64,000 nt of DNA from Candidatus Anstonellaceae archaeon. Lineage in GTDB: Archaea > Micrarchaeota > Micrarchaeia > Anstonellales > Anstonellaceae. Below, piece by piece: positions 1-64,000 of the stretch. How positions within the stretch are numbered: the stretch's first letter is position 1; every line of letters begins with the position of its first letter. Position numbers and translations under genes: made by a program. The notes below the pieces were generated by a model that ran no database searches, was not told where the DNA came from, and saw nothing but the letters and a program-made list of their open reading frames with translations. The stretch lies in contig JAWAEW010000006.1 in NCBI GenBank assembly GCA_038891035.1, positions 2,221 through 66,220 of the forward strand, read 5' to 3'.

Positions 1-703
1 AAAAGAACAGCCTATTGCTGACTTTTACCTCAAGTATCTGGCCTTGGCTGAGGCTTCCCATTATTTTGCCATCTACGAAAAAGTGGGCTTTGGGATTTCC
101 TGAAAGATGAAGCTTGCACTTACTTGAAGGAGACAGAATTATAGGCTTAAAAGTTCGCCTGAACGGACAGATTGCGACTGCCTGATAAGAATTGCTTTCT
201 TTTGGCATTTGTTTACCGCCACAAGAATAGCAATATGCAGGAGAGCCTGTGGGCGTGGAAAAAAGAATTCCGTCTGCTCTGAACGCATATTTTTTCTTGC
301 CTACAAAAAGCTGAAAGGATAGAAGTTGGGGCTTTGTGCTTCTCACTCCAACCTCATTTAGAGCGGGTGGAAATTGTTTTTTGCCGATTTTTGCCTCAAG
401 AAGTATGCGTGGCTCCTTGCGGAAACCTTTCAACACACGCAAAAGCTTTTGCTTCCAGTCGGAGAAAGTTGCCTGACAAATAAAGCTTGTTTTGCTTCCA
501 ATCGAAAAGAAAGGTACGCCATAGTATTTTTTTGCAAAAAGCACCGTGCCATCTCCACCAACTGTGACCACAAGCTGTGGCAAGTTGTTTGTAATCAGGA
601 TATTGAAAGTGCTCAGAAACCTTTTCACCTGCTTTGCAATATCTTTTGCAGCCTGCTTTTTTGGATTCGAAATAATTACTGCCCGTCTCAACATTTTGCC
701 ACC

Positions 704-1600
704 TTAAAGTTTGAATTTACTCATAATGAATTTTCTTGAAGGCAAGGATTGCGCACCTTTGCGAAGTACTTTGGCTGCAGCTACTGCATTTGCAAATCTT
801 ACTGATTCAAAAAGCGAGCGCTTTTCCAAAATTCCTGCGATAAAGCCTGCACAAAAAGCATCACCTGCCCCCAAAGTATCTACGGCCTTTACCTTGAAAG
901 GCTCCACTGAAAATGATTGCCCGTGGTTAGTTTTGACTATTATTTCTTTGCCCCCCTGCTTTATCAGGCAAACCAGATTGAACTTTTTTGCAAGACGGCT
1001 TGCCTCGGCTTCCTCTCTGCTTCCAGTAAGTGCATAAAGCTCTTTGCGGTTAATGATAAGAAAGTCGCATCTTTTCAGCACTGAAGAAAGCATTCTTTCT
1101 CCAAAATGCGATGCAGACCTGCCAGGATCAAAGGATATAGGAAGCCCATACGAGTAGGCGATCTTGCTTGCAGACTCAAGAAGGTGCTTTGCACAGCCGC
1201 TTAGATGCACAAATTTTGCTTCTTTTATGTAATCTTTATCAATTGCCCTTTTTCTGTCTGCCACCCCATAATCTTCCAGAATCCTAACCTCGCCATGCGA
1301 ATCTATTATTATGACCGAAAGACCACTGATGCCATTGAAAACCCTCACTTGGGATGTATCTACTTTGAATCGCGCAAGCTCTTCGAGTAGGAATTTGCCA
1401 TGCCTATCTGAGCCGACATTGCCGATTACTCCAGAAGAGAAGCCCAGCTTGCGCAAATTTACTGCTATATTTGCTGCTGATCCCCCGCCTCCTACCTTTG
1501 GATGCATTCGCATTACAGCAGTTTGATCTGGCTGAGGAAATTCTACTACGTAATTTCTTATATCATAAATTATGTGGCCTACAGTCACTACATCAGGCAT
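704..1600 (-). CDS. PfkB-family carbohydrate kinase (ribokinase-like)
   Basis: 298 aa; N-terminal GG motif region 'VGGGGSAANIAVNL' and C-terminal 'DTLGAGDAFCAGF' anion-hole motif typical of ribokinase/PfkB superfamily. Confidence 0.75.
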   Translation of the reverse strand: MPDVVTVGHIIYDIRNYVVEFPQPDQTAVMRMHPKVGGGGSAANIAVNLRKLGFSSGVIGNVGSDRHGKFLLEELARFKVDTSQVRVFNGISGLSVIIIDSHGEVRILEDYGVADRKRAIDKDYIKEAKFVHLSGCAKHLLESASKIAYSYGLPISFDPGRSASHFGERMLSSVLKRCDFLIINRKELYALTGSREEAEASRLAKKFNLVCLIKQGGKEIIVKTNHGQSFSVEPFKVKAVDTLGAGDAFCAGFIAGILEKRSLFESVRFANAVAAAKVLRKGAQSLPSRKFIMSKFKL

Positions 1601-1650
1601 GCAGGTATGACTACTTTTACATTTTAAAATTTGGTGGCAAAAGCTTCAAT

Positions 1651-2610
1651 ATGGATATTGAAGCCCTCCTGCAGCAGCATCTTGGAAAAAAAACAGAAGA
1701 AGCAATTCGCCACAAGATCGAGGAGTTTGGAGGGCTGCTTACAAGAGAAGCGGCAATTAGGCTGCTTTGCAAACAACATGGAATATACATTCAAAATCCC
1801 ATCAAGCTTGCTGATGCAAGTAAGACTATTTTGCCTTTCAGCTTCCGTGCAAAAGTTAGAAGGATTTTTCCTGTTCAATATTACAATGACAAGGATTACT
1901 CCGTGAGAATACATGTATATGACCATACTGCTGAAGCTATTGTAATCTTGTGGAACGAACAGGCAAAGATTGCATTTGAGCTTTGCCAAAATGACGAAGT
2001 AGAAGGGAAAGAAGCATATTTCAGAAATGGCGAGATATGGATAGGAAAAACTGGCTTTTTGAGGCTGTTGCAGCCTGCGCCACGCATGCAGGTAGAGGAA
2101 CTTACTGCAGGAGTTTGCACTGTGGAAGGAAGAGTGGGCGAAATTGAGCCAGATTATTTTTATGTTGATAAAAAGACAGGAAAGGAAAGGAAGATGTCTT
2201 CTTTTCAGCTTTGTGGAAGACAGCAGTGCAGACGGGTGGTGATCTGGATAGATGATTTTGATTATTCTTCTTATGGACTTTCTGTTGGGGACTTTGTGGT
2301 GCTAGACGGAGTGATATTCAAAAGTGGAGAGATACACTTCAATTCTAAATCAAGGCTGATAAAAAATGCAAAACGCGAAGAAGGCAGGGTGAAATCAGTA
2401 TATGTTGAAGGCCAAGAATGCATACTTGAAATAGAGAATAAAAGATTCAAAATATCATTGCCGCAGGCTTTGCAGATCTTTGGCATAATGCAAGTTCCGC
2501 AAGGTGTAAGCCCACAGACACTTATTCAAATAAAAGGAAAAGCAATGCAAGGCAGACAAGTATTGTATACAGCAAAAGAAGAAAGGTTGATCTGGATAGG
2601 TGAAAAATAA
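1651..2610 (+). CDS. RPA-like single-stranded DNA-binding protein (three OB-fold-like segments)
   Basis: ORF track starts at 1471 but that overlaps the convergent kinase gene; internal ATG at 1651 (MDIEALLQ). N-terminus 'EEAIRHKIEEFGGLLTREAAIRLLCKQHG' and OB-fold signature 'FRAKVRRIFPV...VYDHTAEAIVILWNEQA' resemble euryarchaeal RPA. Confidence 0.55.
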   Translation: MDIEALLQQHLGKKTEEAIRHKIEEFGGLLTREAAIRLLCKQHGIYIQNPIKLADASKTILPFSFRAKVRRIFPVQYYNDKDYSVRIHVYDHTAEAIVILWNEQAKIAFELCQNDEVEGKEAYFRNGEIWIGKTGFLRLLQPAPRMQVEELTAGVCTVEGRVGEIEPDYFYVDKKTGKERKMSSFQLCGRQQCRRVVIWIDDFDYSSYGLSVGDFVVLDGVIFKSGEIHFNSKSRLIKNAKREEGRVKSVYVEGQECILEIENKRFKISLPQALQIFGIMQVPQGVSPQTLIQIKGKAMQGRQVLYTAKEERLIWIGEK

Positions 2611-2629
2611 AAAAAAGAAGAAGAGTTTT

Positions 2630-3091
2630 TTAGGAGTGGTATTTGCCAATCAGTGGCTTCATTCCGTATTGTGTTTGTGGGAGCCCGTTTGGAGTTGTGT
2701 AAGATATTCGTACATCATATTCGTATGTCCCACCTACAGAGCCAGCGCCCGCACCTGAAAGCGGAATTATCCTTTGGTCTCCAGATGCGAGTACTGTCGG
2801 AGTAGAATATGAAGCATTGCCAACTGTAATGTTGGTAATTGTAAGGGTGCCAGCTGCATCTCTGTTTACTATCAAGATGCTCCCATTTCCAGAAGAGTCA
2901 AACGAGTGCTCAAGAATTCCAAAAGGCATGGCTTCTCCGCGCCAGTATGCATTTGACTGCGTAATTTTTGCATCAGATGCAAGCCCTGGGAAAAACCCAA
3001 GAAGAGCTATTGACACCAGTGCAATTATCAAAACCACTGCAAGCAACACAAGATACTCAGTTGCACCTTGCCCTTTCATATGAATATTCAT
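2630..3091 (-). CDS. archaeal type IV pilin-like protein (class III signal peptide), putative major pilin
   Basis: N-terminus MNIHMKGQGATEYLVLLAVVLIIALVSIALLG = basic residue + G, Q at +1, then ~22 hydrophobic residues (prepilin peptidase substrate pattern); mature part beta-rich with N-x-S/T sequons (NITVGNASYS). Confidence 0.65.
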   Translation of the reverse strand: MNIHMKGQGATEYLVLLAVVLIIALVSIALLGFFPGLASDAKITQSNAYWRGEAMPFGILEHSFDSSGNGSILIVNRDAAGTLTITNITVGNASYSTPTVLASGDQRIIPLSGAGAGSVGGTYEYDVRISYTTPNGLPQTQYGMKPLIGKYHS

Positions 3092-3213
3092 CTCATCCCT
3101 CCTGTTCGCCTTCGGGTTTTTAACCCTCTGTAGCAACATTCGAAAGTAGAATATAAAAAGCTTTTCGTTTGTCTTCAGCCAAAATTAAATAATAGCATGC
3201 AAAAAAACAGCAC

Positions 3214-4482
3214 ATGAAATATTTGTTGATATTTGGTCTGTGCTTGCTGTTTTTTAGTGGATGGCTTCATGCAGGCTATACGCAAAAGCTGCTGGTGCAA
3301 GTTTTTGACCAAGCACTAAGACCAGTAAGTGGTGCAGAGGTATATGTGGAGTATCAAGTAAACTCAGTGATCGGCTATGCCAAAACAAAACCAAAACTTA
3401 CATCTGAAAATGGAACTGCTGAGATTACATTCACAAGCTGGGAAGAGCTTGAGTCTCAAACAAAATATACCTACACTTTGTATGTAAAGTATGGCAGTGA
3501 ACTTAAGACTGCTAATTTGGTGGTGGAAAAACCGCCAAGAGATAGGACCTATAGCATGCAAGTTACTGCGTTTTTTGCAGTTGTGCATGTGCGCGATCAG
3601 ACTGGCAAGCCTCTTTCTGCAAAAATTACCATAGGTAATAAGACATTGATGACTGGTATTGGAAAGGATGCTGTTTTTCAGCTTCCTCCAGGCAAGTACA
3701 ATGTGAGGGCGGAAATAGATGGGACTGTGAAAAATGCTGATCTTATTCTTGACAAGGACCAGACAGTGGTAATAGAGATCCCACGCTACAAACTTGAAGT
3801 GCAAGTATTGGATGATTTCGCAAGGCCGCTTGAGGCTGAAGTAGAGCTTGAGACACAAAAGAAAAACACTATAGAAGGGCTAGTACGGTTCGAAAACCTT
3901 ACAAACGAAAGACCGCAGCTTACTGTCCGCTATAACCAAAGTTTCAAGCGCATGACTCTTAATTTGAAGACCGATGACAAAGTGCAAATAGTATTTGATA
4001 GGACTGCACCGAAAATTGCAGACATGTATCATAGCATACAAAAAAGCGGGGAAGCTGTGGTGAATGTTTACGTGCAGGAGCCTGGATCAAAGGCAAGTGG
4101 AATTGCAACCGTAGTTTTGTATTATGAAATTGGGAACATCACGTCCTCGGTTTCAGCTTACACGATTGGCTATAATACATATGAAGCCAAGATTCCTCCT
4201 GTCCCAAAGGATATGCCTGTCAGATACACAGTAAAAGTCACTGATAGGGAAGGAAACGAAGGAATTGCAAGCGGAACTTACACAATCCCAACTGAAAAGA
4301 AGAAGGATGAGAAAAAGAAGGAGGAGGGCTTATTTGACATGAATTTTGGTCTTGAACATTATGGGGCAGCATTTCTTTTCGTGCTTGCCATCATGTATGT
4401 GATAAAATATTATCAGAAAAAGAAAAAAGAGAAAGAACTGGAAAGAGAAATGGCAGAGATAACCTCGCCTCCGCCATCCTAA
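3214..4482 (+). CDS. secreted cell-surface protein with Sec signal peptide and C-terminal TM anchor + lysine-rich tail
   Basis: N-term MKYLLIFGLCLLFFSGWLHA signal peptide; repeated beta-rich modules; C-term 'AAFLFVLAIMYVIKYYQKKKKEKELE' hydrophobic anchor followed by K/E-rich tail. Confidence 0.55.
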   Translation: MKYLLIFGLCLLFFSGWLHAGYTQKLLVQVFDQALRPVSGAEVYVEYQVNSVIGYAKTKPKLTSENGTAEITFTSWEELESQTKYTYTLYVKYGSELKTANLVVEKPPRDRTYSMQVTAFFAVVHVRDQTGKPLSAKITIGNKTLMTGIGKDAVFQLPPGKYNVRAEIDGTVKNADLILDKDQTVVIEIPRYKLEVQVLDDFARPLEAEVELETQKKNTIEGLVRFENLTNERPQLTVRYNQSFKRMTLNLKTDDKVQIVFDRTAPKIADMYHSIQKSGEAVVNVYVQEPGSKASGIATVVLYYEIGNITSSVSAYTIGYNTYEAKIPPVPKDMPVRYTVKVTDREGNEGIASGTYTIPTEKKKDEKKKEEGLFDMNFGLEHYGAAFLFVLAIMYVIKYYQKKKKEKELEREMAEITSPPPS

Positions 4483-4508
4483 TATTTTTTATGCTTCTAA
4501 ATATTTTT

Positions 4509-4617
4509 GCAGGGATGGCGGAGCCAGGTTTAACGCGCCAGACTCAAGATCTGCCTTATGGCAATAAGCAATCTGGTGACTTTAGGTCATCGGGAGTTCA
4601 AATCTCCCTCCCTGCAT
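4509..4617 (+). tRNA. tRNA-Leu (anticodon CAA) with ~22-nt intron adjacent to the anticodon loop
   Basis: Acceptor stem GCAGGGA/TCCCTGC, D-arm GCGGAGCCAGGTTTAACGC, anticodon stem CCAGA/TCTGG with loop CTCAAGA, long variable arm TGACTTTAGGTCA (class II tRNA), T-arm GGGAGTTCAAATCTCCC; extra CCTTATGGCAATAAGCAATCTG between anticodon loop and 3' anticodon stem consistent with archaeal bulge-helix-bulge intron. Confidence 0.7.
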
Positions 4618-4622
4618 TCCCT

Positions 4623-4670
4623 AGGGGGCACTAAGATAAACCTCAAAGCCCCCTGAGGGTTCACCCCCAA
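4623..4670. repeat. GC-rich inverted repeats / tRNA-like fragment immediately 3' of tRNA-Leu
   Basis: AGGGGGC(4623-4629)...GCCCCCT(4648-4654) inverted repeat followed by GAGGGTTCACCCCC (T-arm-like); direct repeat GGGCACTAA at 4626 and 4692. Confidence 0.3.
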
Positions 4671-4863
4671 AGGCAACCGCAAAAATTTTTTGGGCACTAA
4701 AAGAAACTTTATGGTTTTCTGAGAAATAACATTCAAAAGAGAACTGAAAGAGAGAAACGTCATTTAAAAATGAATAATTTTTCCTTCTTACTCTTAATGA
4801 ATATTCAGATGGAGGTAGTGTTCTTCTTCCTGTAAAACTTCAACCTTTTTGTGTTTGCTCTTC

Positions 4864-5430
4864 CTAACGCTTTGCAATTTTAAGAAAATTAGAGTATATC
4901 TGGCTTCCGTATTGTGTGTGTTCTACTTCTGGGTGGAATAGGCAGCCGTATATAGGGGCAGATAAGGATTTGAAAGCATGGTTAGAGCAGTCTTTTGAAT
5001 GAGCAAGTATGCGGAAATTAGGAGTATTTACTACTTCATCATTGTGGCTTGCCCAAACTGTAAATTTGGACGGGAGACCTTCGAAAATTTCATTGTGATC
5101 ATCTATGAAAAGCTCCACTTGTCCATATTCTGGAACTTTTGATTCTTGAGCGGTTCCTCCAAAATAAAGTCCTATAAATTGCTGGCCTGCACAGATCCCC
5201 ATTATTGGACCTTTAAACTCTTTCAAATATTTTGCGGCATTACCTGTTTGTGTTGCATCTCCCAGCGCTATTCTAATTGCACCTCCAGAAAAAATCAGAG
5301 CATCAAAATCCATGATCTTTTTTACAGGGGTAGTGACGGGGAGTATTTCCGAATTTGTATTCAGATATTTTAATGTGCGATGGATTCTGTGAGTCCATTG
5401 CGAGCCAAAATCTATGATTGCGACCTTCAT
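4864..5430 (-). CDS. guaAA: GMP synthase, glutamine amidotransferase subunit A (split archaeal type)
   Basis: 188 aa class I GATase; catalytic 'GICAGQQ' cysteine motif and C-terminal 'HPE' histidine; directly precedes ATP-pyrophosphatase subunit. Confidence 0.85.
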   Translation of the reverse strand: MKVAIIDFGSQWTHRIHRTLKYLNTNSEILPVTTPVKKIMDFDALIFSGGAIRIALGDATQTGNAAKYLKEFKGPIMGICAGQQFIGLYFGGTAQESKVPEYGQVELFIDDHNEIFEGLPSKFTVWASHNDEVVNTPNFRILAHSKDCSNHAFKSLSAPIYGCLFHPEVEHTQYGSQIYSNFLKIAKR

Positions 5431-5434
5431 GTTT

Positions 5435-6400
5435 TCACTCCCATTCTATTGTTGCAGGTGGCTTACTCGTAACATCAAAAACCACGCGATTGACATATTT
5501 TTTCAACTCGCGTGTTATCCTATTTGCGATTGATTCCAGCACTGCCGGCGGAAGTGGTGAGGCTTTTGCAGTCATTCCGTCTATGCTTTCTACAGCACGT
5601 ATTACAACGGTGTAACCATAAGCGCGGGCATCCCCAAGCACCCCAACTGATTTCATTGGGAGAAGCACTGCAAAATATTGCCACGGAAGCTGGATTGTTC
5701 CTTCTGATGCAGCTTTTTCAACTTCTTCTTCAACAATTGCACAAGCTTGTCTGATTATTTCGATTTTTTCTTGCGTGATTGGTCCTAAGATTCGCACTGC
5801 CAGACCGGGTCCTGGAAAAGGCTGACGCTTACATATTTTTTCAGGCAAGCCAAGCAAGAAAGCTACTTTCCTTACTTCATCTTTGTAAAGCTCACGGAGA
5901 GGTTCTATAAGGAACATGCCCATCTTTTTTGGCAACCCACCTACATTGTGATGAGACTTAATAGTGTCTCTAAGACCTGCTCCAGATTCTATCCAGTCAG
6001 GAGCAATCGTGCCTTGCACTAAGAATTTTGCCTTTACCTTTTTTGCTTCTGCCTCAAAGACTTTGATGAAAAGCTTACCTATTATTTTTCGCTTTTTTTC
6101 CGGGTCGGATACACCTTTTAGTGTCGCAAGAAACTTTTGGCTTGCATCGATTATCTTGACATTCACACCTGCTTCGGCAAGAGATGATTTGACTTCTTCT
6201 GCTTCATTTTTTCTCATTAGACCGGTATCTACAAAAATACAATGGACTTTTTTACCCAAGGCTCTTGTCGCAAGGACTGCAGCCACTGATGAGTCTACTC
6301 CTCCCGAAACTGCAATTATTGCAGTTCCGTCCTTTGCCGATTTCTTGATTTCTTGAATTGCTTCTTGGATGAAAGCCTCAGGATCAAACATTCGTTTCAC
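5435..6400 (-). CDS. guaAB: GMP synthase, ATP pyrophosphatase subunit B
   Basis: PP-loop 'VSGGVDSS' and GMP-synthase C-terminal dimerisation domain ending 'ATIEWE'; 4-nt gap to subunit A. Confidence 0.85.
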
Positions 6401-7518
6401 CTTTTGTGCTTCTTGTGGTGTTGCTTTCTTCTAAGTAAAAGTAAAAATGCTGCTATTGCAAAGAAAAGTCCTGCGCCAAGCAAGGCAAAAATCAAATTGC
6501 TTTCAATATCGGACTTTAACCTATTTTCCTTTGTTGGCTCCTGCTGCTGTTGCTGTGGCTGGGTTTGGTTTATTGCCAAGCTGTCTTTGTCGTTTGAGAT
6601 TTTGGATTCAGACATTGGTTCTGTAGCTTCGTTTTCTATTATTAGCTCGTAAGATAGGTTCTGATATGAAAAAATATATTTTCCTGCTTCTGCTGCATTC
6701 AGATACGCTGTTCCATTTGAAGATGTAGTTAGAAATATTTGCCCTGATGGAGTTTCTGCCTGGATTTTTTCGCCTTCAAGAGGCTTGCTTCCATTGAGAA
6801 GCTGTAATGCAATAAGTGAGTGCGTTTTGTTTTCAGATGTGACAATTAAGGCAATTTTTGGCGGCTCTTGCGGCTTTGCTTGCTCAAGCACTACATTAAG
6901 CTGTGCAAAATCTGACAAATAAAGCTGTTGAATTTCCTCTTTTGGAATAAAGCCTTCTGCTTCAAATGCTATCCTATATTGCCCCTCTGGCAAAAAAGAA
7001 ATTAGGAAATATCCGTCCTTGTTTGGAATATTGTCCTTTTTGTGGTTGAGTCTTGCTATCACTTTTGAATCGGAGTACAATGTGATTGAAGAATTGGAAA
7101 AGTCTTTGGGTCCTTCTATTCTGCCCCAAATACCTGCATATGCGATCTGCTCGCGCATGATATAGGTGATGTTTCTATTCATATCTATCTGAACGAGATG
7201 GACGTGGGTGGGGTATCCACCTCTTTTCAGAATTACAAAATAGCTCCCAGGCAATACTTCAAATGTGGCAGTTCCGTCTTTTCCTGCTTTTGAAGAGGCA
7301 ATTTCTACTCCTTCGTGAAGGATGGAAATATTTGTTCCAACTGCAATTGTGTCAGGAGGGACAAGGACTTTTATTTGGAGAGTGTAGGAAGAAACCAAGG
7401 ATAGAAGGCAAAGCACTAAAGTCACCCATAATCTATTCACGAAACCACCTATCGAATCTAATTGTGCAACCAATAAAAGGCTACTGCCTCCAACATGCAA
7501 TAGTAATTGCCTCTGCAT
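6397..7518 (-). CDS. secreted surface protein with carboxypeptidase-regulatory-like beta domains, Q-rich linker and C-terminal TM anchor + basic tail
   Basis: hydrophobic signal-like segment [16 protein letters not shown] (true start may be internal GTG near 7440); C-term '[32 protein letters not shown]'; co-directional and directly downstream of four pilin-like genes. Confidence 0.5.
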
Positions 7519-7822
7519 GGCTGTTTCTCCAAACTGGAAAAGTAATGCTGGTCTTGCTGCCTCCTAAGTACGCGCAGGTTGAAAGCTCTTCTGCTTGAAA
7601 GCAGATGCCAGAAAGATTGGAGATAAGATGGAGCCTTTCGTTCAGAACTGCTTCATCTGAGAAAGATGAGGAATCGATTAGCACTTGCACGGCATCAAAG
7701 CACAGGAAAAGGTCTGGCTCGCTGGCGGTTTTGGCTTCAAAGGTATGAAGTAAAAGGGCAGCCTGCACTAAAAGGATAAATGAGGCTACTGCTTCTAATG
7801 ACATTGCAAATGCTTTTTTCAT
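7481..7822 (-). CDS. pilin-like protein with class III-type signal peptide
   Basis: Preferred start MKKAFAMSLEAVASFILLVQAALLL (KKA then hydrophobic stretch with E at +6); ORF track start 7882 overlaps upstream gene. Confidence 0.4.
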   Translation of the reverse strand: MKKAFAMSLEAVASFILLVQAALLLHTFEAKTASEPDLFLCFDAVQVLIDSSSFSDEAVLNERLHLISNLSGICFQAEELSTCAYLGGSKTSITFPVWRNSHAEAITIACWRQ

Positions 7823-8274
7823 GACACACACACCGTAAGAAGTGCAATTTTTCCTGAAAGAAAGGCAAGCCTTTTTGTGCAATAAGCTTGTTTCCCGTCA
7901 TTACCCGCAACCCAATCCATCATTGTTTCATCCTCAAAAGCAAGGGAAGCTTTGACTGATGACAGACCAAATGCATCTCTTATAGGCCTCAAATCAAAGT
8001 CTGTCTTGCCTTCATAAAGAGAATCCAAAAGGACATACGAAATCCTTATCGAAAGTAAAGTGTATGATACTGAATTTGAGTAATATGAGAAACTTTCTGA
8101 AGCAAAATAGAGAAGCTGTAGGAATGTCAAAAAGATGATGAGCGTTGAGAGGAACGCAATCGAGGCATCCAAAGAAAAAAACGCTTTAATGAAGTTTGAT
8201 TTGCACATAAAGCTTTCCCTCCGCATCCACTGAAGCGTTGTGAAGGAGCCTCTCACTGACATTTTTGTTGCCAC
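7819..8274 (-). CDS. pilin-like protein (class III-type signal peptide), start uncertain
   Basis: N-terminal region ...MCKSNFIKAFFSLDASIAFLSTLIIFLTFLQLLYF: basic residue + A followed by ~25 hydrophobic residues; several alternative in-frame starts (8262, 8226, 8208). Confidence 0.4.
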   Translation of the reverse strand: MATKMSVRGSFTTLQWMRRESFMCKSNFIKAFFSLDASIAFLSTLIIFLTFLQLLYFASESFSYYSNSVSYTLLSIRISYVLLDSLYEGKTDFDLRPIRDAFGLSSVKASLAFEDETMMDWVAGNDGKQAYCTKRLAFLSGKIALLTVCVS

Positions 8275-8533
8275 AGTGAAAAATTTGGCTCATATTTATG
8301 CAAAGCCACGAAAAGTCTTCATATGACTTTATGTGCGCCTTTGAAACGGCAGCAGTATCAAGCAAGAAAGCAGCTTTGGCAAGCTGGATTTTTTGGTAAT
8401 TTGCATTTATCTTTTGGGCTTCGCTTTCTACAAGATGATTTGCTGAAAGAGAAAGTATAGAGATGGCTAAAAGTAGGGCAAAAAAAGAGACAAGGGCTTC
8501 AATTGAGGATTGGCCACGAAATGTTGGCTGCAT
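8186..8533 (-). CDS. pilin-like protein with class III signal peptide
   Basis: MQPTFRGQSSIEALVSFFALLLAISILSLSA: RG|Q cleavage-type motif, E at +5, 20-residue hydrophobic helix. Confidence 0.55.
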   Translation of the reverse strand: MQPTFRGQSSIEALVSFFALLLAISILSLSANHLVESEAQKINANYQKIQLAKAAFLLDTAAVSKAHIKSYEDFSWLCINMSQIFHCGNKNVSERLLHNASVDAEGKLYVQIKLH

Positions 8534-9083
8534 TAAAACTTACCTCCTCTTCCGGAAGGCGAAATGCTGCACCTTGCCCTAAATGTTCTACAAAAATGGA
8601 AAAACCAATCGAAGGAAGATGAATACTTTGCTGGCTTAAATCTATATAGATTGACTTTAGGCATTCGCTGCTTGAGATGTGATGGGTGCTTTTTGGTAGG
8701 ACTGGTTCTTTGAGGCTTTCCATTTCTTCTGACACTAGTCGAATTTCATCGAAAGAGGGTTGGCCGCACCAAAGCTTCACCGAAAAACCTGCTTGTATTA
8801 TTTCTTGCTCAAGATTTATGAGTGCTTGGTGCACTTGCTTTTTTGCTTCCGCATATGAGTCAGTTCTGGCGGCAAAGGAAATTAAGATGCCTTTTTCTGC
8901 AGCTTCCGATGCTGCAGCATATATTGCTTTTCTGATGGCAAATGCCTCAAGCTCCACTAATTTATATTTCTCAACAGAAAATGCTGGCTTTTTTGCCTGA
9001 AGCGACAGTGAAGCAAAAGAAAGCAAAGTGAATAGGAAGATAGAGGCAACAAAAAATGTAAACAGACCTCTTGTCATCTCCAA
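8499..9083 (-). CDS. pilin-like protein with class III-type signal peptide
   Basis: MEMTRGLFTFFVASIFLFTLLSFASL: RG followed by hydrophobic helix; first gene of a four-gene overlapping operon. Confidence 0.45.
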   Translation of the reverse strand: MEMTRGLFTFFVASIFLFTLLSFASLSLQAKKPAFSVEKYKLVELEAFAIRKAIYAAASEAAEKGILISFAARTDSYAEAKKQVHQALINLEQEIIQAGFSVKLWCGQPSFDEIRLVSEEMESLKEPVLPKSTHHISSSECLKSIYIDLSQQSIHLPSIGFSIFVEHLGQGAAFRLPEEEVSFNAANISWPILN

Positions 9084-9086
9084 CCT

Positions 9087-10127
9087 TTACGCAAGCTCTT
9101 CTACAAGCTTTATAAGATAAGAGATTGTTTTTTCTATATCTTCAATCGCGCATACTGCAACGTTTGAATGAATATAGCGTGTTGGGACATTAATTGAGAT
9201 TGAAGGTATCCCTCCTTTTTCTCCATATACTGAAGCCGCATCAGTTGCACCACCCTCAATAACTTCAATTTGGTATGGTATTTTGTTCTTCTTTGCAACA
9301 GAGATGCATTTTTCCTTCATAATTGCATCAGCAACGTTGCCTCTTCCTCCTGCTTCTACCAAGCAGATTGCCGGGCCTTTAAAGAGGTGTATTAGTGCTT
9401 CATCCTCTGTCATTTCTGGATGGTCTCCGGCAATTGCTGTGTCAATCGCAATAAATGCAGAAGGTTCGAGATTGTAGGCCGCAATCATCGCTCCTTTTCC
9501 GAAGGTTGATACTTCTTCTTGTGCTGTACCTACTAGGACTACGTTTTTGTGTTTGACTTTTTTGGCCACTTCAAGTAAAATATAGCATCCGACTCTGTCA
9601 TCGAGTGCCTTTCCTGTGACCAGCTTGTTGTTGAGCATTTTTGTGCTGATGTCAAAGCAGATTGGGTCGCCAATTTTGACGCCCATTTTTTCAGCTTCTT
9701 TTCTGTTTTTTGCCCCAATGTCGATAAAGAGGGATTTGTTATCATATGCCATTTTCATATCTTCTGGTTTTTGCATGTGAGGAGGCTTGCTTCCGATCAC
9801 GCCGTATATATTACCCTTTTCAGTTTGGATGACCACACGTTGGTTGACAAGCACGCGGTTGTCAATTCCACCTACTTTTATGAAGCGAATAAATCCCTTG
9901 TCATTGATGAATTTAACCAGCATACCTATTTCATCCATATGGGCACCAAGCATAAGCGGTTTTTTCTTTGCAGCTGGAGAATGCGCAATCACATTGCCGA
10001 ATCTGTCGATTTGCGCCTTATAGCCTAATTTTGAAAACTCAGAATGCATAAGGCTTGCAATTTCTTTTTCATTCCCAGGCACGCCGAAGGATTCAGTCAG
10101 TTTGCAAAGCAGGTCCATATCTATCAT
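9087..10127 (-). CDS. M42-family aminopeptidase (TET/FrvX-like)
   Basis: 346 aa from internal start MIDMDLL; motifs 'GAHMDEIG', 'ALDDRVG', 'GGATDA' typical of M42 glutamyl aminopeptidase family. Confidence 0.8.
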   Translation of the reverse strand: MIDMDLLCKLTESFGVPGNEKEIASLMHSEFSKLGYKAQIDRFGNVIAHSPAAKKKPLMLGAHMDEIGMLVKFINDKGFIRFIKVGGIDNRVLVNQRVVIQTEKGNIYGVIGSKPPHMQKPEDMKMAYDNKSLFIDIGAKNRKEAEKMGVKIGDPICFDISTKMLNNKLVTGKALDDRVGCYILLEVAKKVKHKNVVLVGTAQEEVSTFGKGAMIAAYNLEPSAFIAIDTAIAGDHPEMTEDEALIHLFKGPAICLVEAGGRGNVADAIMKEKCISVAKKNKIPYQIEVIEGGATDAASVYGEKGGIPSISINVPTRYIHSNVAVCAIEDIEKTISYLIKLVEELA

Positions 10128-10173
10128 AAAACCACCCGAATATGTGTGAAATGGCAAAGAAAGTTAAAAAACA

Positions 10174-11049
10174 CTAAAGCTGAATCCTCATGCCGTCGTA
10201 AGCAACCTCGGTTTCTGGGAATATTTTTCTTGCTTCTTCTACTAAAACTGATGGATCTTTGTAGCGCCCTGAAATGTGAGTAAGTATAAGTTTTTTTGCC
10301 CTCGATCTTTTTGCAATTGCAGCTGCTTCAGCTGAGGTTGAATGCTTCGCTTCCTTTGCCTCTTGCTGCAAATCTGAAGAGAAGGTGGCTTCGTGAATCA
10401 TTAAGTCTGAGTCTTTTGCAGCTTTTGCAAAATCCAAACATGGCGCCGTGTCTCCAGAGTAGGCTATTTTTTTGCCTTTTTGAACATAGGTTATATCTTT
10501 CAGCTTCACCTTTTTACCCGCAATCAAAAGTTCGCCTTTTGCTAATATATCGGAAAACATTTTTCCTCTAAGACCCGCAAGGTGTGCTTTTTCCTCATAA
10601 AATCTGATTTTTTCTTTTTCCTCAATGATAAAGCCTAGGGAATTTTCTGTATGAAGCACTGGGATGGCGCGCACCGTAAAGCTTCCAAAGTCAGCTACAA
10701 AGTTAGGAGAAATTTCGGTAATCTTTACAAATGGGTGAAACTCATATTTTGCACCTAGAGATTTCTTTATTCCTGACGGACCGAAAATTTCAATGGTTTC
10801 TTGCCTGCCGTTCAAAGCCATTGTTTCAATCAGCCCGAATATCCCTAAATAGTGGTCAAGGTGAAGATGTGAAATGAAAATCGCCCGGACTTTCATGTAA
10901 GATACTCCAAAGCACATCATTTGCCTTTGTGTCCCTTCACCGCAATCAAAAAGCAAAAGGACGTTTTCTCTTCTAATTGCAATTGCAGGCATCCCTCGTT
11001 GAGGGGTAGGAACACCAGATGAGGTGCCAATCATTGTGACTTCAAACAT
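10174..11049 (-). CDS. rnz: ribonuclease Z (tRNA 3' endonuclease)
   Basis: metallo-beta-lactamase motif 'ISHLHLDH', short-form RNase Z length (291 aa), 'LILTH' C-terminal motif. Confidence 0.85.
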   Translation of the reverse strand: MFEVTMIGTSSGVPTPQRGMPAIAIRRENVLLLFDCGEGTQRQMMCFGVSYMKVRAIFISHLHLDHYLGIFGLIETMALNGRQETIEIFGPSGIKKSLGAKYEFHPFVKITEISPNFVADFGSFTVRAIPVLHTENSLGFIIEEKEKIRFYEEKAHLAGLRGKMFSDILAKGELLIAGKKVKLKDITYVQKGKKIAYSGDTAPCLDFAKAAKDSDLMIHEATFSSDLQQEAKEAKHSTSAEAAAIAKRSRAKKLILTHISGRYKDPSVLVEEARKIFPETEVAYDGMRIQL

Positions 11050-11085
11050 AAAGAAAAGGATAGGTAGAATATGTTAAATAAATTG

Positions 11086-11766
11086 CTAATCTTTGGAATT
11101 GATAAGGTAGGCGCCCGTAATTAGGATCACTATTACAAGAGCTGTCAAGGACACGAGAGGATTTTCTTTCAAATATTCTATTGGATCCTTGTGGTTTCCT
11201 TGCGGCTTTAGAGCATCCAAAAAATCTGGGCTTGGATTTGGCTGGCTGGAAAAAATTTCGGGTGGTGAAGTAAAGTCAAGCTTGACTGATGTTACATTTT
11301 CGATATGCAAGTCAAACTTTGAATTTTCAATTTGCTCAGTAGGCAAAATTTCGGATTCGATTGAGATGCTTGCTGGTGTTGAATTCCCAACTGTAATTAT
11401 GGCAGGAACTTCTGAAAAAAGAACTGAATCGTTTGAGCAGCCGCTATTTTCTATTTTGCAAAAAAGAAATACCTCTGCCTGCTTGCTTTGCGTTGAATTA
11501 GTTATGAATTTTAGGGATTCTGAAGATGAACTAATTTTGACTTTTACTAATAGATTTTCTGACTGAAGCTTATGCAAAGATTGGTTTGGAATGGCCCAAT
11601 ATATTTTTACACTTCCGCTGTATGGCTGGTTTGGTATAAGACCTTCGTAAGCAAAATCAAGCTCATAGTCAACTAACTTATCTAATGAAGAGAAATTGAT
11701 TGCCGTTTCTGAGCTGAAAGAGGCAATCATAAGGTATGGGAGGAATAAGCTCGCTACACTGGTCAT
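11086..11766 (-). CDS. secreted protein with C-terminal TM anchor (hypothetical)
   Basis: Preferred start MTSVASLFLPYLMIASFSS (signal-like) avoids overlap with pheS stop; C-term 'LVSLTALVIVILITGAYLINSKD'; S/N-rich extracellular part. Confidence 0.45.
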   Translation of the reverse strand: MTSVASLFLPYLMIASFSSETAINFSSLDKLVDYELDFAYEGLIPNQPYSGSVKIYWAIPNQSLHKLQSENLLVKVKISSSSESLKFITNSTQSKQAEVFLFCKIENSGCSNDSVLFSEVPAIITVGNSTPASISIESEILPTEQIENSKFDLHIENVTSVKLDFTSPPEIFSSQPNPSPDFLDALKPQGNHKDPIEYLKENPLVSLTALVIVILITGAYLINSKD

Positions 11767-11791
11767 AATTGCTAAATTGCCTGATGAATAT

Positions 11792-13207
11792 TTAATAGTG
11801 CGCGTGCACTTTCTGCGACCTAAGCCATCCAACTTTGCTTTTGTAAAACTCACGAATATCATCTATATCATAAAGAAGCATAAGCGGTCTCTCAAGCGAA
11901 AGCCCCCAGGCTAAGACTGGATAGCGGTCGCAAAGAGGGATGGAAACTTCTGGTCTGAAAATTCCTGCACCGCCCAACTCAATCCACTGCCTCCTTTTTT
12001 CGAAATAAACAGAGATTTCAAGTGATGGCTCTGTGTAAGGGAAATATGATGGCTGAAAGCGAATTTTGTCAAATCCGAGCTTTCGATAGAATTCCTTTAA
12101 GCATCCCAGGAGATGTCGAAAGGTCGCCCCCTCCCAAACTACTATGCCTTCAACTTGGAAAAATTCTGCAAGATGCTTGTAGTCCGTTGCTTCGTTTCTG
12201 AAGACTTTTCCTATGCAGAAGTACTTCTTCGGCTGCTTTTCTTTGCAAAACTGATAAAGATAGTGGGCTGAAATTGAAGTGGTGTGGGTCCGCAATACGA
12301 GCTTTGAAGCAAGGGAAGGCTGCCAACTTCCACCCCAGTATTTCTCATGGACTTTTTTGACTCTTTGGACTAAATGTGGATCTGAGGGAAGCGCACCTTC
12401 TTCTTTTAGATAAAATGTGTCTGCGAGGTCTCTGGCAGGATGGTCCTGCGGCTGGAAAAGTGCGTCGAAATTCCAGAAGCTGGACTGGACTTCGTCACCT
12501 ATCATCTCCTCAAACCCCATTTGAGCAAAAATTAGGCTTATTTGCTTTCTGAGCTGCGATATTATGTGTCTGCAGGCTACAAATGGTATTTCTACAGGGG
12601 TATGAACATCGTAAGGTCTGAAAGTTGTGTTTTTCCAGCTTCCAGAAAGAAGCATCTCCCGAGTCAATGCATTAACTTGAGAGAGTGGCAGCTCCTGTGG
12701 AGGTTTTGCTGCCGTAGGCTCAAAAAATATCACTTTTGAGACTATAGTTTCCACGAGTTTTCTTTTTATTAGAATGTCAAGCTGTTGGGGATGTGGATTG
12801 AGGCCGAGCTTGGCCTGTTCTAATGCGTGCCTTGGAGGATATGGGCTTGGCGGGGAGGAGACCAGGATCAGTTTCTGCCCATCTATTTTTATCCATCCGT
12901 TTTTGATAGCCCATGGAAGCCCTATCGATTTTTCTTCTTCAGAAAGTGATGAAATCATTGTATTTTGCATTGCTTTTATTGCAACTTTTTCTTCTGGAAA
13001 TCCAAATGAAAGGAAGCTTTCCCCTTCCTTTGTAAGCCTTATGTGCTTTTGGGTTTGAACGGTTATTGAAACCAGGCCCTTTTCCTTGAGTACTTGGCCA
13101 AACGAAAGTATCGCGTCTTCTGGAAGTCCTGACTCTGCTGCAAGCTCCTTTGAGCTTTTCTTGCCAGAAAGCAAAGACAATATTTTAGATTCAATTTGAT
13201 GGAACAT
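11792..13207 (-). CDS. pheS: phenylalanine--tRNA ligase alpha subunit (archaeal type)
   Basis: class II aaRS motifs 'FRPE', 'GLSLERPLMLLYDIDDIREF'; N-terminal winged-helix region; preferred start MFHQIESKIL avoids overlap with downstream gene. Confidence 0.85.
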   Translation of the reverse strand: MFHQIESKILSLLSGKKSSKELAAESGLPEDAILSFGQVLKEKGLVSITVQTQKHIRLTKEGESFLSFGFPEEKVAIKAMQNTMISSLSEEEKSIGLPWAIKNGWIKIDGQKLILVSSPPSPYPPRHALEQAKLGLNPHPQQLDILIKRKLVETIVSKVIFFEPTAAKPPQELPLSQVNALTREMLLSGSWKNTTFRPYDVHTPVEIPFVACRHIISQLRKQISLIFAQMGFEEMIGDEVQSSFWNFDALFQPQDHPARDLADTFYLKEEGALPSDPHLVQRVKKVHEKYWGGSWQPSLASKLVLRTHTTSISAHYLYQFCKEKQPKKYFCIGKVFRNEATDYKHLAEFFQVEGIVVWEGATFRHLLGCLKEFYRKLGFDKIRFQPSYFPYTEPSLEISVYFEKRRQWIELGGAGIFRPEVSIPLCDRYPVLAWGLSLERPLMLLYDIDDIREFYKSKVGWLRSQKVHAHY

Positions 13208-13217
13208 GAAGATAGCC

Positions 13218-14069
13218 TCATTTTTCAAGCCGGTTGAAATAATATAAGCTTGATGCAGCTGCTGCAAAAAGCAGGAGTGCTGCAAGCCCGTCTGGCCCAA
13301 GGAAAAGCCGCAAGACCACTGCCTGGGCTTCCTTGAAGAATTCTATTGCTTCAGTTTCAAGTGGGAATTCAATTTCAAAGGTAAATTGGAATTTGGAAAG
13401 CATGTCCCCCTTCCAACTGAATACTCTTTCTTTGCCTATGTAATAGCGCAAATTGGAAGTATAATCATACCTGAATTGTGATTCGTCTTCTTCTGGCACA
13501 TTGGAAGGTAAGCTGGAAAAGTAAATCTTTTCTGCAAGTGGAGGTATTGCAAATGCAATGTTGGTGTTTGGTGGCAGAATCAAATCACCTGTTCTAGTTT
13601 GTTCAAAGGATAAAGCAGGAGTTTGTATAGAGTATTTGGCGGTTCTTGGTTTGTACCAATCAACTCGGACAAGGCCAGAGCCTTCTTTTGATGCAGGAAC
13701 CTCATAAGCCAAAATCAATGTTGCATGACATAAATCAAGGTATGGGTTGCAGCGCTCTATCGGTTGAGGAATCACACGCAGGTTCTTGATATCTGCATAG
13801 GCTCTGCTTATATGGTGCCTCATTTCTGAAAGGCCGGTTCTTTCTCTCCAAGTGGCCAAATCTGAAAATACTGCTCTTGTGTCTTCGTAGATCTGCCTGG
13901 AAGACCCATTCATCATAATTGCGAATTTTTCTTCTACATTTGCACTTCCATCCTGGTTTATTCTTATAAAAACTGAAATAGAGCGCATAGTAAAATCGGA
14001 ATGTATAGGTGAAAGGATGATTAATAAAAGTAGAAAGACTTTCACAAAAAGCTGGAATTTTTGCCTCAT
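13218..14069 (-). CDS. secreted protein with signal peptide and C-terminal TM anchor (hypothetical)
   Basis: N-term MRQKFQLFVKVFLLLLIILSPIHS; C-term 'GLAALLLFAAAASSLYYFNRLEK'. Confidence 0.45.
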   Translation of the reverse strand: MRQKFQLFVKVFLLLLIILSPIHSDFTMRSISVFIRINQDGSANVEEKFAIMMNGSSRQIYEDTRAVFSDLATWRERTGLSEMRHHISRAYADIKNLRVIPQPIERCNPYLDLCHATLILAYEVPASKEGSGLVRVDWYKPRTAKYSIQTPALSFEQTRTGDLILPPNTNIAFAIPPLAEKIYFSSLPSNVPEEDESQFRYDYTSNLRYYIGKERVFSWKGDMLSKFQFTFEIEFPLETEAIEFFKEAQAVVLRLFLGPDGLAALLLFAAAASSLYYFNRLEK

Positions 14070-14106
14070 GTAAGGACTATTGCCACTATTTATTTAAATT
14101 TGCGGC

Positions 14107-14793
14107 GTGCCAAATGCAACTGTGAGAGCCGTAACATACTTAGGACACAACTCATTCGAAGTGCGATTAGGCAATATAGTTATGCTTTTCAGCCCTGTGG
14201 TTGCAGAGCAGATAGGCCAGCACAGAAGACTGATCAAATCTGCTCTTAATCCAAGAAATGTAAGGGAATGTGATATGATTTTCCTCCCAAACGAGGAGCC
14301 GACGAACTGTGAGCCGCCTACGATAAAAGAGGTTGCTGAAAGATGCTTTTCGATTGTGATTGCCCCTAAGCCTGCACTTTCAAAAATCGACATATCAGAA
14401 AGGTTTAAGGTCGAAGTTCATGTGCAAGATAAATTTACTTTGAAAGGGATAGATGTAGAGGTTATTAGGGCAGTGCATCCCCAGTCTCAATATCCGGTTG
14501 GCTATCTTTTGAAAGGAGACGGACTGAGCCTTTATTATGCAGGCGACACCTACAGCTTTACGGACATGGGAAGAATTAGGTGTGATGTTGCAATTGTGCC
14601 TATTGGTGGCGGCGCGACTATGGACCCTTTTGCTGCAAGCAGTGCCGTAAAAGAAATGAGACCAAAAATTGCAATTCCCATGGGATACAACACGTTCGAG
14701 AAGAATATGCAAGAGCCCAGCGAATTTGCAGATGATTTGGGAAGCGGTACAAAAGGAGTGGTGCTAAAGGTTGGGCAGCAAGTTCGGCTTTGA
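14107..14793 (+). CDS. MBL-fold metal-dependent hydrolase (UPF0173/UlaG-like)
   Basis: 228 aa; 'YYAGDTYSF...AIVPIGG' pattern of beta-lactamase-fold hydrolases. Confidence 0.65.
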   Translation: MPNATVRAVTYLGHNSFEVRLGNIVMLFSPVVAEQIGQHRRLIKSALNPRNVRECDMIFLPNEEPTNCEPPTIKEVAERCFSIVIAPKPALSKIDISERFKVEVHVQDKFTLKGIDVEVIRAVHPQSQYPVGYLLKGDGLSLYYAGDTYSFTDMGRIRCDVAIVPIGGGATMDPFAASSAVKEMRPKIAIPMGYNTFEKNMQEPSEFADDLGSGTKGVVLKVGQQVRL

Positions 14794-14837
14794 TTTTTAA
14801 TATTTTGCATATCAATTCAGAACAAGAGGTTGGTTTT

Positions 14838-15242
14838 ATGATAACAGGAATAAAAATAAACAAAGTGGAAGCAAGGCGTGACAGCGAAAGCGAAATTATT
14901 GGGCTAAATATCAATATTACGATTGACTCGCTTAATGTAAAAAATAACCAAATTGAGATAGGCTTTACTTATTCTGCAGCTTATACAGAAGGCGTAGGGG
15001 AATTAAAAATGAGTGGCATCTTATATGCTACAGAGGAAGCAAAACTTGCCAAAGAGATAAGCGATAAATGGGTAAAGGAAAAAAGACTTCCAGACGCTTA
15101 TGCTGAAATGGTGCTGAATGCGCTTAATTATGCTTGTGGGACAAATGGAGTATTTGCAGTAAGAATAGTGAATCTTACTCCTCCTATTGTTCCTCCGAAG
15201 ATAACTCTTAATCCGCAGCCACCGCAACAGCCGAAGAAATAA
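14838..15242 (+). CDS. hypothetical protein
   Basis: ATG at 14838 preceded by GAGGT Shine-Dalgarno-like sequence; no recognisable family; Pro-rich C-terminus. Confidence 0.4.
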   Translation: MITGIKINKVEARRDSESEIIGLNINITIDSLNVKNNQIEIGFTYSAAYTEGVGELKMSGILYATEEAKLAKEISDKWVKEKRLPDAYAEMVLNALNYACGTNGVFAVRIVNLTPPIVPPKITLNPQPPQQPKK

Positions 15243-15243
15243 A

Positions 15244-16980
15244 TCAAAGCCTGCTGCCAACTGAAAATGCCTTAACACCAAGGAGCATGCTTCTTATTGC
15301 AAATGCAAATGAAGGAAGTGAAAGAATAATAGAAAGGGAAGGCGGTGCAAGGGTATAGGCAAGGGCGTACAGACCGGAAAGAAGTAGGAAGGAAAAGGCG
15401 CAAAGAAAATATATTAAAATTTCATATTTTTGGCCGGTGCTCGAGCGCCCAACCATCTTTGAAATCGACGAAAATGAAGAATATAAGTTGACTAGAAAGA
15501 CTGCAGAAAAAAAGAAAAAGAGCATGAAAAGGAAAATGAAAAATGAGCCGATTATGCTAAAATGTGGCTCTTGCATCAAAAATATCCCACCAAAGCAAAG
15601 TGAAGACAAAAGTCCTGCTATTGCAGCATTTTTAGAGGTAAGTGCAAGTTGCTCGCGAGTGGAGACTGCTCCTGAAAGCTGAGAAATTGAAGGAAGCTTT
15701 TCCACTACACGATAATAACGCGAGGATTCTGTAAATGCGCGCCTCATGCCTAATATTGTCATTCTTATCATGCGCATATTTTTGATTAAGAGTGGTGGGC
15801 TTAGGCGCAAAAGGACGCTGTAAATTTCGTTCTCTTTATTCAAAAGCCATGCTGAAAAAAATGAGGAAATAATTATTGAGAAACCAAAGACTCCAAGAAG
15901 CTGAGACTGCAAAATGCGATCTGACACTCCTTGGCTTATCAAAAGAAGCGAAAGCTCAGAAAGAGGTAGCATCACTGCTGAACAAAGACCTGCACTGCGA
16001 CCGGAAAAGCCGGCAAAATACGAAGAGATACCTGCCGAAATGAATCTTATGACTAGAGAGATAATAAGGAAAATTGAAAGCAGAAGCACGTCCGAAAATA
16101 GAGAAAAAAGATTTATCATCAAACCTATAGAAAAGAAGAAAAAGGATGCAAAAAGGAAGTTGAATGGCTTGATTTTTTCTTCTATTTTTCTTGATTCAAA
16201 TGAACCTGCGATTGTACTTCCAGCAAGGAAAGCACCTACAGAAAACGAAAGCCCGATTGCTTCTGAAATATAACCTATCATAAGTGCAAGACTTACTGTC
16301 CCTAAAATCAAAAGTTCATCTGAATGAGAAATCATGGAAAGGAAGCGGGAGATTATGCGCGAAAGGACTAGATATGCAAAAACAAAAGTTGCAATGACGC
16401 GTATGAGGGAAATTGCAAGGGCATAGTCGCTTTGTATTGTGGGCCTTGCAATCAGACCCAAGATAAAAACAGTGAGCAAGTCCTCTATTATAATGATTGA
16501 AAACACTAGAAGGGTTTCTGGTCTTCTCATCTTGCCTGCAGATTCAAGCAACTTGACTATTATTGGTGTAGATGAGAATGATAGCGCAATTGCGATTAGA
16601 GTGGAGGTCTGTGCTGGAAAACCTATCATAAGCATCAATGTATTAGTCACAATGTAAGTGATGCCTATTTTCAGTGCAGTTGCAAGGAAAACTAGCACGC
16701 CTGACTGTGTTAGGCGAACGATTGAGAATTCTAGCCCTATACCAAAAAGAATCAAAGCTGAGCCAATCACTGCAAATACTTCTACTGTGGCAGGATTTGA
16801 AATCAGAAGGCTGCTAAAGCGGAAGCCCATCCATTCTAATTCTGCAAGAGGGGAGTATGGGCCAACCAGCATTCCTGCTATAAGCACTCCCAAAATGAGA
16901 GGTAGACCTAGCCTCTCAAAGATCAAAGCAAAAAACATAATCACAGTAATGCTAATGCCTACTGCAAATGCAGGCTCCAT
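15244..16980 (-). CDS. cation:proton antiporter (CPA/Kef-NapA-type Na+/H+ exchanger family) membrane protein
   Basis: 578 aa, >12 predicted TM helices; N-terminal 'GLPLILGVLIAGMLVGP' motif typical of CPA2 exchangers. Confidence 0.65.
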   Translation of the reverse strand: MEPAFAVGISITVIMFFALIFERLGLPLILGVLIAGMLVGPYSPLAELEWMGFRFSSLLISNPATVEVFAVIGSALILFGIGLEFSIVRLTQSGVLVFLATALKIGITYIVTNTLMLMIGFPAQTSTLIAIALSFSSTPIIVKLLESAGKMRRPETLLVFSIIIIEDLLTVFILGLIARPTIQSDYALAISLIRVIATFVFAYLVLSRIISRFLSMISHSDELLILGTVSLALMIGYISEAIGLSFSVGAFLAGSTIAGSFESRKIEEKIKPFNFLFASFFFFSIGLMINLFSLFSDVLLLSIFLIISLVIRFISAGISSYFAGFSGRSAGLCSAVMLPLSELSLLLISQGVSDRILQSQLLGVFGFSIIISSFFSAWLLNKENEIYSVLLRLSPPLLIKNMRMIRMTILGMRRAFTESSRYYRVVEKLPSISQLSGAVSTREQLALTSKNAAIAGLLSSLCFGGIFLMQEPHFSIIGSFFIFLFMLFFFFSAVFLVNLYSSFSSISKMVGRSSTGQKYEILIYFLCAFSFLLLSGLYALAYTLAPPSLSIILSLPSFAFAIRSMLLGVKAFSVGSRL

Positions 16981-17020
16981 AGCATTAGGTTAAATATCAA
17001 AAATTTAAAAACAGGCTGAA

Positions 17021-17350
17021 TTAGCATGAGATGGTAGTTCCAGGTGGAGCAAGAAGTTGCAAGACTTTGGGGGAGACAGTTGCAATCAAAATGCCTATCA
17101 AAGCTCCTGTAAGGCAAGAGGTTGCCCACACATTTGCGCGAGCCCGCGTTTCTGCTCCCATCATTTGACCTGTTGCATAAATGACTGCAGAAAGAACAAT
17201 CATCGTCATGGCGGCAATAGGTATTAAGTCTTTAATTCCGGTGCAAAGTTGCTGTAAGGCGTCTTTGAGTTTCTGTGTGGGTGGTTGAGAGGTAGCAACG
17301 ATAGTTGCCACTAAAAAAACCAATATGATAGCTAACACTTTTTGACGCAT
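17021..17350 (-). CDS. small secreted membrane protein, VirB2/TrbC-pilin-like topology
   Basis: 109 aa: signal peptide MRQKVLAIILVFLVATIVATS, then two hydrophobic helices separated by short polar loop (GQMMGAETRARAN). Confidence 0.4.
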   Translation of the reverse strand: MRQKVLAIILVFLVATIVATSQPPTQKLKDALQQLCTGIKDLIPIAAMTMIVLSAVIYATGQMMGAETRARANVWATSCLTGALIGILIATVSPKVLQLLAPPGTTISC

Positions 17351-17411
17351 TTATACACCAATTGTGTGTTGGAAAAAACAGTTTTTAAAGTATGAAGTCT
17401 GAGGTTAAGCT

Positions 17412-18161
17412 ATGAAAGTCAAGCTCGATATAAGAAAGAGCCTTCAAGAAAACGCCGCAGTGTATTTTGAGCTTGCAAAATCCTTTGCAAAGAAAGCAGA
17501 TGGTGTAAAAAAAGCAATTGTAGAGACTGAAAAAAAGCTTTCTCAATCAATTTCTGAAAAGGAGATTTTGCAGGCTCCAAAGATGAAGAGAAAGAAAGAT
17601 TGGTATGAGAAATACCATTGGTTTTTCACTTCTGAAAAAAAGCTGGTAGTTGCAGGGAGAGATGCAAAGCAAAACGACCAGCTTGTTTTATCGGTGATGA
17701 AGGGGCAGGACTTGTTTTTCCATGCAGATATCCAGGGGGCTCCTGCAACTATACTTTTTGATGGGAAAAATTCTTCTGAACAAGAAAAAAGAGAGACCGC
17801 ACAATTTGCAGCATCCCATTCATCTGCCTGGAAAATAGGTGCTGCGTCTGTTGATGTCTATTTTGTGCAAAAAGAGCAGCTTTCCAAAGCAGCACATGGT
17901 GGGTATGTTGGAAAGGGAGGGTTTGCAATAAGCGGAAAAAGAGAGTGGATTCGCGCTGTTCCATTGGGACTGGCGATTGTTGCACAAGAAAACAGAGCAG
18001 TGTGTTTACCACTGTGTCATCCTGAAGCAAGGAAAGGTGTGGTGGTTTTGCCAGGCAAAACAGAGAAAGGCAAAGCTGCAGAAACCATAGCAAAGCTGAT
18101 TGGTGTGGAAAAAGAAGAGATTTTGCTGGTTTTGCCAGCAGGCAAATTCTCAATAAAGTGA
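17412..18161 (+). CDS. NFACT-R (DUF814) domain protein, RqcH/Tae2 C-terminal-like
   Basis: 'YHWFFTSEKKLVVAGRDAKQNDQLV...LFFHADIQGAPATIL' matches NFACT-R_1 signature. Confidence 0.65.
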   Translation: MKVKLDIRKSLQENAAVYFELAKSFAKKADGVKKAIVETEKKLSQSISEKEILQAPKMKRKKDWYEKYHWFFTSEKKLVVAGRDAKQNDQLVLSVMKGQDLFFHADIQGAPATILFDGKNSSEQEKRETAQFAASHSSAWKIGAASVDVYFVQKEQLSKAAHGGYVGKGGFAISGKREWIRAVPLGLAIVAQENRAVCLPLCHPEARKGVVVLPGKTEKGKAAETIAKLIGVEKEEILLVLPAGKFSIK

Positions 18162-18165
18162 GAGG

Positions 18166-18705
18166 ATGTTTGAAAGGATAGAGAGGGATACGTACATGCT
18201 TTCTTCCAAAGGCAGGTTGTGCAGCACAATTTATCTAATCCAAGAAGACAAAAGACGCATTTTGATTGATTCTGGTGATGGTTGGGTTCATCTTGATTTT
18301 GTACCTGATTTATGCATTCTTACGCACGGACACTTTGACCATACTGGAGGAGTTAAAAAAAATTGGAAGAGGGTGCTTATTCATAGGGATGAATTTGGTT
18401 TTTCTGGCCCTTATATTAGGATTCCGCCAAATGCTGTACCAAATCCCATGAGGCCTATTAGGTTTGGTTCGCATCTTTTGGAGTTTATCCACACACCAGG
18501 GCATACTGCAGGAAGCATATGCATATTTGACAGAAGCACTGGTGTTCTTTTTTCAGGTGATACGAAGTTTGCTGAAGGTGGATTTGGAAGGGTGGATTTA
18601 GGAGGTAACTGGGAGAAACTTCAGAAAAGTCTGCAAAAGATTGAAAAGATACCCTACAGGCTCCTTTGCCCTGGCCACGGAGATGTGGAGGAGAGACATG
18701 ATTGA
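18166..18705 (+). CDS. MBL-fold metallo-hydrolase (glyoxalase II-like)
   Basis: 'LTHGHFDHTGG' metal-binding motif, 'TPGHTAGS'. Confidence 0.7.
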   Translation: MFERIERDTYMLSSKGRLCSTIYLIQEDKRRILIDSGDGWVHLDFVPDLCILTHGHFDHTGGVKKNWKRVLIHRDEFGFSGPYIRIPPNAVPNPMRPIRFGSHLLEFIHTPGHTAGSICIFDRSTGVLFSGDTKFAEGGFGRVDLGGNWEKLQKSLQKIEKIPYRLLCPGHGDVEERHD

Positions 18706-19321
18706 AGGATATTTCAAAAAAAGAAAGCGTATATTGGAGCGCATTTCACAGTTTCGCAGTATGAAGAAAGCAGGCCCAAAAAAATTGTTTGAGGAGCTTG
18801 CTTTTTGTATATTGACCCCTCAAAGCAAAGCGCTCCTGTGTCATCAGGCGATTTTGGAGCTTAAAAAGAGAGGATTGTTGTTTGGAGGTAGTGAGGAAGA
18901 GATTGCCAAAGTCCTGAAAGGAAAGGTAAGATTTCACAACAACAAGGCCAAGTTTTTGGTCGCTGCGAGAGAACTTTTCAGAAAGGATAAGTTTAAGAGT
19001 CTCAAAGAAATCACATTTATGCAAAACAATAAGAAGGCAAGAGAAAAGCTTGTTGAGAAAGTAAAGGGAATTGGTTTGAAGGAAGCGACTCACTATTTGA
19101 GGAATGTCGGACGTGGTAAGGGACTTGCAATATTGGATAGGCACATACTCAAAAACCTCTTTTTGCATAAGGTAATAAAGGAAGTGCCAAAGAATCTGAC
19201 AAAATCAAGATACATAAAAATAGAGAAAAGGATGGCCTCTTTTTGCAAGAAGAACAGAATTCCAATTGAGCATGCTGATTTGCTGTTTTGGGCGAAAGAA
19301 ACGGGCTTCATCTTCAAATGA
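18698..19321 (+). CDS. ogg: N-glycosylase/DNA lyase (archaeal Ogg-type HhH-GPD glycosylase)
   Basis: 'FCILTPQSKA' and 'VKGIGLKEATHYLRNVG' helix-hairpin-helix with catalytic-lysine context; 8-nt overlap with upstream gene when started at MIEGYF. Confidence 0.6.
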   Translation: MIEGYFKKRKRILERISQFRSMKKAGPKKLFEELAFCILTPQSKALLCHQAILELKKRGLLFGGSEEEIAKVLKGKVRFHNNKAKFLVAARELFRKDKFKSLKEITFMQNNKKAREKLVEKVKGIGLKEATHYLRNVGRGKGLAILDRHILKNLFLHKVIKEVPKNLTKSRYIKIEKRMASFCKKNRIPIEHADLLFWAKETGFIFK

Positions 19322-19428
19322 CAAGCAAAGATTTAACAATTGTTATGTGAATATGCAAGATTATGCTGCCTTGCTCTGAGGTTCATTGGAAGATACTGCC
19401 AGCAATCTCCAGACATGTGGCAGTTGCA

Positions 19429-19695
19429 ATGGAAAAGGAGGGAATAAGCAGATCTGAAATTGCTCGGCTTCTTGGCACCACAGAAGCAGCAATATCACAA
19501 TATATTAACAGAAAGCGCGGTACAGCAAAGATATCCGATGCGGTCAAGCAGGCTTGCATCCGCCTTGCAAGAAAAGCGGCAAAAGGCAAAATGAATCCTT
19601 CTGCAGTTGACTTGGAGCTGGCAAAGATAGTTGGGCTTGCAAAAAAATTAAGGAAGACTTCTAAAAATCTCTGTCTGTTTTGTGTGAAGTGGTAA
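19429..19695 (+). CDS. HTH transcriptional regulator (possible Suf operon regulator)
   Basis: 'ISRSEIARLLGTTEAAISQYINRKRG' helix-turn-helix; C-terminal CxxC; immediately upstream of sufC with 1-nt spacing. Confidence 0.45.
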   Translation: MEKEGISRSEIARLLGTTEAAISQYINRKRGTAKISDAVKQACIRLARKAAKGKMNPSAVDLELAKIVGLAKKLRKTSKNLCLFCVKW

Positions 19696-19696
19696 T

Positions 19697-20440
19697 ATGA
19701 CTTTGATGAAGCTGGAAAATTTTTGTGTTTTTGCAGGTGAAAAGCAAATAGTAAAAGATGTCTCGCTTGAAATTGGTGAGGGAGAAGTTCATGTAATAAT
19801 GGGGCAAAACGGCGCAGGCAAGACTACGCTTCTTTCTGCATTGGCAGGAAATCCAAAATTTTATACACAAGGCACTGCAAATTTCGACGGAAGAGATTTG
19901 GCTTTGATGAAGCCTCATGAGAGGGCAAAGGCCGGGTTGTTGATGGCCTTTCAATCACCGTATGAAGTCCCTGGTGTCCCATTTGCATCTTTTCTGCGTC
20001 GAGCTTATGTGGAACGCTTTGGAAAGGAAATTTCAGTTTCTGATTTCCAAATGCTTCTTTCTGAAAAAATGAAGATGCTTGAGATGAGCGAGGAGTTCGC
20101 TGAGAGAGCCTTGAATGAAGGCTTTTCAGGAGGAGAAAAAAAGAAAAGTGAGCTTTTGCAGCTTGCAGTCCTTGAGCCAAGGCTTGCGTTGATAGACGAG
20201 CTTGATTCTGGATTAGATGTAGATGGTGTGAAAAAAATCTCAGAAATGCTTGGGAAAATAAAAAAAGAGAGCAATTCTCTTTTGATTGTTACGCATTATG
20301 CACGTCTACTTCGAAATCTCAAGCTTGATGCGGTCCATGTTATGAGGCATGGTAAAATAGTGCTTTCAGGAGACGAACGGCTTGCAAAGAAAATTGATGA
20401 AGAAGGCTATGGGTGGGTGAATAGAAGTGTCTGGGACTGA
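19697..20440 (+). CDS. sufC: Fe-S cluster assembly ATPase SufC
   Basis: Walker A 'GQNGAGKTT', ABC signature 'LNEGFSGGEKKKSELLQL', Walker B 'LIDELDSGLD'. Confidence 0.9.
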   Translation: MTLMKLENFCVFAGEKQIVKDVSLEIGEGEVHVIMGQNGAGKTTLLSALAGNPKFYTQGTANFDGRDLALMKPHERAKAGLLMAFQSPYEVPGVPFASFLRRAYVERFGKEISVSDFQMLLSEKMKMLEMSEEFAERALNEGFSGGEKKKSELLQLAVLEPRLALIDELDSGLDVDGVKKISEMLGKIKKESNSLLIVTHYARLLRNLKLDAVHVMRHGKIVLSGDERLAKKIDEEGYGWVNRSVWD

Positions 20441-21860
20441 AAAAAAGTTTGAACAAGAAAATAAAGAAGATGAAATGTCTGAGGCGTTTGTGAAGCAGCT
20501 TAGTGTAGGCTACAAGGCAAGCCAAATTGGTCTGACGCTTGATGTAGTGAATGAGATTTCAGATGTGAAAGGTGAACCGGATTGGATGAGGAAAAAAAGG
20601 ATTGAGTCCTTCAAAATATTTCAAAGCAAACCTATGCCATCTTGGGGCCCAAGCCTAAGCGGCCTGGATTTTGGGCAACTTGTGGGATTTGTAAGGCCGC
20701 ATGGAAAAACGCCCGGGCAGCAGATAAACAGCTGGGAGGATGTGCCTGAAAGCATAAAGGAAACCTTTGAAAGGCTCGGAATTCCTGAAGCTGAAAGAAA
20801 ATATCTTGCAGGTGTCTCTACTCAGTACGATTCAGAAGTGCTTTACAAAAGCATAAGGAAAAATTTGGAAAGCATTGGCGTGATTTTTACCGATATGGAT
20901 AGTGCAGTGCAAGAATATCCTGAATTAGTGAAAAAATACTTCATGACTTCTTGCGTTCCACCCTCAGACAACAAATTTGCTGCTCTGCATGGGGCATTTT
21001 GGTCTGGAGGAAGCTTTGTTTATGTGCCAGCTGGAGTTGTGGTTCCACAGCCTCTGCACATTTATTTCATGATGAATTATCCTGGATTTGGGCAGTTTGA
21101 ACACACGCTCATAATTGCTGAAGAAGGTAGCCAAGTGCAATACATTGAAGGCTGCTCAGCCCCGCGCTACACTAAAAATTCACTGCATTCTGCTGTTGTG
21201 GAGATATTTGCAAAGAAAGAAAGCAGAGTACAGTACATCTCTATACAAAATTGGAGCAAAAACGTCTATAACTTGAATACAAAAAGAGCCATAGTAGAGG
21301 AGAACGCAACTATGGAGTGGGTTTCTGGAAGCTTGGGTTCAGGTACTACTATGCTTTATCCTTGCAGCGTTCTTGCAGGAAAAGGCGCACGCGCAGAGCA
21401 CCTCTCAATTGCTCTTGCAGGTGAAGGACAGGTTAAAGACACTGGCGCAAAAGTTATACATCTTGCAGAAAATACAGCTAGCAAAGTGTTAAGTAAAAGC
21501 ATTTGCTATTCTGGAGGAGTAGTACGGTATCGCGGTCTGGTGCATGTTTCAAAAGAAGCACATGGAACAAAATGCAGTGTGAGATGCGACAGTATGATGG
21601 CAGATAGCCTCTCTAAGGCTGAAACTGTTCCTGTAATGGACATCAAAAACTCAAATTGCACAGTAGCACATGAAGCCTTTGTTGGAAGGATATCCGAAGA
21701 GCAACTTTTCTATCTTCAAAGCAGAGGGATAAAACCTGATGAAGCAGTAGGAATGCTTGTGCGAGGCTTTGTAGAGCCTATAGTAAGGCATCTTCCTTTG
21801 GAATACGCTGTTGAACTTGACAAGCTAATTGAGATGGAAATGGAAGGTGCGGTAGGATGA
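20427..21860 (+). CDS. sufB: Fe-S cluster assembly protein SufB
   Basis: 477 aa; SufB/SufD beta-helix core; GTG start overlapping sufC (alternative ATG at 20475). Confidence 0.9.
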   Translation: MSGTEKKFEQENKEDEMSEAFVKQLSVGYKASQIGLTLDVVNEISDVKGEPDWMRKKRIESFKIFQSKPMPSWGPSLSGLDFGQLVGFVRPHGKTPGQQINSWEDVPESIKETFERLGIPEAERKYLAGVSTQYDSEVLYKSIRKNLESIGVIFTDMDSAVQEYPELVKKYFMTSCVPPSDNKFAALHGAFWSGGSFVYVPAGVVVPQPLHIYFMMNYPGFGQFEHTLIIAEEGSQVQYIEGCSAPRYTKNSLHSAVVEIFAKKESRVQYISIQNWSKNVYNLNTKRAIVEENATMEWVSGSLGSGTTMLYPCSVLAGKGARAEHLSIALAGEGQVKDTGAKVIHLAENTASKVLSKSICYSGGVVRYRGLVHVSKEAHGTKCSVRCDSMMADSLSKAETVPVMDIKNSNCTVAHEAFVGRISEEQLFYLQSRGIKPDEAVGMLVRGFVEPIVRHLPLEYAVELDKLIEMEMEGAVG

Positions 21861-22996
21861 AAATGCCGCTGAACCAGCAGGCAGAGGCCATTTCATCTTT
21901 TCTTGGTGAGCCTGAATGGATAAGAGCAAAAAGGCTGCAAGCAGTACAATTGCTTCAGAAAAGGAAGGGAAGAGGCGAAGTTGAAGGCTTTAGGATGGAA
22001 AAGGGAGATGTAAGTGTAAGTGCCGAATGTGAAGGTCGATGTAGAGTTCTTTCTTTCGAAGAGGCAATTTCTGAAGGAAATGCGCTCAAGGAGCAACTTT
22101 CACGGCCGTTTGACAGGCAAGCTCCGGATAATTACCTTTTGTCTTTTGCACTTTTTACTGATGCTGCTGTGGTGGCTTGTGGAGAAGGCAAAAACAAAGC
22201 AAGGATAAGATATTCTGGGAGGCCTTCAGAATATTTTGCCTGGTTTTTCCTTTTTGAAGATGCAGCGGAGGCAGAAATTATTTTTGAAAGCACAATCCAG
22301 TCTGATGTTTCTGACTGCAGGTCTTTTTTTGTAGGCCAAAAAGCAAAGCTTGAGTTGGCCATGATACATCAAGAAGCCGAGGCCAGTAAAATTGAAATTG
22401 CGAATGTGTTTTTGCTGGGCAAAACAAGCCAGGTAAAAATTTTTGATTTTGATCTTGGGGCATCTGAGAGACTGCACAAAGAAGTAATTTTCCAAGAAAA
22501 GGAAGAAAGCCGGTGTGAGAGGCACGGACTTTCTGTGATGGCCGGGAAGCAGAACTTCAAAAAAGAGATTCAAATAAACCATTTGGCAAGAAACACCTTT
22601 TCACGGACAAATTTGAAGCATATCTGTAGCGGCAGCTCGAACAGCTATGTTGAAGGTAAAGTTTTTATATCGCAGGACGCAGAGGATGCAGACGCGTTCT
22701 TTCTTGCAAGGTCTTTGCTTGCATCAAGCCAAGCAACTTCCAAGCTTTCCCCACAAATTTTTGTGCATAACAATCAGGTGAATGCATCGCATGGCTCTAG
22801 CGTCTTTTCATTTGATCCTGATTGGCTTTTTTATCTTCAAAGCAGAGGACTACCAGAAATCGAAGCAAAAAAAGCCGTCATTGAAGGGTTTGGAATGGAA
22901 ATACTTGGCAAAGCAAGTCAATTTGTCTTCAAAAATGCCGAAACTAAAATACTCGAAAAAATTGAGCTTGCTTGCAAAGAGGTAGAATATGATTGA
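21857..22996 (+). CDS. sufD: Fe-S cluster assembly protein SufD-like
   Basis: 379 aa SufBD-family paralog following sufB with ATGA overlap. Confidence 0.7.
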   Translation: MKMPLNQQAEAISSFLGEPEWIRAKRLQAVQLLQKRKGRGEVEGFRMEKGDVSVSAECEGRCRVLSFEEAISEGNALKEQLSRPFDRQAPDNYLLSFALFTDAAVVACGEGKNKARIRYSGRPSEYFAWFFLFEDAAEAEIIFESTIQSDVSDCRSFFVGQKAKLELAMIHQEAEASKIEIANVFLLGKTSQVKIFDFDLGASERLHKEVIFQEKEESRCERHGLSVMAGKQNFKKEIQINHLARNTFSRTNLKHICSGSSNSYVEGKVFISQDAEDADAFFLARSLLASSQATSKLSPQIFVHNNQVNASHGSSVFSFDPDWLFYLQSRGLPEIEAKKAVIEGFGMEILGKASQFVFKNAETKILEKIELACKEVEYD

Positions 22997-24200
22997 TGTG
23001 TTAGAAATAAGGAGTGACTTCCCGATTTTGAAAAGAAAAATTAATGGGAAGCCTCTCGTTTATCTTGACAACGCAGCAACCACTCAAAAACCAAAGCAAG
23101 TGATAGAGGCCATTAGAAGATACTATATGGACTGCAATGCCAATGTCCATCGTTCCTCTTATCAGCTTTCGGTTGAGGCAACAGGTAAATATGAACAGGC
23201 AAGAAAGAAAGTGGCGGAATTCATTGGGGCAAATGCGGACGAGATCATTTTCACCCGTAACACAACTGAATCGCTGAATGCAGTTTCTTATATGATAAGA
23301 AAGAGGCTTTCGAAAAAAACTAAGATACTCTTGACAAAGATGGAACACCACAGCAATATTGTTCCTTGGCAGGCGGCTGCAAAAGCAACTGGAGCAAAGG
23401 TGGATTATGTTGGAATTGGATTAGATTGGAAGATAGACAGCGCTGAAGCAAAAGAAAAGCTGGAAGAAGAATGTGCTATTTTTTCATTTACCCACGCATC
23501 AAACGTAATTGGGATTGAAAACGACGTAAAGGTGCTTTGCAGGCTGGCAAGGAAGGCAGGTGCGTACAGTTGTGTTGATGCTGCTCAAAGTGTACCGCAC
23601 TTCGCATTAAATGTGAAGGAAATTGGCTGTGATTTTCTTGCTTTTTCTGGCCATAAAATGTGCGGACCGATGGGAATAGGTGTGCTTTATATAAGAAAGG
23701 AGATTCAGCAACAGCTGGAGCCTTTTTTGTTTGGAGGCAACATGATAAAAAATGTCGATCTGCATCACACTGAATTTGCAGATTCAGTGCAACGGTTTGA
23801 AGCTGGAACGCAGAATGTGGCGGGTGCTGTTGGGTTGGCTGCTGCTATAGACTATTTGAAAAAAATCGGCATGCAAAACATTTCCAAGCACGCAAATTCC
23901 CTTGCTGAAGCATTTGCAGAAAGAATAGAAAAGATTCCAAAGATAAAAATATATGGACCAAAAAGAAAGGATGCTGGCCTTGTTTCCTTTAATATAGGTA
24001 AAATTCATCCGCACGATGTGGCTGAGTTTGCAAATATGGAAGGGATTTGCATAAGGGCAGGGCACCACTGCTCTCAGCCACTGCTTGCCGCTTTAGGGGA
24101 AAACGCAAGCTGCCGAGCTAGCTTTTATATTTACAATACAGAAGAAGAAGCAGAAAAACTTGCTTGTGTCTTGGAAAAATGCAAAAATGCTTTAGGGTAA
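22989..24200 (+). CDS. sufS: cysteine desulfurase SufS (class V aminotransferase fold)
   Basis: 'YLDNAATTQKP', PLP-lysine region 'FLAFSGHKMCGPMGIG', catalytic Cys 'RAGHHCSQP'. Confidence 0.85.
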   Translation: MIDVLEIRSDFPILKRKINGKPLVYLDNAATTQKPKQVIEAIRRYYMDCNANVHRSSYQLSVEATGKYEQARKKVAEFIGANADEIIFTRNTTESLNAVSYMIRKRLSKKTKILLTKMEHHSNIVPWQAAAKATGAKVDYVGIGLDWKIDSAEAKEKLEEECAIFSFTHASNVIGIENDVKVLCRLARKAGAYSCVDAAQSVPHFALNVKEIGCDFLAFSGHKMCGPMGIGVLYIRKEIQQQLEPFLFGGNMIKNVDLHHTEFADSVQRFEAGTQNVAGAVGLAAAIDYLKKIGMQNISKHANSLAEAFAERIEKIPKIKIYGPKRKDAGLVSFNIGKIHPHDVAEFANMEGICIRAGHHCSQPLLAALGENASCRASFYIYNTEEEAEKLACVLEKCKNALG

Positions 24201-24204
24201 AAAT

Positions 24205-24588
24205 ATGACATTAAGTCGCAATCTTTATGAGGAAAATATTATTGACCACTATAAGCGACCAAGAAACCACAAAGTTTTGGATTCTTATTCTGTAGAAGCA
24301 TCTGATGAGAATTTACTTTGCGGAGATAAAGTAAAAGTACAGCTGAAGATTGAGGGTGGTAAGATAGCAGATATAGGGTTTCAGACAGAAGGCTGTGCCA
24401 TCTGCACTGCTGCTGCATCTATGTTTTCTGAAGAAATGATTGGAAAAAGTCTAAAGGAGGCGGAAGTCGCAGATCAAAAGCTGGTGTTGAAGCTGCTTGG
24501 AATTGAGCCTGGCCCTGCAAGAATGGGTTGTGCTCTCTTGCCGCTAAAGGTTTTCAAGCTGGCTCTTCACAAATTCGGCAGGAAGTGA
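24205..24588 (+). CDS. sufU: SUF-system NifU-like sulfur-transfer protein SufU
   Basis: 127 aa; conserved Cys in 'LCGDKV', 'TEGCAICTAAAS', and C-terminal 'GCALLP'. Confidence 0.75.
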   Translation: MTLSRNLYEENIIDHYKRPRNHKVLDSYSVEASDENLLCGDKVKVQLKIEGGKIADIGFQTEGCAICTAAASMFSEEMIGKSLKEAEVADQKLVLKLLGIEPGPARMGCALLPLKVFKLALHKFGRK

Positions 24589-24592
24589 GTAT

Positions 24593-25435
24593 ATGGACGA
24601 AGTTGAATTTGGGCCTGCAGGCATACCCATTCAAACTCCTGCTCCAGCAGGCACTGCAGAAGGGATAGCATACTGCAGGAAGCTTGGATTGGGAGCTATG
24701 GAGGTGGAATTCGTACATGGTGTGAGGATGTTAAAAGAAAAGGCAGAGGAAGCCCACAAAGCAGCAATCAAAAGCAATGTCCGGCTCTCTTGCCATGCAC
24801 CGTATTACATCAACTGTTGTGCAAAAGAGCAACACAAAGTAGAGGCAAGCATCAGATATATTGTTTCTACTGCCCAGGCTGCTTTCTGGCTTGGAGCTTC
24901 GCCTATCGTTATACACAGCGGCCATTATATGGGCAGGCCTGCGCAGGAGTGCCGCAAGCAGGTCATTGCTACCTATCAAAGATGCTTGGAGGAGATGGAG
25001 TCGCTTGGGATAAAGGGTGTGGCGCTTGGAGCTGAGCTTACTGGCAAGCCAACAGCTTATGGTTCGCTTGAAGAGATCATAGATTTGTCTGAGTATTTTG
25101 GGCAAGAGAAAGTAGTGCCTGTAATAGATTATGCTCATTACCATGCAAGGCAAGCAAGGCTGCAAACAAAAGAAGATTACTTGAAAATATTGGAAACTGT
25201 TGAAAAGAGGCTTGGATCCAAGGCTGCGAAGGATTTTCATTGCCACTTTTCAGGTATAGAATTCACTCCGAAAGGTGAAAAAAATCACCTGTCAATTTCA
25301 TCTGATTCCCCGCCTTTCAAGCCACTTGCGCAGGCTTGGAAAGAGAATGGTTGGAAAGGGAGGGTGATTTGCGAATCCCCTCTTCTTGAAAAGGACGCCA
25401 TAGTGCTCAAAGAGATGTATCAGAAGGCAAGGTAG
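24593..25435 (+). CDS. nfo: endonuclease IV (AP endonuclease family 2)
   Basis: 'SCHAPYYIN' and 'IVIHSGHY' metal-binding motifs of Nfo TIM barrel. Confidence 0.7.
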   Translation: MDEVEFGPAGIPIQTPAPAGTAEGIAYCRKLGLGAMEVEFVHGVRMLKEKAEEAHKAAIKSNVRLSCHAPYYINCCAKEQHKVEASIRYIVSTAQAAFWLGASPIVIHSGHYMGRPAQECRKQVIATYQRCLEEMESLGIKGVALGAELTGKPTAYGSLEEIIDLSEYFGQEKVVPVIDYAHYHARQARLQTKEDYLKILETVEKRLGSKAAKDFHCHFSGIEFTPKGEKNHLSISSDSPPFKPLAQAWKENGWKGRVICESPLLEKDAIVLKEMYQKAR

Positions 25436-25510
25436 GCTATTTTAAACCTTCTTCGAGAAAATAATGACACTTTGATCAGTTGCTTTGCTGCACGAGTTGT
25501 AGGTGGCATT

Positions 25511-26074
25511 ATGTATTATGTTCTAAAGTGTAAGGATAAGGTCCGCCTTCCACCTCAGTTCTTTTCTATGAAACTGGAGGATGCTCTGACTCAGATACTG
25601 CGAGAGCAATATGAAAGGAGAATAGATAAAGATGCTGGAGTCGTACTTGCTGTCTGGAATGCAAAGGCGGTAGGGGACGGAGTAGTAGTACCTGGCGACA
25701 ATGCTGCATATTATGAGGTTGAGTTTGACGTTTTGACTTATCTTCCTCAGATAAATGAAGTGATTGAATCTGAGGTTTCAGAAGTTGTAGAGTTCGGCGT
25801 TTTTCTTTCTCTTGGTCCGCTTGAAGGATTGGTCCATTTGTCTCAGATTGCAAATGATTTCCTAAACTATAACAAAAAAAGTATGTCATTCACTGGAAAG
25901 GAGAGTAAAAAAACCCTAAAGAAAGGGGACCGTGTATTTGCCAAGATTTCAACTGTTAGCCTAAAAGGGAGCATACCTGAAAGCAAAATAGGTCTTACCA
26001 TGAGGCCTGAAGGGCTAGGCAAAGATGAATGGTTGGCTGCTGCATCAGCCTCCAAGAAGGAGGAGAAAAAATGA
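25511..26074 (+). CDS. rpoE: DNA-directed RNA polymerase subunit E' (Rpo7) with S1 domain
   Basis: start MYYVLKCKDKVRLPP typical Rpo7 N-terminus; C-terminal S1-like domain. Confidence 0.75.
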   Translation: MYYVLKCKDKVRLPPQFFSMKLEDALTQILREQYERRIDKDAGVVLAVWNAKAVGDGVVVPGDNAAYYEVEFDVLTYLPQINEVIESEVSEVVEFGVFLSLGPLEGLVHLSQIANDFLNYNKKSMSFTGKESKKTLKKGDRVFAKISTVSLKGSIPESKIGLTMRPEGLGKDEWLAAASASKKEEKK

Positions 26075-26256
26075 AGGCCTGCAAGAAATGTAAATTGCTT
26101 GTTGAGAGTAACATTTGCCCGGTCTGCCAAAGCAGTGACCTTACTGAGAAGTTTTCTGGCCAGCTAATTGTGCTTGACCCGGAAAAGTCAAGCATTGCAC
26201 AAAAGCTTGGCGCAAAAGCAGTTGGGCGGTATGCTATAAAAATTAGAGAGAAGTGA
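26071..26256 (+). CDS. spt4: transcription elongation factor Spt4 (RpoE'')
   Basis: 61 aa, zinc ribbon 'CKKCKLL...CPVC'; ATGA overlap with rpoE stop. Confidence 0.65.
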   Translation: MKACKKCKLLVESNICPVCQSSDLTEKFSGQLIVLDPEKSSIAQKLGAKAVGRYAIKIREK

Positions 26257-26261
26257 GTTAT

Positions 26262-26555
26262 ATGGCAAGCAAAAAAAGAGGAAGGGAAAGACTCGTTACT
26301 TGTGCAGCTTGCGGCAGGACTATGCCAAAAGATAAGGCAGTGAAATTTGGAAAGGTTACCGTGTTTTCAACAGAACTTAAGACTGGGGACGATGTTAAAA
26401 CTACCACCTTCATTGAGAACTATTATTGCATTTCATGTGGCAAGCACAGAAGGATATTTGAAAAGCTGAAAAGCAAAGCTGCAAGGCAGGCGGCAAATAG
26501 GGATGGTAATTTCAGGCCGCCTACCGATAGGTGGAATTCTGGTCCAAGATGGTAA
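26262..26555 (+). CDS. rps26e: 30S ribosomal protein S26e
   Basis: 'CAACGRTMPKDKAVKF' and 'YYCISCGKHRR' match S26e 'C..C..VPKDKAIKKF / YCVSCAIH' signature. Confidence 0.6.
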   Translation: MASKKRGRERLVTCAACGRTMPKDKAVKFGKVTVFSTELKTGDDVKTTTFIENYYCISCGKHRRIFEKLKSKAARQAANRDGNFRPPTDRWNSGPRW

Positions 26556-26576
26556 AGCTTTGCTGGGGGCGAAGCT

Positions 26577-26864
26577 ATGGAGGAGAAGCTTACTTTTGAA
26601 GGGAGAGAATACATAGGCTTGAGCTTTCCACTTGGCAATGTGCCACTTTTGATTGTCAAGGCAAAAAAAGGGTATGTTGCCTGTGGGTACATTTCAAAGG
26701 AGGCCGCTGAAAAATATGGAGATATTGCTGCTTTTGTAACAGGGGTTAAAAATTTTGACGAATTTTTCAAGGCGAAGATAAAGTATTTTACAAGTTGGGC
26801 AGATGACCTGGGGATAAGAGAGGGGATGTCTGTAAAGAAGGCACTTGAGCTTATGGATGAGTAA
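26577..26864 (+). CDS. DUF1805 (YunC-like) domain protein
   Basis: 95 aa; 'PLLIVKAKKGYVACGY' pattern. Confidence 0.5.
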   Translation: MEEKLTFEGREYIGLSFPLGNVPLLIVKAKKGYVACGYISKEAAEKYGDIAAFVTGVKNFDEFFKAKIKYFTSWADDLGIREGMSVKKALELMDE

Positions 26865-27372
26865 GCCGAAGTGCCTCGGCTGCAAGCCTTTTTGCGCTTT
26901 TTGATTTTATTTGCAAGAGTGCGCTCTTGACGAATTGATCTGTTTTGGCTCCAGAGGCTTTATAGGACAATGCTTGAAAGAGCATATCAAGCTTGTCTGC
27001 ATCAGTGCAAAGCTGAAGCAGCCTATCAGGATAAGTGGCAGTTATCTCATCTTCAAGCACTGTGCCTAAAAGCATGGAGGATTTTGCTTTCTTTGTGTCT
27101 GCATTCACAAAGGCTTTCTGCAGCTTGGACAAATCGCCTGTTTTTGCCTCGGCCAAATCATGCAAAATCGCCAATTTAAGAAGATCTGCCTCGCTGCTTT
27201 TGTCTAGATTTTCCATCTTTGAAAGAACAAGAGCTATCAAAGCAGTGCCAAAAGAGTGGTCAGCCACCGATTCTGCAGGGAATGCAAAGTCAAGCCAGCC
27301 TGTCCTTGGCAGCTTTTTGAGGCGAAGCGACTCGAAAATCATCTGGGCAGTTTTCTTTGCAGAAGGCACCAT
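26851..27372 (-). CDS. HD-domain phosphohydrolase (YfbR-like 5'-deoxynucleotidase family)
   Basis: 'VADHSFGTALIA' (H..HD metal site) and 'ILHDLAEAKTGD'. Confidence 0.65.
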   Translation of the reverse strand: MVPSAKKTAQMIFESLRLKKLPRTGWLDFAFPAESVADHSFGTALIALVLSKMENLDKSSEADLLKLAILHDLAEAKTGDLSKLQKAFVNADTKKAKSSMLLGTVLEDEITATYPDRLLQLCTDADKLDMLFQALSYKASGAKTDQFVKSALLQIKSKSAKRLAAEALRLTHP

Positions 27373-28593
27373 TTACCCACCAGATTCTATAATTGTAAAG
27401 TTCTTTTCTATTATCTTTTTTATGTCAGCAGGGGGATAACCTATCCTTATAAGCCGAGTCCTTCCGCGCATACCTGCGCCGGATTCCAAAGTAGTGATTA
27501 GACCAAGCATCTCAAGGTCGTTTAGGTACTCTCGATGCCATCGGGTTGAGCGGCGTGGCTTGTGGTATTTCTTTGCAACCCTGCAATATTCTTCATACAC
27601 TTCCCCAGAAGTCAAAAAGAAATCATCTTCGGAAGAAGGGTCTGAAAGGCGTGTGTTTTTGCTTTTGTCCAAGGAGAGGTTGGCTATTGCAAGCAAAACA
27701 AGTTGTTGATGGTCAGGGAGGGTGCAAATTGCATCAAATGCCACATCTCTGTCAACTGAACGGCGGGCTTCTTCCACCTCCTTGTCTGAAATTTTGCTTA
27801 CTCCTTTTTCATCTGCAATCTCTCCAGATTTTATCAGAAGCCGTAGGGCATATCTAGCATCGCCGGACTCTTGAGCAGTAATTGCTGCAATCAAGTTGAT
27901 TGCGGACTCTTCAACTGCTCCTGGCTTGAACCCGATTTTTGCTCTTTGAGCCAGAATTGCTTGAAGCTGGGGTGCCGTGTAGGCCGGAAAGACAAATTCG
28001 TTTTCGCAAAGTGAGCTTCGCGAGCGTGGGTCCAGCTGGTCTTTGAACGAAAGCTTGTTTGATATGCCGATGATTGAAACGCTTCCTGCTGAAAGCTCAT
28101 CATTTGTGCGTGTAAGCGTGTAAAGCAGGTCATCTAGGTCTTTTACCATATCCACTTCATCAAGCACCACTACGAGGTGAAGCTTTCTTTGGTTTATCTC
28201 TTCTTTCATCTTTTCATAAAGCAAAGCAAGGCCAAAGCCCATTGAATCTATTTGAGGCAAAAGATCTTTCGTTATTTTTTGCACCACGCGATAGCGTGAA
28301 TTATACATGCGGCAGTTGATATAAACAGCTTTCGCAGAAACATGGTTCTGATTGTATGCCTCAAATTTTGCAATCACGTGTTTGACCGAGGCAGTTTTTC
28401 CGGTGCCTGTTTTTCCATAAAGGAACATATTCCTTGGCCTTTGGTTCGTCAATGCAGGTGAAAGGCCCTCCATAATTTTGAGGATTTCAGCCTCACGGAA
28501 AGGCAGTGTTTCTGGCACATAGTGCGGTGAGAGCACATTCCTATCTGCAAAGACCGTAGGCTTGGAAAGTATTTCTGAGAAGGACTGCGGCAT
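27373..28593 (-). CDS. cdc6: Orc1/Cdc6 replication initiator
   Basis: AAA+ Walker A 'YGKTGTGKTA', Walker B 'LVVVLDEVD', sensor motifs and C-terminal winged helix. Confidence 0.9.
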   Translation of the reverse strand: MPQSFSEILSKPTVFADRNVLSPHYVPETLPFREAEILKIMEGLSPALTNQRPRNMFLYGKTGTGKTASVKHVIAKFEAYNQNHVSAKAVYINCRMYNSRYRVVQKITKDLLPQIDSMGFGLALLYEKMKEEINQRKLHLVVVLDEVDMVKDLDDLLYTLTRTNDELSAGSVSIIGISNKLSFKDQLDPRSRSSLCENEFVFPAYTAPQLQAILAQRAKIGFKPGAVEESAINLIAAITAQESGDARYALRLLIKSGEIADEKGVSKISDKEVEEARRSVDRDVAFDAICTLPDHQQLVLLAIANLSLDKSKNTRLSDPSSEDDFFLTSGEVYEEYCRVAKKYHKPRRSTRWHREYLNDLEMLGLITTLESGAGMRGRTRLIRIGYPPADIKKIIEKNFTIIESGG

Positions 28594-28686
28594 AGCCTCA
28601 CTTTTGCAGGGATTTGATGGGAAGAATAAGCCTTATTAAACTATACTTCGAATAAACAGCGATGTTACAATTATTGAGGTGAGAGG

Positions 28687-29052
28687 ATGGGCATACTCGA
28701 AAAGATAACAAAAAGCATTGGGCTTGGCAAGGAAATAAACCTTGAAGAGTACATGAATGCAGTTGAGATGGAGAATGTTGATGTTCTTCACGAGGCTGCC
28801 GACTTTTATGTGAAGCCTATTGCCCTTGAGAAAGAAGAGGATGTAAATGTGATTATGGACGAGCTGAAGGCGAAAAATATCATACTTTTGAACGTCAGCC
28901 CCATGAGCAAACAGCCAAATAAGCTGCGCCAGATAATTGACAACATAAAAATGCACATTACCAAGATAAATGGAGACATTGCAAGGATAGACAATGACAA
29001 AATACTGCTCACGCCATCAAAAGTTAAGATAGTAAAAAGCAAGAAAAAGTGA
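28687..29052 (+). CDS. sepF: cell division protein SepF
   Basis: 121 aa; DUF552 signature 'IILLNVSPM...IDNIKMHITKINGDIARIDNDKILLTP'. Confidence 0.6.
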   Translation: MGILEKITKSIGLGKEINLEEYMNAVEMENVDVLHEAADFYVKPIALEKEEDVNVIMDELKAKNIILLNVSPMSKQPNKLRQIIDNIKMHITKINGDIARIDNDKILLTPSKVKIVKSKKK

Positions 29053-29757
29053 TCATTGTTCAAGCTCGCGCAGTGCCCTTTTTATTACCCCAAGCACTGC
29101 AGCACATTCTTTATCAGCAAGCATGGCTTTTCCGACCATTCTGCGGAAGGCCACTTTCGTTTTATTTGGGTTTCTAAGACTATCTTTATAGTGCTCAACC
29201 AAGGAAAAAAAGGCTTGCAAAAGCTGCTTCTTTTCTTTTTCACCTGCTGCATTGTAGCCTGCATATGGCAAATCTGAAAGCTCATAAAGCACTATTGCAA
29301 CTGCATGAGAAAGATTAAGTATTGGGTAATCTGGGTTTGTAGGGATTGTGACCAGCAAGTCGCAAGAAGAAATATCTCTTTCTGAAAGACCCCTTCCTTC
29401 ATTTCCAAAAACCAATGCCACCTTATAGTGCGGCTTTTCTGAGAGAAGCTTTTTGAACTGGATAAGTGAAAGCGGAAGGCGAAGGGTCTTGTGCCAATGC
29501 CGGTAAAGCACGCCAGATGTCCCTGCAACGATGCTGCAGCCTGTAACTGCCTCCTCAAACGAACCTTTAACTTGTGCTTTTTCAAGGATTTCGCGTGCAT
29601 GTTTTGAATGCTTGATGGCATCTATCCCAAGATAGTCGCATTTTGGATTAACTAAAAAAAGCTCAGAGAAGCCAAAATTTTTCATCACTCTTGCAACTGC
29701 CCCTACGTTGATTTGGTATTCTGGCTCAACTAAAACAACTCTGAACCTCTCACTCAT
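29053..29757 (-). CDS. SpoU/TrmH-family RNA 2'-O-methyltransferase
   Basis: SPOUT motifs 'VALVFGNEGRGLS' and 'LVTIP...LNLSHAVAIVLYE'. Confidence 0.75.
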   Translation of the reverse strand: MSERFRVVLVEPEYQINVGAVARVMKNFGFSELFLVNPKCDYLGIDAIKHSKHAREILEKAQVKGSFEEAVTGCSIVAGTSGVLYRHWHKTLRLPLSLIQFKKLLSEKPHYKVALVFGNEGRGLSERDISSCDLLVTIPTNPDYPILNLSHAVAIVLYELSDLPYAGYNAAGEKEKKQLLQAFFSLVEHYKDSLRNPNKTKVAFRRMVGKAMLADKECAAVLGVIKRALRELEQ

Positions 29758-30289
29758 TTTTCACAGCCTCAATCAGTGCAATTTTTTCAAAAAAGAAGCT
29801 TTCTTGAGCAACTATTTTTGAGTTGCCAAAATGCTTGTTGAGAGCTTTTGATGAGATCTCTATCCCATCTGCAAGTGAGCTTGCAATTATTGCAAGCCTG
29901 CCGCCTGCACGAAGGTAGCTTTCTGCTTGCATGCAAAACCGCAAGGTAACTTCAGTGCCTGATTTGCCACCATCAAACGCTTTGTTTTCTATGCCGCTGA
30001 GCCTTTCGCTTGGGTGGAGCGGAAGGTAGGGGGGGTTGAAAAGTATTGCGTCAAAAAGCATTTTCGGAATTTTTCTGAACAAATCGGACTGCACAAAAGT
30101 GCAATTGAGAAGCTTGTTTGCTTTAGCATTAAAAGTCGAACATGCCACTGCTGCTGGGTTTATATCTGCCCCAAATACCCTGTTGCGGAAATCTGCTGCA
30201 CCTGATGCTAAAGCTGCAATTCCGCAGCCGCATCCCATATCAAGTATTTTTATTCCTCCAACAAGCTTGGATGCATAATCTGCAAGCAT
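29750..30289 (-). CDS. class I SAM-dependent methyltransferase, Mtq2/HemK-like (release-factor glutamine N5-methyltransferase)
   Basis: SAM motif 'ILDMGCGCGIAAL' and substrate motif 'FNPPYL'. Confidence 0.65.
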   Translation of the reverse strand: MLADYASKLVGGIKILDMGCGCGIAALASGAADFRNRVFGADINPAAVACSTFNAKANKLLNCTFVQSDLFRKIPKMLFDAILFNPPYLPLHPSERLSGIENKAFDGGKSGTEVTLRFCMQAESYLRAGGRLAIIASSLADGIEISSKALNKHFGNSKIVAQESFFFEKIALIEAVKNE

Positions 30290-30384
30290 AAACGAATCCT
30301 CTGCAGGCTCATAAACCGTTGGGAAAATAGAAAGACGCAGGCTGCCAAACTCGACCTCTTTTATAAAATCACCAAGAAGATGAC

Positions 30385-31152
30385 TTAAAGTTTCTTTTTT
30401 CCTGCTTGATGGACTGCTTCTGCAAGCAGCCGCACTTTCTCTTTTGCTGATCCTTGTTCAATCGCAGTGCCTACCTGTACTGCATCTGCACCTGCAGAGA
30501 TCACCGAAGCTGCCTCTTTTGGCGTTTTTATTCCTCCCCCTACAATGTAAGGAATGGAAATTTGGCTTGAAACCGCACGGACAAGATCAAGAGGGACAGG
30601 GCCTGTGCGCGGATTGCTTCCACTATCTGTAAGGACAAATCGATGCCCAAGAAGCTGTGCTGAAAGAGCCAGTGCAGCAGCAATCTGAGGCCTGTCTCGT
30701 GGGACTAGGTTTGCATCCCCCACAAAGCCAACTGTTCCGCCAGGCTCCACAACAATATATCCGACAGGCAAAGCCTCAAGCCCCATTTTTTTTATGATGG
30801 GAGCTGCAAGCATTTGCGCCTGACTTATCCAATATGGGTTGCGGCTATTTAAAAGCGACATAAAGTAAAGCGCATCAGCATACTTGCTTACAGTTGCTAT
30901 ATTCCCAGGGAAGAGCACTACTGGAACTGAAGACTTTTCCTTTATCATTTTGCATACTGCATCCAGAAGCTCTCCTTGCGCCCCCATGCTTCCGCCGACT
31001 AAGATAATATCTGCTCCTGCTTCGCCTGCATTTATTCCTGCCTGTGCTGCAGCCTGCCCAGATTTGTAGTCTACAGGGTCAATTAAAGCAAAAAGCAAGC
31101 CGCCTTTGCGGGAAAGCTCATCTTTGATGTAGCGCTCTACCTTCCCTTCCAC
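30385..31152 (-). CDS. geranylgeranylglyceryl phosphate synthase
   Basis: PcrB/GGGPS TIM-barrel family: 'ADIILVGGS', 'IVGGGIKTPKEA'. Confidence 0.85.
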   Translation of the reverse strand: MEGKVERYIKDELSRKGGLLFALIDPVDYKSGQAAAQAGINAGEAGADIILVGGSMGAQGELLDAVCKMIKEKSSVPVVLFPGNIATVSKYADALYFMSLLNSRNPYWISQAQMLAAPIIKKMGLEALPVGYIVVEPGGTVGFVGDANLVPRDRPQIAAALALSAQLLGHRFVLTDSGSNPRTGPVPLDLVRAVSSQISIPYIVGGGIKTPKEAASVISAGADAVQVGTAIEQGSAKEKVRLLAEAVHQAGKKKL

Positions 31153-31161
31153 AAAACCACG

Positions 31162-32106
31162 CTATTTGCCTTGCACCTTCCATTTATATATTTTTATCAT
31201 TTGGGAAAGCCCTTGTAAGATACTCACTCTTGGCTGCCAGCCAAGCTCTTTTTTTGCTCGGGCGATTGAAAATGCGCGGTCAGATGAGAGCTGGTAGATA
31301 TTTTCGGCGTCAAAGGGAGGCTTTCCAAAAAGGCTCCAAGTATTCACAAAGAAAGAAAGCAAAAACGGTGGACAATGCAGACGCGGTGCTGGGGCATTGA
31401 GCTTGCTTGAAGCCGCACACAAAAGCTCCTTTTGCGTAGGCTGCTGCATGCCTACTATGTTGTATTCTCTACATGGAGGTGTCTTTTGTCTCATTGCACA
31501 AATGAAAGCAGAAACTACATCTGAAATATGCACAAGAGGGATTCGGTTGTTTGCATTGCCAACAAAAGGCATTTTGCCTTTTGAAAGAAGCTCAAAGACC
31601 TTGAAGTAGCCTTGCTCAAATCCAGGGCCATAAATCATTCCAATGCGAAGCAACACGATTGGCAATTTTGGGCAGAACAATCTTGCTGCATTTTCCCCTT
31701 CCAACTTGCTTTTGCCATATGGTGTCTTGGGATGCGTAGGGGATGATTCGTCTATGATTTTTCCTTCATGTAGCCCATAAACAGAAATCGAACTTGCAAT
31801 CACCACTTTTTTGACTGATGAAGGACAGGAAGAAAGAAGATTGTTTATTGTAATCACATTTGCCTGTCGAAGCTTTTCATAAGGGTGACTTCCAGTTAGA
31901 CCTGCTGCCCAAATAACAAAATCAACTCCAGAGAATGCGGATGGAGAGAGAATTGATTTTGAAAGGTCGCAAATAATAGTGTCTTTAGTCAGTTTATGTT
32001 TTTCATTTCTTACAACCGGCCTTACTTTGTATCCTTGCTCGAGTAGCTTGTCTGAAAGCGCTTTTCCAAGCCTGCCTGAGGCACCAACTAAAAGTACGGT
32101 TGCCAT
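31162..32106 (-). CDS. NAD-dependent epimerase/dehydratase (extended SDR)
   Basis: Rossmann 'VLLVGASGRLG' from start MATVLL; 'YGKSK' active-site YxxxK. Confidence 0.75.
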   Translation of the reverse strand: MATVLLVGASGRLGKALSDKLLEQGYKVRPVVRNEKHKLTKDTIICDLSKSILSPSAFSGVDFVIWAAGLTGSHPYEKLRQANVITINNLLSSCPSSVKKVVIASSISVYGLHEGKIIDESSPTHPKTPYGKSKLEGENAARLFCPKLPIVLLRIGMIYGPGFEQGYFKVFELLSKGKMPFVGNANNRIPLVHISDVVSAFICAMRQKTPPCREYNIVGMQQPTQKELLCAASSKLNAPAPRLHCPPFLLSFFVNTWSLFGKPPFDAENIYQLSSDRAFSIARAKKELGWQPRVSILQGLSQMIKIYKWKVQGK

Positions 32107-32140
32107 GCAAAAAAAATAGGAGAAGCACTTTAAAATTACA

Positions 32141-32758
32141 GTGCAACAAAATGGCATGCTTTTGGCCTTTGAAGGAATTGACGGCTCAGGTAAAGGGGAG
32201 CAGATAAGGTTGCTTGCTTCTTACTTGAGGCAGAAGAAAATAAGGTACAGAATCCACAAGTACCCTACCAAAAAAGCAAAGCAGGCTTTTTTGCATCTCA
32301 AGCGAAAAGCAAGCATACCTGCAGATCGCCTTGCAGAAATTTTCATTAAGGACATAATGGCTGGCCAAAAGAAAATAGAAAAAGAGCTTAATGCAGGCTT
32401 TGTAGTGATTTGCGATCGCTATTTGCATTCTACTCTTGCATATCAGGGGGTTGGTGTGGGCTATCGGGGACTTAGACAGATGATCTTGAGTTTGGGTGCG
32501 CACACACCCGATTTGGTTTTTGTGCTTGATCTTGATCCAACGATTGGAAAGAGGAGAAAATTTGCTCAAAAAGCACTGGATAGACATGAAAATGATGTAA
32601 AGTTTCTGGCTGAAGTAAGGAAAAACTACATGAAAATGGTACAAGATGGATTTCTTTCGTACGGATTCGCAGTTCTTGATGCAAGCAAACCAAAAGAAGA
32701 AGTATTTGCAAGCGTGCTTTCACATTTAGAGCCAATGATTACAAGGATGGGCCACTAA
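32141..32758 (+). CDS. tmk: thymidylate kinase
   Basis: P-loop 'FEGIDGSGKG', 'DRY' motif region 'CDRYLHSTLAYQ'. Confidence 0.8.
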   Translation: MQQNGMLLAFEGIDGSGKGEQIRLLASYLRQKKIRYRIHKYPTKKAKQAFLHLKRKASIPADRLAEIFIKDIMAGQKKIEKELNAGFVVICDRYLHSTLAYQGVGVGYRGLRQMILSLGAHTPDLVFVLDLDPTIGKRRKFAQKALDRHENDVKFLAEVRKNYMKMVQDGFLSYGFAVLDASKPKEEVFASVLSHLEPMITRMGH

Positions 32759-33117
32759 TGCCCTACCCTTTCACAGCGGAGATCTGCTTTAAGGTCATAT
32801 CTTTCTGCAATTGCTCCATCTGCTCCGAACCCAAAAATTGTAAGCCGGATCGTATAAGTATCAGGATAAGAGCCTGCGCCGCCATAAATCTTGACCTTTT
32901 TGCTTGCTTTGCCACCTGGAAGTGCTATTCCGACCCGCATTCTGCCTTTTGAAAGCTGCCTGTCTGGCGCAAGAGATATGGCCTCTGGAACAGATACATC
33001 ACATTCTACCCATCTGGGCTCTTGGCCTGAATTGTACACGCTTACTTCCATTTCAACCTCATTGCGTACATAAGCAACTAGCCGTATAGGATAAAAATGG
33101 GTTGTTGGGTTCAGCAT
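32755..33117 (-). CDS. hypothetical protein
   Basis: 120-aa ORF with ATGA-type overlap to tmk stop; no recognisable motifs. Confidence 0.35.
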   Translation of the reverse strand: MLNPTTHFYPIRLVAYVRNEVEMEVSVYNSGQEPRWVECDVSVPEAISLAPDRQLSKGRMRVGIALPGGKASKKVKIYGGAGSYPDTYTIRLTIFGFGADGAIAERYDLKADLRCERVGH

Positions 33118-33167
33118 GAGTGGATATTTACGTTGGAGTTTTTAACTTTTGGTGCCTACAGCAAAGC

Positions 33168-33641
33168 ATGGAAATACCAGAATCAAGGCTAATTCGTGGG
33201 GAATGTCTTGTTCGCGATTTGCAGCTTTCAGAAGAGGTAAAGCTGACGCGAAGAGGGCTTATTAGATATCTTGCTCTTTCGCTTGGATTAATTTACCCAA
33301 ATGAGTCCAGAACAGGACTTCTTGAAGTTTTGGAGGCTCTTCTTTTTTTCCACTATCAAAAAAGAGAAACGCATACTGATCCAGACATTCATCAAATAAT
33401 TGAGAAGATAGCCCAGATAAAAAAAAGCAACCCAAATCCTAAAGCAGTGCATTACCATTTGCTTCAGCTAAAAAAGCTGGGCATAATCGAGCAGAAAAAA
33501 AGAAGATATAGGTTTGTTCTCTCACCTATGCAAGAAAATGATGACCTTGCCGAAGGTCTTGCCTATGTCTTTCGGCAAAGATTCGAAGCTTCATTTGAAA
33601 AGATAAGAAAGGTCCTTTCTTTGATTGAAAAGAGCTTCTAA
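33168..33641 (+). CDS. hypothetical winged-helix protein
   Basis: C-terminal 'VHYHLLQLKKLGIIEQKKRRYRF' wHTH-like; start could be 33120. Confidence 0.4.
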   Translation: MEIPESRLIRGECLVRDLQLSEEVKLTRRGLIRYLALSLGLIYPNESRTGLLEVLEALLFFHYQKRETHTDPDIHQIIEKIAQIKKSNPNPKAVHYHLLQLKKLGIIEQKKRRYRFVLSPMQENDDLAEGLAYVFRQRFEASFEKIRKVLSLIEKSF

Positions 33642-33642
33642 T

Positions 33643-34080
33643 CTAAGCTAGTGCGGGCTCTGTCAGTGGATATTCTTTGTCAAAGGCTACTGCAAACGAA
33701 GAGATGCCTAATTTTTGAAGATAGCTTTTTGCAATCTTTAAAATGAGCCCTTCAAGTAAAGTTGCCTTCATTGTTGATTCTTTGGTTTCTTTATAAAAGA
33801 GGTTCTGCGAAAGATGCTGTAAAATTGCTTTTTTGTCTTTATCGATGAAAAATGTTACTGTGCCTATCTCATATATTCCTGCAGGCTTTGGAATGAACTT
33901 GGAAATCTCACTTGGAAAAGGTTCAGAGTAAAAAAGCTGCCCTTCCTTTACAAGCCAGGCTCCTGGTTTTTGCCTTTCTGATGAAAAAAATGTAAATGAT
34001 GCGTAGGAGCTTCCCCTAAAAACTGTTGCAGCAAGGAAAATCTGCTGCACCGAAGATTTGTTTTGCTGAAATTGCGCCAT
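33643..34080 (-). CDS. hypothetical protein
   Basis: 145-aa ORF; no confident family assignment. Confidence 0.35.
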   Translation of the reverse strand: MAQFQQNKSSVQQIFLAATVFRGSSYASFTFFSSERQKPGAWLVKEGQLFYSEPFPSEISKFIPKPAGIYEIGTVTFFIDKDKKAILQHLSQNLFYKETKESTMKATLLEGLILKIAKSYLQKLGISSFAVAFDKEYPLTEPALA

Positions 34081-34157
34081 ATGAATCGGAGGCTTTCTGC
34101 TGCATCTTTATTAAAAGCAATCTGTTTTATTTGAAACTAGATGTTTCTTAAGGAACA

Positions 34158-35156
34158 TTAAATGGTGTCTATGAATGAGAGGAAAACTTGTGCAGAAAAC
34201 AGCCTGTAAAGTTCAAGCGAAGCAATGGCGCATATTATAACAGATACAAGAGGATAAAAGATGAGGTCTATCTTTGCCATCCAGAGTGCATAGTTGCTTG
34301 TTGGGAAAATTATTTGCACTTTTCCTGGAAAGTCTCCTTCTGCCATTTGGCTTATCTTGGATTTCACTGCTGCAGGCTTGTCCAGCTCCAAAAGAGGCAG
34401 CGAAGCAAATGATTTGTTGAAGTTTTCTGCTACCTCTGTTGCCTGCCAAGTCGCCTCAAGTGCCTTGCTTATTTGGAATGAATGAAGAAAAATGAGAGGA
34501 TAGACCATATAGGCTGAAACCGAGAGTGCCATTACTGCTGCTCCTAGCCTGCGCGTGGCAAAAAAAGTTCGCAAAAGAAGGCCTGCAGGCAAAAACAAGG
34601 CAAGGGCAGAGTCGCGGACTGCGAGCGCGATTTCAAGTTCAAATGCAGCGATTGCTGCCGTAGTTGAAAATTCTGCTGCAAGCTCTGCCAGCTGCTGGGA
34701 GTAAGATCTTAATGCAAAGAAAGGTTCGAAAAGTATTTCCCCTGTTTTCAGTTGAATTGAGCCTGCAACCCCCGCAATATCTGCACATCTGTAAAGCTGA
34801 GCGGCCAAAGAGGAGAATGAATTAGCATAAGAGTAAAGGAAACATGAATAAAAGGAAAAAGGAGAACTTGTTGGGGCATGTATCGGAGGGCAGACAGGCA
34901 ATGCCTGCGCTGGTACCAGAGAGGAGACTGAAGCGTCCGCAATTGCTGCAAATGAGATGATGCCGCCAAGCATTGCAGCAGAAATGATTCCTTGGGCTAT
35001 CTCTTCTGCTCCAACCAGCCTTAACCTCTTTATGCCAAATCCTATTCCTATTCCAAAAACAATTCCGCCGATGAGTATAGAGATGGTTGCGGCGATTATA
35101 GCTATGTCAAAGCTGCCTGTTTGGATTTGAAAATCTTGCAGTAACGGCATAAACAT
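34158..35156 (-). CDS. polytopic membrane protein (hypothetical)
   Basis: 332 aa with N-terminal TM 'IAIIAATISILIGGIVFGIGIGFG' and several further hydrophobic helices separated by Ala-rich soluble segments. Confidence 0.45.
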   Translation of the reverse strand: MFMPLLQDFQIQTGSFDIAIIAATISILIGGIVFGIGIGFGIKRLRLVGAEEIAQGIISAAMLGGIISFAAIADASVSSLVPAQALPVCPPIHAPTSSPFSFYSCFLYSYANSFSSLAAQLYRCADIAGVAGSIQLKTGEILFEPFFALRSYSQQLAELAAEFSTTAAIAAFELEIALAVRDSALALFLPAGLLLRTFFATRRLGAAVMALSVSAYMVYPLIFLHSFQISKALEATWQATEVAENFNKSFASLPLLELDKPAAVKSKISQMAEGDFPGKVQIIFPTSNYALWMAKIDLIFYPLVSVIICAIASLELYRLFSAQVFLSFIDTI

Positions 35157-35675
35157 TTATTGGCTGATGAATTTTGCGACTATGACTGCGCCGATAGCCG
35201 CAAGTAATGTGTCAATGAATACCACCAGAGGCAGAAGCAAAAAGGACAATAAAGTTGAAATTCCTGCTCCAAATGGTGCAACTTTTGGGAAAAGTACCCA
35301 TGAAACGATAAGAAGCAGTGCAGAAAATGAAGACCCGAGAAATCCTGCCAAAGCTCCCGCTGCTGCGGCTTGCTTGAGTGTAATTGGCCTTTTTTTTATC
35401 TTTTCGAGTGCCAATGCAGCAATAGCCCCTGCTACCAAAGGCATGGCGCACACAATAGGAACAAATACTAAGGAAATGAGATCATATTTTGGAAAAAGCA
35501 ACACTGATAATTCAGAAATTGCAAAAAAGCCAGCTAACAAAATCGCACCTACAATACTTGCTACCAAATATTCTGCTATTTTTCTTAGCATGCCTGCAGG
35601 AATAAAAGAAAGCATTGATTCATCTGTGACCTGTTGCACTTTTATCGTCGGCAATTCAATCACCATACTTTGCAC
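35157..35675 (-). CDS. membrane protein (4 TM, hypothetical)
   Basis: 172 aa; four hydrophobic helices; adjacent (1-nt gap) to downstream membrane protein. Confidence 0.45.
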   Translation of the reverse strand: MQSMVIELPTIKVQQVTDESMLSFIPAGMLRKIAEYLVASIVGAILLAGFFAISELSVLLFPKYDLISLVFVPIVCAMPLVAGAIAALALEKIKKRPITLKQAAAAGALAGFLGSSFSALLLIVSWVLFPKVAPFGAGISTLLSFLLLPLVVFIDTLLAAIGAVIVAKFISQ

Positions 35676-35696
35676 AAAAACAAAGTATAAAAATGC

Positions 35697-36014
35697 TCAC
35701 TTTTTCTCTGAAGGTTTTTGCTCTTGCTGAGGCTGCTGCTTGCTTTCAAGCACTGCTGAGTCGCATCTTTTGATGAAATCGTCAAGAATAGATGCAATTT
35801 GTGCCCCTTTTTCTGTTAAGCGGTAAATTTTTTGCTTCCCTTTTTTTTCAAAGCTGATGATTCCAAACTTTTGCAGTTTGTTCAGTATTGCGACTGTGTA
35901 TACATAAGAGCAGTTTGCTCCCCTGGCAAGCTTTGATGGAAACCATTGTTGGCTAGAATCCTTCAGCAAAAGCAACATATTGGCTGGCTTGAGTTTGACG
36001 AAAAGTGACTTCAT
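35697..36014 (-). CDS. winged-helix transcriptional regulator (PadR/ArsR-like)
   Basis: 'YVYTVAILNKLQKFGIISFEKKGKQKIYRLTEKG' recognition helix + wing; Q/K/E-rich tail. Confidence 0.5.
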   Translation of the reverse strand: MKSLFVKLKPANMLLLLKDSSQQWFPSKLARGANCSYVYTVAILNKLQKFGIISFEKKGKQKIYRLTEKGAQIASILDDFIKRCDSAVLESKQQPQQEQKPSEKK

Positions 36015-36451
36015 CTAAACTCCTCGGGTGAAAACAGCCTTTCGCAATGCCTGCATCTTAATTTCGTGCCTTCCACGCTGAAAGTTGTTTTAGCAGGCTC
36101 GTGCGAAGTTATGCATTTGGGATTTGGGCAGGAAAGAAGGCCGGAAAGCACTTGTGGGAGCACCACCTTGTGCTTGTCCACCACTTTTCCTCCTTTTATG
36201 ATATTCATTGTTGCACTCGGCGCAATCAATGATATTCTGTTTGCGGTTTTCTCATCCACAAACACTCCTTCAAGCTTCACTATATCTTTTCGCCCAAGCT
36301 TTCTAGATGGAACGTTGATGATGAGAGCTGCAGCTTTTTGGATAGGGTATTTTTCAGAGATGATCTGCAAAACTTTCATGCCCATTCCTGCAGCAATGTG
36401 GTCCATAACTGTGCCTTCTTCTATCTTTTTTACTATCAGCGGCATATTCAT
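36011..36451 (-). CDS. pyrI: aspartate carbamoyltransferase regulatory subunit
   Basis: C-terminal zinc domain 'CPNPKCITSHEP...CRHCERLF'; ATGA overlap with pyrB stop at 36451. Confidence 0.85.
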   Translation of the reverse strand: MNMPLIVKKIEEGTVMDHIAAGMGMKVLQIISEKYPIQKAAALIINVPSRKLGRKDIVKLEGVFVDEKTANRISLIAPSATMNIIKGGKVVDKHKVVLPQVLSGLLSCPNPKCITSHEPAKTTFSVEGTKLRCRHCERLFSPEEFR

Positions 36452-37368
36452 CAACCATTTATGCAACGGTGCAGGACAGCCATCCTGACAGGAACACCGT
36501 TTCTTGCTTGATCAAAATATTTTGCATATGGCGTAAAATCAAGTTCAGCTGGAAGCTCATCCACTTTTGGCAGCGGATGGAGTATCGCAAGGTCTTTTTT
36601 TGCTTCTGAAAGCATAGCCATTTCTACTCTGAATTCTTTCTGCATCCTTTCAGCCTCATACTGATCGGAAAACCTTTCTTTTTGTATTCTGCAAACATAA
36701 AGCACATCGCAATCTTTTAGCTGGAGTTTGGAAGTTTGTACTGGCTTTACCCCGAATTTTTCATTTATCTCTGATAGGATTTCGCTGTCTATTCTGAGTG
36801 ATTCGGGAGAGCATAAAGTGACTTCTGCCTCGAACATCGCAAGGCCGTACAAAAGAGAGCGCATGGTTCTGGCATGCTTCAAATCACCAAGCAATGTCAC
36901 ATTAAGCCCGCTTATTTTACCTTTTAGCTTTGAGATAGTGTAAAGATCAATCAAAGTTTGTGTTGGATGCTGATTCCCACCATCGCCTGCATTGATCACA
37001 GGGTGCTCTGCAAGGTCTGCAGCAAGCCTGGCTGCACCTTCTAAAGAATGCCTTATTACCAATGCATCAGAATAGCCGTCCATCATGCGCACAGTATCAG
37101 AAAAAGTCTCGCCTTTTGCTGTCGAACTTGTAGAATGATGGAAGGTAAGCACTTTTGCCCCCAGCCTCTTTGCAGCTGCTTGGAAAGACATGTTAGTTCG
37201 CGTGGATGGCTCGAAAAACATAATTGAAACTATTTTTCCTTGGAGTAAGGAAAGCTGCCTTTTGGACAAAATAAGCTTCTCCATTTTTGCAGCTTCTCTC
37301 AGATATTTTTCTATTTGGTTTTTGTTAAGGTCGCGAATTGAGATCAGATCTTGCATTCCTCCCACCAC
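36451..37368 (-). CDS. pyrB: aspartate carbamoyltransferase catalytic subunit
   Basis: 'FFEPSTRTNMSF' carbamoyl-phosphate binding, 'HPTQTL', 'HPLP'. Confidence 0.9.
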   Translation of the reverse strand: MVGGMQDLISIRDLNKNQIEKYLREAAKMEKLILSKRQLSLLQGKIVSIMFFEPSTRTNMSFQAAAKRLGAKVLTFHHSTSSTAKGETFSDTVRMMDGYSDALVIRHSLEGAARLAADLAEHPVINAGDGGNQHPTQTLIDLYTISKLKGKISGLNVTLLGDLKHARTMRSLLYGLAMFEAEVTLCSPESLRIDSEILSEINEKFGVKPVQTSKLQLKDCDVLYVCRIQKERFSDQYEAERMQKEFRVEMAMLSEAKKDLAILHPLPKVDELPAELDFTPYAKYFDQARNGVPVRMAVLHRCING

Positions 37369-37388
37369 ATCAAATATGCCGCGAAGCT

Positions 37389-40300
37389 TTATAACTGTGG
37401 CTCATTTGCCTTTGGAAGCTGCTTTTTTTCCTTCTCCTTTCTTGAGCCTTCAAAAAATATCCAAGCAGCCAAGAGGATGAAAATGACTGATGCCAGTCCA
37501 AGGCCTATCGCTTTTATATCCAATTGTGGCTTTCTAGAGAGAATTGCATTTGCTGTTCGGATGGCTTTTTCGGAGGAGACTAACGAGTCAGCATAAAGCC
37601 CTGCTTCAAAAAACTCTTCTGATTTTGAAAGCTCTTGCTTCAATTGAACTACTTCGTCTTCCCTGGCAGATCCGCTTGCCTCCTCAACTGCAAGCTGTGC
37701 TACTTGCAGAGATGACTGTGCTGAAGATTTTAGCTGAAGCAGTGCCTTGTCAATCGTCTCCTCAAGTTGCAAGATTTCCTGCAAGGAAAGATTCACCTCT
37801 GAGAGGACTTTGAATGGATCTTTCTGCTTTGCAGAGATTCTTTTTTGGGCTGCATCCAATTTCTCTTGTGCATCGGAAGGCATGATGGAAAGTTTGCGCT
37901 TTGTTTGCGAGGAAAGAGAAGAATATTGTTGGGCATACTGCAAAAGTTTTTCTTCTATTGCGCTTTTGCGCTTTGTAAATTCGGCTTTCAAAACTTCAGC
38001 CTCTTCTGCTGCAGCTTGCAGTTTTAACTGCTCAATTTTTTCTGAATTTTCTATCAGCACTGCTGCAAGGGCCGCTCGCTCAAAGGATGAAAGAAAATCA
38101 CCTTTTGTATAAAGCACGAATGCTTCGCTTATTTGCTCTTGGGCCTGTGCTGGAGGACTTTTCATGGAAGATAGCGCCTGTGCAGTAGAAGAAGCTGTTT
38201 TTGATGCAAGGGTTGCAATTGATGAAGTAAATTGGTTGTATGATTTGCGAAGAGTTGATACTGCTTCACCTGCTTTGCCTTGGTCAAACAATAGCTGGGC
38301 CTGGTTTTTGGCATCAGACAATGCAAAAATAAGCGAGGACAGCTGTGCGGCCTTAGAAGTTGCATTTGCTGAAAGTAGTCTGTTTATAGACTCGTTAGCA
38401 ATAGATAGAGCTTGTGCTATTTTGGCGCTTTCACTTTCAAATTCAAAATGCATTGGGATTTCGATGGATCGGGGCATGAGTAAAAGAAGTGAGAGGGCCT
38501 CTTCGGTCTTGTTTTGCTGTAAAAGAAGCTTTGCCTGAGAAAGAATTGTCTGTAGGCTGCTTTTGTTGGAAAAGGTTGTCTGAAGCTCTGCTTGCAGCAA
38601 AGCCTCATCTGCAGCTGAAGCAAGACTGTTTATAGTGAAAGTTGCAAGGAATTGTAAGCTTTGGCTGCTTTGTGGTAATTCAAATGAAAAGCTTGCTTGG
38701 GTATTTCCTCCAAAAGAGACAAAATTCTGTTTTGAAATTTTATGCGTGCCGATTGGAACAATTGAGAAATTAGAGGCGCTAAACGGCTCGTGAAGGAGGA
38801 CGGTTGCCTCTTCACAGCCAATGGCAATGTCACGCACTTCAACCACATATGAAATTTTTGCTGCGGTGCTGCTTTTTTCAAATGAACTTTCCTTTTTTAT
38901 GACTTTGAAAGGCTCGAGCAGATAGTACTTTATAGTAAGCAAGTGTTGTCCTGCAGGGACTCTTTCTATTTTGCCATAAATTTGTGGATGTGGCACATTT
39001 ACAGACTCAAGCCTATAGGAAGTTCCTGAAAAGTGGGCGTATGCCTCTTTGGAAGGGCCAGCTGTGCTTTCTTGGATGAAAAGAACGGGTAGAAAAGAGG
39101 ATGCAGAAAAGCTTATTGAAAGCTCGATTTCTGCCTCTTGTGGAAATGCTTTCTTGCATTTTTGAAAAGATGAGGTCTTTTTTGTTGGAGAATACTCTTT
39201 TTCGAAACGGAAGAAAAATGACTGTTGCGGCGAGACGGAAGGGACCACTATAGTGGTTTGACCGTCCTTGTAAAATGCATCAAGTAAGGTACCTTCTGTT
39301 GCTTCTGAGGAGTAAAGCGGTATGCTGGTTTTGGCTGAAAAAGAAATTGGAGCTGTTGATGAGAAGTTAGACGGGTTTGAAGTAAGTAGTGCTATCTGGG
39401 CTTTTTGGGTTTGTCCAAGCACAGGGGGCGGGATTAGCTCTAATGGTTTGACATTTTGTGAAAGCATAAAAGAAAGGAAATCCGGTATTCTGTTTTGTTT
39501 TTTTGCCTTCAACTTGGTCAATTCAGCTTGGATTTCTTTGAGTTTTCCTGCGGCTTTTTCGAACTTACAGTTGCAGCCATCAAAGTATAAACCAATTGAA
39601 TCTATTTCTTGCAACGCAAATGCGTCCTGCTGCCTCAAAACAGCAGCATCCTGAAGCAAGCGGCAGTAATCTTCTTCTATATGACTGTAGTGCGCCTCAA
39701 GTAACAAAAGAACCTCGTTTTTTTGCTCATAAAGTAGTTTAAGTAGTTTGTCGTGAAGTTCTTCTTTTGCTGTTAAAAGGAGGGAGGACTTGAAAAGACC
39801 TTCCAGCTCTCTCAGCTGCTCCTTATAGTAAGAAACATCCAATCCGTCTTTTTCTGCCGCATTTAGTAAGTCTTTAAGCTGGGTGAATGCTTGCCTAACT
39901 GTATTGCTGGTGTCTGCAATCTGGCTGCTTTCGGCAAGCAAAATGGCTCTTGATGCGGATTCGACTGCAGATGCGTAGGCCTTGTATTTTTTGCCCAAGG
40001 TCTGTTCAAGAGATGCCTGGGCGTATGCCTTCTTTGCTTCTTCCAGAGCTTTTAATGACTGAAAAGAAAGGCTAGAGGCTTCAAGAGAGCTTACTGAAAA
40101 GTTGATTTTTGATTCTGCCTCTGAAATTGCCTTTTCTGCAATCTTTTTTTCTTCATCTACAGCAGCAACTGCAGCTGAATGGACTTTGGAAAGTGAAAGG
40201 ATTGCGTTCGCAGCTATTGCTTCGGAATCTTTTGCTGACTTTATGGCAATTGCAAGGTAATCTTTCATTTTTGATGATTTTGCCTTTTGAGCCTCTTGAT

Positions 40301-41408
40301 ACATTTGCTTTGCCTTTTCATACTGGGCCTCGGCTTGAATCAGCCCGGCTGCGACTCCCGAAAATTCTGGGCCGACAACCATTTTATCTGCTGCAAAAGC
40401 AGGCTCTCCGATTAGAACAATTTCTTCCTTTTTGAGCTCATTAATTTTTGCTGAAAGCTGCTGCAGTGAAGCTTCTGCTGCAAACTCTGTATTGAGATAT
40501 TCAGACTCCATTTCTTTTTTTGCTTGCGACAGTTCCTTGTAAATTTTGAGGAGAGACCATACTGCAGAATATTCTCCATCACCTGCAGTAATCTGAAGAT
40601 AGGATCCGAAGCTGATGTTTGAAAAATCAGGCATATGTGGCTTGGATGCAAAGTATTCAACTATAGCATCTGAAGATTTTTTCTGGCGTTGGCAGAAGTT
40701 TGAAAGAGAGGTGGATTTGGACTTTGCATGAAGGAAAGGATCTTTTGCTGCTCCAGAGTACTTTGGACTGCCTGCTCCAGCATGCTCCAGCTCGTCCAGA
40801 AGACTTTGGGCTAGAAAGGCTGCTTCTAAGGCTGCGGCATTTGCATTTTCATATGCATCAGCGGCTTTGCTGAGTGTGGCTGAGTAATAAATTGGGAAGT
40901 AGAATGAATAAACGGATACATCTGCAAGCCGTATAGCTTTGTAAGCCAAAGCTGCCTCAAAAAGAAATGGAAAGGCTGGAAGGTAAATAAAAGTAAATGA
41001 AAAGAGTGCGATGTTTTCCAAATTGTATTCCACTTCTTTTAATGCATCTTTTGCACTTTTCCAGTAATTGTAAGAAATTGCGTACGCCTCTTTTGCATCT
41101 GCGATTGCCTGAGAAGCCGCCTCCATCTTTACTTTTACTTTTTCAACTTCGCGCGAGTTTTCCAAGGAAAGAGAAGAGCGCAGCTTTTCCCATCCCACCA
41201 ACGAAACATTTGATATCTCTAGCGTTTTTGTAGAATTAAAAAACTCAAGCGAATAGAACTTTAGTCCGCCGAAGTCATAAATGTAAGGGTTTGAGTTAAT
41301 ATATGAAGAAAGAGTCCAAAACCTTTCAAGCGGTGATGGGTTTATGCACTCTGTCAGGCTGGCAAATGAAATGCAAGAAAGGAAAATGAAAAGCCAAGCC
41401 CATTTCAT
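37389..41408 (-). CDS. giant (about 1340 aa) secreted Ala-rich coiled-coil surface protein with C-terminal TM anchor
   Basis: N-term MKWAWLFIFLSCISFASL signal peptide; >1000 residues of Ala/Leu/Glu/Lys/Ser-rich predicted coiled coil with beta-rich central region; C-term 'AIGLGLASVIFILLAAWIFFEGSRKEKEKKQLPK'. Confidence 0.6.
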   Translation of the reverse strand: MKWAWLFIFLSCISFASLTECINPSPLERFWTLSSYINSNPYIYDFGGLKFYSLEFFNSTKTLEISNVSLVGWEKLRSSLSLENSREVEKVKVKMEAASQAIADAKEAYAISYNYWKSAKDALKEVEYNLENIALFSFTFIYLPAFPFLFEAALAYKAIRLADVSVYSFYFPIYYSATLSKAADAYENANAAALEAAFLAQSLLDELEHAGAGSPKYSGAAKDPFLHAKSKSTSLSNFCQRQKKSSDAIVEYFASKPHMPDFSNISFGSYLQITAGDGEYSAVWSLLKIYKELSQAKKEMESEYLNTEFAAEASLQQLSAKINELKKEEIVLIGEPAFAADKMVVGPEFSGVAAGLIQAEAQYEKAKQMYQEAQKAKSSKMKDYLAIAIKSAKDSEAIAANAILSLSKVHSAAVAAVDEEKKIAEKAISEAESKINFSVSSLEASSLSFQSLKALEEAKKAYAQASLEQTLGKKYKAYASAVESASRAILLAESSQIADTSNTVRQAFTQLKDLLNAAEKDGLDVSYYKEQLRELEGLFKSSLLLTAKEELHDKLLKLLYEQKNEVLLLLEAHYSHIEEDYCRLLQDAAVLRQQDAFALQEIDSIGLYFDGCNCKFEKAAGKLKEIQAELTKLKAKKQNRIPDFLSFMLSQNVKPLELIPPPVLGQTQKAQIALLTSNPSNFSSTAPISFSAKTSIPLYSSEATEGTLLDAFYKDGQTTIVVPSVSPQQSFFFRFEKEYSPTKKTSSFQKCKKAFPQEAEIELSISFSASSFLPVLFIQESTAGPSKEAYAHFSGTSYRLESVNVPHPQIYGKIERVPAGQHLLTIKYYLLEPFKVIKKESSFEKSSTAAKISYVVEVRDIAIGCEEATVLLHEPFSASNFSIVPIGTHKISKQNFVSFGGNTQASFSFELPQSSQSLQFLATFTINSLASAADEALLQAELQTTFSNKSSLQTILSQAKLLLQQNKTEEALSLLLLMPRSIEIPMHFEFESESAKIAQALSIANESINRLLSANATSKAAQLSSLIFALSDAKNQAQLLFDQGKAGEAVSTLRKSYNQFTSSIATLASKTASSTAQALSSMKSPPAQAQEQISEAFVLYTKGDFLSSFERAALAAVLIENSEKIEQLKLQAAAEEAEVLKAEFTKRKSAIEEKLLQYAQQYSSLSSQTKRKLSIMPSDAQEKLDAAQKRISAKQKDPFKVLSEVNLSLQEILQLEETIDKALLQLKSSAQSSLQVAQLAVEEASGSAREDEVVQLKQELSKSEEFFEAGLYADSLVSSEKAIRTANAILSRKPQLDIKAIGLGLASVIFILLAAWIFFEGSRKEKEKKQLPKANEPQL

Positions 41409-41422
41409 ATTAAATTCGCCGA

Positions 41423-42055
41423 TCATACAAGCGGAGAGAGGATGCGCACATCTACTTTTCCGCCCGTTTTCTCTTCTACAGCCAGCTTGAATTTTTCTGG
41501 GTCTGCTTTAAGTTCTTTCAGATAGTTGTAGTGGATTGGGATTACGATTTTTGGCATTATTGCTGCCGCTGCTTGGGCAGCTTCAATCTCATTCATAGTG
41601 TAAGTTCCACCTATTGGCAAAAGCGCAATGTCGCATTTATAGCTTGACATTTCAGGAATGAAGTCTGTGTCACCTGCAAAATACACGGATGCCGATTTGA
41701 ACCTTACGATATAGCCTGCTCCTGCACCTTTTGGATGGAAAGGTTTGTTTATGTTGTATGCATGAACAGCTTCGATTGTTGCGTTTCCCACATTTTCTTT
41801 TTGGCCTATTTCAATTACCCTGCACGGGAGCTTGCATCCATGCCCTATCAGAACTGTGCTTGGTTTAGTGATGGATGGCGCTTGAACACAGTGATCAAAA
41901 TGGCCGTGGGAGTAAAGAATGACATCCGCAGGCTTAGCTCCTTTTGGAAGGACAAACGGGTCAATGTATATGGCCATGCCTTCTGCTTCAATCAAAACAG
42001 ATGCATGACCAAGCCAAGTAATCTTAACACCTGAAAAAGAGGTGCTGCTTGCCAT
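41423..42055 (-). CDS. MBL-fold metal-dependent hydrolase
   Basis: 'ILYSHGHFDHC' metal-binding motif; 210 aa. Confidence 0.7.
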   Translation of the reverse strand: MASSTSFSGVKITWLGHASVLIEAEGMAIYIDPFVLPKGAKPADVILYSHGHFDHCVQAPSITKPSTVLIGHGCKLPCRVIEIGQKENVGNATIEAVHAYNINKPFHPKGAGAGYIVRFKSASVYFAGDTDFIPEMSSYKCDIALLPIGGTYTMNEIEAAQAAAAIMPKIVIPIHYNYLKELKADPEKFKLAVEEKTGGKVDVRILSPLV

Positions 42056-42124
42056 AAAAGAAAAGTGAACATAGAGTTTTTTAGCCTTTAGTGCTTACAA
42101 AAACCAAGTCTTGAAGGTGCAAAT

Positions 42125-43351
42125 ATGACAGAAGAGATACTTTATGACGCAATTGTGGTTGGTGGTGGGCCTGCCGGCTCAACTGCCGCAGCCTTTTTGT
42201 CAAGGAAAGGCAGGAAAGTGCTTTTGCTTGAAAAGGAGGCCTGGCCGCGCAACAAAACTTGTGGGGATGCAATCTCTGGAAAATCAGTTGGGGTTTTGCG
42301 AGAACTAGGTCTGACTGAAGAGCTTGAAAAGGCAGACCATGGAGAAGTGACCGGCTTAACTTTTTCATCCCCTAACGGTACTGTGGTGACCATACCTTTC
42401 AAAGGAAGCGATGGGCAAATAGCCAAAGGGTATGTTTGCAGAAGAATGGTTTATGACCACATTCTTTGGAATTGTGCAAAGAGTACTTGCGATGCATATG
42501 ATGGGACAGCAGTTGTGGGAGTTATAAAAAATAATGGAAAGATTGTTGGCGTAAAAGCGAAGGATAAAAGTGGCAGGGAAATGGAATTCCAAGGAAAGAT
42601 AATTATTGGAGCAGATGGTGTTTCTTCATTGATTGCAAGGGAAATACGTGGAAGTGAAGTAGATCCTCAGCATACATGCATAGCCTATCGGGCTTACTAC
42701 AGCGGGATAACAGGCATGAACTCGACTTTGGAGATACATTTCGTAAAGTCAATAATGCCTGGCTATTTCTGGATATTCCCGCTTGAAAAAGGTCTTGCAA
42801 ATGTTGGGGTCGGGATGGTAATGAGCGATATGAAGAAAGGGAATGTGAACTTGCATCAGGCAATGTTAGATATTATCCAGAAAAACCCACTTTTCAAGGA
42901 GAGGTTCGCGACTGCAACACAGGCTTCGCCCATAAGTGCATGGTCCTTGCCTTTTGGCTCAAAAAGAAGAAAAGTAAGCGGCGAGGGCGTGCTTTTGGTG
43001 GGCGATGCTGCAGGCTTGGTAGATCCTTTTTCTGGGGAAGGTATAGGAAATGCAATGACTTCGGGTAAAATTGCAGCAGCAATTGCTGACGAGGCGCTTT
43101 CAAAAGGTGATACCAGCGCAGAAGCGCTGGCAAAATATGATCAAGCTCTTTGGAATGAGATAGGTAATGAGCTGCAAACAAGCTATGCCATGCAGAAGCT
43201 TGGGAGGATTGAGTGGCTTTTGAATTTTGTGGTCAACAAGGCTGCAACAAGCCCGAAAGCACGAGAAGCAATTGCTGGCACATTTTCAAATGAGGAAGCA
43301 AAAAGAGACTATATGTCTCCGCTTTTTTACCTTCGCTTGCTATTCCTTTGA
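42125..43351 (+). CDS. geranylgeranyl reductase family FAD-dependent oxidoreductase (ether-lipid saturation)
   Basis: FAD motif 'YDAIVVGGGPAGSTAA', 'CGDAIS', 'GDAAG' motif 'LLVGDAAGLVDPFSGEGI'. Confidence 0.85.
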   Translation: MTEEILYDAIVVGGGPAGSTAAAFLSRKGRKVLLLEKEAWPRNKTCGDAISGKSVGVLRELGLTEELEKADHGEVTGLTFSSPNGTVVTIPFKGSDGQIAKGYVCRRMVYDHILWNCAKSTCDAYDGTAVVGVIKNNGKIVGVKAKDKSGREMEFQGKIIIGADGVSSLIAREIRGSEVDPQHTCIAYRAYYSGITGMNSTLEIHFVKSIMPGYFWIFPLEKGLANVGVGMVMSDMKKGNVNLHQAMLDIIQKNPLFKERFATATQASPISAWSLPFGSKRRKVSGEGVLLVGDAAGLVDPFSGEGIGNAMTSGKIAAAIADEALSKGDTSAEALAKYDQALWNEIGNELQTSYAMQKLGRIEWLLNFVVNKAATSPKAREAIAGTFSNEEAKRDYMSPLFYLRLLFL

Positions 43352-44296
43352 GGCGGGTTTCTTCTCTTTCTTTTCTATTATTGCAATTTGGTCAAGGGTA
43401 ACCGTGTCCTCGTAATTGCCCATATATTTTGAAAGCTGCTTTTTGCGGAGACGCTCGTTTTCTTCCTTTACCCTTTGCTTGAGTTGCTCCAACCTTTTTT
43501 GCTGCTCTTGTTTTCTTCTTTCCTGAGCCTCCTTTCGCTCAGCAAGCACTTCTGCATATTTTTGGTCGCATGCCTTGCGCACGGAAGCAAGCTCGTGCTC
43601 AAGCGCCTTTATTTCTGCGACTATCTCTTTTAGCATTCGCCGCTGCTCGTGGAATTTATTTCGAAGCTCATCCACTTCCTTGTTTTTTGCAATTTGCTCA
43701 TTGAGTTCCTTTATTTTCTTTATCATTTCTTTCTCTTTTTTGGGAGTGTACGCTTCTGTTGCTATTGCAAATTCAAGCCTTTCGACTTCGGCGATCAGCC
43801 TTGGGGTTTTACTTCCGCCTTTGACTGAAATTAGGCTTTTGATTTGCGCTATTTCCTTTCTGCATGTGGTAGCCTGTTGGTTCTTGGCTTTCAGCTGTTG
43901 AATGATTTGCTTTCTTTTTTGTACAAGTGTGTCCAGTTCTTGCTCCTTTTGGGTTCTTGGCCGCTTAGGCTTTGTAGAAGGCTGCGACTGCTGCTGTGGA
44001 CTTGGTGGGAGCTTAGCAATCTCTCTAAGCCCTTGTGGAAGGTCTGAAACACTTGGTGTCTGATTTTCTGTCTGGTCCAAAAAATTACCTTTTGATAAAT
44101 TATTTTGATGTTTTATTATCTTTTGTTGTTTTTCGTGTTCATTTATATAGAAAGATTTATATATTAGACTCCTGCAAAATCTAACAGGAAATGCCCGTCT
44201 TCTGTTCTGTCTGACGACAGAAAACTGGTCGCCTTGCCTGCGCGAGGAGCGCAGGCCTACTTTTATTATAACTTCTTTGCCTGTAACAATAGCCAC
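43340..44296 (-). CDS. coiled-coil protein (hypothetical); N-terminal ~70 codons probably not translated
   Basis: C-terminal 220 residues are K/E/R/Q-rich heptad coiled coil; upstream part of ORF overlaps hairpins and TATA-like AT-rich DNA (44140-44170), in-frame TTG at 44080 is a candidate start. Confidence 0.4.
   Translation of the reverse strand: MAIVTGKEVIIKVGLRSSRRQGDQFSVVRQNRRRAFPVRFCRSLIYKSFYINEHEKQQKIIKHQNNLSKGNFLDQTENQTPSVSDLPQGLREIAKLPPSPQQQSQPSTKPKRPRTQKEQELDTLVQKRKQIIQQLKAKNQQATTCRKEIAQIKSLISVKGGSKTPRLIAEVERLEFAIATEAYTPKKEKEMIKKIKELNEQIAKNKEVDELRNKFHEQRRMLKEIVAEIKALEHELASVRKACDQKYAEVLAERKEAQERRKQEQQKRLEQLKQRVKEENERLRKKQLSKYMGNYEDTVTLDQIAIIEKKEKKPASKE
44205..44256. promoter_or_regulatory. 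two adjacent perfect hairpins in 340-bp intergenic region
   Basis: TTCTGTC-TGAC-GACAGAA (44205-44222) and GCCTGCGC-GAGGA-GCGCAGGC (44236-44256) followed by T-rich CTACTTTTATT. Confidence 0.4.
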
Positions 44297-44440
44297 TCCC
44301 TAATTTGTGCTATCAAAAGCAGGCAGATAATTGCTGCCAGCCGAACTGTCTTATCCTGGCTTTCAAGCACCAAGAAAATGCAAAATGCGGCAGGGAGAAG
44401 CAGGAACATTCTCCCAGCAAAAATTTTTTTTATATCCATT

Positions 44441-45484
44441 TCAAATCATCTTTAGGGTCATATCTATCATCCTGTTTGAAAAGCCCCATTCGTTGTCATA
44501 CCAGGCAAGAGTCTTTGCTTGCTTGCCTATCACTTTTGTTGAAAGCGCATCAAAAATCGAGCTTGCTGGATTGTGGACTATATCTTGCGATACTATTGGG
44601 TCCTCGGTATATTCTAAAATGCCTTTCATCTTGCCTTCTGCTGCTTTTTTGACTGCATTGTTTATTTCTTCTGCTGTAGCTTCTTTCTTGAGAATGCAAG
44701 TTAGGTCGTTTACTGAGCCCGTCGGCACTGGTACACGCAGCGCAATTCCGTCCATCTTGCCTTTTAGTTTCGGCAGCACTTCACCTATTGCTTTGGCTGC
44801 CCCTGTTGAAGTTGGAATAATGTTTATTGCGCCTGCTCTTGCTCTGCGGAAGTCTTTGTGATAAGCGTCCAGTATCATCTGGTCGTTGGTGTATGCATGA
44901 CAAGTAGTCATAAATCCGCTTTCAATCCCGAATGCATCATCTAATACTTTTGCAACAGGAGCAAGACAGTTTGTGGTGCACGAACCAATTGATACGATTT
45001 TATGCTTATTTTTGTCATACATTTTGTCGTTTACTCCTATCACGATGGTTGCATCTGCTTCCCCGCCCTTACAAGGAGCGGAGATCAGCACTTTCTTTGC
45101 GCCGGCTTGAAGATGTTTGGATGCTCCTGCTCGATCTGTAAATGCGCCTGTGCATTCTAAAACTACATCTACTTCCATCGCTTTCCAGTCAAGTGTGGAT
45201 GGGTCTCTGGAGGAAACAAGTGGGATTTCATAGCCTTCTATCGTGAGTGTTGCCACGTGGCCGGGCACCTTGGGCTTGCCTGAAAGCGGTTCTCCTTTTA
45301 CAGAGCCTGCAAATTTTCCTTGAGTGGAGTCATATTTGAAAAGATGTGCTGCTAGGCGCGGATCATGAGTATCATTAATTGCGACTATGTCAAATGCTTT
45401 CCCTACCAATCCGCGCTCGAATGCTGCGCGGACGACCAACTTGCCAATTCTTCCAAAACCATTCACTGCAATTTTTGGAGCCAT
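44441..45484 (-). CDS. gap: glyceraldehyde-3-phosphate dehydrogenase, type I (bacterial/eukaryotic type)
   Basis: 'VNGFGRIGK', active site 'SCTTNCLAP', C-terminal 'WYDNEWGFS' are type I GapA hallmarks (archaeal type II lacks them). Confidence 0.85.
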   Translation of the reverse strand: MAPKIAVNGFGRIGKLVVRAAFERGLVGKAFDIVAINDTHDPRLAAHLFKYDSTQGKFAGSVKGEPLSGKPKVPGHVATLTIEGYEIPLVSSRDPSTLDWKAMEVDVVLECTGAFTDRAGASKHLQAGAKKVLISAPCKGGEADATIVIGVNDKMYDKNKHKIVSIGSCTTNCLAPVAKVLDDAFGIESGFMTTCHAYTNDQMILDAYHKDFRRARAGAINIIPTSTGAAKAIGEVLPKLKGKMDGIALRVPVPTGSVNDLTCILKKEATAEEINNAVKKAAEGKMKGILEYTEDPIVSQDIVHNPASSIFDALSTKVIGKQAKTLAWYDNEWGFSNRMIDMTLKMI

Positions 45485-45546
45485 CAAACACACCTCTTTC
45501 ACTACACACTCAAGCTAATTAATTAATCCTTGCGTAAAATAGTGCG

Positions 45547-47949
45547 ATGGAGATTGTGACAAGAAGGGCAATGCTTTTAGATGCGGATTATACGATAGTT
45601 GAAGGCAGGACTGTTGTTAGGCTGTTGATGAAAGGAAAACGTTTTTTTCGGCTTTATGACTATTATTTGCCTTATTTTTACTTGGATGCCCCAAAAAATG
45701 CTGAAGAGCTGATAAGAAAGGTTCGCGTTCAAAATGAAGGAAGACAAGTCACTCCAGTAAAACTTGAATGGGTTAAAAAAAGCGTTTTTGGCCAGGAGCG
45801 TGACATCTGGAAAGTGTACTGCGAGAGGCCTTCGGATGTGCCGAAAATAAGCAAAGCACTGCCTTATCCTTCTTATGAAAACGCAATTCCATTCGGAAGG
45901 AGATATTTGATTGATAAGGGGCTCTCTCCATTTACTACACTAGTTTACAAAAGGAAGGGGAAGTTTCTCATTGAGATAAAGAAAATTCTTGACAGAAAGG
46001 TCCCGCTTAGGACCATGTCTTTTGACATAGAAACCTACAATCCGCAGGGAACTCCACGGCCCGACCAAGACGAAGTGATTATGATAAGCTATGAAATTGG
46101 GCATACGGGGGAAAGAAAGGTAATCACCAGCAAAGACGTCAAAAGAGATTTTGCAATCGTATGCAAGGATGAAAGGCAGATGATTGAAAAGTTTCTTCAA
46201 GTGATCAGGGAAAATGACATTGAAGTGCTGTTTGGTTACAACAGCACTGTGTTTGATTTGCCATATCTTAAGGCAAGAGCAGATGCTAACGGATTGAATT
46301 TTGGGATTGGACGGGATGGTGGACCTTTTAGGATGAGAAAGCATGGGATAAGGAATGTTGCAAAAATCGTAGGCAGGATACATGTGGATCTTTATCCACT
46401 TGTCCGATTTATGGGTTTTATAGGAGCATTCAAGGTGAGCAAATATAGCTTGGAAAATGCGTATGAAGAACTAACTGGAAAAAAGAAGTTGATGGTTCAG
46501 AAACTGGATATTTGGAAGATGTGGGAGGACGAAAATCTTGTAGGCAAGCTTGCAGACTATTCGCTTTTTGATGCGCAGGCAACCATGGAGATAGGTAAGA
46601 TTTTGCTTCCACTGGAAATAGAAATGAGTAATTTGACTCGACTGCCTCTTTTTGACACAGTAAATGCAACGGCTGGCCAGCTTGTCGAATCTTTGTTGAT
46701 GCACAAAAGCACACAGAATAATGCAATAATTCCTAACAAGCCTGAGGATGCAGTTGCGCATGAAAGAGAGCTTGGTCCAATAAAGGGGGCTTTTGTCAAA
46801 ATCCCGCAGCCCGGGATTTATGAGAATCTAGTAGTGTTTGACTTTAGAGGTCTTTACCCTTCTATTATCACCTCACACAATATTGACCCTTTTACCTTGA
46901 ATCCACCAAGCTCGGTTCCGGACTCTGACTGCTATATTGCACCGAATGGAAGTCGCTTTTTGAAGAGCCCGAAAGGACTTATTCCTATGGTGCTTGAGGA
47001 ATTGATAGAGATGAGAAGCAAGCTCAAAAAGCGGTTGAAAGAGATTCAAAAAGACACACCGGAATACGAAATGCTTTTTGCACGTGTGCAGTCGCTAAAA
47101 ATACTTGCAAATTCATATTATGGATATCTGGCTTATCCGCGCTCAAGATGGTATTCCAGAGAATGTGGAGAGGCAGTGACGGCCTGGGGAAGGCATTACA
47201 TTCAAGATACTATAAGAAAAGCAACGGAAGCGGGTTTCGAAGTGCTATACAGTGATACTGACTCTGTTTTTCTTTTGCTTGGGAAAAGAATGAGAGAGGA
47301 TGCTCTTTCCTTTATGGAAAGCATCAATAGGCAGTTGCCTAAGGATATGGAATTGGAGCTTGAGGGATTTTATCCGAGGGGGCTTTTTGTAACTAAGAAA
47401 AATGCAGAAGGCGAAGGAGCCAAGAAAAAATATGCTTTAATAGGGGAGGATGGAAGGATAAAAATACGTGGCTTTGAGCTTGTGAGACGCGATTGGTCGA
47501 ATATAGCAAAGACAACACAAAAAAGAGTGCTTGAGGCAATTTTGAAGCATGGTAGCAAGGAAATGGCTGTTAAGATTGTGAAAGAGACGATCGAACAGCT
47601 GAAAAAAGGAAATGTTCCGATCGATGATCTGGTAATTTATACACAAATACGTAAAGACCCTCGGAAATACGATGTTAAATCTCCTGAGCTTTCTGCAGCA
47701 CAAAAGGCAATAGCTGCAGGCATTCCGATAGAAAAGGGGAGTGTAATTGGATATGTGATTACAAGAAGAGGGACGAGCATCTCGGAGAAAGCAACCCTTG
47801 CAGAGCTTGCAACAGATTATGATCCAAACTATTATATACAAAACCAGGTGCTTCCTGCAGTAATGAAGATATTGCAGGAGCTAGGATACAGCGAGGATGA
47901 TTTGAAATTTGGCGGGAAGCAGACCGGCCTCTCCTCTTTCTTAGAATAA
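45547..47949 (+). CDS. polB: DNA polymerase, family B
   Basis: exo motifs 'FDIET' and 'YNSTVFDLPYL', polymerase motifs 'SYYGY' region and 'YSDTDSVFL'; 800 aa, no intein. Confidence 0.9.
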   Translation: MEIVTRRAMLLDADYTIVEGRTVVRLLMKGKRFFRLYDYYLPYFYLDAPKNAEELIRKVRVQNEGRQVTPVKLEWVKKSVFGQERDIWKVYCERPSDVPKISKALPYPSYENAIPFGRRYLIDKGLSPFTTLVYKRKGKFLIEIKKILDRKVPLRTMSFDIETYNPQGTPRPDQDEVIMISYEIGHTGERKVITSKDVKRDFAIVCKDERQMIEKFLQVIRENDIEVLFGYNSTVFDLPYLKARADANGLNFGIGRDGGPFRMRKHGIRNVAKIVGRIHVDLYPLVRFMGFIGAFKVSKYSLENAYEELTGKKKLMVQKLDIWKMWEDENLVGKLADYSLFDAQATMEIGKILLPLEIEMSNLTRLPLFDTVNATAGQLVESLLMHKSTQNNAIIPNKPEDAVAHERELGPIKGAFVKIPQPGIYENLVVFDFRGLYPSIITSHNIDPFTLNPPSSVPDSDCYIAPNGSRFLKSPKGLIPMVLEELIEMRSKLKKRLKEIQKDTPEYEMLFARVQSLKILANSYYGYLAYPRSRWYSRECGEAVTAWGRHYIQDTIRKATEAGFEVLYSDTDSVFLLLGKRMREDALSFMESINRQLPKDMELELEGFYPRGLFVTKKNAEGEGAKKKYALIGEDGRIKIRGFELVRRDWSNIAKTTQKRVLEAILKHGSKEMAVKIVKETIEQLKKGNVPIDDLVIYTQIRKDPRKYDVKSPELSAAQKAIAAGIPIEKGSVIGYVITRRGTSISEKATLAELATDYDPNYYIQNQVLPAVMKILQELGYSEDDLKFGGKQTGLSSFLE

Positions 47950-48813
47950 ATATGTCAAGATGTCCCCAAAGAGCAAGGCAAAAAGAAGACCAAGCAAAAG
48001 ATGTGGGAGAAAAAATGGCATTTTTGTATAGACAATCACTTCTCTTATACGGGCTGCTTTAAGCTTGGCAATTTGTTCTTTTGTAATCACAGGCTTAAGC
48101 GAAAGCTTTCTTACAAGTTGCTGATTCATAAGCTCAAGCGCAAGCACGTCTTCCTCTTGCAGCAAAGAGACTTTCACTCTTTGTGCCATTGCTTCCTTGA
48201 TTTCTTTTTTGAAGAATGAGAAAAAAAGCAAGCTTACGAAAAGGAAAGCGATCAACAAAATAAATGCTTGAGAGATTCTGCCTGGCAACATGAACAAAGC
48301 GATGTTGAAGGCGGCAAATGACAAGGATAACGCAGCAAGCCCAACAAATTTTTCAAGCGAAAAGGTGATTTTGCCTTTCTTTGCAAGCTCTGTGACATAT
48401 GGAAGAAAACGTAAAAGCATATGCAAAATGAAAAATATGCTTGCCGGGACAAGCACTGAGATGATAAATGGATATGGTGCGGTTTTTCCTTCTGCAAAAA
48501 AGGGCTGTGGAGCATATGGCAAGGCAATAGCAATTGCTGAAAGCACAAACATGTCTGCGCCCCCGATTTGACCTGCTTTGTAAAGGAGGAAAGAGAGAGC
48601 AAAAATTGCGGCACCAAACGCAAAAGCATGAAAGGTGGCTGGACTGAAAAATATAAAGTTCAAAAATATCGCAGCCGCTAAAAAAGCGTAGACCAAGTTG
48701 TTTGGAACCCATTTGTTGTTAAATAAGTCAAAATAAGCAGATGCTGCAGTGAACAAAACAGAAACAATTACCCTAATTTCAATGCCTGGAATTTGGCTTG
48801 GCGAAGAAAACAT
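47941..48813 (-). CDS. prepilin/preflagellin peptidase (A24 family, PibD/FlaK/EppA-like)
   Basis: 290 aa polytopic membrane protein with the two catalytic Asp contexts 'SAYFDLFNNKWVPN' and 'GQIGGADMFVL'. Confidence 0.6.
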   Translation of the reverse strand: MFSSPSQIPGIEIRVIVSVLFTAASAYFDLFNNKWVPNNLVYAFLAAAIFLNFIFFSPATFHAFAFGAAIFALSFLLYKAGQIGGADMFVLSAIAIALPYAPQPFFAEGKTAPYPFIISVLVPASIFFILHMLLRFLPYVTELAKKGKITFSLEKFVGLAALSLSFAAFNIALFMLPGRISQAFILLIAFLFVSLLFFSFFKKEIKEAMAQRVKVSLLQEEDVLALELMNQQLVRKLSLKPVITKEQIAKLKAARIREVIVYTKMPFFLPHLLLGLLFALLFGDILTYLF

Positions 48814-48843
48814 GCAACAGAGACTGCAGTAAGATATTTAACA

Positions 48844-50022
48844 TCAAACGTCAACTGTTTGGAGGAAGTAGTCATGCACTGCTATGAGGTCTAGTTCTTC
48901 ACATACTGCATTGCATTCAAGTACAGCAGAAATGCTTGGCTTGGTCCTCCCCCTATCCGAAGAGATGAATTCCTTTATGTATGTGCCGGCTTCTGCGACG
49001 ATGTGTAGCTTAAGTTTTTCATTTGGAAGGCAGGCTGCAGAAATTGAAAATATCTTTCTTTTTCTTTCCAAATCAGACCTTCTTGAGAGTACCCGAAGTG
49101 GCGTTTGCTGGGTTAGAAGCACCCCGGACAAACCTTCGACTTTCTTTGCATCTTGTTGACCTAAAGGGCGGTCGGCAGCCACAATCGCAATATATTCTTT
49201 TGTAAAATGTGAATTGCACACGAGATCAATGAAATTTTTTTTCACTTGGCGAAGCCCTATTGCCTTGATTGGTGATTCTGATGGGAGCGATATTTCCGAA
49301 ATGCTTCTTTTCTTCGGAGCTACCAACTCGAGCACAAAAGGCCTTCCGGTTCCTATGCAGCGGACATCGACATCTTCCCTTCCGCTTGCATGCAAAATGC
49401 AATCTTGCGCCTGCAGCCCTTGAACAAAAGGCTTTCCAAGTTCCTCTTCTATTGAAGGATAGTTTTTGCCTGCCCAACTGCACTTGTTGCAGCCTTTTCC
49501 CTTGCAAAAATTACAGTGCCATCTGCTTTGGCAGAAATTCCTTGAAAGCTTCAAGTAATGTCCGAATATATACAAGTTTGAAGGAGATGCTTTGGCTTCT
49601 TTAGTCTGGAAATTGAACTCAAAAACTGCATCAGGAAATCTTGGATCATGTGATTTGGAAGAATGTCTTTGTATAAGGCTTATCAGTTTTGCATTTATGA
49701 CGTTCTTTAAAGAACTGAATTGGCCGGGTTGGCAAAAATCCCATATTTGCTGCTCTGCTATGAGGAAACTTTTTGGCACTGAAGACGAAACTGAAAAGCT
49801 TTCCCACTCAAACTCTTTTGAAGAGGAGATTGCATGCGAAACCATTTGAGGAATCTGGCTGAAAGCACCTTTACATATGAAGCAACTAACAGGCTCTGGA
49901 GCACTTTGGACAAAAGGAAGGTGCGCAAAACACTCCCTGCATACTGAGCAAAGACGGAATGCCATATTCAAAGCACCTAAGCAAGACGAGCAAGTGCAAC
50001 GGCAGACATTTAAATCTTGCAA
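48844..50022 (-). CDS. pus10: tRNA pseudouridine(54/55) synthase Pus10
   Basis: N-terminal Cys-rich zinc ribbon, central Cys cluster 'CNFCKGKGCNKC', catalytic 'GREDVDVRCIGTGRPF' motif. Confidence 0.7.
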   Translation of the reverse strand: MQDLNVCRCTCSSCLGALNMAFRLCSVCRECFAHLPFVQSAPEPVSCFICKGAFSQIPQMVSHAISSSKEFEWESFSVSSSVPKSFLIAEQQIWDFCQPGQFSSLKNVINAKLISLIQRHSSKSHDPRFPDAVFEFNFQTKEAKASPSNLYIFGHYLKLSRNFCQSRWHCNFCKGKGCNKCSWAGKNYPSIEEELGKPFVQGLQAQDCILHASGREDVDVRCIGTGRPFVLELVAPKKRSISEISLPSESPIKAIGLRQVKKNFIDLVCNSHFTKEYIAIVAADRPLGQQDAKKVEGLSGVLLTQQTPLRVLSRRSDLERKRKIFSISAACLPNEKLKLHIVAEAGTYIKEFISSDRGRTKPSISAVLECNAVCEELDLIAVHDYFLQTVDV

Positions 50023-50122
50023 ACTTACTTTAACTCTTCTGAGGAGGATGATTGAAAAAGTATTATAAATAAGATGGATTAAAGAAAAAATGGTAAAATG
50101 TGGTTTTTATCAGGGTGAAGGT

Positions 50123-50872
50123 ATGCCTCGTGGAAAGCGAATTGTTATAGAAAAGACAATTAAGGATCCTGTTATAGCCAAATTGAAGGCAACAAAAATA
50201 TCCGAGATAAAAGCCAGGCGCATGCAACAGGAAAAAGAACTTCATGAAAGCATTCAGGAAATTGTAAACAAAGCAAAGGAGCTTTATGCTCAGGATAAAC
50301 TTGAGAAGGACCGGCTCAAAAATCTTGGCCTTTATACGCTTGACGAAGCATATGAGGAATTGAAGCGCGGCGGAATTGCCCTTTCCTTCAGGGCTTTTGG
50401 CGGAAGAGTAGAGAGACGCTCTATTTATTCTGAAAAAATAGGAAACAAAAGGCTTATTCCCAAGCCTGTGATTTCTGATTGGATTGCACTTGCAAATGAA
50501 TACTATACTGTAAAGCAGGCATATGAAGAGCTGAAAAAATATGAGAAGTTGAATTTGAGGGCATTTATTGGGCGGATTGAAAAGAATTCTATTCCTTCTT
50601 TGAAGATCGGGACCCAGCGCTGGATCCCAAAGTCGGCAATAGAAGGCTTAGTGCATATTGCAAAAAACTATTACGATGTAAGCCAAGCGATGGAGGTTTT
50701 AGCACAACGTGGGATAAAAATAAAGAGGAATGCGTTTGAAAGGAGGCTAGATCGCAATCGCATACCTCATGAAAAAATCGGGGGGAGACGGATTATTGCA
50801 AAGGAAGTGCTTGAGGAGCTCATAGCAAAAGAGCTTGCCCTTGCAAAGGGTCAGGAGCTTGTAAAGCGTTAG
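50123..50872 (+). CDS. protein with three tandem excisionase/MerR-type (HTH_17-like) DNA-binding repeats
   Basis: three ~55-aa repeats (YTLDEAYEEL...NKRLIPKPVISDWI / YTVKQAYEEL...TQRWIPKSAIEGLV / YDVSQAMEVL...GRRIIAKEVLEEL) each matching helix-turn-helix + 'RW/RL-IP' wing of excisionase-family domains. Confidence 0.5.
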   Translation: MPRGKRIVIEKTIKDPVIAKLKATKISEIKARRMQQEKELHESIQEIVNKAKELYAQDKLEKDRLKNLGLYTLDEAYEELKRGGIALSFRAFGGRVERRSIYSEKIGNKRLIPKPVISDWIALANEYYTVKQAYEELKKYEKLNLRAFIGRIEKNSIPSLKIGTQRWIPKSAIEGLVHIAKNYYDVSQAMEVLAQRGIKIKRNAFERRLDRNRIPHEKIGGRRIIAKEVLEELIAKELALAKGQELVKR

Positions 50873-50873
50873 G

Positions 50874-52202
50874 CTAGTTGTTGATGAATTTTCCCATGTC
50901 GATGTTCATTCCTTTGAGCATCTTTTCCATTTTTTTTCTTAAGCCCCTATTCTTTTTGAACTGATTGAAAAGGGAGCTTACTTTTTCAAAGTGATCAAGA
51001 AGTTGCCGTACATCCTGTTCAGTTGTGCCGGACCCTTTTGCAATGCGCTCAATGCGGGATTTTTGCTTGCGCAAAAGAGAAGCATCCTGGCGCTCTTGAG
51101 GGGTCATGGAAGAGATAATTGCTTCGAACTTTTTCAGTTTGTCTTGACTTGCCTGAAGAAGTTCTGCTGGCATGTCCGAGGCTCCAAGCATGGAGAAAAC
51201 AGATGAGAGTGGCCCAAGCTTTTTTGCTGCGCGCAACTGCTGATAAAAAACTTCTAACGTGAGTTTGTCTGGCTCAGTTTCGGCAAGCTTTTCTTCTTCT
51301 GCAATCTTTTTTATTTTCTCGAGTAAAGTTTTGATGTCCGGAAAGCCTAGAAGTCTGCCTACAAATTTTTGCGCATCGAAAGGTTCGATTGCGTCTATTT
51401 TTTCGCCTGTTCCAATGAAGGCAACTTTTGCTCCTGAAGCAGCAACTGCAGAAAGGGCTCCCCCGCCTTTTCCGCTGCCGTCCATTTTGGTGATGACCAC
51501 ACCTGAAAGCCCCACTGCCTGGTGAAATTGGGCGGCCTGCTTGCCTGCAACTTGGCCAATGTCTGCAGAAACGACAAGGAATTTTTCCTCTGGCTGAGCA
51601 ATTTGAGCAATTTGCTTCAGCTGCTCGACCAAATCAGGCTCAAAAGCGCTTCGGCCTGCGGAGTCGATTATGATTATGTCTTCTTTCCAAGTGGGCATGG
51701 TTTGCTGTAGTATCTTTTGCACATCTTTCTCATTGGGTATGCCTATGAATCTTGCCCCTGCCTGGGACGCCACTTGCTTCAGCTGCTCATATGCTGCCGG
51801 TCTATCTGTGTCGCAGCATACTACTGCTACTGACAGGCCTCTTGTTTTGTAAAAATGAGCAATCTTGCCTGCAGTGGTGGTTTTGCCACTTCCATAAAGC
51901 CCCAAAAGAAGGATTTTGTGTGGGGAGATTTTTGGCGTAAAGCTTTCGCCCAGCATTCCCACAAGCTCCTCATAAAGCACTTTTACAACATGCTCTCTTA
52001 AGGAAAGCCCAGGTGGAAGCTTTGAATCAAGAGATCTTGATTCAATTTTTTTTGTAAGCTCGAAAACCAGCTTTACGTTTACATCTGAAGAAATTAATAT
52101 CCTTTGAAGCTCTCGGCACAAGGCTTTTACTGCTTTTTCGTCAGCAACAGGTGCGCCCGTAAATCTTGCAAGTGCCTGGCGCAAGCTCCGCCCCAAGTCC
52201 AT
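50874..52202 (-). CDS. srp54: signal recognition particle protein SRP54
   Basis: N domain, G domain 'GLYGSGKTTTAGK', 'DTAGR'-like 'DSAGR', C-terminal Met-rich M domain. Confidence 0.9.
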   Translation of the reverse strand: MDLGRSLRQALARFTGAPVADEKAVKALCRELQRILISSDVNVKLVFELTKKIESRSLDSKLPPGLSLREHVVKVLYEELVGMLGESFTPKISPHKILLLGLYGSGKTTTAGKIAHFYKTRGLSVAVVCCDTDRPAAYEQLKQVASQAGARFIGIPNEKDVQKILQQTMPTWKEDIIIIDSAGRSAFEPDLVEQLKQIAQIAQPEEKFLVVSADIGQVAGKQAAQFHQAVGLSGVVITKMDGSGKGGGALSAVAASGAKVAFIGTGEKIDAIEPFDAQKFVGRLLGFPDIKTLLEKIKKIAEEEKLAETEPDKLTLEVFYQQLRAAKKLGPLSSVFSMLGASDMPAELLQASQDKLKKFEAIISSMTPQERQDASLLRKQKSRIERIAKGSGTTEQDVRQLLDHFEKVSSLFNQFKKNRGLRKKMEKMLKGMNIDMGKFINN

Positions 52203-52243
52203 AAATAAAAAAAGGAGGAAAAATTAAAGAAGAGGACGGCTTT

Positions 52244-53524
52244 TCAGCTTTTCAACTCATAGTAAATTGGAAGCAAATCCGCTACTGGGGCTGGAAGATT
52301 TTCTGCACCGACAAGAGGCACTGCATATTCTGAGAATTTTTTGATTTCAAGAAGGCAGCCTGAGTAAGTGATGAAATCTTTGGGCATTTCACGCTTACCT
52401 GTGCCTACTAGTTGCAATGGGAGGAGTACTGTTGATGTGTCTGAGCCTGGTGCAGTCAGTGCTACGCTGCCTGCCCCAAAACCTTGGATTGTATAGCGGA
52501 CGGCTTCCCGCCCGACTGTCCAAGCATCTAGCGCATCTTGGTTTGAAACCAAAGCAGGAAATGATCTTTGTGGATATCCTAGTGTGGTTGAGCGGACGTC
52601 GGTTTTGAGTGTAGATTTTACCAAATTGACAAGGAAATCTCCTAGAGAAGTCCCTCTGCTTAGGCTGATTCCACCGAAATTGTCTCCTATTACTGTGTCT
52701 CCTTTGTTTTCAAGAACGTATTTCAAAAGTGGGACTCTTTTTTTTGCTTCAGAAGAAACCGTCGTTATGCCTATGCCTTCAGAAACTACTACTAATGCTC
52801 TGCCAAATTTTTCGAATATTTCAGAAACTTTACCAGTAAAGTTATTCACAAAGTACTGAATGCTGAAGTATTCATGTTCTGGAAGGAAAAATGCGTGTGG
52901 GCCGCTTTTTTCATCGTGCTTTGCAAGCGAGGCAGAGGCCGCAAGATAACCTGCATCTTTACCCATGCAAACTACGATCTGCACGCCCCCTATTGAGCGA
53001 TTATCTGCCTCGATTCCTTGGACCACGTGGGCAACGTAAAGTGCTGCACTTCCAAAACCAGGGGTATGGTGATGGCCATTTAAGTCATTGTCAATCGTCT
53101 TTGCAACATGAAAAGTTGAAATCTCATAATTGCATGCGTTAGCAGCCACTTGCAATTGTAAGCAAACACTTGCAGTGTCATCTCCTCCTATCATGTAAAA
53201 GTAGCGTATATCATTTTTCTTCAGAAGCTCAAGCAGCCTTTCTGGCTCGCCCTTGGCCTCATTAAGTTTTCTTCTTGCAGTACCTGAAACGGCGCCTGCT
53301 TGGTTTGCAATTTTGTGTAAAAGAGCGTCGGGCTGGCGTGACAAGTCGTACACTTTTGGAGGGCATTCATCCAAAAGACCTCGAAGGCCAAAGGGAGGAG
53401 AATAAATTCTTTTTACACCCGACTTTTTCAAGTTCAAAACGAGCGAAGAAAAAGTCCTATTCACGACACGGGAAGGGCCACCGCCGAAAGCAACCAGCGC
53501 TCCGCCACTTTCAAGCTGCTTCAT
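52244..53524 (-). CDS. pfp: pyrophosphate-dependent 6-phosphofructokinase (PfkA family)
   Basis: 'MIGGDDTASV' (Asp at the GGDG position) and 'AKTIDNDL' (Lys at the PGTIDND Gly position) are the PPi-specificity determinants; preferred start MKQLESGGALVAFGGG. Confidence 0.75.
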   Translation of the reverse strand: MKQLESGGALVAFGGGPSRVVNRTFSSLVLNLKKSGVKRIYSPPFGLRGLLDECPPKVYDLSRQPDALLHKIANQAGAVSGTARRKLNEAKGEPERLLELLKKNDIRYFYMIGGDDTASVCLQLQVAANACNYEISTFHVAKTIDNDLNGHHHTPGFGSAALYVAHVVQGIEADNRSIGGVQIVVCMGKDAGYLAASASLAKHDEKSGPHAFFLPEHEYFSIQYFVNNFTGKVSEIFEKFGRALVVVSEGIGITTVSSEAKKRVPLLKYVLENKGDTVIGDNFGGISLSRGTSLGDFLVNLVKSTLKTDVRSTTLGYPQRSFPALVSNQDALDAWTVGREAVRYTIQGFGAGSVALTAPGSDTSTVLLPLQLVGTGKREMPKDFITYSGCLLEIKKFSEYAVPLVGAENLPAPVADLLPIYYELKS

Positions 53525-53690
53525 CAGACCACCTTCCAAAATCTGAGTAGATGTGTTTAAAGTATTTGCGCAAAAACCAGGCCGAGTGCCTTGGTTTTGG
53601 CCAGGTAAGCATCCCAACGAAGATATCTTTATAAATTATGCCGACGAAGACACGTCGTGAATCCCATACCTATTTTGGAGGTGTTTGTAG

Positions 53691-53906
53691 ATGGGACAAA
53701 AAGTTGGAACTGAAAAGATACAGCGCGAGGAGGGCTACCTCTATTATATCGGGAAGGATGGATATGTTTGGAAAGCGCCGATGAAACACAACAAGCGCGG
53801 CAAAAAGGCGCGTGTTGGCACTGAAAAGATAACCAAGCAAGAAGGATATATGTACTACCTTGGCAAGGACGGATACGTCTATAAGGCAAAGCTGAAGAAT
53901 GCTTAA
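53691..53906 (+). CDS. small lysine-rich protein made of two tandem ~33-aa repeats
   Basis: GGAGGTG Shine-Dalgarno 7 nt upstream of ATG, TTTATAAATT TATA-like box at ~53660; repeats (V)GTEKI-x-EEGY-x-YY-x-GKDGYV-x-KA. Confidence 0.5.
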   Translation: MGQKVGTEKIQREEGYLYYIGKDGYVWKAPMKHNKRGKKARVGTEKITKQEGYMYYLGKDGYVYKAKLKNA

Positions 53907-53924
53907 ACTGTCCATTTGATTTTT

Positions 53925-53969
53925 GGGCCTGGCTCGGACGTGAAGCTGGGCCCTTCTGTTTTTGTTTCG
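53925..53969 (+). terminator. GC hairpin + T-tract downstream of small repeat-protein gene
   Basis: GGGCC(53925-53929)...GGCCC(53949-53953) stem followed by TTCTGTTTTTGTTTCG. Confidence 0.4.
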
Positions 53970-54003
53970 ATAGGAATTAAAAAAACAAACGAGTAGTTGT
54001 AGC

Positions 54004-56328
54004 ATGGGCTGCAGAGCAGAATATAGCGGAAGCAGGCTGGTGATGGATTGCCCGACCTGCGGGCTTGGACTTTCTACTCCTCAATGCATAAACTCGCATC
54101 TTAGAGTTCTTTCTACTCTTCCTCGACCTTGGCGCACAATGCGCTATGAGGAAGAGATGGTAGTTGACTTGGATGAGGAAAAAAGCGCAATACTGCAAGA
54201 ATATGCAGGCCTTATTAGACAAGTTGAAGCCATAATGCTCAATCCGAAAGTTTATGGTAGGCCTGAGGATGATTATTATTTGCAGCGGAAAAAACTGCTC
54301 AAGGACTTTTATGAGTATATGTTCATGAATCCGTTGGTAGCTGCACAAGTGCTCAAAGAATATAATGAGCCTTATCCTCAAAAGGCAGTTTTTGTAGAGG
54401 GGTATCGTACATTCCAAGCTTGGGTAAATGGGATATTGGATGCCTATACGAAGTCTTCACTATACATTCTTTGCCAAAAGACAGGTGACTTGAGGGCTGC
54501 TTTCCTTGCACTTCTTGGCCTCAAAAGCGTGCTTTTCCTGCAAAACATAATTCTGTCGGTCCCAAAAGACGCAGTTGAAATAGAAGGTCCTGATGCAAAT
54601 TATGATCTTCCTTATGGGCTAAAAGTAAAGATTTATGATCTGCCTTCTGGTGAAGCGAGGCTTTACACAATACACGACCCGGTAATAGAAAACCTTTCCC
54701 CTCAATTGCAGGAGATGCTTAAGAACGCCATACAGGAAGGTATGAAGGAACTGAGGCAGGTTGAAGATTATACAACCTTATTTGACGAAAAAAGTAGAGA
54801 ATATGCGCAACGTTTCATAGACAAGGCTACGCTTGAAAATATCCCTATTACTCAAAAGGAAGCTGTTGCGATGGGAAGGGAGGCAGCATGTTGGGTGGTT
54901 GGTCTTGGCTCGCCTATAGAAAATATGGCCTTGGACAAAGACAACATAACAGATATTTACATCGATGCCGAGAATTCGCCAATATATATTGAACATGCGA
55001 AATTTGGCCTCTGCCACACCCTCTGGAGATACAACAGGGAAATGCTTGAGAATGTCTTCAAAAACATCATCGCATCTGCGCCAGGGGCGCGGAAATTTGA
55101 TAAAAACACTCCTGTGATTGATGTAGTTCTAAGTCGCCTTGCGATGAGGTGCCATCTGCAGCGCCCACCTGCGACCTTTGGCGAGCTTCAAGCTGCTTTG
55201 AGATTGATGAGGGATCAGCCGTTTACTTATCCAATGTACCTTAAGCTCAAATCGATGAGCCCGTTTTTTGCAGGCTATGACGACGTTATGGTTTCGCTTG
55301 GTTGCTCTGAAGCAGTGCTTGGGCTAAAAGGAGTAGGCAAAACCGCATTTACCTCAGCCAAGATTGCAGCAATAGGAACAAAAAAGAGGATATTGCCCAT
55401 TCAAGACATAGAGGAAATTCCTACTCGAGCATATCGAAAAAGAGGGTTCCACATAGGTGCTGTGCAAGTGCAGTCTTCTGAGATAGAGGATGTCGGCAAA
55501 ACACCTGAACTTGACTTGGTTTCGATGACGAATGCGGCTTTGCGTATGGGAGACGCTTGTGTCATAATCAACGAAATACGTTCCAGGCTTGCAATACAGG
55601 GTGTCATCAACATGCTCAATACTCAGCCCGGAATTTTCCTGCTTTATAACTTGCATGCACAGTCCCTTAAAGATGTGCAAGACCGGCTTGAGCTTGTATT
55701 TGGTGTCCCTGCCGCTTCAATGTTTTCAACAGACAGATATACTTTTCTCAAAAAAGTAAGGTTTGGCAGGAAAAGTAGAATATACAGAATGGTCGGATTC
55801 CAATACGAAACGGATATCTCTGAGCATAAATTTGTTCAGGTATTTTTGCTTGACAGAGCTGAAAGCGTAGAAAAGACGCGCCTTAGATGCTTGTTTTTGG
55901 ATATGCCCGAAGCCGAGGCAGAATCGCTTGCTGATGTAGATTTGGGCAAGCTTGCAAAAAATATGAAGATAAAGTTTTTGCCTCCTGCATTGGTCAGAAG
56001 ATCTGATGAAACCGGTCTTTCCCCGCAACAGTATATAATGGAGGCTTTCTTCAAAGGTAAAATGTATTCTCAGATTGCAGAATGTGCGGATAAATACAAC
56101 CATCCACAATTTGTTGAGCTGGATTTTGTATTGAGGTGCAACACTGCTGCAAACAATCTGCTAAGAAAGCTTGAAAGCGAAGAAAATGAAATTGACTGGA
56201 AGGCTGCAGATAAAGAGTGGCAAAGGATATTTGAGCAATTAGTTCAAAAAGAGCTTGCAGAAGCAAAGCTGGAAGAAGAAAAAAAGAAAGGAGGAAAAAG
56301 ACCTAAAGCCGAGACGCAAACTCCTTGA
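54004..56328 (+). CDS. atypical large secretion/pilus-assembly ATPase of the VirB11/FlaI/PilT superfamily with N-terminal Zn-ribbon extension
   Basis: 774 aa; 'ITDIYIDAENSPIYIEHAKFGL' (T2SS-E N-domain), Walker A 'GLKGVGKT', Asp box 'RILPIQDIEEIP', Walker B/His-box region 'AALRMGDACVIINEIRSRLAIQGVINMLNTQPG...LHAQSLKD'; N-term 'CPTCG'; ~300-aa N- and ~170-aa C-extensions. Confidence 0.6.
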   Translation: MGCRAEYSGSRLVMDCPTCGLGLSTPQCINSHLRVLSTLPRPWRTMRYEEEMVVDLDEEKSAILQEYAGLIRQVEAIMLNPKVYGRPEDDYYLQRKKLLKDFYEYMFMNPLVAAQVLKEYNEPYPQKAVFVEGYRTFQAWVNGILDAYTKSSLYILCQKTGDLRAAFLALLGLKSVLFLQNIILSVPKDAVEIEGPDANYDLPYGLKVKIYDLPSGEARLYTIHDPVIENLSPQLQEMLKNAIQEGMKELRQVEDYTTLFDEKSREYAQRFIDKATLENIPITQKEAVAMGREAACWVVGLGSPIENMALDKDNITDIYIDAENSPIYIEHAKFGLCHTLWRYNREMLENVFKNIIASAPGARKFDKNTPVIDVVLSRLAMRCHLQRPPATFGELQAALRLMRDQPFTYPMYLKLKSMSPFFAGYDDVMVSLGCSEAVLGLKGVGKTAFTSAKIAAIGTKKRILPIQDIEEIPTRAYRKRGFHIGAVQVQSSEIEDVGKTPELDLVSMTNAALRMGDACVIINEIRSRLAIQGVINMLNTQPGIFLLYNLHAQSLKDVQDRLELVFGVPAASMFSTDRYTFLKKVRFGRKSRIYRMVGFQYETDISEHKFVQVFLLDRAESVEKTRLRCLFLDMPEAEAESLADVDLGKLAKNMKIKFLPPALVRRSDETGLSPQQYIMEAFFKGKMYSQIAECADKYNHPQFVELDFVLRCNTAANNLLRKLESEENEIDWKAADKEWQRIFEQLVQKELAEAKLEEEKKKGGKRPKAETQTP

Positions 56329-57616
56329 GGAAGTCTTCCAACCTGTCTGCTGGGATTGTTGCACCTGCTGCAATGTTGTGCCCTCCTCCACTTCCGCCAA
56401 CTGCGGCACATGCTTGAGAAAGAACTACTCCTAAGTTAAGTCCTGCCTCCACTAATTCTTTGCTTCCCCGAGTGGAAATTTTTATCATACCGGGGCTTTC
56501 ATCTGCAATTGCAAGAACTGGCTTGCTTTTACCACCTGGGTAAAGCATGCCTGCAATCACTCCAATTATAGTATCTTTTATTGCTCCCCGCCCGTCCAAA
56601 AAGAAAAATTTCCCAAAATCCTGTGTATTCTTTAAAGCAAAGGCAAGGCCTTCTCTTAAGTTTTTCCTGTGCTGTGCAAGCAAAATCTTCGCCTTTTCAT
56701 ACGCATTTTCTTTTGAAAGACATACTGCAACCCCAAGCCCATACTGGCCGTTTCTGCCGCAAGCATTCAATAAGGTTGAGAATTCTGAGGCATCTGCAAG
56801 CTCAGTTTTCTGTGGCTTTTTTGGGAAGATGTAGACTTCTCCTACGAGCTTTTCTGCTGCCTGTGGGGAGATCCTTGCAGAAAGCAAATCTGCAAGCGCG
56901 GATACCAGCTTTTGCTTCTCATTCTCACTCAAATCAGAATAACATCTCCACTCTGAGTTGTCTTTCAGCGGAATATTCAGCTGTGAAAGGAAAGAGGCAC
57001 ATGCTTCTTCATTTCCTGTGAGGCCTGGGAGATAAGGGTCGTCTGCATATGAAAGAAGTTGAATCAATGGTCTGCTGTTTCTTCCAAAAAGCCGCAAGTC
57101 TATTTTGGCTTCTGCCAACCCTGCCTGCTGGGCCTCGTGAAGCATTATACGGTTGAGGCTTTGTAGGGGATATTGGATGTCTCCTACTGCGCCAGTTATG
57201 CCAATCTCTGGCGCTTGTCTGAAAACAAAATAAGCGCATGCGGAGGCTGAAGCTTCGCTTCCGCCGTCAAAACCAAAGAAATGAGGATTTGCTTGAAGAT
57301 GGGCTTTTGATTGGGGCTGGTGGTGGTCGATTATTATGATGTTTGAAGAAAGCTGATCGATAGAAGGTGTGCTACTTCCTAAATCAACAAAAATTAAATT
57401 TGGCTCATTTTTGAGGCTAGAGATTATTTGTTCGTCAAGCTTCTTTACAGTTAGCATTCTGTATTTTGCCTTGCGCAATTCAAACCATGAAGCAACTATT
57501 GAACCGGAAGAAATTCCATCGCAGTCATAATGATGGACTATGAGCGGGTCTTGCATTCTTTCTGCAACTTCCAGTGCTTCACTGCAGCGCTCAAAGAAGG
57601 CATTTTGGTTTTTCAT
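56303..57616 (-). CDS. DHH-family phosphoesterase, archaeal RecJ/GAN-like nuclease
   Basis: DHH motifs 'HHYDCDGISS', 'IIIDHH', DHHA1-type C-terminal domain 'GGGHNIAAG'. Confidence 0.7.
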   Translation of the reverse strand: MKNQNAFFERCSEALEVAERMQDPLIVHHYDCDGISSGSIVASWFELRKAKYRMLTVKKLDEQIISSLKNEPNLIFVDLGSSTPSIDQLSSNIIIIDHHQPQSKAHLQANPHFFGFDGGSEASASACAYFVFRQAPEIGITGAVGDIQYPLQSLNRIMLHEAQQAGLAEAKIDLRLFGRNSRPLIQLLSYADDPYLPGLTGNEEACASFLSQLNIPLKDNSEWRCYSDLSENEKQKLVSALADLLSARISPQAAEKLVGEVYIFPKKPQKTELADASEFSTLLNACGRNGQYGLGVAVCLSKENAYEKAKILLAQHRKNLREGLAFALKNTQDFGKFFFLDGRGAIKDTIIGVIAGMLYPGGKSKPVLAIADESPGMIKISTRGSKELVEAGLNLGVVLSQACAAVGGSGGGHNIAAGATIPADRLEDFLKEFASRL

Positions 57617-57667
57617 ACAGCAAGAAATAGCAGAAGACGTATAAAAGGCATTGTGGAAAACGAAACC

Positions 57668-58087
57668 ATGGAATTTGAGCATGCGTCAGATGTCCAGCAG
57701 AAGGTTGAGGAGATTGTATCTGTTTTGTCTTCAAGCTCAAAAGTAGCTGAATTTAGGCATATTAATCAATTCAGAATAATTTGCATGCGATCCAGAGGTT
57801 CAAAGGCAAATGCTTATGCAAGGATTTGGAACCTGCCTATGATCTGGCAAAAGGCACTTTCGGTTGGAGCATTTTACATAATAGAAGTAATAAGCGATCA
57901 TTATGATTCTCTTGATGAAGAGCAAAAAGAGAAAGTCCTTTTACACGAACTTATGCATATTCCAAAGACATTTTCAGGTGCGCTTCGGCCTCATAATGGC
58001 AAAGTAAAAATTAACCGTCAAACTGTGGAGAAGCTTTATAGGATATATCTAAAAGAAAAAACGGCTGAAGCGGTGGGTTCAAAATGA
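57668..58087 (+). CDS. putative Zn-metallopeptidase (HExxH; SprT/DUF45-like)
   Basis: 'VLLHELMHI' zinc-binding motif in 139-aa protein. Confidence 0.45.
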   Translation: MEFEHASDVQQKVEEIVSVLSSSSKVAEFRHINQFRIICMRSRGSKANAYARIWNLPMIWQKALSVGAFYIIEVISDHYDSLDEEQKEKVLLHELMHIPKTFSGALRPHNGKVKINRQTVEKLYRIYLKEKTAEAVGSK

Positions 58088-58827
58088 AGATCGGATTAAT
58101 CGGCTTTGGAGTGATAGGAAGCAGAATAGGAAAAGCGTTCAAGCGAGACATAAAATGGGTAGTGGATATTAGAGATGTTTCTGAGAAGATGCACAATGCA
58201 GGAGTGTTCTGTCCTCTTCTTCCAACTATTCCGCGCAGATGTGGTGGGGTGGATTTGGTGGTGGAGGCAGCAAGCCAGGAAGCAGTTGCCCAAGTGGCAC
58301 ACTGCCTGCGCTATGCAGATTTGATGATAATGTCTGTTGGGGCGCTGTCGGATGAGAGAGTCTTGGCGTCGCTTGTGGCAAATGCAAAAAAATATGGGCA
58401 TAAGGTGTTTATTCCTTCAGGTGCAATTGGTGGTTTGGACGCAGTTTCTGCTGTTGCAGAAAGTGCAAAGGAAGTGATACTTGAGACCCTCAAGCCGCCT
58501 TCTTCTCTTGGAAGATCAGATAAAAAAAGGAAGGTGATATTCGAAGGGACGGCAAGAGATGCCTGCAGGCTTTTCCCGCAAAATATCAATGTATCTGCCA
58601 CTCTTGCCCTTGCAGGGATAGGATTTGAAAGGACAAAGGTGAGGATAATAAGTGATCCTGCTCAAAAGAGAAATTTGCACAAAATCACAATAATATCTGA
58701 TGCTAGCAGGATGGTTTTTGAGTTTGACAATTACCCATCTGCACAAAATCCAAAAACATCCGAACTTGCTGCACTTTCTGCTGTAGAGAGGATAAAAAAA
58801 ATAAACAAAATTTTCCAAATTGGCTGA
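58084..58827 (+). CDS. nadX: L-aspartate dehydrogenase
   Basis: 'MKIGLIGFGVIG' Rossmann start, DUF108 central domain, 247 aa typical of NadX. Confidence 0.7.
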   Translation: MKIGLIGFGVIGSRIGKAFKRDIKWVVDIRDVSEKMHNAGVFCPLLPTIPRRCGGVDLVVEAASQEAVAQVAHCLRYADLMIMSVGALSDERVLASLVANAKKYGHKVFIPSGAIGGLDAVSAVAESAKEVILETLKPPSSLGRSDKKRKVIFEGTARDACRLFPQNINVSATLALAGIGFERTKVRIISDPAQKRNLHKITIISDASRMVFEFDNYPSAQNPKTSELAALSAVERIKKINKIFQIG

Positions 58828-59644
58828 AGGTGATTTTCTGATAATTGGAGCTATGAATAATCCTTGGGAAGAGACTGCTGCTCAGATAAGAGAATTTGGA
58901 GAAATGGGGTTTGATTTTTTCGAGCTGACAGTTGAGCCGCCGTATGCTACACCTGATAAGTTGAAAGACTTAAAAAGAGAGATAGACGATGCCTTGTCCT
59001 CGTACAATTTTGGTGTGATTGCACATTGTCCTTGGTATTTTTCTGTTGCGCACCCTTATTCTTCTGTCCAAAAGGCGATTAATGCTGAGTTTAAGAGGGC
59101 GTTTGAGGCAGCAGCTTTGTTTGGGGCAAAAAAGATCACTGTCCATACAGAATGGATGCCTCCGCATCTTCAAGAAAGGCAGCTAATGGTAGCAAAAACT
59201 ATTGAAACGTTGGAATGGCTAGCTGGAGTTGCCCAAGAGCAGGGAATGAGACTTTTGGTTGAAAACATAAACTCTTTTTCCTTTTGCATACGAGATTTTG
59301 AAGTGGTATTTTCTAAAGTAGATGCAGGACTGACACTTGACGTAGGGCATGCATGTATTGAGGGAGAATTCGAAAATTACATCAAAAAACTCAGAAAAAA
59401 AGTAGAGCATATTCATCTGCATGATAACGACAAAAGATCTGACCTACATCTTCCACTTGGAGCAGGCAGGATGGGAATTGCAGGAGTTGTAAGGCGGCTC
59501 AAAGAGTTTTACAGCGGAACCATAACACTAGAGGTTCATTCAGAAGATGCTGAATACTTGAAGTTTAGCAGAGACAAATTGGAAATTCTTTGGTATGGGA
59601 GAAAAAAGCATTTGGAAAATAAAAAGTACATGGGATTGGGTTAG
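58820..59644 (+). CDS. sugar phosphate isomerase/epimerase (xylose-isomerase-like TIM barrel)
   Basis: 'LLVENINS', 'LTLDVGHA', 'HIHLHDND' metal-binding pattern. Confidence 0.65.
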   Translation: MAEGDFLIIGAMNNPWEETAAQIREFGEMGFDFFELTVEPPYATPDKLKDLKREIDDALSSYNFGVIAHCPWYFSVAHPYSSVQKAINAEFKRAFEAAALFGAKKITVHTEWMPPHLQERQLMVAKTIETLEWLAGVAQEQGMRLLVENINSFSFCIRDFEVVFSKVDAGLTLDVGHACIEGEFENYIKKLRKKVEHIHLHDNDKRSDLHLPLGAGRMGIAGVVRRLKEFYSGTITLEVHSEDAEYLKFSRDKLEILWYGRKKHLENKKYMGLG

Positions 59645-61473
59645 GATTTTTTGAAGAACTCTTTGGCTTCTGAAGCATCTACCCTTAGCCGATATTTCTC
59701 CATCAATCGCTTGAAGTCTAGTCCCTCTTGTTGGATGAGCTGCTTAAGCTGTGCGCCACTGATTTTATTTAATTTAAGCTCTTCGGCGGCCTGAATTGGT
59801 GTGCTGCCATGCATGCACATGTGCTTGAGAATATCAGGACCTGCTGCTTTTGCAAATACTCCTTGCTTAAATGCAGAAAAAAATGAAAGAAGCTTTGGCT
59901 CGTCCAGTTTTTTTGTATCTATTCCTTCGCGTTTCAATGACTGCAAGGTGTTGGTAAGGGTGGTTGCAACAAATGATGGGTCAACGCCGTCTTTGACGGC
60001 TGCTGCAAAAACCGAAAGCTCTGGAGTAGCAAAAGATAGAGAAAAATCTGGATTGTGCATGATTGTTCCTCTTTGCTGCGAAAGTTGCGCTGCAAGCTCT
60101 TGATTGATGTTGGAGAGAAGTTCTGAAAGGTCGCGCTGGGCTTGTTTGAATTTTTTTACCTCATGCTGAACCTGCAAAAGCAATTCTTCTGAGATTTTGA
60201 TTGAGGGTATGTCTGTTTCTGGGTACATTCTTGCCCTTCCTGGCAGCGGGCGCATGAAAGAGGATGTGCCATCTGGATTTGCTCTTCTGGTTTCAGGCGG
60301 CACTCCAAGAAAAGACGCCCTATCCAGAACCTGTGAAAGAGCGACTTTGACCCTCTGTGGCTCACCAAAACACAGCACAAACGCATCTTGAGGATTTACG
60401 GAAAGTGCCGCCTTTGTCTCTAAAACCTCATCATCCGAAATACCATATTCTGACAAGTCTTCATCTGAATGTAACAGGCCTCTGACACCTACCGCACGGG
60501 CATAGTCGGCAAGCTCGGTGCCATACCTCCGGTTCGGAGCAATTTGCTTTCCTAAAAACCCTGCGTGTTCGGGCAGTCTAAGGCCGAATATTCTGCCTCC
60601 GCTTTTTAGAGCCTTGCCAACCAGGGAGGAATTTGTTTCCTTGAAAATTTCAGTTAAATCGACAAATTCTTGGACGAATTGATTCCCTGCCAGCCTGTTT
60701 TTGATTTGGCTTGTAATTTGTAGCAAATTTTTCTGTCTTTCCACTTCTACTTGAATTGTGGTGGCCACCATAGAGATCTCTTGCACGCCTTTTATTTCAA
60801 CTCTTGCTCCGTTTGGAACTGATATGTTTAGGTCTTGTCTAATTGTTCCAATTCCTCTTTGTACGAGTCCTGTTTTTCTCAGAAGCGAACCTATCTCCAA
60901 TGCCGCTTCTTGTGCTTGCTTGCCATCCTCAAACACTGGTTCGGTTGCGATTTCAACTAATGGGATTCCTAACCGTGAAAGATCAAACTCCAAACCATCA
61001 ATTATACCTGCACTTTCTTCTTCTATGCAGACACTTTGGATTCCCACCTTGCCAAAACTTGTCTGGATGTACCCACCTAATCCAACAACAGCAGTTCGTT
61101 GAAATCCAGATGTGTTGCTTCCATCTATTACTGTTTTTCTCATTATTTGGACTTCATCTACAATGTTGCTTTCCAGCAGCTTGCAAAAGACCAATGTTGC
61201 TTTAAGGGTATCCAAATCCATCAAAGCAGGCGGTTCTTCGTCTGCCTCAACGAGACAGGAGTGTTTTTTTGGGGCTTTGTAATGCATGGTTTTTTGCCTT
61301 AAAGCCTCCATTTGTGCAGCTGCATCGGCCTCGCCAAGCTCAGAAGGTACAGGATGAAGCTTCCTTGTAAATGAGACCGTTTCTTCTTGTTGCCTTTCTT
61401 CTGTCGGCTGAGGGCAGCCGCAAAAAAGCTTTTTTCCTGCAATCCTCTGGTGGATTTCAATTCCGCATTTCAT
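59641..61473 (-). CDS. gatE: Glu-tRNA(Gln) amidotransferase subunit E
   Basis: 610 aa; N-terminal 'MKCGIEIHQRI...CGCP' GatB/E core plus AspRS-like insertion. Confidence 0.9.
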   Translation of the reverse strand: MKCGIEIHQRIAGKKLFCGCPQPTEERQQEETVSFTRKLHPVPSELGEADAAAQMEALRQKTMHYKAPKKHSCLVEADEEPPALMDLDTLKATLVFCKLLESNIVDEVQIMRKTVIDGSNTSGFQRTAVVGLGGYIQTSFGKVGIQSVCIEEESAGIIDGLEFDLSRLGIPLVEIATEPVFEDGKQAQEAALEIGSLLRKTGLVQRGIGTIRQDLNISVPNGARVEIKGVQEISMVATTIQVEVERQKNLLQITSQIKNRLAGNQFVQEFVDLTEIFKETNSSLVGKALKSGGRIFGLRLPEHAGFLGKQIAPNRRYGTELADYARAVGVRGLLHSDEDLSEYGISDDEVLETKAALSVNPQDAFVLCFGEPQRVKVALSQVLDRASFLGVPPETRRANPDGTSSFMRPLPGRARMYPETDIPSIKISEELLLQVQHEVKKFKQAQRDLSELLSNINQELAAQLSQQRGTIMHNPDFSLSFATPELSVFAAAVKDGVDPSFVATTLTNTLQSLKREGIDTKKLDEPKLLSFFSAFKQGVFAKAAGPDILKHMCMHGSTPIQAAEELKLNKISGAQLKQLIQQEGLDFKRLMEKYRLRVDASEAKEFFKKS

Positions 61474-61481
61474 AGCAACAC

Positions 61482-62789
61482 TTAATACTGAAGTATTTCT
61501 GTCCTTGATGAAATTTCTCCTGTAAGGTTAGATTCCATCAGTTGCTTGACTTTTTTTGGATCTTTTTCATGACCCAGTACCCACATAAGCTTTACGTATG
61601 CCGTTTCTGGAGTCATGTCACAGCGGTTCCCCATCACTCCTTTTTCTGCAAGGACTCTGCCATTTGAGTAAACGTCCATATTCACTCTGCCGTATATACA
61701 TTGCGAAGCAAGATATACATGTACTCCGGATTCTATAAGCTGACATACTTCGTTAAAAATTGGTATTGAAAGCGGATCGTTTCCTAAATTTGTTGGCACA
61801 TGTCCCAAGCCCATGCCAACAAGAACGACACCATCATACACAGAAAGTGCAGAAATTGCAGAGGGCTTTATGCCAGGATAAATATATTGGATTGCAACAT
61901 TTGTATTGATGCGAGTATCAAGCTGAAGTGGTATGTTTTGCCTTGGCTTTGCGTTGAGCCGCTCTACTTTCCCTGTTTCTGTACTGATTCTTGCTGCAAT
62001 GGGAGCATTTATTGAGCGGAATGCGTCCCTTCTGCTTGTATGCATTTTTCTTGCTTTTGTTCCGAGAATCAGGCTACAGAATTCGTCTGACAGGCCTTCG
62101 TGCATACATATGAATACACCTGAGAGGTCTGCTTTTGCTGCGGAGATTGCACAAAAAAGGTTGATGGGAGCATCCGAAGAACCTCGATCAGAGCTTCTTT
62201 GACTTCCTGTCAAGACAATAGGGCAGGGAAGACTGGGAAGCATGAAGGAAAGTGCGGCAGAAGTATAATGCATGGTATCAGTCCCATGCGTGATTACTAC
62301 GCCCTGCGCGCCTTCTTTTATTGCAGCTGCTGCCTCTTTGGCAAGCTCCACCCAATGTGCAGGAGACATGTCCTCAGACGCGATTGAAAATAGGATTTTG
62401 GGGGCGACTGAACTGACTACGCTTGGATGAAGACCTGCCAACACTTCCTGCACACTTTTTGCAGGATAGACTGCGCCTGTTCGATAATCAACTTTGTTTA
62501 CAATAGTGCCTCCGCAAGCAAGTAGAGCAACTTTACCTGAAAATGAAATTGCCTTGCTTTTTTTGACCTGTGAAGTAAATGAAGCTGCATCTTTTTGGAG
62601 AACTTCGAAGTTGGAAATTTTTTCAGTGTTGATACCTATATTGTAGCCCGAATCAAGCTTGATGGTTATGTATCCATCATCAGATGGGCGGGGGAGAAGA
62701 ATGCCGATGTAAGAGGTGTTTTGGCAGACTACTTTTACTTTGTCTCCTGGCTTTGCCTGTTTGAGGGATGCAAGGCTGTGCTTTGGCAT
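61482..62789 (-). CDS. gatD: Glu-tRNA(Gln) amidotransferase subunit D
   Basis: asparaginase-type domain 'LLACGGTI', 'ITHGTDTM'; upstream of gatE. Confidence 0.9.
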   Translation of the reverse strand: MPKHSLASLKQAKPGDKVKVVCQNTSYIGILLPRPSDDGYITIKLDSGYNIGINTEKISNFEVLQKDAASFTSQVKKSKAISFSGKVALLACGGTIVNKVDYRTGAVYPAKSVQEVLAGLHPSVVSSVAPKILFSIASEDMSPAHWVELAKEAAAAIKEGAQGVVITHGTDTMHYTSAALSFMLPSLPCPIVLTGSQRSSDRGSSDAPINLFCAISAAKADLSGVFICMHEGLSDEFCSLILGTKARKMHTSRRDAFRSINAPIAARISTETGKVERLNAKPRQNIPLQLDTRINTNVAIQYIYPGIKPSAISALSVYDGVVLVGMGLGHVPTNLGNDPLSIPIFNEVCQLIESGVHVYLASQCIYGRVNMDVYSNGRVLAEKGVMGNRCDMTPETAYVKLMWVLGHEKDPKKVKQLMESNLTGEISSRTEILQY

Positions 62790-62841
62790 GGATTTATTTA
62801 AAGAATCGAGAATTAAAAGGGTTTTGTACTTTGATTAGATT

Positions 62842-63930
62842 ATGGGGTTGGAAGAGAAGCTTCGTTTGCTTGAAGAGGAGCTGGCCCGCACACAAAAAAA
62901 CAAGGCGACAGAATACCACATAGGTCTTCTTAAGGCAAAGATTGCAAAAATTAAGCGAGAGCTTGCAACCCCAAAAAAAGCCGGAGGAGGCGGCGGATTT
63001 GATGTAAGAAAGAGTGGGGACGCAACAGTGGTGCTGATAGGCTTGCCTTCAGTTGGAAAATCTACACTGCTTAATGCTTTGTGCAGCACGAAAAGTAAAA
63101 CCGCACCTTATGCATTCACTACACTTACATGCGTCCCTGGAACTTTGGAGTACAATGGGGCAAAAATTCAGATTTTGGATTTGCCTGGTATTTTGATTGG
63201 TGCACATGAAGGCCGAGGGAGGGGCAGGGAGGTGCTTGCAGTTGCAAGGAGTGCAGATTTAGTGCTGATAGTGTTGGATGTTTTTCAGCCAACTGTGCTT
63301 GAAAAGATAAAGGAGGAGCTTGCTGGGGCAGGAATAAGGTTGGATGAAGCTCCTCCTCGGATTCAAATAACAAAGAAGATGCGAGGAGGCATAGAGATAA
63401 ATTCTACTGTCCCACTCACAAAACTAGATGCACGCACTGTTGCAGCGGTGCTGGGAGAGTATGGGATACACAATGCAAGTATTGTATTTCACGAAGATGC
63501 AACGGTTGAGCGTCTTATTGATATCCTTGTAGGGAATAGGAAATACATAAAGTCCCTTGTTGCTTTGAATAAAGTGGATATGGTAAATGAGGAGTATTTG
63601 AAAGGCCTTAAATTTGATTTTGTGCCGATTTCTGCAGAAAGGCAAGTCAATATAGAAAAGCTTAAGGCAGAAATATTTTCTCGCCTTAATTTGATTCGAG
63701 TCTATACCAAGCCAAGGTTGGACGAGCCGGATTTGAAAGAGCCGCTTATGCTTAAAGCAGGAGCAACCATTGAAGATGCCTGCAGGAAGCTTCATCAAGA
63801 TCTGCTTTCCGAGTTTAGATATGCCCTGATTTGGGGTAAATCCGCTAAATTCCCCGGTCAAAAAGTAGGGCTTTCGCATGTGCTTGAAGATGGAGATATT
63901 TTTTCTGTTGTAAAAAGGCAAGGAAGATAA
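62842..63930 (+). CDS. developmentally regulated GTP-binding protein (DRG/Obg-like) with TGS domain
   Basis: G1 'GLPSVGKST', G3 'DLPG', 'NKVD', C-terminal TGS. Confidence 0.8.
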   Translation: MGLEEKLRLLEEELARTQKNKATEYHIGLLKAKIAKIKRELATPKKAGGGGGFDVRKSGDATVVLIGLPSVGKSTLLNALCSTKSKTAPYAFTTLTCVPGTLEYNGAKIQILDLPGILIGAHEGRGRGREVLAVARSADLVLIVLDVFQPTVLEKIKEELAGAGIRLDEAPPRIQITKKMRGGIEINSTVPLTKLDARTVAAVLGEYGIHNASIVFHEDATVERLIDILVGNRKYIKSLVALNKVDMVNEEYLKGLKFDFVPISAERQVNIEKLKAEIFSRLNLIRVYTKPRLDEPDLKEPLMLKAGATIEDACRKLHQDLLSEFRYALIWGKSAKFPGQKVGLSHVLEDGDIFSVVKRQGR

Positions 63931-63979
63931 TTACCTTTTGATTTTTACCGAAAAGTCATATAATTTGAATTTTTTTCCT

Positions 63980-63999
63980 TTTTGCACTCCGTGCAAAAG
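63980..63999. promoter_or_regulatory. perfect 8-bp palindrome TTTTGCAC-TCC-GTGCAAAA at window edge
   Basis: seen directly; 50 nt downstream of DRG stop in AT-rich DNA. Confidence 0.3.
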
Positions 64000-64000
64000 T

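Follow-up and report, generated by a model that had tools for sequence, protein, structure and literature searches.

A 290 amino acid open reading frame at positions 47941..48813 on the (-) strand of a 64,000-nucleotide stretch of DNA (termed the window), taken from a MAG of Candidatus Anstonellaceae (Micrarchaeota, DPANN), is named "hypothetical" in the deposited record. The question raised by this locus is whether it encodes a prepilin peptidase for the pilin-like genes at 2.6–9.1 kb, which are 39–45 kb apart from it, and whether the window holds a full type IV filament system, as a prior reading of the DNA without database searches (termed the sequence-only reading) had proposed. The evidence presented below (the ATG-start open reading frame, a Pfam match, a PDB profile match, a Foldseek search and the names of orthologues) shows that the protein belongs to the A24 family. 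It is very probably one of the archaeal FlaK/PibD-type class III signal peptidases (MEROPS A24).

Gene neighborhood

The neighbors are those given in the sequence-only reading, i.e. polB and pus10. The family-B DNA polymerase gene polB (45547-47949, (+) strand) is convergent with the peptidase gene, and its 3′ end overlaps that gene by 9 nt. The Pus10 (tRNA pseudouridine synthase) gene (48844..50022, (-) strand; Pfam Pus10_C, 191.9 bits) lies 30 nt upstream of the peptidase gene and shares its strand; the two are probably co-transcribed. The gene order pus10-peptidase-polB is kept in two relatives. Two relatives also show the peptidase gene away from the pilin locus, with both on the same contig. 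The setting of the peptidase gene is a housekeeping neighborhood.

Family membership and catalytic residues

A Pfam search with the 290 aa sequence shows a match to Peptidase_A24 (PF01478) at aa positions 17–105 (E = 1.2e-7, 32.6 bits, where the gathering cut-off (GA) is 26.5 bits), encompassing profile positions 2–90 of 104. Most homologues of the peptidase carry PF01478 as well. Besides PF01478, the only Pfam match at E <= 1 is a weak one with Arc_PepC_II (PF06847) at aa positions 243–285 (14.5 bits, below the cut-off), and an NCBIfam search yielded no matching model.

Both aspartate motifs that had been noticed in the sequence are present exactly as quoted. The peptidase reads AYF-D29-L-F-N-N-K-W-V-P-N38 and Q-I-G84-G-A-D87-M-F. 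The codon of the first catalytic aspartate, Asp29 in the motif D-L-F-N-N-K-W-V-P-N, is at 48727..48729 ((-) strand), and the residue is predicted to be where helix 1 ends on the cytoplasmic side. It is invariant in 30/30 aligned sequences. The second catalytic aspartate is in G84-G85-A86-D87, a GxHyD (GxGD-type) active-site motif at 48553..48564 ((-) strand) and at the predicted start of helix 4; the Asp87 codon is 48553-48555. Homologues collected number 86–192, with 30%–79% identity to the peptidase, and an alignment of 30 homologue sequences (29%–79% identity) shows D29, G81, Q82, G84 and D87 to be invariant. Because the Pfam A24 score is above the cut-off and these residues are invariant across homologues, the motifs are not chance occurrences.

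A profile made from the N-terminal domain has FlaK (3S0X_A, E = 2.3e-4) as its sole match among 177,635 PDB sequences. The alignment pairs D29 and D87 of the peptidase with D18 and D79, the catalytic aspartates of FlaK (D18 is chain residue D25 in the alignment, a 7-residue N-terminal tag being assumed). This bears out the proposal that the protein is an A24 prepilin peptidase with Asp at the catalytic positions. In FlaK, D18 and D79 are on helices alpha1 and alpha4 and are essential (PMC10117864). The segment I-G-G-G-D (D79) of FlaK is aligned to GGAD of the peptidase. The alignment begins at FlaK residue 9, approximately residue 13 of the peptidase. The catalytic core is at the extreme N-terminus, with no extra N-terminal TM segments and no methyltransferase region. 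Searches of PDB sequences with the full-length sequence and with the full-length family profile do not reach FlaK, and on sequence comparison the likeness to characterized enzymes is remote.

When 5.8 billion proteins were searched with an iterated profile, the 120 matches listed held only Micrarchaeia orthologues, with no bridge to characterized FlaK, PibD or EppA sequences among these 120. Several orthologues are already named "prepilin peptidase", and the JGI auto-annotation of some is "Flp pilus assembly protein protease CpaA". The "hypothetical" protein can safely be renamed as a FlaK/PibD-type prepilin peptidase.

Predicted structure

The AF2 model of the peptidase (pLDDT 91.4, pTM 0.87) displays a FlaK-like polytopic fold with eight helices, at aa positions 11–31, 38–54, 58–79, 85–97, 116–145, 153–175, 182–200 and 269–289. 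D29 is placed on helix 1 (11–31) and D87 on helix 4, as in FlaK. A hydropathy scan has peaks that support 7–8 helices, with K/R-rich predicted cytoplasmic loops, and the polytopic character given in the sequence-only reading is thereby retained. Relatives show 6–8 helices by crude hydropathy. A Foldseek search of PDB gives FlaK as the best match (prob 0.98, TM 0.32/0.48, 16% identity), with an E-value of only 0.11.

The FlaK/PibD subtype has a total of 5–6 TM helices, whereas eight are predicted here; these helix counts suggest a variant specific to Micrarchaeia that has two extra helices. The AF2 secondary structure also shows a predicted cytoplasmic alpha/beta domain at aa positions 201–265 (48019..48213, (-) strand), which follows helix 7 and precedes the last TM helix. 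This segment has a K/R count of 14 and contains an invariant E221-D222-x-x-A225.

Comparison with known prepilin peptidases

FlaK/ArlK of Methanococcus maripaludis (PDB 3S0X; MEROPS A24B) is similar to the peptidase in its Asp pair, which is in register on helices 1 and 4, and in the GxGD-type motif common to both, GGGD in FlaK and GGAD in the peptidase. FlaK has 6 TM helices vs. the eight predicted, and the identity is about 16%. A C-terminal soluble domain and a final TM helix are found in FlaK and are likewise predicted in the peptidase. FlaK is archaellin-specific, and no archaellin gene was found in the window.

The GGAD tetrapeptide is identical to that of PibD from S. acidocaldarius, where the active site is G75-G76-A77-D78 and the catalytic pair is D21/D78 (PMC10117864). 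PibD (S. acidocaldarius/S. solfataricus) is a broad-range enzyme and is compared by description only. The Asp spacing is 58 residues in the peptidase and 57 in PibD (D21/D78, D23/D80), and PibD is described with 5–6 TM segments vs. the eight predicted helices here. The PibD gene, like the peptidase gene, is away from pilus/archaellum operons, and the peptidase presumably serves all class III substrates. FlaK and PibD genes are typically outside the operon, and PibD processes sugar-binding proteins besides pilins (PMC4187195).

"Ca. Mancarchaeum acidiphilum" Mia14, a cultured member of the same phylum, has one FlaK-like peptidase, MIA14_0570, that is unlinked to two pilus loci (PMC5498576). Likened by description, MIA14_0570 is of the same annotation class (arCOG02298 FlaK/PulO) and is likewise unlinked. 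The TadC and ATPase loci of Mia14 are known, whereas the comparison for the Anstonellaceae MAG is based on one contig.

EppA of M. maripaludis (arCOG02300) is pilin-specific and is also compared by description. It is larger, with four TM segments more than FlaK, i.e. a 9–10-TM form (PMC4858521; PMC4343526), and its gene is frequently part of the pilin locus. Unlike EppA, the 290 aa peptidase opens with the catalytic helix and is encoded 39–45 kb from the pilins, which speaks against the EppA subtype. EppA substrates have a negatively charged +5 residue (PMC4187195), and the Q(+1)...E(+5) substrate signature is also present in the two canonical prepilins of the window.

The bacterial enzymes PilD/GspO/CpaA (A24A) have the Pfam family and the di-aspartyl mechanism in common with the peptidase. 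They differ in that no N-terminal methyltransferase/DiS_P_DiS region was detected in the peptidase (Pfam, E <= 1).

Pilin-like open reading frames

Five pilin-like genes are present on the (-) strand, and the synteny of all five is kept across approximately 18 Micrarchaeota species. The putative major pilin (2630..3091), found by Pfam Class_IIIsignal and a regex scan, has the canonical class III signal peptide M-N-I-H-M-K-G↓Q-G-A-T-E(+5)-Y-L-V-L (the arrow marks the predicted cleavage site). Its Class_IIIsignal match has 20.1 bits and E = 6e-4, under the GA of 23.7. Orthologues in relatives are 98%, 82%, 75% and 53%–60% identical; a search of PDB sequences with the putative major pilin gave no match. 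The second canonical signal, M-Q-P-T-F-R-G↓Q-S-S-I-E(+5)-A-L, was detected by the regex scan in a small pilin-like protein (8186..8533), whose gene in relatives keeps its place downstream of an M42 peptidase. The window therefore holds candidate substrates whose signals read K/R-G↓Q-x-[SA]-x-E, and these are conserved in relatives.

The other three pilin-like genes have atypical signals. The protein at 8499..9083 begins with M-E-M-T-R-G↓L-F-T-F-F, has no acidic residue there, and shows 23%–64% identity to its syntenic relatives. The protein at 7819..8208 (probable start 8208) has I-K-A-F-F-S-L-D-A-S-I-A-F, where its orthologue in the relative termed L022 has R-Q-A-F-W-S-I-D-A-A-F. The protein at 7481..7822 (probable start 7822) has M-K-K-A-F-A-M-S-L-E-A-V, and the L022 orthologue has M-R-G-F-L-F-S-L-E-A-A-F. 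Of the substrates named in the sequence-only reading, pilin-like proteins are indeed encoded 39–45 kb away, but a canonical class III signal is present in only 2/5; 3/5 are without the canonical cleavage motif.

A surface protein that has carboxypeptidase-regulatory-like domains and is anchored by a C-terminal TM segment (6397..7518, (-) strand; Pfam CarboxypepD_reg, 42.1 bits) is always encoded after the four small pilin-like genes (synteny, approximately 18 species).

The ATPase and the assembly platform

The ATPase noted at 54 kb (54004..56328, (+) strand) appears to belong to the secretion-ATPase superfamily. It is a divergent 774 aa protein (CpaF/GspE/FlaI-like) and a candidate filament motor. 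PDB sequence matches are with CpaF (E = 8e-11), A. fulgidus GspE (9e-6) and FlaI (2e-3). Pfam gives no match, T2SSE included, even at E <= 10. The sequence displays a Walker A motif, G-L-K-G-V-G-K-T, and I-I-N-E-I-R in the Walker B region, and its L-H-A-Q-S is aligned with L-H-A-N-S of CpaF (His-box region). Relatives are named "ATPase, T2SS/T4P/T4SS family". The approximately 770 aa CpaF-like ATPase is very highly conserved, with 57%–93% identity across Micrarchaeia.

The ATPase gene adjoins pilin genes in L022, L029 and L024, and in some relatives it is an immediate neighbor of the major pilin and of the minor-pilin cluster. In L022 the major pilin orthologue directly follows the ATPase gene, and the pilin, the four small genes and the secretion-family ATPase form one same-strand locus. 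A homologue of the major pilin in L031 is near a canonical T2SSE + 2x T2SSF locus.

The filament system had been called complete. This is not upheld: a Pfam search of essentially all window open reading frames of >=100 aa, in which thresholds were relaxed for those lacking annotation, found no T2SSF (PF00482)/TadC/FlaJ platform, and no platform gene is present in the 4 kb beyond each window end. A hydropathy scan for polytopic open reading frames gave no platform candidate. As a positive control, Pfam T2SSF scores in L031 are 55.5 and 43.8 bits. Since Pfam readily detects platform genes in another micrarchaeon, the negative result is not due to low sensitivity. A 332 aa membrane protein at 34158-35156 was considered as a platform and rejected; it has no PDB or Pfam relative and does not resemble the TadC of L030 and L031.

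In the relatives' loci examined, a platform gene was never seen next to the ATPase, and in the distant relatives L004 and L005 the ATPase neighbors are soluble proteins, not platforms. There is a small chance that the peptidase represents a distinct Micrarchaeia A24 sub-family (eight helices, E-D motif in the cytoplasmic domain) that serves a filament system in which the pilin and minor-pilin genes go together with the CpaF-like ATPase and not with a TadC/FlaJ platform. If no platform partners the ATPase anywhere in these genomes, DPANN archaea would have a type IV filament machine that departs from the canonical one.

Function of the peptidase

It is extremely unlikely that the protein is not a prepilin peptidase and is instead some other polytopic protein with chance D...P-N and G-G-A-D strings, for example an A22 protease of the presenilin/SPP type or a transporter. 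The low identity to FlaK (16%, Foldseek) and the lack of an NCBIfam match are compatible with this, but the Pfam A24 score exceeds the gathering threshold, the family shows no variation at the motif residues, and FlaK, with its two Asp in register, is the sole PDB match of the domain profile. In Foldseek, presenilin homologues and transporters are no better than E = 1.5. Together these results effectively refute a presenilin/SPP (A22) identity. Within the A24 family, the window substrate motifs KG↓QGATE and RG↓QSSIE, with Gln in position +1 and Glu in position +5, display the EppA substrate signature; the protein might then be a dedicated EppA-like pilin-specific peptidase, with a second A24 enzyme elsewhere that handles other class III substrates. 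This is unlikely, as helix 1 already carries the first catalytic Asp and the FlaK alignment runs from residue 9, which is the FlaK/PibD layout, whereas EppA is the 9–10-TM form (PMC4858521; PMC4343526). In addition, the single peptidase of the micrarchaeon Mia14 is assigned to arCOG02298 FlaK/PulO, and no second A24 gene was found in the window.

An active A24 enzyme might also have non-filament surface proteins (binding proteins, adhesins) as its main clients, in which case the pilin-like genes would encode unrelated membrane proteins. PibD also processes sugar-binding proteins (PMC4187195), 3/5 of the pilin candidates are atypical, and a platform gene is absent from the window. The probability of this is nevertheless very low: the major pilin candidate matches Class_IIIsignal (E = 6e-4, below the cut-off), its homologue in L031 is near the T2SSE + 2x T2SSF locus, and the L022 pilin, four small genes and secretion-family ATPase are in one same-strand locus.

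As a FlaK/PibD-type prepilin peptidase, the protein would be a di-aspartyl membrane protease of the GxGD/GxHyD type, with D29 (cytoplasmic end of TM1) and D87 (start of TM4) facing the cytoplasmic membrane surface. Prepilins may be bound via the hydrophobic N-terminal helix, and the short basic leader would be removed after K/R-G, e.g. MNIHMKG↓QGATEY. The helix would stay on the mature protein and permit polymerization into a type IV-like filament. We infer that the enzyme is active and is the sole one of its type in the genome. Like PibD, it probably serves all class III-signal proteins that the cell encodes, at whatever locus; its putative clients would include the major pilin (2.6 kb) and the four small pilin-like proteins (7.5–9.1 kb).

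The dispersal of the pilus system proposed in the sequence-only reading is real, but it is no peculiarity, as an unlinked FlaK/PibD is the archaeal norm (PMC4187195; Mia14, PMC5498576). Because a peptidase far from the pilins is the normal archaeal arrangement, the finding is correct but ordinary. It has little significance past annotation, and the unlinked peptidase layout raises no new question. Type IV pili are believed to bring DPANN archaea into contact with their hosts. The enzyme and its likely substrates are therefore concrete targets for expression and proteomic studies in Anstonellaceae. Type IV pili have been reported for Anstonellales MAGs (PMC8561730).

A prepilin peptidase of the A24 family

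The open reading frame at positions 47941–48813 (reverse strand) has an ATG start and encodes a strongly hydrophobic sequence of 290 aa. An exact protein match on a 66-kb contig carries the record name [quoted passage not shown], which places the window in a Micrarchaeota (DPANN) MAG. The sequence-only reading took it for an A24 prepilin peptidase on the basis of two aspartate motifs, and both are found as described. Asp29 (codon 48727–48729, reverse strand) lies within F-D29-L-F-N-N-K-W-V-P-N38 and Asp87 (codon 48553–48555, reverse strand) within I-G84-G-A-D87-M-F.

The Pfam family Peptidase_A24 matches aa positions 17–105 with 32.6 bits (gathering score 26.5, E-value = 1.2e-7), and positions 243–285 resemble, below threshold, the last part of the Arc_PepC_II model ("Archaeal Peptidase A24 C-terminus Type II"); no NCBIfam model matches the protein. 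Among 5.8 billion proteins, homologues number 86 by sequence search and 192 by profile. Among the matches listed, all that carry an organism name are from Micrarchaeota/Micrarchaeia, and several have been annotated as "prepilin peptidase", as "A24 family peptidase" or as "Flp pilus assembly protein protease CpaA". D29, G81, Q82, G84 and D87 are invariant in an alignment of 30 sequences (down to 29% identity), as are P99, P115, E221, D222, A225, P266, F268 and P270.

Neither the full-length sequence nor the full-length family profile matched a solved structure. A profile of the N-terminal domain (aa positions 8–112, 17 sequences), searched against 177,635 PDB sequences, gave exactly one match, FlaK of M. 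maripaludis (3S0X_A, E-value = 2.3e-4). This alignment places the family sequence "..aayyD.." opposite FlaK chain residue D25, and "GQlGgaD" opposite "G-IGGGD", ending at chain residue D86. D25 and D86 are 61 residues apart, the exact spacing of the essential residues D18 and D79; judging from the numbering, a 7-residue N-terminal tag on the crystallised protein would explain the offset. D29 and D87 therefore pair with the two aspartates of FlaK, the correspondence by which the proposal was to be checked.

In FlaK, D18 is on helix alpha1 and D79, part of the GXGD motif, is on alpha4; the motif in PibD of S. acidocaldarius is "actually GGAD" (G75, G76, A77, D78), and the enzyme is still active when A77 is swapped for another non-polar residue, hence the new name GxHyD (PMC10117864). 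Thus GGAD is no degenerate form, since an enzyme of proven activity carries it. Two variants, GGGD and GAAD, occur in the present family, each in a single member. With a Pfam match above threshold, invariant aspartates and the FlaK profile alignment, the protein is an A24 prepilin peptidase whose two catalytic aspartates are in place.

Predicted fold

An AlphaFold2 model (30-sequence alignment; pLDDT 91.4, pTM 0.87) shows helices at positions 11–31, 38–54, 58–79, 85–97, 116–145, 153–175 and 182–200, followed by a mixed alpha/beta segment (201–265) and a last helix (269–289). As in FlaK, helix 1 carries D29 and helix 4 starts with D87. K/R-rich segments at 146–152 and 201–268 fit a topology in which both aspartates would face the cytoplasm. 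FlaK has six helices (PMC4985597), whereas the Micrarchaeia clade apparently has two more, inserted ahead of its cytoplasmic domain. These helices, together with an invariant E-D cytoplasmic motif, are mildly unusual; the clade is a lineage variant and not a different kind of enzyme.

Gene neighbourhood and dispersal

The gene is indeed wedged between polB and pus10. The family-B DNA polymerase gene (45547–47949, forward strand) is convergent with it, and pus10 (48844–50022, reverse strand) is on the same strand, ending 30 nt upstream. At their 3′ ends, polB and the peptidase gene share 9 nt (47941–47949); the corresponding overlap is 9 nt in one relative (L001) and 4 nt in another (L003), a very tight packing that leaves no room for a terminator. 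The rest of the window is rich in housekeeping genes (SRP54, PFK, GAPDH, SUF, GatDE, Cdc6, PyrBI and others).

The pus10-peptidase-polB order recurs in GCA_038887295.1 and GCA_964392435.1. The peptidase-pilin layout is stable, with a spacing of ~40–45 kb to the M42/pilin locus kept on the same contigs of these two relatives. In a distant micrarchaeon the peptidase gene is located among glycosyltransferase genes.

The pilus genes are dispersed, as had been suggested, with the peptidase ~40 kb from the pilins, but this is not remarkable, since FlaK and PibD are "typically located outside the operon" and in M. maripaludis the pilin locus is separate from the ATPase/platform cluster (PMC4187195). 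Type IV pili have already been reported for Anstonellales MAGs (PMC8561730). The peptidase thus adds an uncharacterised member to an established enzyme family, and its genomic arrangement is also of a familiar type.

Candidate pilin substrates

A class III signal motif scan of all open reading frames in the window gives two canonical signal peptides. One belongs to the major pilin candidate (2630–3091, reverse strand; MNIHMKG/QGATEYLVLL), with a Pfam Class_IIIsignal match just below the cut-off (E-value = 6e-4), the other to a small protein (8186–8533, reverse strand; MQPTFRG/QSSIEALV). Three other small genes show a short basic stretch and then a hydrophobic helix, with atypical junctions: 8499–9083 (M-E-M-T-R-G-L-F-T-F-F), 7819–8208 (I-K-A-F-F-S-L-D-A) and 7481–7822 (K-K-A-F-A-M-S-L-E-A).

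A tblastn survey of 80 loci, each retrieved through its copy of the adjacent M42 aminopeptidase gene, shows the four small genes and a surface protein (6397–7518) in the same order after M42 in ~18 Micrarchaeota species. These five are fast-evolving, with 23%–46% identity once the closest relative is set aside; conservation is much higher for the major pilin candidate (98, 82, 75 and 53%–60% identity). The pilin-like genes are real genes and behave like a major-pilin/minor-pilin set; their products are presumably processed by the peptidase.

The M42 gene (9087–10157, reverse strand) is on the same strand as the pilin genes in Micrarchaeota loci, always between the major pilin side (with the ATPase, where present) and the four small genes. 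This may reflect either a functional tie to the filament genes or mere synteny.

Two surface proteins, 3214–4482 (forward strand) and 6397–7518 (reverse strand), have Ig-like/carboxypeptidase-regulatory-like domains and a C-terminal transmembrane anchor followed by a K/R-rich tail. Their genes lie on either side of the pilin genes and are conserved together with these in relatives, which makes the two proteins candidates for adhesins or envelope anchors.

The 774-aa ATPase

The 774-aa protein at 54004–56328 (forward strand), a probable member of the secretion ATPase superfamily, has no Pfam match even at E ≤ 10. It aligns with CpaF (E-value = 8e-11), A. fulgidus GspE (9e-6) and FlaI (2e-3). 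G-L-K-G-V-G-K-T and I-I-N-E-I-R lie opposite the Walker A and Walker B regions of CpaF, and L-H-A-Q-S opposite its L-H-A-N-S. The N-terminus contains cysteines (C-P-T-C...C).

Across Micrarchaeia the conservation of the ATPase far exceeds that of the peptidase and of the pilins. Two relatives whose peptidases show 79% and 53% identity have ATPases that are 93% and 80% identical to that of the window, and identity across the class is 57%–65% (57%–93% with close relatives included). In the window and these two relatives it is solitary, between a DHH phosphoesterase and PFK/SRP54; in other Micrarchaeia (L022, L029, L024) it is directly upstream of the pilin locus. At L022 the ATPase (1894–4194), the major pilin "MALMRAQGATEYLVLLAV..." (4199–4825), M42 (4869–5918) and four small genes (5922–7551) follow on one strand; L029 (ATPase at 6563–8863) and L024 have a similar order.

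This adjacency supports the earlier view of the ATPase as a partner of the pilins. No platform gene is beside it, in the window or in six other genomes examined. A highly conserved, Pfam-invisible ATPase associated with pilins and never with a platform gene is mildly unusual.

A basic protein of 71–73 aa is kept just upstream in the window (53691–53906, forward strand) and three relatives (L001 4902–5117, L003 6046–6261, L022 55–276), and may thus be a partner of the ATPase. It consists of two copies of G-[TS]-E-K-I-x-x-x-x-G-[YF]-[LM]-Y-Y-[IL]-G-K-D-G-Y-V, with no transmembrane segment and no Pfam family. A PF18894 "putative phage metallopeptidase" protein (57530–58087, forward strand; L001 724–1143, L003 1536–2027, L004 15230–15637) is found again and again a few kb from the ATPase, in several genomes of Micrarchaeota whose neighbourhoods otherwise differ.

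The platform gene and other membrane proteins

The window supports the proposed "complete but scattered" toolkit only in part. Peptidase, pilin-like genes and ATPase are present at scattered sites, but neither the open reading frames of the window nor the 4 kb past either end yielded a T2SSF/TadC/FlaJ gene. This is not a problem of sensitivity, since a textbook locus was detected in a more distant micrarchaeon, L031, with a T2SSE ATPase (112 bits) and a pair of T2SSF proteins (55.5 and 43.8 bits). Some 2 kb further along, beyond an unrelated gene, is a pilin with a class III signal that shares 35% identity with the major pilin of the window. The canonical loci (L031 3878–7457 and 9559–10029; L030 13132–14585) combine a T2SSE ATPase of 578 aa with two T2SSF (TadB/TadC-like) genes and a pilin bearing a class III signal (33%–35% identical to the major pilin of the window), and display the expected appearance of the missing platform.

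The cultured micrarchaeon Mia14 has a CpaF-family ATPase with two TadC (MIA14_0170–0173), a FlaI-like ATPase with TadC (MIA14_0252–0253) and an additional lone CpaF-family ATPase, MIA14_0940 (PMC5498576). Most simply, the Anstonellaceae genome would be expected to have a canonical ATPase/TadC pair at another site.

Two adjacent unannotated polytopic membrane proteins are encoded at 34158–35156 (332 aa) and 35157–35675 (172 aa), both on the reverse strand. The 332-aa protein is without similarity to the TadC proteins of L030/L031. Its homologue in a distant micrarchaeon (L005 4024–5031, E-value = 1e-21) is ~3 kb from the large ATPase, near a DUF87/HerA-like ATPase.

A 1345-aa protein (37389–41426, reverse strand) belongs to no Pfam family and has same-position relatives of 1339 and 1379 aa (L001 17371–20873, L003 18977–20891). 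It has an N-terminal signal-like segment, long coiled-coil/Ala-rich stretches and a C-terminal transmembrane anchor, and may be a protein of the cell surface or of the S-layer type.

What the first reader, a model, noticed from the sequence alone, without database searches (positions are those of the whole stretch)
50123..50872. Three tandem excisionase/MerR-type HTH repeats in one 250-aa protein
The repeats are each about 55 aa, with a helix-turn-helix followed by an R-W/L-I-P-K wing. Excisionase-family domains normally occur singly. A triple array suggests recognition of a long or repeated DNA operator. It lies next to pus10 and faces srp54 convergently, with no mobile-element genes nearby.
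Basis: partly seen in the sequence, partly recalled or inferred. Interest (0 to 1): 0.55.

Follow-up and report, generated by a model that had tools for sequence, protein, structure and literature searches.

The report
Triple excisionase-type DNA-binding protein of Micrarchaeota
This gene encodes a very basic protein built from three fused copies of the small DNA-binding fold that phage excisionases use; it is a chromosomal gene found almost only in one phylum of tiny archaea, is as conserved there as their DNA polymerase, and has no known function.

Summary
ORF 50123-50872 (+) encodes a 249-aa protein (pI about 10) with three diverged 56-aa repeats (pairwise z = 13-21 against shuffles; the DNA copies are diverged, so this is not an assembly artefact).

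Each repeat is a distant HTH_17 (excisionase/MerR-like) winged helix. The evidence is hhalign 96% (E 2.8e-9) against true HTH_17 repeats, and an AF2 model (pLDDT 88.7) with three beta-alpha-alpha-beta-beta-alpha units. Single repeats superpose on Pukovnik Xis, RacA and many phage excisionases. Pfam and TIGRFAM scores fall just below their cut-offs because every repeat has a 5-residue insertion in the HTH turn.

The protein is not mobile-element linked. It forms a compact family (37 clusters at 50% identity among 1.84 billion proteins), found in 164 species genomes, almost all Micrarchaeota. It is as conserved as PolB and SRP54 and usually lies close to PolB.

Tandem HTH_17 arrays are not unique: TraN has two domains, and arrays of 3-7 turned up here.

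Most likely it is a covalent "head-to-tail trimer" that reads about three successive DNA grooves. A conserved box at its own transcription start suggests autoregulation. Function is inferred, not shown. I rate it a moderately interesting new variant of a known kind.

The parts
50123..50872 (+). Coding sequence of the 249-aa triple-wHTH protein (stop included)
   Evidence: ORF list and sequence. The start is fixed by homologues beginning MPRGKR and by the GGTGA Shine-Dalgarno-like box. 441 homologues at E<=1e-3.
50123..50329 (+). N-terminal region (aa 1-69): basic arm MPRGKR, then helices 16-23, 26-56 (a 31-residue helix) and 62-67
   Evidence: AF2 secondary structure. Mean column conservation is 0.76 for the arm and 0.57 for the helices; net charge +7. 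No family or PDB match.
50330..50497 (+). Repeat 1 (aa 70-125): beta1, alpha1 73-82, recognition helix 89-97 (SFRAFGGRVERR), wing 104-113 (KIGNKRLIPK), linker helix 114-126
   Evidence: Recognition-helix conservation 0.92, wing 0.80.
50498..50665 (+). Repeat 2 (aa 126-181): recognition helix 145-153 (LRAFIGRIEK), wing 160-169 (KIGTQRWIPK)
   Evidence: TIGR01764 best stretch is aa 152-177. Conservation 0.92 and 0.86.
50666..50833 (+). Repeat 3 (aa 182-237): recognition helix 202-210 (KRNAFERRLDR), wing 217-226 (KIGGRRIIAK)
   Evidence: Pfam HTH_17 best stretch is aa 199-236. Conservation 0.95 and 0.90.
50054..50071 (+). Putative archaeal promoter: purine-rich BRE-like GAAAAAG followed by the TATA box TTATAAATA
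   Evidence: Read from the sequence. TTATAAA is the most enriched 7-mer in non-redundant upstream regions of the family: 36 of 58 against 4.4 in shuffles. The promoter assignment rests on the archaeal consensus and is an inference.
50089..50108 (+). Conserved box AATGGTAAAATGTGGTTTTT at the expected transcription start. Candidate operator or initiator element, with two TGGT elements 10 bp apart
   Evidence: The box lies a fixed 25-28 nt after the TATA start, but 31-62 nt from the ATG, in about 32 loci of the near clade. TGGTAAA occurs in 21 of 58 upstream regions against 2.2 in shuffles. It is unique in the 64-kb window. All 31 top PWM hits in 1.86 Mb are promoters of this gene, although that scan is circular. 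Binding by the protein itself is an inference.
50114..50118 (+). GGTGA ribosome-binding (Shine-Dalgarno-like) sequence
   Evidence: GGTGA or GGTGG is present 5-10 nt before the ATG in nearly all loci.

Best explanation
The gene encodes a chromosomal DNA-binding protein found almost only in Micrarchaeota.

Architecture. It has a short basic N-terminal arm, a long helix, and three non-identical HTH_17 (Xis/MerR-like) winged-helix modules joined by 13-residue helices.

Proposed mechanism. The three modules are held in a fixed relative arrangement. Each places its recognition helix in a major groove and its beta-wing in the adjacent minor groove. One polypeptide would therefore read about three successive turns (about 30 bp) along one face of the DNA. 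This would be a covalent version of the head-to-tail oligomers that single-domain relatives (BldC, lambda and Pukovnik Xis, RdfS) assemble on direct repeats one helical turn apart.

Expected target and role. Each module's recognition helix is invariant across the phylum yet differs from the other two. The target is therefore expected to be a composite, asymmetric site rather than three identical repeats. The likely role is a core regulator or architectural factor, not an excisionase. In the Anstonellales-like clade it probably also represses its own promoter through the conserved GGTAAA..TGTGG box at the transcription start.

Shown: the repeats, the fold and homology, the phyletic restriction, the strong constraint concentrated on recognition helices and wings, the chromosomal synteny, and the conserved promoter box.

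Inferred: DNA binding itself, the head-to-tail geometry, the identity of the target, and autoregulation.
For: - Three repeats at z = 13-21.
- hhalign of the repeat profile against true HTH_17 repeats: 96% probability, E 2.8e-9, 48 columns.
- The family profile reaches tandem HTH_17 proteins at E 4e-4 to 7e-4. Some members pass Pfam's cut-off (P0128 at 32.2 bits, P0142 at 28.0).
- AF2 model: pLDDT 88.7, pTM 0.77, three beta-alpha-alpha-beta-beta-alpha units.
- Single-repeat superpositions: Pukovnik Xis 4j2n (TM 0.72, rmsd 1.8 A), RacA-DNA 5i44 (TM 0.60), MerR-family N-domains, and two-domain TraN 4p0z (probability 0.91). Dozens of phage Xis/HTH proteins match at rmsd 1.2-2 A.
- Conservation is highest in recognition helices (0.92-0.95) and wings (0.80-0.90), against 0.57-0.68 elsewhere.
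- pI 9.95, with every segment net positive.
- Head-to-tail binding of direct repeats one turn apart is established for BldC (PMC5859096) and proposed for RdfS and Xis (PMC11963761). TraN places two fused wHTH domains in adjacent major grooves (PMC6158623).
- Conserved TSS-proximal box.
Against: - No experiment or DNA-complex model was available. The model coordinates could not be read, so the spacing and orientation of the three recognition helices are unverified.
- Curated thresholds for HTH_17 and TIGR01764 are narrowly missed.
- All repeats have a 5-residue insertion in the HTH turn, which could change the binding mode.
- The promoter box is confined to the near clade (members at least about 63% identical). 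More distant members have other 5' elements, although their recognition helices are the same. The box is therefore unlikely to be the principal, phylum-wide target. It could instead be an initiator element or the site of another factor.
- Conservation equal to PolB and SRP54 is unusual for an ordinary specific regulator.
Confidence: 0.55

Rival explanations
1. General architectural or replication-associated DNA-binding protein. It would coat or bend DNA with little sequence specificity (a pre-assembled Xis-like micro-filament), or act at replication forks or origins together with family-B DNA polymerase, rather than as a gene-specific regulator.
For: - It is at least as conserved as PolB (higher in 33 of 45 loci) and SRP54 (higher in 29 of 34).
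- PolB lies within 6 kb in 48 of 80 loci. In about 23 distant loci PolB starts 22-50 bp after this gene's stop codon on the same strand.
- A RecJ/GAN-like DHH-CID gene lies 5.4 kb away.
- The protein is strongly basic throughout, with a near-consensus TATA and SD.
- RdfS and BldC can bind by indirect readout without a strict consensus (PMC11963761).
Against: - Each repeat keeps a different, invariant recognition helix. That pattern fits a defined composite site better than non-specific coating.
- Micrarchaeota already encode histones and Alba (PMC6136690).
- Cumulative GC skew rises steadily through this region of the window, with no turning point near 50 kb.
- Distant family members (P0131, P0142) sit in unrelated contexts without PolB.
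- Gene order could be inherited synteny rather than a functional link.
Confidence: 0.22
2. RNA-binding component of a conserved ribonucleoprotein (ribosome, SRP, or tRNA/rRNA maturation) that uses winged helices to bind structured RNA.
For: - Conservation is on a par with SRP54.
- pI is about 10.
- The neighbours are SRP54 (nearby in 36 of 80 loci) and the tRNA pseudouridine synthase Pus10 (37 of 80).
- A phylum-wide invariant partner such as an RNA would explain invariant contact surfaces.
Against: - All detectable relatives by sequence or fold are double-stranded-DNA binders (Xis, BldC-type, RacA, TraN, MerR N-domains).
- No Rfam family lies adjacent.
- No conserved RNA structure appears in its own leader.
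- The link to SRP54 and Pus10 is positional only.
Confidence: 0.08
3. Domesticated or resident recombination directionality factor (excisionase) of an integrated mobile element.
For: The sequence resembles TIGR01764 'excise' (28.7 bits against a cut-off of 28.8) and PHROG excisionases weakly (E 0.03). The fold matches phage Xis proteins.
Against: - No integrase, transposase or phage gene lies within +/-6 kb.
- The same housekeeping synteny (PolB, Pus10, SRP54) is kept across dozens of genomes of the phylum.
- The family is vertically conserved at 50-95% identity, which is unlike mobile-element cargo.
Confidence: 0.03

Closest known systems
BldC (Streptomyces; MerR-like/HTH_17, PDB 6AMA/6AMK)
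   Same: Same small wHTH fold class. It has no MerR dimerisation or effector domain. It is chromosomal and regulatory, not recombination-linked. Several wHTH units line up head-to-tail on DNA, one per 9-bp repeat or one per helical turn (PMC5859096; PMC11963761).
   Different: BldC is a 68-residue single domain that oligomerises only on DNA, with a variable number of protomers. Here three diverged domains are fused in one chain with helical linkers and an N-terminal helix, so the stoichiometry is fixed. BldC is bacterial and this protein is archaeal. BldC did not appear among the Foldseek PDB matches listed. The resemblance is through the shared HTH_17 class.
Excisionases / recombination directionality factors (lambda Xis, Pukovnik Xis 4J2N, RdfS 8DGL)
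   Same: The beta-alpha-alpha-beta-beta topology. A single repeat superposes on Pukovnik Xis with TM 0.72 and rmsd 1.8 A. Co-operative filament-like binding to direct repeats. RdfS also has an extra N-terminal helix.
   Different: These proteins are encoded on mobile elements, are single-domain, and work with an integrase at att sites. None of those three properties holds here.
TraN of plasmid pIP501 (PDB 4P0Z, 4P0Y, 4PM3)
   Same: The best multi-domain PDB match (probability 0.91, 21-22% identity). It has two Xis/MerR-like wHTH domains fused in one chain. The two recognition helices enter adjacent major grooves of an asymmetric site, and it acts as a repressor (PMC6158623).
   Different: TraN has two domains arranged as a pseudo-two-fold 'internal dimer', with the wings forming the interface. 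Here there are three domains. The overall superposition is poor (TM 0.37-0.38 on the target, rmsd about 11 A), so the inter-domain geometry differs. TraN is a bacterial plasmid conjugation protein.
Uncharacterised tandem HTH_17 array proteins (P0156 with 3, P0157 with 4, P0155 with 7 domains; phage protein A0A8S5MI40)
   Same: Several HTH_17 domains in tandem in one polypeptide. They are reached by the family profile at E 4e-4 to 7e-4. The phage protein aligns over 189 columns (TM 0.54 on the target).
   Different: Their repeats are canonical HTH_17 (88-195 bits) without the 5-residue turn insertion. They lack the N-terminal helical region. They are not a conserved phylum-wide family. Their functions are also unknown.
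MerR-family regulators (SoxR 2ZHG, NmlR 5D90, MtaN 1R8D) and RacA (5I44)
   Same: The N-terminal wHTH of these proteins matches single repeats (probability 0.7-0.97).
   Different: MerR proteins dimerise through a C-terminal coiled coil, bind palindromes and sense effectors. RacA binds as a symmetric dimer. No MerR Pfam match and no effector domain are present here.

Membership tests
Pfam HTH_17 (PF12728) / excisionase-type wHTH superfamily | Sequence match at or above the curated gathering score | tested here: not met
   The window protein scores 21.8 bits against a cut-off of 27, with one stretch (aa 199-236). TIGR01764 scores 28.7 against 28.8. Some orthologues do pass (P0128 at 32.2, P0142 at 28.0; 13 of the top 120 carry a precomputed PF12728 hit).
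Pfam HTH_17 (PF12728) / excisionase-type wHTH superfamily | Homology of each repeat to true HTH_17 domains by profile-profile comparison | tested here: met
   hhalign of 27 repeats (A2) against 11 HTH_17 repeats (A3): probability 96.1%, E 2.8e-9, 48 aligned columns, with one 5-residue insertion in the turn.
Pfam HTH_17 (PF12728) / excisionase-type wHTH superfamily | beta1-alpha-alpha-beta2-beta3 winged-helix fold | tested here: met
   The AF2 model (pLDDT 88.7) shows this topology three times. Matches: Pukovnik Xis TM 0.72 and rmsd 1.8 A; RacA TM 0.60; phage Xis/HTH proteins at rmsd 1.2-2 A. This is a predicted structure, not a solved one.
Recombination directionality factors (functional excisionases) | Encoded in a mobile element next to, or together with, a site-specific recombinase | tested here: not met
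   The neighbours are GAPDH, PolB, an A24 peptidase, Pus10, SRP54, PFK and RecJ-like. The same synteny recurs across the phylum.
Recombination directionality factors (functional excisionases) | Stimulates excision / binds att arm sites | not testable with these tools
   This needs recombination assays.
MerR family proper | C-terminal coiled-coil dimerisation helix plus effector-binding region; palindromic operator | tested here: not met
   No MerR or MerR_1 Pfam hit even at E<=10. After repeat 3 only a 22-residue helix remains. The architecture is three tandem wHTH domains.
BldC family | Stand-alone wHTH of about 70 aa that multimerises head-to-tail on DNA direct repeats | tested here: not met
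   The protein is 249 aa with three fused domains. The works-like analogy stands, but membership does not. Head-to-tail geometry on DNA was not testable.
TraN-like internal-dimer repressors | Two fused wHTH domains related by a pseudo-two-fold axis, with the wings forming the interface | tested here: inconclusive

The most novel reading that the evidence does not exclude
The protein is an essential, phylum-specific core factor of Micrarchaeota. It would be a covalently pre-assembled 'Xis filament', recruited from a mobile-element DNA-bending fold into chromosome biology. It would work with family-B DNA polymerase (at replication origins or forks) or as a general transcription or chromatin factor. 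That would explain why it is as constrained as PolB and SRP54 and why it stays next to the PolB gene.
Probability: 0.2. Interest if true: 0.65.

Novelty: new variant of a known kind. Interest (0 to 1): 0.4.

Why it matters
DPANN archaea have very small genomes and few recognisable regulators. A DNA-binding protein that is phylum-specific, kept in 164 species-level genomes, and as constrained as the replicative polymerase and SRP54 is likely to do something central that current annotation ("hypothetical protein") misses.

It would also be a natural test case. Single-domain excisionase/BldC-type proteins build variable head-to-tail filaments on DNA. Here evolution has fixed the number at three and let the modules diverge. 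A structure with DNA would show how such filaments read sequence.

If the link to PolB is functional, it would point to a lineage-specific accessory factor of archaeal replication.

Tried and rejected
1. Sequence searches of the PDB with the full-length profile and with the repeat profile found nothing, even at E<=10.

None lies next to a homologue of this gene. The pattern is too short for that collection, so nothing was learned about a regulon.

4. Upstream-ORF reading of the conserved box (ATGGTAAA as a leaderless Met-Val-Lys peptide): rejected. The ATG is absent in L006 and L008, and the downstream frame, length and peptide are not conserved.

5. RNA-structure reading of the leader: single-sequence folds of 23 leaders share no hairpin. 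The only recurring pairing is a 4-bp GGUA:UGCC closing stem.

6. A box shared across clades (TGTG[GT]NTTT): above shuffles, but limited to a sub-clade of 5-6 distant loci. This is too weak to claim.

7. Origin of replication nearby: cumulative GC skew shows no turning point near 50 kb.

8. Assembly duplication: rejected.

9. Literature: no paper linking Micrarchaeota to this family was found.

Full report
**1. The observation**

The ORF runs from ATG 50123 to TAG 50870-50872 on the + strand. An in-frame ATG at 50090 would add 11 codons, but it is not the start. Every homologue begins MPRGKR or a close variant. A GGTGA box sits 5 nt before 50123. In the closest relative (L001, 95% identical protein) the extension contains a stop codon.

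The protein is 249 aa, with pI 9.95 and 55 K+R against 34 D+E. Every segment is net positive.

The three repeats cover aa 70-125, 126-181 and 182-237. They align pairwise with BLOSUM62 local scores of 114, 93 and 87. Shuffled controls give 22-23 +/- 4.5 with a maximum of 47, so z = 13.6-21.

At the DNA level only 47 of 171 columns are identical in all three copies, and Tandem Repeats Finder sees no array. This is an old, diverged triplication and not an assembly artefact.

**2. What the repeats are**

Curated models narrowly fail. Pfam HTH_17 gives 21.8 bits (cut-off 27) on repeat 3 only. TIGR01764 "excise" gives 28.7 bits (cut-off 28.8) with two stretches.

The reason shows up in a profile-profile comparison. 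A profile of 27 repeats matches a profile of 11 true HTH_17 repeats with 96% probability (E 2.8e-9) over 48 columns, but with a 5-residue insertion in the turn between the two HTH helices. All three repeats have this insertion, so it predates the triplication.

Some orthologues pass Pfam's threshold (P0128 at 32.2 bits, P0142 at 28.0).

An AlphaFold2 model built on 31 homologues is confident (pLDDT 88.7, pTM 0.77). It shows a disordered basic arm, helices 16-23, 26-56 and 62-67, and then three beta1-alpha1-alpha2-beta2-beta3-alpha3 units. The alpha3 of each unit runs straight into beta1 of the next.

Foldseek finds no full-length analogue in the PDB. Single repeats superpose on mycobacteriophage Pukovnik Xis (TM 0.72 on the target, rmsd 1.8 A) and on RacA bound to DNA (TM 0.60). 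They also match the wHTH of SoxR, NmlR and MtaN. The best multi-domain match is TraN of pIP501 (probability 0.91, 21-22% identity).

Against predicted viral structures, dozens of phage "excise" or HTH proteins match one repeat at rmsd 1.2-2 A. A 188-aa phage protein aligns over 189 columns.

**3. Tandem arrays are not unique**

TraN is a solved example of two such domains fused in one chain, whose recognition helices enter adjacent major grooves of an asymmetric site (PMC6158623).

The weakest hits of the family profile in a library of 1.84 billion representatives are true arrays with 3, 4 and 7 HTH_17 domains (P0156, P0157, P0155).

The statement that these domains "normally occur singly" holds for characterised proteins but is not a rule.

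**4. Distribution and constraint**

- The family has 441 members at E<=1e-3 among 90%-identity clusters. The top 120 are 57-95% identical and 226-281 aa long. Wherever they are named they come from Micrarchaeota, Anstonellaceae or Anstonellales, and they are annotated as hypothetical or "helix-turn-helix domain-containing".
- It collapses to only 37 clusters at 50% identity in 1.84 billion representatives.
- In one genome per GTDB species, 164 stretches encode a relative. The 80 retained loci are nearly all titled Micrarchaeota. They include a 1.57-Mb chromosome (OY970229.1) and the 0.92-Mb contig of isolate LFW-35, whose protein NCBI labels Candidatus Anstonella stagnisolia.
- A few records titled Bacteroidetes, Omnitrophica or "ainarchaeum" are probably mis-binned or differently classified.
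- The denominator (all Micrarchaeota species) could not be counted, so "near-universal" is an inference.

Measured against the same loci, the protein is more conserved than PolB in 33 of 45 comparisons. It is more conserved than SRP54 in 29 of 34, than Pus10 in 36 of 36 and than the A24 peptidase in 24 of 24.

Within the protein, the three recognition helices (mean column conservation 0.92-0.95) and wings (0.80-0.90) are far more conserved than alpha1, the linker helices or the N-terminal helices (0.57-0.68).

Each repeat has its own invariant signature (SFRAFGGRVERR, LRAFIGRIEK, KRNAFERRLDRNRIP). Only five columns are identical across all repeats and species.

**5. Context**

The neighbours are:

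- GAPDH (44441-45502, -)
- family-B DNA polymerase (45547-47949, +)
- an A24 prepilin-type peptidase (47941-48813, -)
- Pus10 (48844-50022, -)
- the gene itself
- SRP54 (50874-52202, -, convergent)
- phosphofructokinase
- a secretion-ATPase-like protein
- a RecJ/GAN-like DHH-CID protein

. No mobile-element genes are present.

Across the 80 loci, PolB lies within 6 kb in 48, Pus10 in 37 and SRP54 in 36.

In the more distant clade (about 50% identity) PolB follows immediately on the same strand, 22-50 bp after the stop codon. A TATA-like CTAAATAA often overlaps that stop codon, which suggests a separate, leaderless PolB transcript rather than an operon.

Two very distant members (P0131, P0142) lie in unrelated contexts.

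The PolB association is recurrent. It could still be inherited synteny.

**6. A conserved box at the gene's own promoter**

Upstream of the ATG there is a near-consensus TATA box (TTATAAATA, 50063-50071) preceded by a purine-rich BRE-like stretch.

In about 32 loci of the near clade a box with consensus aATGGTAAA-nn(n)-TGTrTTT begins a fixed 25-28 nt after the TATA start, which is the expected transcription start. Its distance to the ATG varies from 31 to 62 nt, and the flanks are unconserved.

- TGGTAAA occurs in 21 of 58 non-redundant upstream regions. Dinucleotide shuffles give 2.2, and the highest count for any 7-mer in any shuffle was 16.
- TGGT-N6-TGGT occurs in 10 of 70 upstream regions, against a background of 0.0006 per 120 nt.
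- The box is unique in the 64-kb window.
- A PWM scan of 1.86 Mb puts all 31 top hits at promoters of this gene. That test is circular, because the PWM was trained on those sites.
- It is not a conserved upstream ORF, and it has no conserved RNA fold.
- It is absent from the distant clade, which has other clade-specific 5' elements.

My reading is that this is a promoter-proximal operator or initiator element. Autorepression by the encoded protein is the simplest hypothesis, but it is unproven.

The recognition helices are invariant across the phylum while this box is not. The box therefore cannot be the main target that constrains the protein.

**7. Mechanism**

Established knowledge of the fold class:

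[quoted passage not shown] They extend into filaments with one protomer per DNA turn (PMC5859096; PMC11963761).
- RdfS and lambda Xis form comparable filaments (PMC11963761).
- Apl sites are direct repeats one helical turn apart (abstract of PMC7498355).

Fusing three such modules with rigid helical linkers would fix the stoichiometry at three, remove the need for co-operative assembly, and allow each module to specialise. The pattern of repeat-specific invariant helices fits that picture.

I therefore propose a covalent head-to-tail trimer that reads about 30 bp on one DNA face. The MPRGKR arm is a possible extra minor-groove contact, and the 31-residue helix is a possible dimerisation or partner interface. 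Both of those roles are inferred.

Rival explanations:

- A non-specific architectural or replication-linked role, supported by the level of constraint and by the PolB linkage. Against it, Micrarchaeota already have histones and Alba (PMC6136690).
- An RNP component, supported only by position and constraint.
- A true excisionase, contradicted by the context.

**8. Comparison with known systems and novelty**

The protein works like BldC/Xis-type filaments and like TraN. It is not a member of any of those families:

- It is not single-domain.
- It is not linked to a mobile element or recombinase.
- It has no MerR coiled coil or effector domain.
- Its inter-domain geometry does not superpose on TraN (rmsd about 11 A).

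It does belong to the HTH_17 superfamily by profile and fold, though it falls below Pfam's gathering score.

No publication on this family was found.

I class it as a new variant of a known kind: a fixed, diverged, three-module excisionase-type array recruited as a conserved chromosomal protein of one archaeal phylum.

**9. Verdict**

- The domain interpretation is supported.
- The uniqueness claim is overstated.
- The operator idea is plausible but untested.

Interest is 0.40. The gene is real, strongly constrained and uncharacterised in a poorly understood phylum. However, the fold, tandem fusion and likely binding mode all have precedents, and its function remains inferred.

Noticed in passing
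window 50090-50122: In this window the ATG at 50090, inside the conserved box, is in frame with the main ORF (MVKCGFYQGEG-MPRGKR...), giving a 260-aa ORF. In the closest relative L001 a C-to-T change makes TAG after 7 codons. Gene callers may therefore annotate different starts in different genomes (compare the 260-266-aa entries P0066, P0103).
   Followed up: partly
window 53691-53906 (+): A 71-aa ORF made of two copies of a motif of about 33 aa (VGTEKIxxEEGYxYYxGKDGYVxKA), lying in the PFK / secretion-ATPase intergenic space. It has no Pfam or NCBIfam match. It may be a small beta-rich protein of unknown function, or it may not be a gene.
   Followed up: partly
window 54004-56328 (+) and 47941-48813 (-): A 774-aa protein with no Pfam hit at 1e-4 but weak NCBIfam matches to TadA/FlaI/VirB11-type secretion ATPases (E 6e-17 to 9e-9, far below cut-offs). 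It is 74-93% identical in related loci. Together with the A24 prepilin-type peptidase 5 kb away, it suggests a divergent type-IV-pilus-like apparatus.
   Followed up: partly
window 4509-4616 (+): Rfam finds a tRNA (48 bits) spanning 108 nt, which is too long for a plain tRNA and so probably carries an intron. ARAGORN reports no tRNA anywhere in the window.
   Followed up: no
loci L060, L063, L066, L068, L071 (and others of L044-L077), just after the gene's stop codon: In distant Micrarchaeota the PolB ATG lies 22-50 bp after this gene's stop. The only TATA-like element (CTAAATAA) overlaps that stop codon, and no Shine-Dalgarno box follows. This suggests a leaderless PolB mRNA whose promoter is embedded in the 3' end of the HTH gene.
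   Followed up: partly
window 50870-50876: The stop codons of the HTH gene (TAG 50870-50872) and of the convergent SRP54 gene (CTA 50874-50876) are separated by a single base. No intergenic terminator space exists. A terminator-like hairpin with a T-run lies inside the SRP54 3' end (50901-50922).
   Followed up: no
window 56303-57682 (-) and 45547-47949 (+): A RecJ/GAN-like DHH, DHH-CID and DHHA1 protein and the family-B polymerase both lie within 6 kb of the HTH gene. This is a loose cluster of replication genes.
   Followed up: no
L018 (CAIYVS010000023.1) and P0119: Family members sit in records titled 'uncultured Bacteroidetes bacterium' and 'Candidatus Omnitrophica bacterium'. At 59-73% identity to the Micrarchaeota proteins, these contigs are probably mis-binned.
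   Followed up: no
loci L074, L076, L078, L080, L057 upstream regions: A sub-clade of distant loci carries TGTGTGTTTTATA directly after the TATA box. This resembles the second half of the near-clade box (TGTGGTTTTTAT) but sits at a different position. It could be the same recognition element relocated, or it could be chance.
   Followed up: partly

Follow-up and report, generated by a model that had tools for sequence, protein, structure and literature searches.

Sul7d (Sso7d/Sac7d) and Cren7 are small basic chromatin proteins of Crenarchaeota, which are 60-70 aa long, rich in Lys and in beta-structure with exposed aromatic residues, and whose genes are monocistronic, carry strong expression signals and have a lineage-restricted distribution. 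A monocistronic layout with BRE/TATA, a perfect Shine-Dalgarno (SD) site and a terminator is usual for archaeal chromatin-protein genes, and a strong SD site and a small, basic, beta-rich product that exposes aromatic residues are characteristic of ribosomal proteins and single-strand binders. We analysed a gene for a 71-aa protein lying in a 64-kb stretch of DNA, here called the window, and both the protein and its gene resemble Sul7d and Cren7 in the features listed above. Unlike them, the 71-aa protein is an internal tandem duplication, our models of it contain no SH3-like barrel or C-terminal helix, and it is found in DPANN archaea, Methanoregulaceae and Thermoplasmata, groups that have histones as well. 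By analogy, the functional class of Sul7d and Cren7 most likely describes how the 71-aa protein would work, without relatedness between them.

Few DPANN archaea have been cultured, and a function has yet to be assigned to most of the small proteins that they conserve. The 71-aa protein outconserves the translation, replication and secretion proteins with which we compared it in Micrarchaeota, yet it is unnamed, is covered by neither Pfam nor NCBIfam and resembles no structure that our searches could detect.

Coding frame, repeats and predicted fold

The gene (Table 1) encodes MGQKVGTEKIQREEGYLYYIGKDGYVWKAPMKHNKRGKKARVGTEKITKQEGYMYYLGKDGYVYKAKLKNA, a protein of 8.3 kDa with a pI of 9.8 and a net charge of +10, containing 14 Lys, 9 Tyr and 10 Gly. 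An identical protein, with slightly different flanks, is recorded as 'hypothetical protein' in a Candidatus Anstonellaceae archaeon of the Micrarchaeota (MEM4348438.1, QXN37_02610). Synonymous sites were near saturation among 44 ungapped orthologous coding sequences (pS 0.75, pN 0.17), close orthologue pairs gave a pN/pS of 0.12, and the entropies at the three codon positions of the orthologous coding sequences were 0.47, 0.41 and 1.20. Because of this ratio and of the codon-position entropies, the plus frame is coding and under strong purifying selection. The antisense ORFs at 53629-53889 and 53670-54005 were rejected as shadows of the selected plus frame.

Table 1. Features of the 71-aa gene in window coordinates.
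Feature	Coordinates	Strand	Basis or detail
Coding sequence of the 71-aa protein; ATG at 53691, TAA stop at 53904-53906	53691..53906	+	pN/pS 0.12; 328 close homologues, mostly exactly 71 aa
Predicted archaeal promoter: BRE-like purine-rich stretch, then TATA box TTTATAAATT at 53628-53637	53612..53637	+	Sequence
Inferred 5' leader with GGAGGTG at 53677-53683, 7 nt from the ATG	53640..53690	+	SD-like site in 76/80 orthologous loci
Repeat 1 (aa 4-38): short strand, predicted beta-hairpin GYLYYIGKDGYVWKA, basic linker PMKHNKRGK	53700..53804	+	Alignment, AlphaFold
Repeat 2 (aa 41-71): short strand, predicted beta-hairpin GYMYYLGKDGYVYKA, basic tail KLKNA	53811..53903	+	Identity to repeat 1, AlphaFold
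GC-rich hairpin at 53925-53953 (10-bp stem with 7 G-C pairs), then T-tract TTCTGTTTTTGTTT	53925..53967	+	Same-position hairpins and T-runs in related loci

The sequence-only reading had described the protein as a tandem repeat rich in Lys, Tyr and Gly. The repeat is real, since its two copies are 62.5% identical and align with a Smith-Waterman score of 122, against 22 +/- 4.8 for shuffles (z = 20.9). In the Micrarchaeota-type alignment G15, Y18, G21, D23, G24, P30, M31, N34, G37 and K39 are invariant, and the invariant or near-invariant positions span both hairpins and the linker P30-M31-x-x-N34-x-x-G37-x-K39. When mean identities were computed over the same genome pairs, the 71-aa protein exceeded each of the four core proteins used for comparison: 74% vs 55% for rpS6e, 74% vs 63% for aIF2-gamma, 78% vs 50% for RFC-large and 87% vs 77% for SRP54. 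Such near-whole-protein constraint within 8 kDa would fit a wide contact with a conserved macromolecule.

AlphaFold2 run on the Micrarchaeota alignment returned a model with pLDDT 89.8 and pTM 0.71, in which hairpins 16-20/26-30 and 53-57/63-67 are accompanied by short N-terminal bridges. An independent AlphaFold run on the alignment of a sister family from Woesearchaeota (described below) gave pLDDT 87.2 and pTM 0.74, with six strands, three per repeat; the basic linker is of low confidence in the models. The 71-aa protein is thus predicted to be a six-stranded all-beta module made of two homologous three-strand repeats. Foldseek searches of PDB and BFVD with both models found no analogue (best E 0.27, TM-scores up to 0.37), and the modelled module may possibly be a new small fold.

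No significant match to the 71-aa protein or to members of the sister family was found in Pfam, NCBIfam, PADLOC, PHROGs or the PDB sequences, in agreement with the initial impression that the protein matches no recognised family and with no sign that its repeat is a known, unrelated domain. It is a new protein family, probably within the known general kind of small basic nucleic-acid binders. The structural analogy to Sul7d and Cren7 that had been drawn from size and charge did not survive this comparison, and the models gave neither an SH3-like nor a significant WW match in Foldseek. Sul7d (Pfam 7kD_DNA_binding) was rejected on the lack of a Pfam match at E up to 10 and on an hhalign probability of 0.2% with an approximate Sso7d query; its fold is an SH3-like five-strand barrel with a C-terminal helix, against six strands and no helix in our models, and the Foldseek search of the PDB retrieved no Sso7d or Sac7d chain. 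Cren7 was rejected likewise, with no Pfam match, no Foldseek match and an hhalign probability of 0.1% (again with an approximate query).

WW domains are closer in outline, with repeats of about 35 aa, three short antiparallel strands, an aromatic Y-Y-x-G-K-D-G hairpin and, in repeat 1, a Trp followed by a Pro. The tandem-WW structures 2kxq, 8pxw and 9eqk are among the weak Foldseek matches (E >= 0.5, TM about 0.3). Unlike tandem WW domains, the two repeats are predicted as one module and not as independent domains. A WW assignment was rejected: a WW domain has two signature Trp residues and a conserved Pro, Pfam gives no WW match, and the W27...P30 pair is found in repeat 1 alone, with no counterpart in repeat 2 or in the Woesearchaeota family. 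The motif strings and PF27482, a propeller model considered below, occurred in no paper of the searchable literature, and no description of such a DPANN protein or family was found there.

Expression signals, distribution and fusions

The TATA-like box, the GGAGGTG site and the hairpin followed by a T-tract, all noticed when the sequence was first read, are present at the positions given in Table 1, and signals of these kinds recur over 80 orthologous loci, which bears out the claim of a real gene with strong expression signals. Within the window TTTATAAA occurs only 6 times, both strands counted. GGAGGTG is found 6 times as well (both strands), and only the copy in Table 1 precedes a real ORF. 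Just 1 of the 64 long ORFs of the window has an SD of at least 6 nt, and most genes of the window seem to be without a strong SD, start codons having been assigned crudely in both statements.

Among the orthologous loci, which come from species-representative genomes, a strict TATA pattern lies at -75 to -30 in 48 of 80, and in most a TATA-like box stands some 55-70 nt ahead of the ATG, often following a BRE-like element, CGACG..A.A. The leader block CTATTTTGGAGGTG is conserved among the Anstonellaceae-type loci. Downstream, a T5+ run occurs within 40 nt of the stop codon in 70/81 loci, against 24 +/- 3.6 in shuffles, and a GC-rich hairpin with a T-rich tail in 22/81, against 0.9 +/- 0.9. The sequence of the 3' hairpin differs between Anstonellaceae-type and Thermoplasmata loci and its position is kept, and in the window the hairpin with its T-tract is likely a transcription terminator and/or an mRNA-stabilising 3' end. 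From these counts of SD, TATA, T-run and hairpin over the orthologous loci, it follows that the 71-aa gene is an autonomous monocistronic unit whose initiation and 3'-end signals are unusually strong and conserved.

The 328 close homologues, with identities of 60-85%, came from a word-index search. A profile search, run exhaustively, brought in 577 representatives of clusters made at the 50% identity level (E <= 1e-3), and a scan of species genomes located at least 564 loci of the family. The best 80 of these at least 564 loci comprise 57 in Micrarchaeota, 14 in Methanoregula/Methanolinea and 9 in uncultured Thermoplasmata. The ORF turned out to be very strongly conserved in related genomes. 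The sister family consists of 76-83-aa proteins in 1,893 clusters, mostly named Woesearchaeota or Nanoarchaeota, with the consensus MAEKVAKVGVKKE.GYLYFVDK.G.VSRAKMARGGRKKGK...VAK.GVKKESGYLYFVDK.GDVSRAKMARGR, and it is colinear with the 71-aa family (hhalign probability 99.1%).

Within Micrarchaeota the proteins are on average 74% identical; Micrarchaeota sequences share a mean of 73% with those of Methanoregulaceae, 58% with those of Thermoplasmata and about 40% with the Woesearchaeota family. The Methanoregula orthologues lie on contigs of up to 3.17 Mb with RefSeq accessions, all annotated 'hypothetical protein'. In a neighbour-joining tree of 71 columns, built without support values, the Methanoregulaceae sequences nest inside the Micrarchaeota radiation. 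Because of this nesting, and of an identity of 73% vs 40%, the Methanoregulaceae copies were probably acquired by lateral transfer between phyla, possibly between symbiont and host lineages. The tailed-virus contig IMGVR_UViG_3300028399_000010 encodes a stand-alone homologue of 68 aa with two repeats (L081, 1793-1999), whose gene is the second upstream of that for the large terminase subunit (phrog_38, E = 1e-48). A tblastn search of phage and plasmid collections gave no homologue in either. Judging from the Methanoregulaceae and viral copies, the function of the module would be self-contained and transferable.

Among 148 representatives, 94 stand alone as two-repeat proteins, 10 end in an added zinc ribbon and 13 have membrane segments (P0164 has both and is counted in both groups), with an M48 peptidase in one and a YdcK beta-solenoid in two. 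The module is predicted to be cytoplasmic in the single- or multi-pass membrane proteins P0148, P0164, P0179, P0187, P0198, P0204, P0233, P0262 and P0264. A small clade of 3 proteins joins it to an HNH nuclease domain (IscB HNH region E = 2e-6; PHROG HNH E = 1.5e-3), with methyltransferase, MazE and HEPN genes as neighbours; a search for further relatives of this fusion left the total at 3. The repeats come in twos, and multi-module proteins are covered end to end by matches to the two-repeat profile, so that the pair is the structural unit. Per 71 aa, stand-alone members carry 6-10 aromatic residues and a net charge of +10.6 +/- 1.4 (Micrarchaeota type) or +13.2 (Woesearchaeota type). The charge is much lower, at +3 to +8, in fused modules, and those of two zinc-ribbon proteins are acidic (-2 to -4), which argues that the fold is not an obligate polyanion binder.

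Candidate functions of the protein

The 71-aa protein probably binds nucleic acid, because of its charge, the aromatic residues on its hairpins, the constraint over its whole surface, its expression signals, its transferability, the viral copy and the HNH fusion. We tentatively favour, as possible rather than probable, the reading that it is abundant and binds nucleic acid irrespective of sequence, most likely as an accessory DNA-architectural protein. We infer its high abundance, nucleic acid as its ligand, DNA over RNA and the architectural role. For scale, the transcriptome table of Ca. Micrarchaeum harzensis (PMC8975820) gives 125 TPM for the S-layer gene, 17 for L44e and 1-4 for typical genes; synteny with Micrarchaeum loci (RadA, EF-2) did not extend to that genome. 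Small, abundant and strongly basic, the protein would fold as one compact module, bind nucleic acid without sequence specificity and coat or bend genomic DNA as an accessory nucleoid-associated protein. Contact would be made through the conserved aromatic/Lys hairpin faces, which carry the motif E-x-G-Y-L-Y-[YF]-[VI]-[GD]-K-x-G-x-V-x-x-A-x-M, and the linker and tail, flexible and rich in Lys/Arg, would offset the charge of the phosphate backbone.

Several observations count against this architectural reading. No homology ties the 71-aa protein to a fold that binds nucleic acid. Histones and Alba are already present in Micrarchaeota and Woesearchaeota (PMC6136690), so that there is no chromatin gap to fill. 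The membrane, M48 and beta-solenoid fusions would fit a general binding or adaptor module, the position of the gene directly upstream of rpS6e and aIF2-gamma in about 21 of 57 Micrarchaeota loci could point to translation, and the HNH fusion is rare, being found in 3 proteins.

A nucleic-acid-binding architectural protein of this kind would add a new family and fold to the archaeal chromatin proteins, and would offer an 8-kDa, easily expressed target for biochemistry and a possible engineering scaffold, as happened with Sso7d. It would also make the apparent transfer between Micrarchaeota and Methanoregulaceae/Thermoplasmata a marker of genetic exchange between symbionts and candidate hosts. 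With somewhat more reserve, we would entertain a broader version, in which the protein is near-universal in Micrarchaeota, has its sister family across Woesearchaeota/Nanoarchaeota and is the founding member of an unrecognised archaeal chromatin or nucleic-acid-binding class with a new duplicated six-stranded beta fold, under tighter conservation than several core proteins of translation and replication and able to spread into Methanoregulaceae, Thermoplasmata and a virus.

The strongest alternative, which we consider unlikely, is an RNA-binding or ribosome-associated function, as a lineage-specific ribosomal protein, a ribosome-bound factor or a general RNA chaperone that would contact rRNA or mRNA via its aromatic beta-sheet faces and basic loops. 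The commonest gene order in other Micrarchaeota, RFC-large, 71-aa gene, rpS6e, aIF2-gamma, all on the plus strand (about 21-24 of 57 loci), speaks for such a role, as do the better conservation of the 71-aa protein than of rpS6e, its strong SD, its small, basic, beta-rich make-up with aromatic residues and the presence of histones and Alba in these phyla. Even where rpS6e follows, however, the gene keeps its own promoter and T-run/hairpin terminator. Its neighbourhoods differ in Anstonellaceae, Methanoregulaceae, Thermoplasmata and Woesearchaeota; the neighbours in Methanoregula, Methanolinea, Thermoplasmata and Woesearchaeota are functionally unrelated, and the genomic context overall gives no consistent functional partner for the 71-aa gene. 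Transfer between phyla and a viral copy would also be unusual for an integral ribosomal protein.

The same translation-related reading draws on weak local matches to eL33/L35Ae, likewise a small basic beta protein, with which the 71-aa protein shares the motif YLGK..YVYKAK. We rejected this candidate, whose Pfam match reaches 12.2 bits against a cut-off of 27 bits (E = 0.21) and whose PDB match, 7qiw_h, has E = 0.68; the similarity amounts to one 17-column hairpin with an hhalign probability of 9%, and eL33, unlike the 71-aa protein, is not a repeat protein. Foldseek matches to ribosomal proteins were not significant. If the protein were a ribosome component instead, it would indicate lineage-specific ribosome remodelling in DPANN archaea.

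We regard as improbable a protein-protein scaffold, in which propeller-blade-like repeats would assemble into a homo-oligomeric ring or act as a general adaptor, the basic segments being secondary. The model for such a ring is RSL, a two-blade oligomeric lectin which, like the 71-aa protein, is a small tandem two-repeat protein. The repeats also resemble the blades of beta-propellers (PQQ/BamB, Beta-prop_YycP PF27482, DUF5050) in having a hydrophobic-aromatic strand, a tight D/G-K-x-G turn and a second strand. Blade-type matches recur: BamB blades and the PLL propeller lectin were the best in Foldseek, DUF5050 was hit at E of about 0.04-0.15 and PF27482 faintly, a five-repeat protein, P0219, was recovered by the profile search at E = 1.5e-14, and a few JGI homologue records are named 'BamB', a mislabelling, all other database records encountered being 'hypothetical protein'. 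The fusions to membrane anchors, M48 peptidase and beta-solenoids suit an adaptor as well. All of the blade-type matches, however, are faint and below threshold, and the PF27482 tag on two Woesearchaeota members of the sister family was rejected as a family assignment, being one such faint match to 'Beta-prop_YycP'. A propeller closes a ring of four or more four-strand blades, in one chain or by oligomerisation, whereas the chain studied here has two repeats, each of about 37 aa with three strands, and is very basic. The pairing of the repeats and the end-to-end profile matches fit a self-contained two-repeat domain, which AlphaFold gives as a confident compact monomer (pTM 0.71-0.74), and a scaffold would leave the extreme, conserved positive charge of the stand-alone forms unexplained.

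Binding to another polyanion or surface (acidic membrane lipids, polyphosphate or cell-envelope polymers), as a cytoplasmic tether or protectant, is very doubtful, for although the module often sits on the predicted cytoplasmic side of membrane proteins and has weak choline-binding-repeat-like matches (E = 0.04-1.2), these matches are insignificant, the 71-aa protein has no signal peptide or amphipathic helix, the stand-alone form is dominant (94/148 representatives), and the viral and HNH contexts point to DNA.

Other observations at the locus

The loci of the other phyla with 71-aa orthologues are L027, L029, L032, L043, L050, L053, L054, L058-L060, L063, L065 and L072 for Methanoregulaceae, and L066, L067, L070, L071, L074 and L077-L080 for Thermoplasmata. 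One Micrarchaeota MAG, MFD01689.bin.1.58, holds two paralogues on separate contigs (L040 and L073), of which one adjoins rpS6e/aIF2-gamma and the other lies in an unrelated context. Relatives that carry the module in other settings (membrane, zinc ribbon, M48, YdcK, HNH) are P0148, P0164, P0179, P0182, P0209, P0216, P0233 and P0262; P0148, a membrane protein of 886 aa, has up to about 8 repeats on its cytoplasmic side.

Just 3' of the TATA box, at about the expected transcription start, the block GCCGACGAAG (window 53640-53657) is conserved in loci L001-L006, L009, L012 and L016. It contains in the window a 5-bp inverted repeat, CGACG(N6)CGTCG, whose 3' arm is not kept by relatives, and the block is probably a promoter-proximal element and not an RNA hairpin.

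In the window the 71-aa gene has as neighbours the minus-strand genes for phosphofructokinase and SRP54, together with Pus10, a plus-strand CpaF/FlaI-type ATPase of 774 aa and a nuclease of the DHH/DHH-CID (GAN/RecJ-like) kind. A tblastn search restricted to the 64 kb of the window, with approximate queries, found no histone, Alba, MC1 or HU gene. The phosphofructokinase ORF (52244-53617, minus strand) is 457 aa long from a TTG start; gene calls on near-identical contigs give 426 aa, and the longer ORF is probably over-extended, in which case the gene would share an intergenic region of about 170 nt with the divergent 71-aa gene. The ATPase (54004-56328, plus strand), of the CpaF/FlaI/GspE type for secretion or pilus assembly, matches CpaF of the PDB over residues 275-566 (E = 8e-11), has a long Cys-containing N-terminal extension and a faint T2SSE hit as its sole Pfam match, and adjoins the 71-aa gene as a conserved neighbour in Anstonellaceae-type loci. 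Further downstream, amid housekeeping genes, an ORF at 57530-58087 on the plus strand carries a 'putative phage metallopeptidase' domain (PF18894, E = 7e-23).
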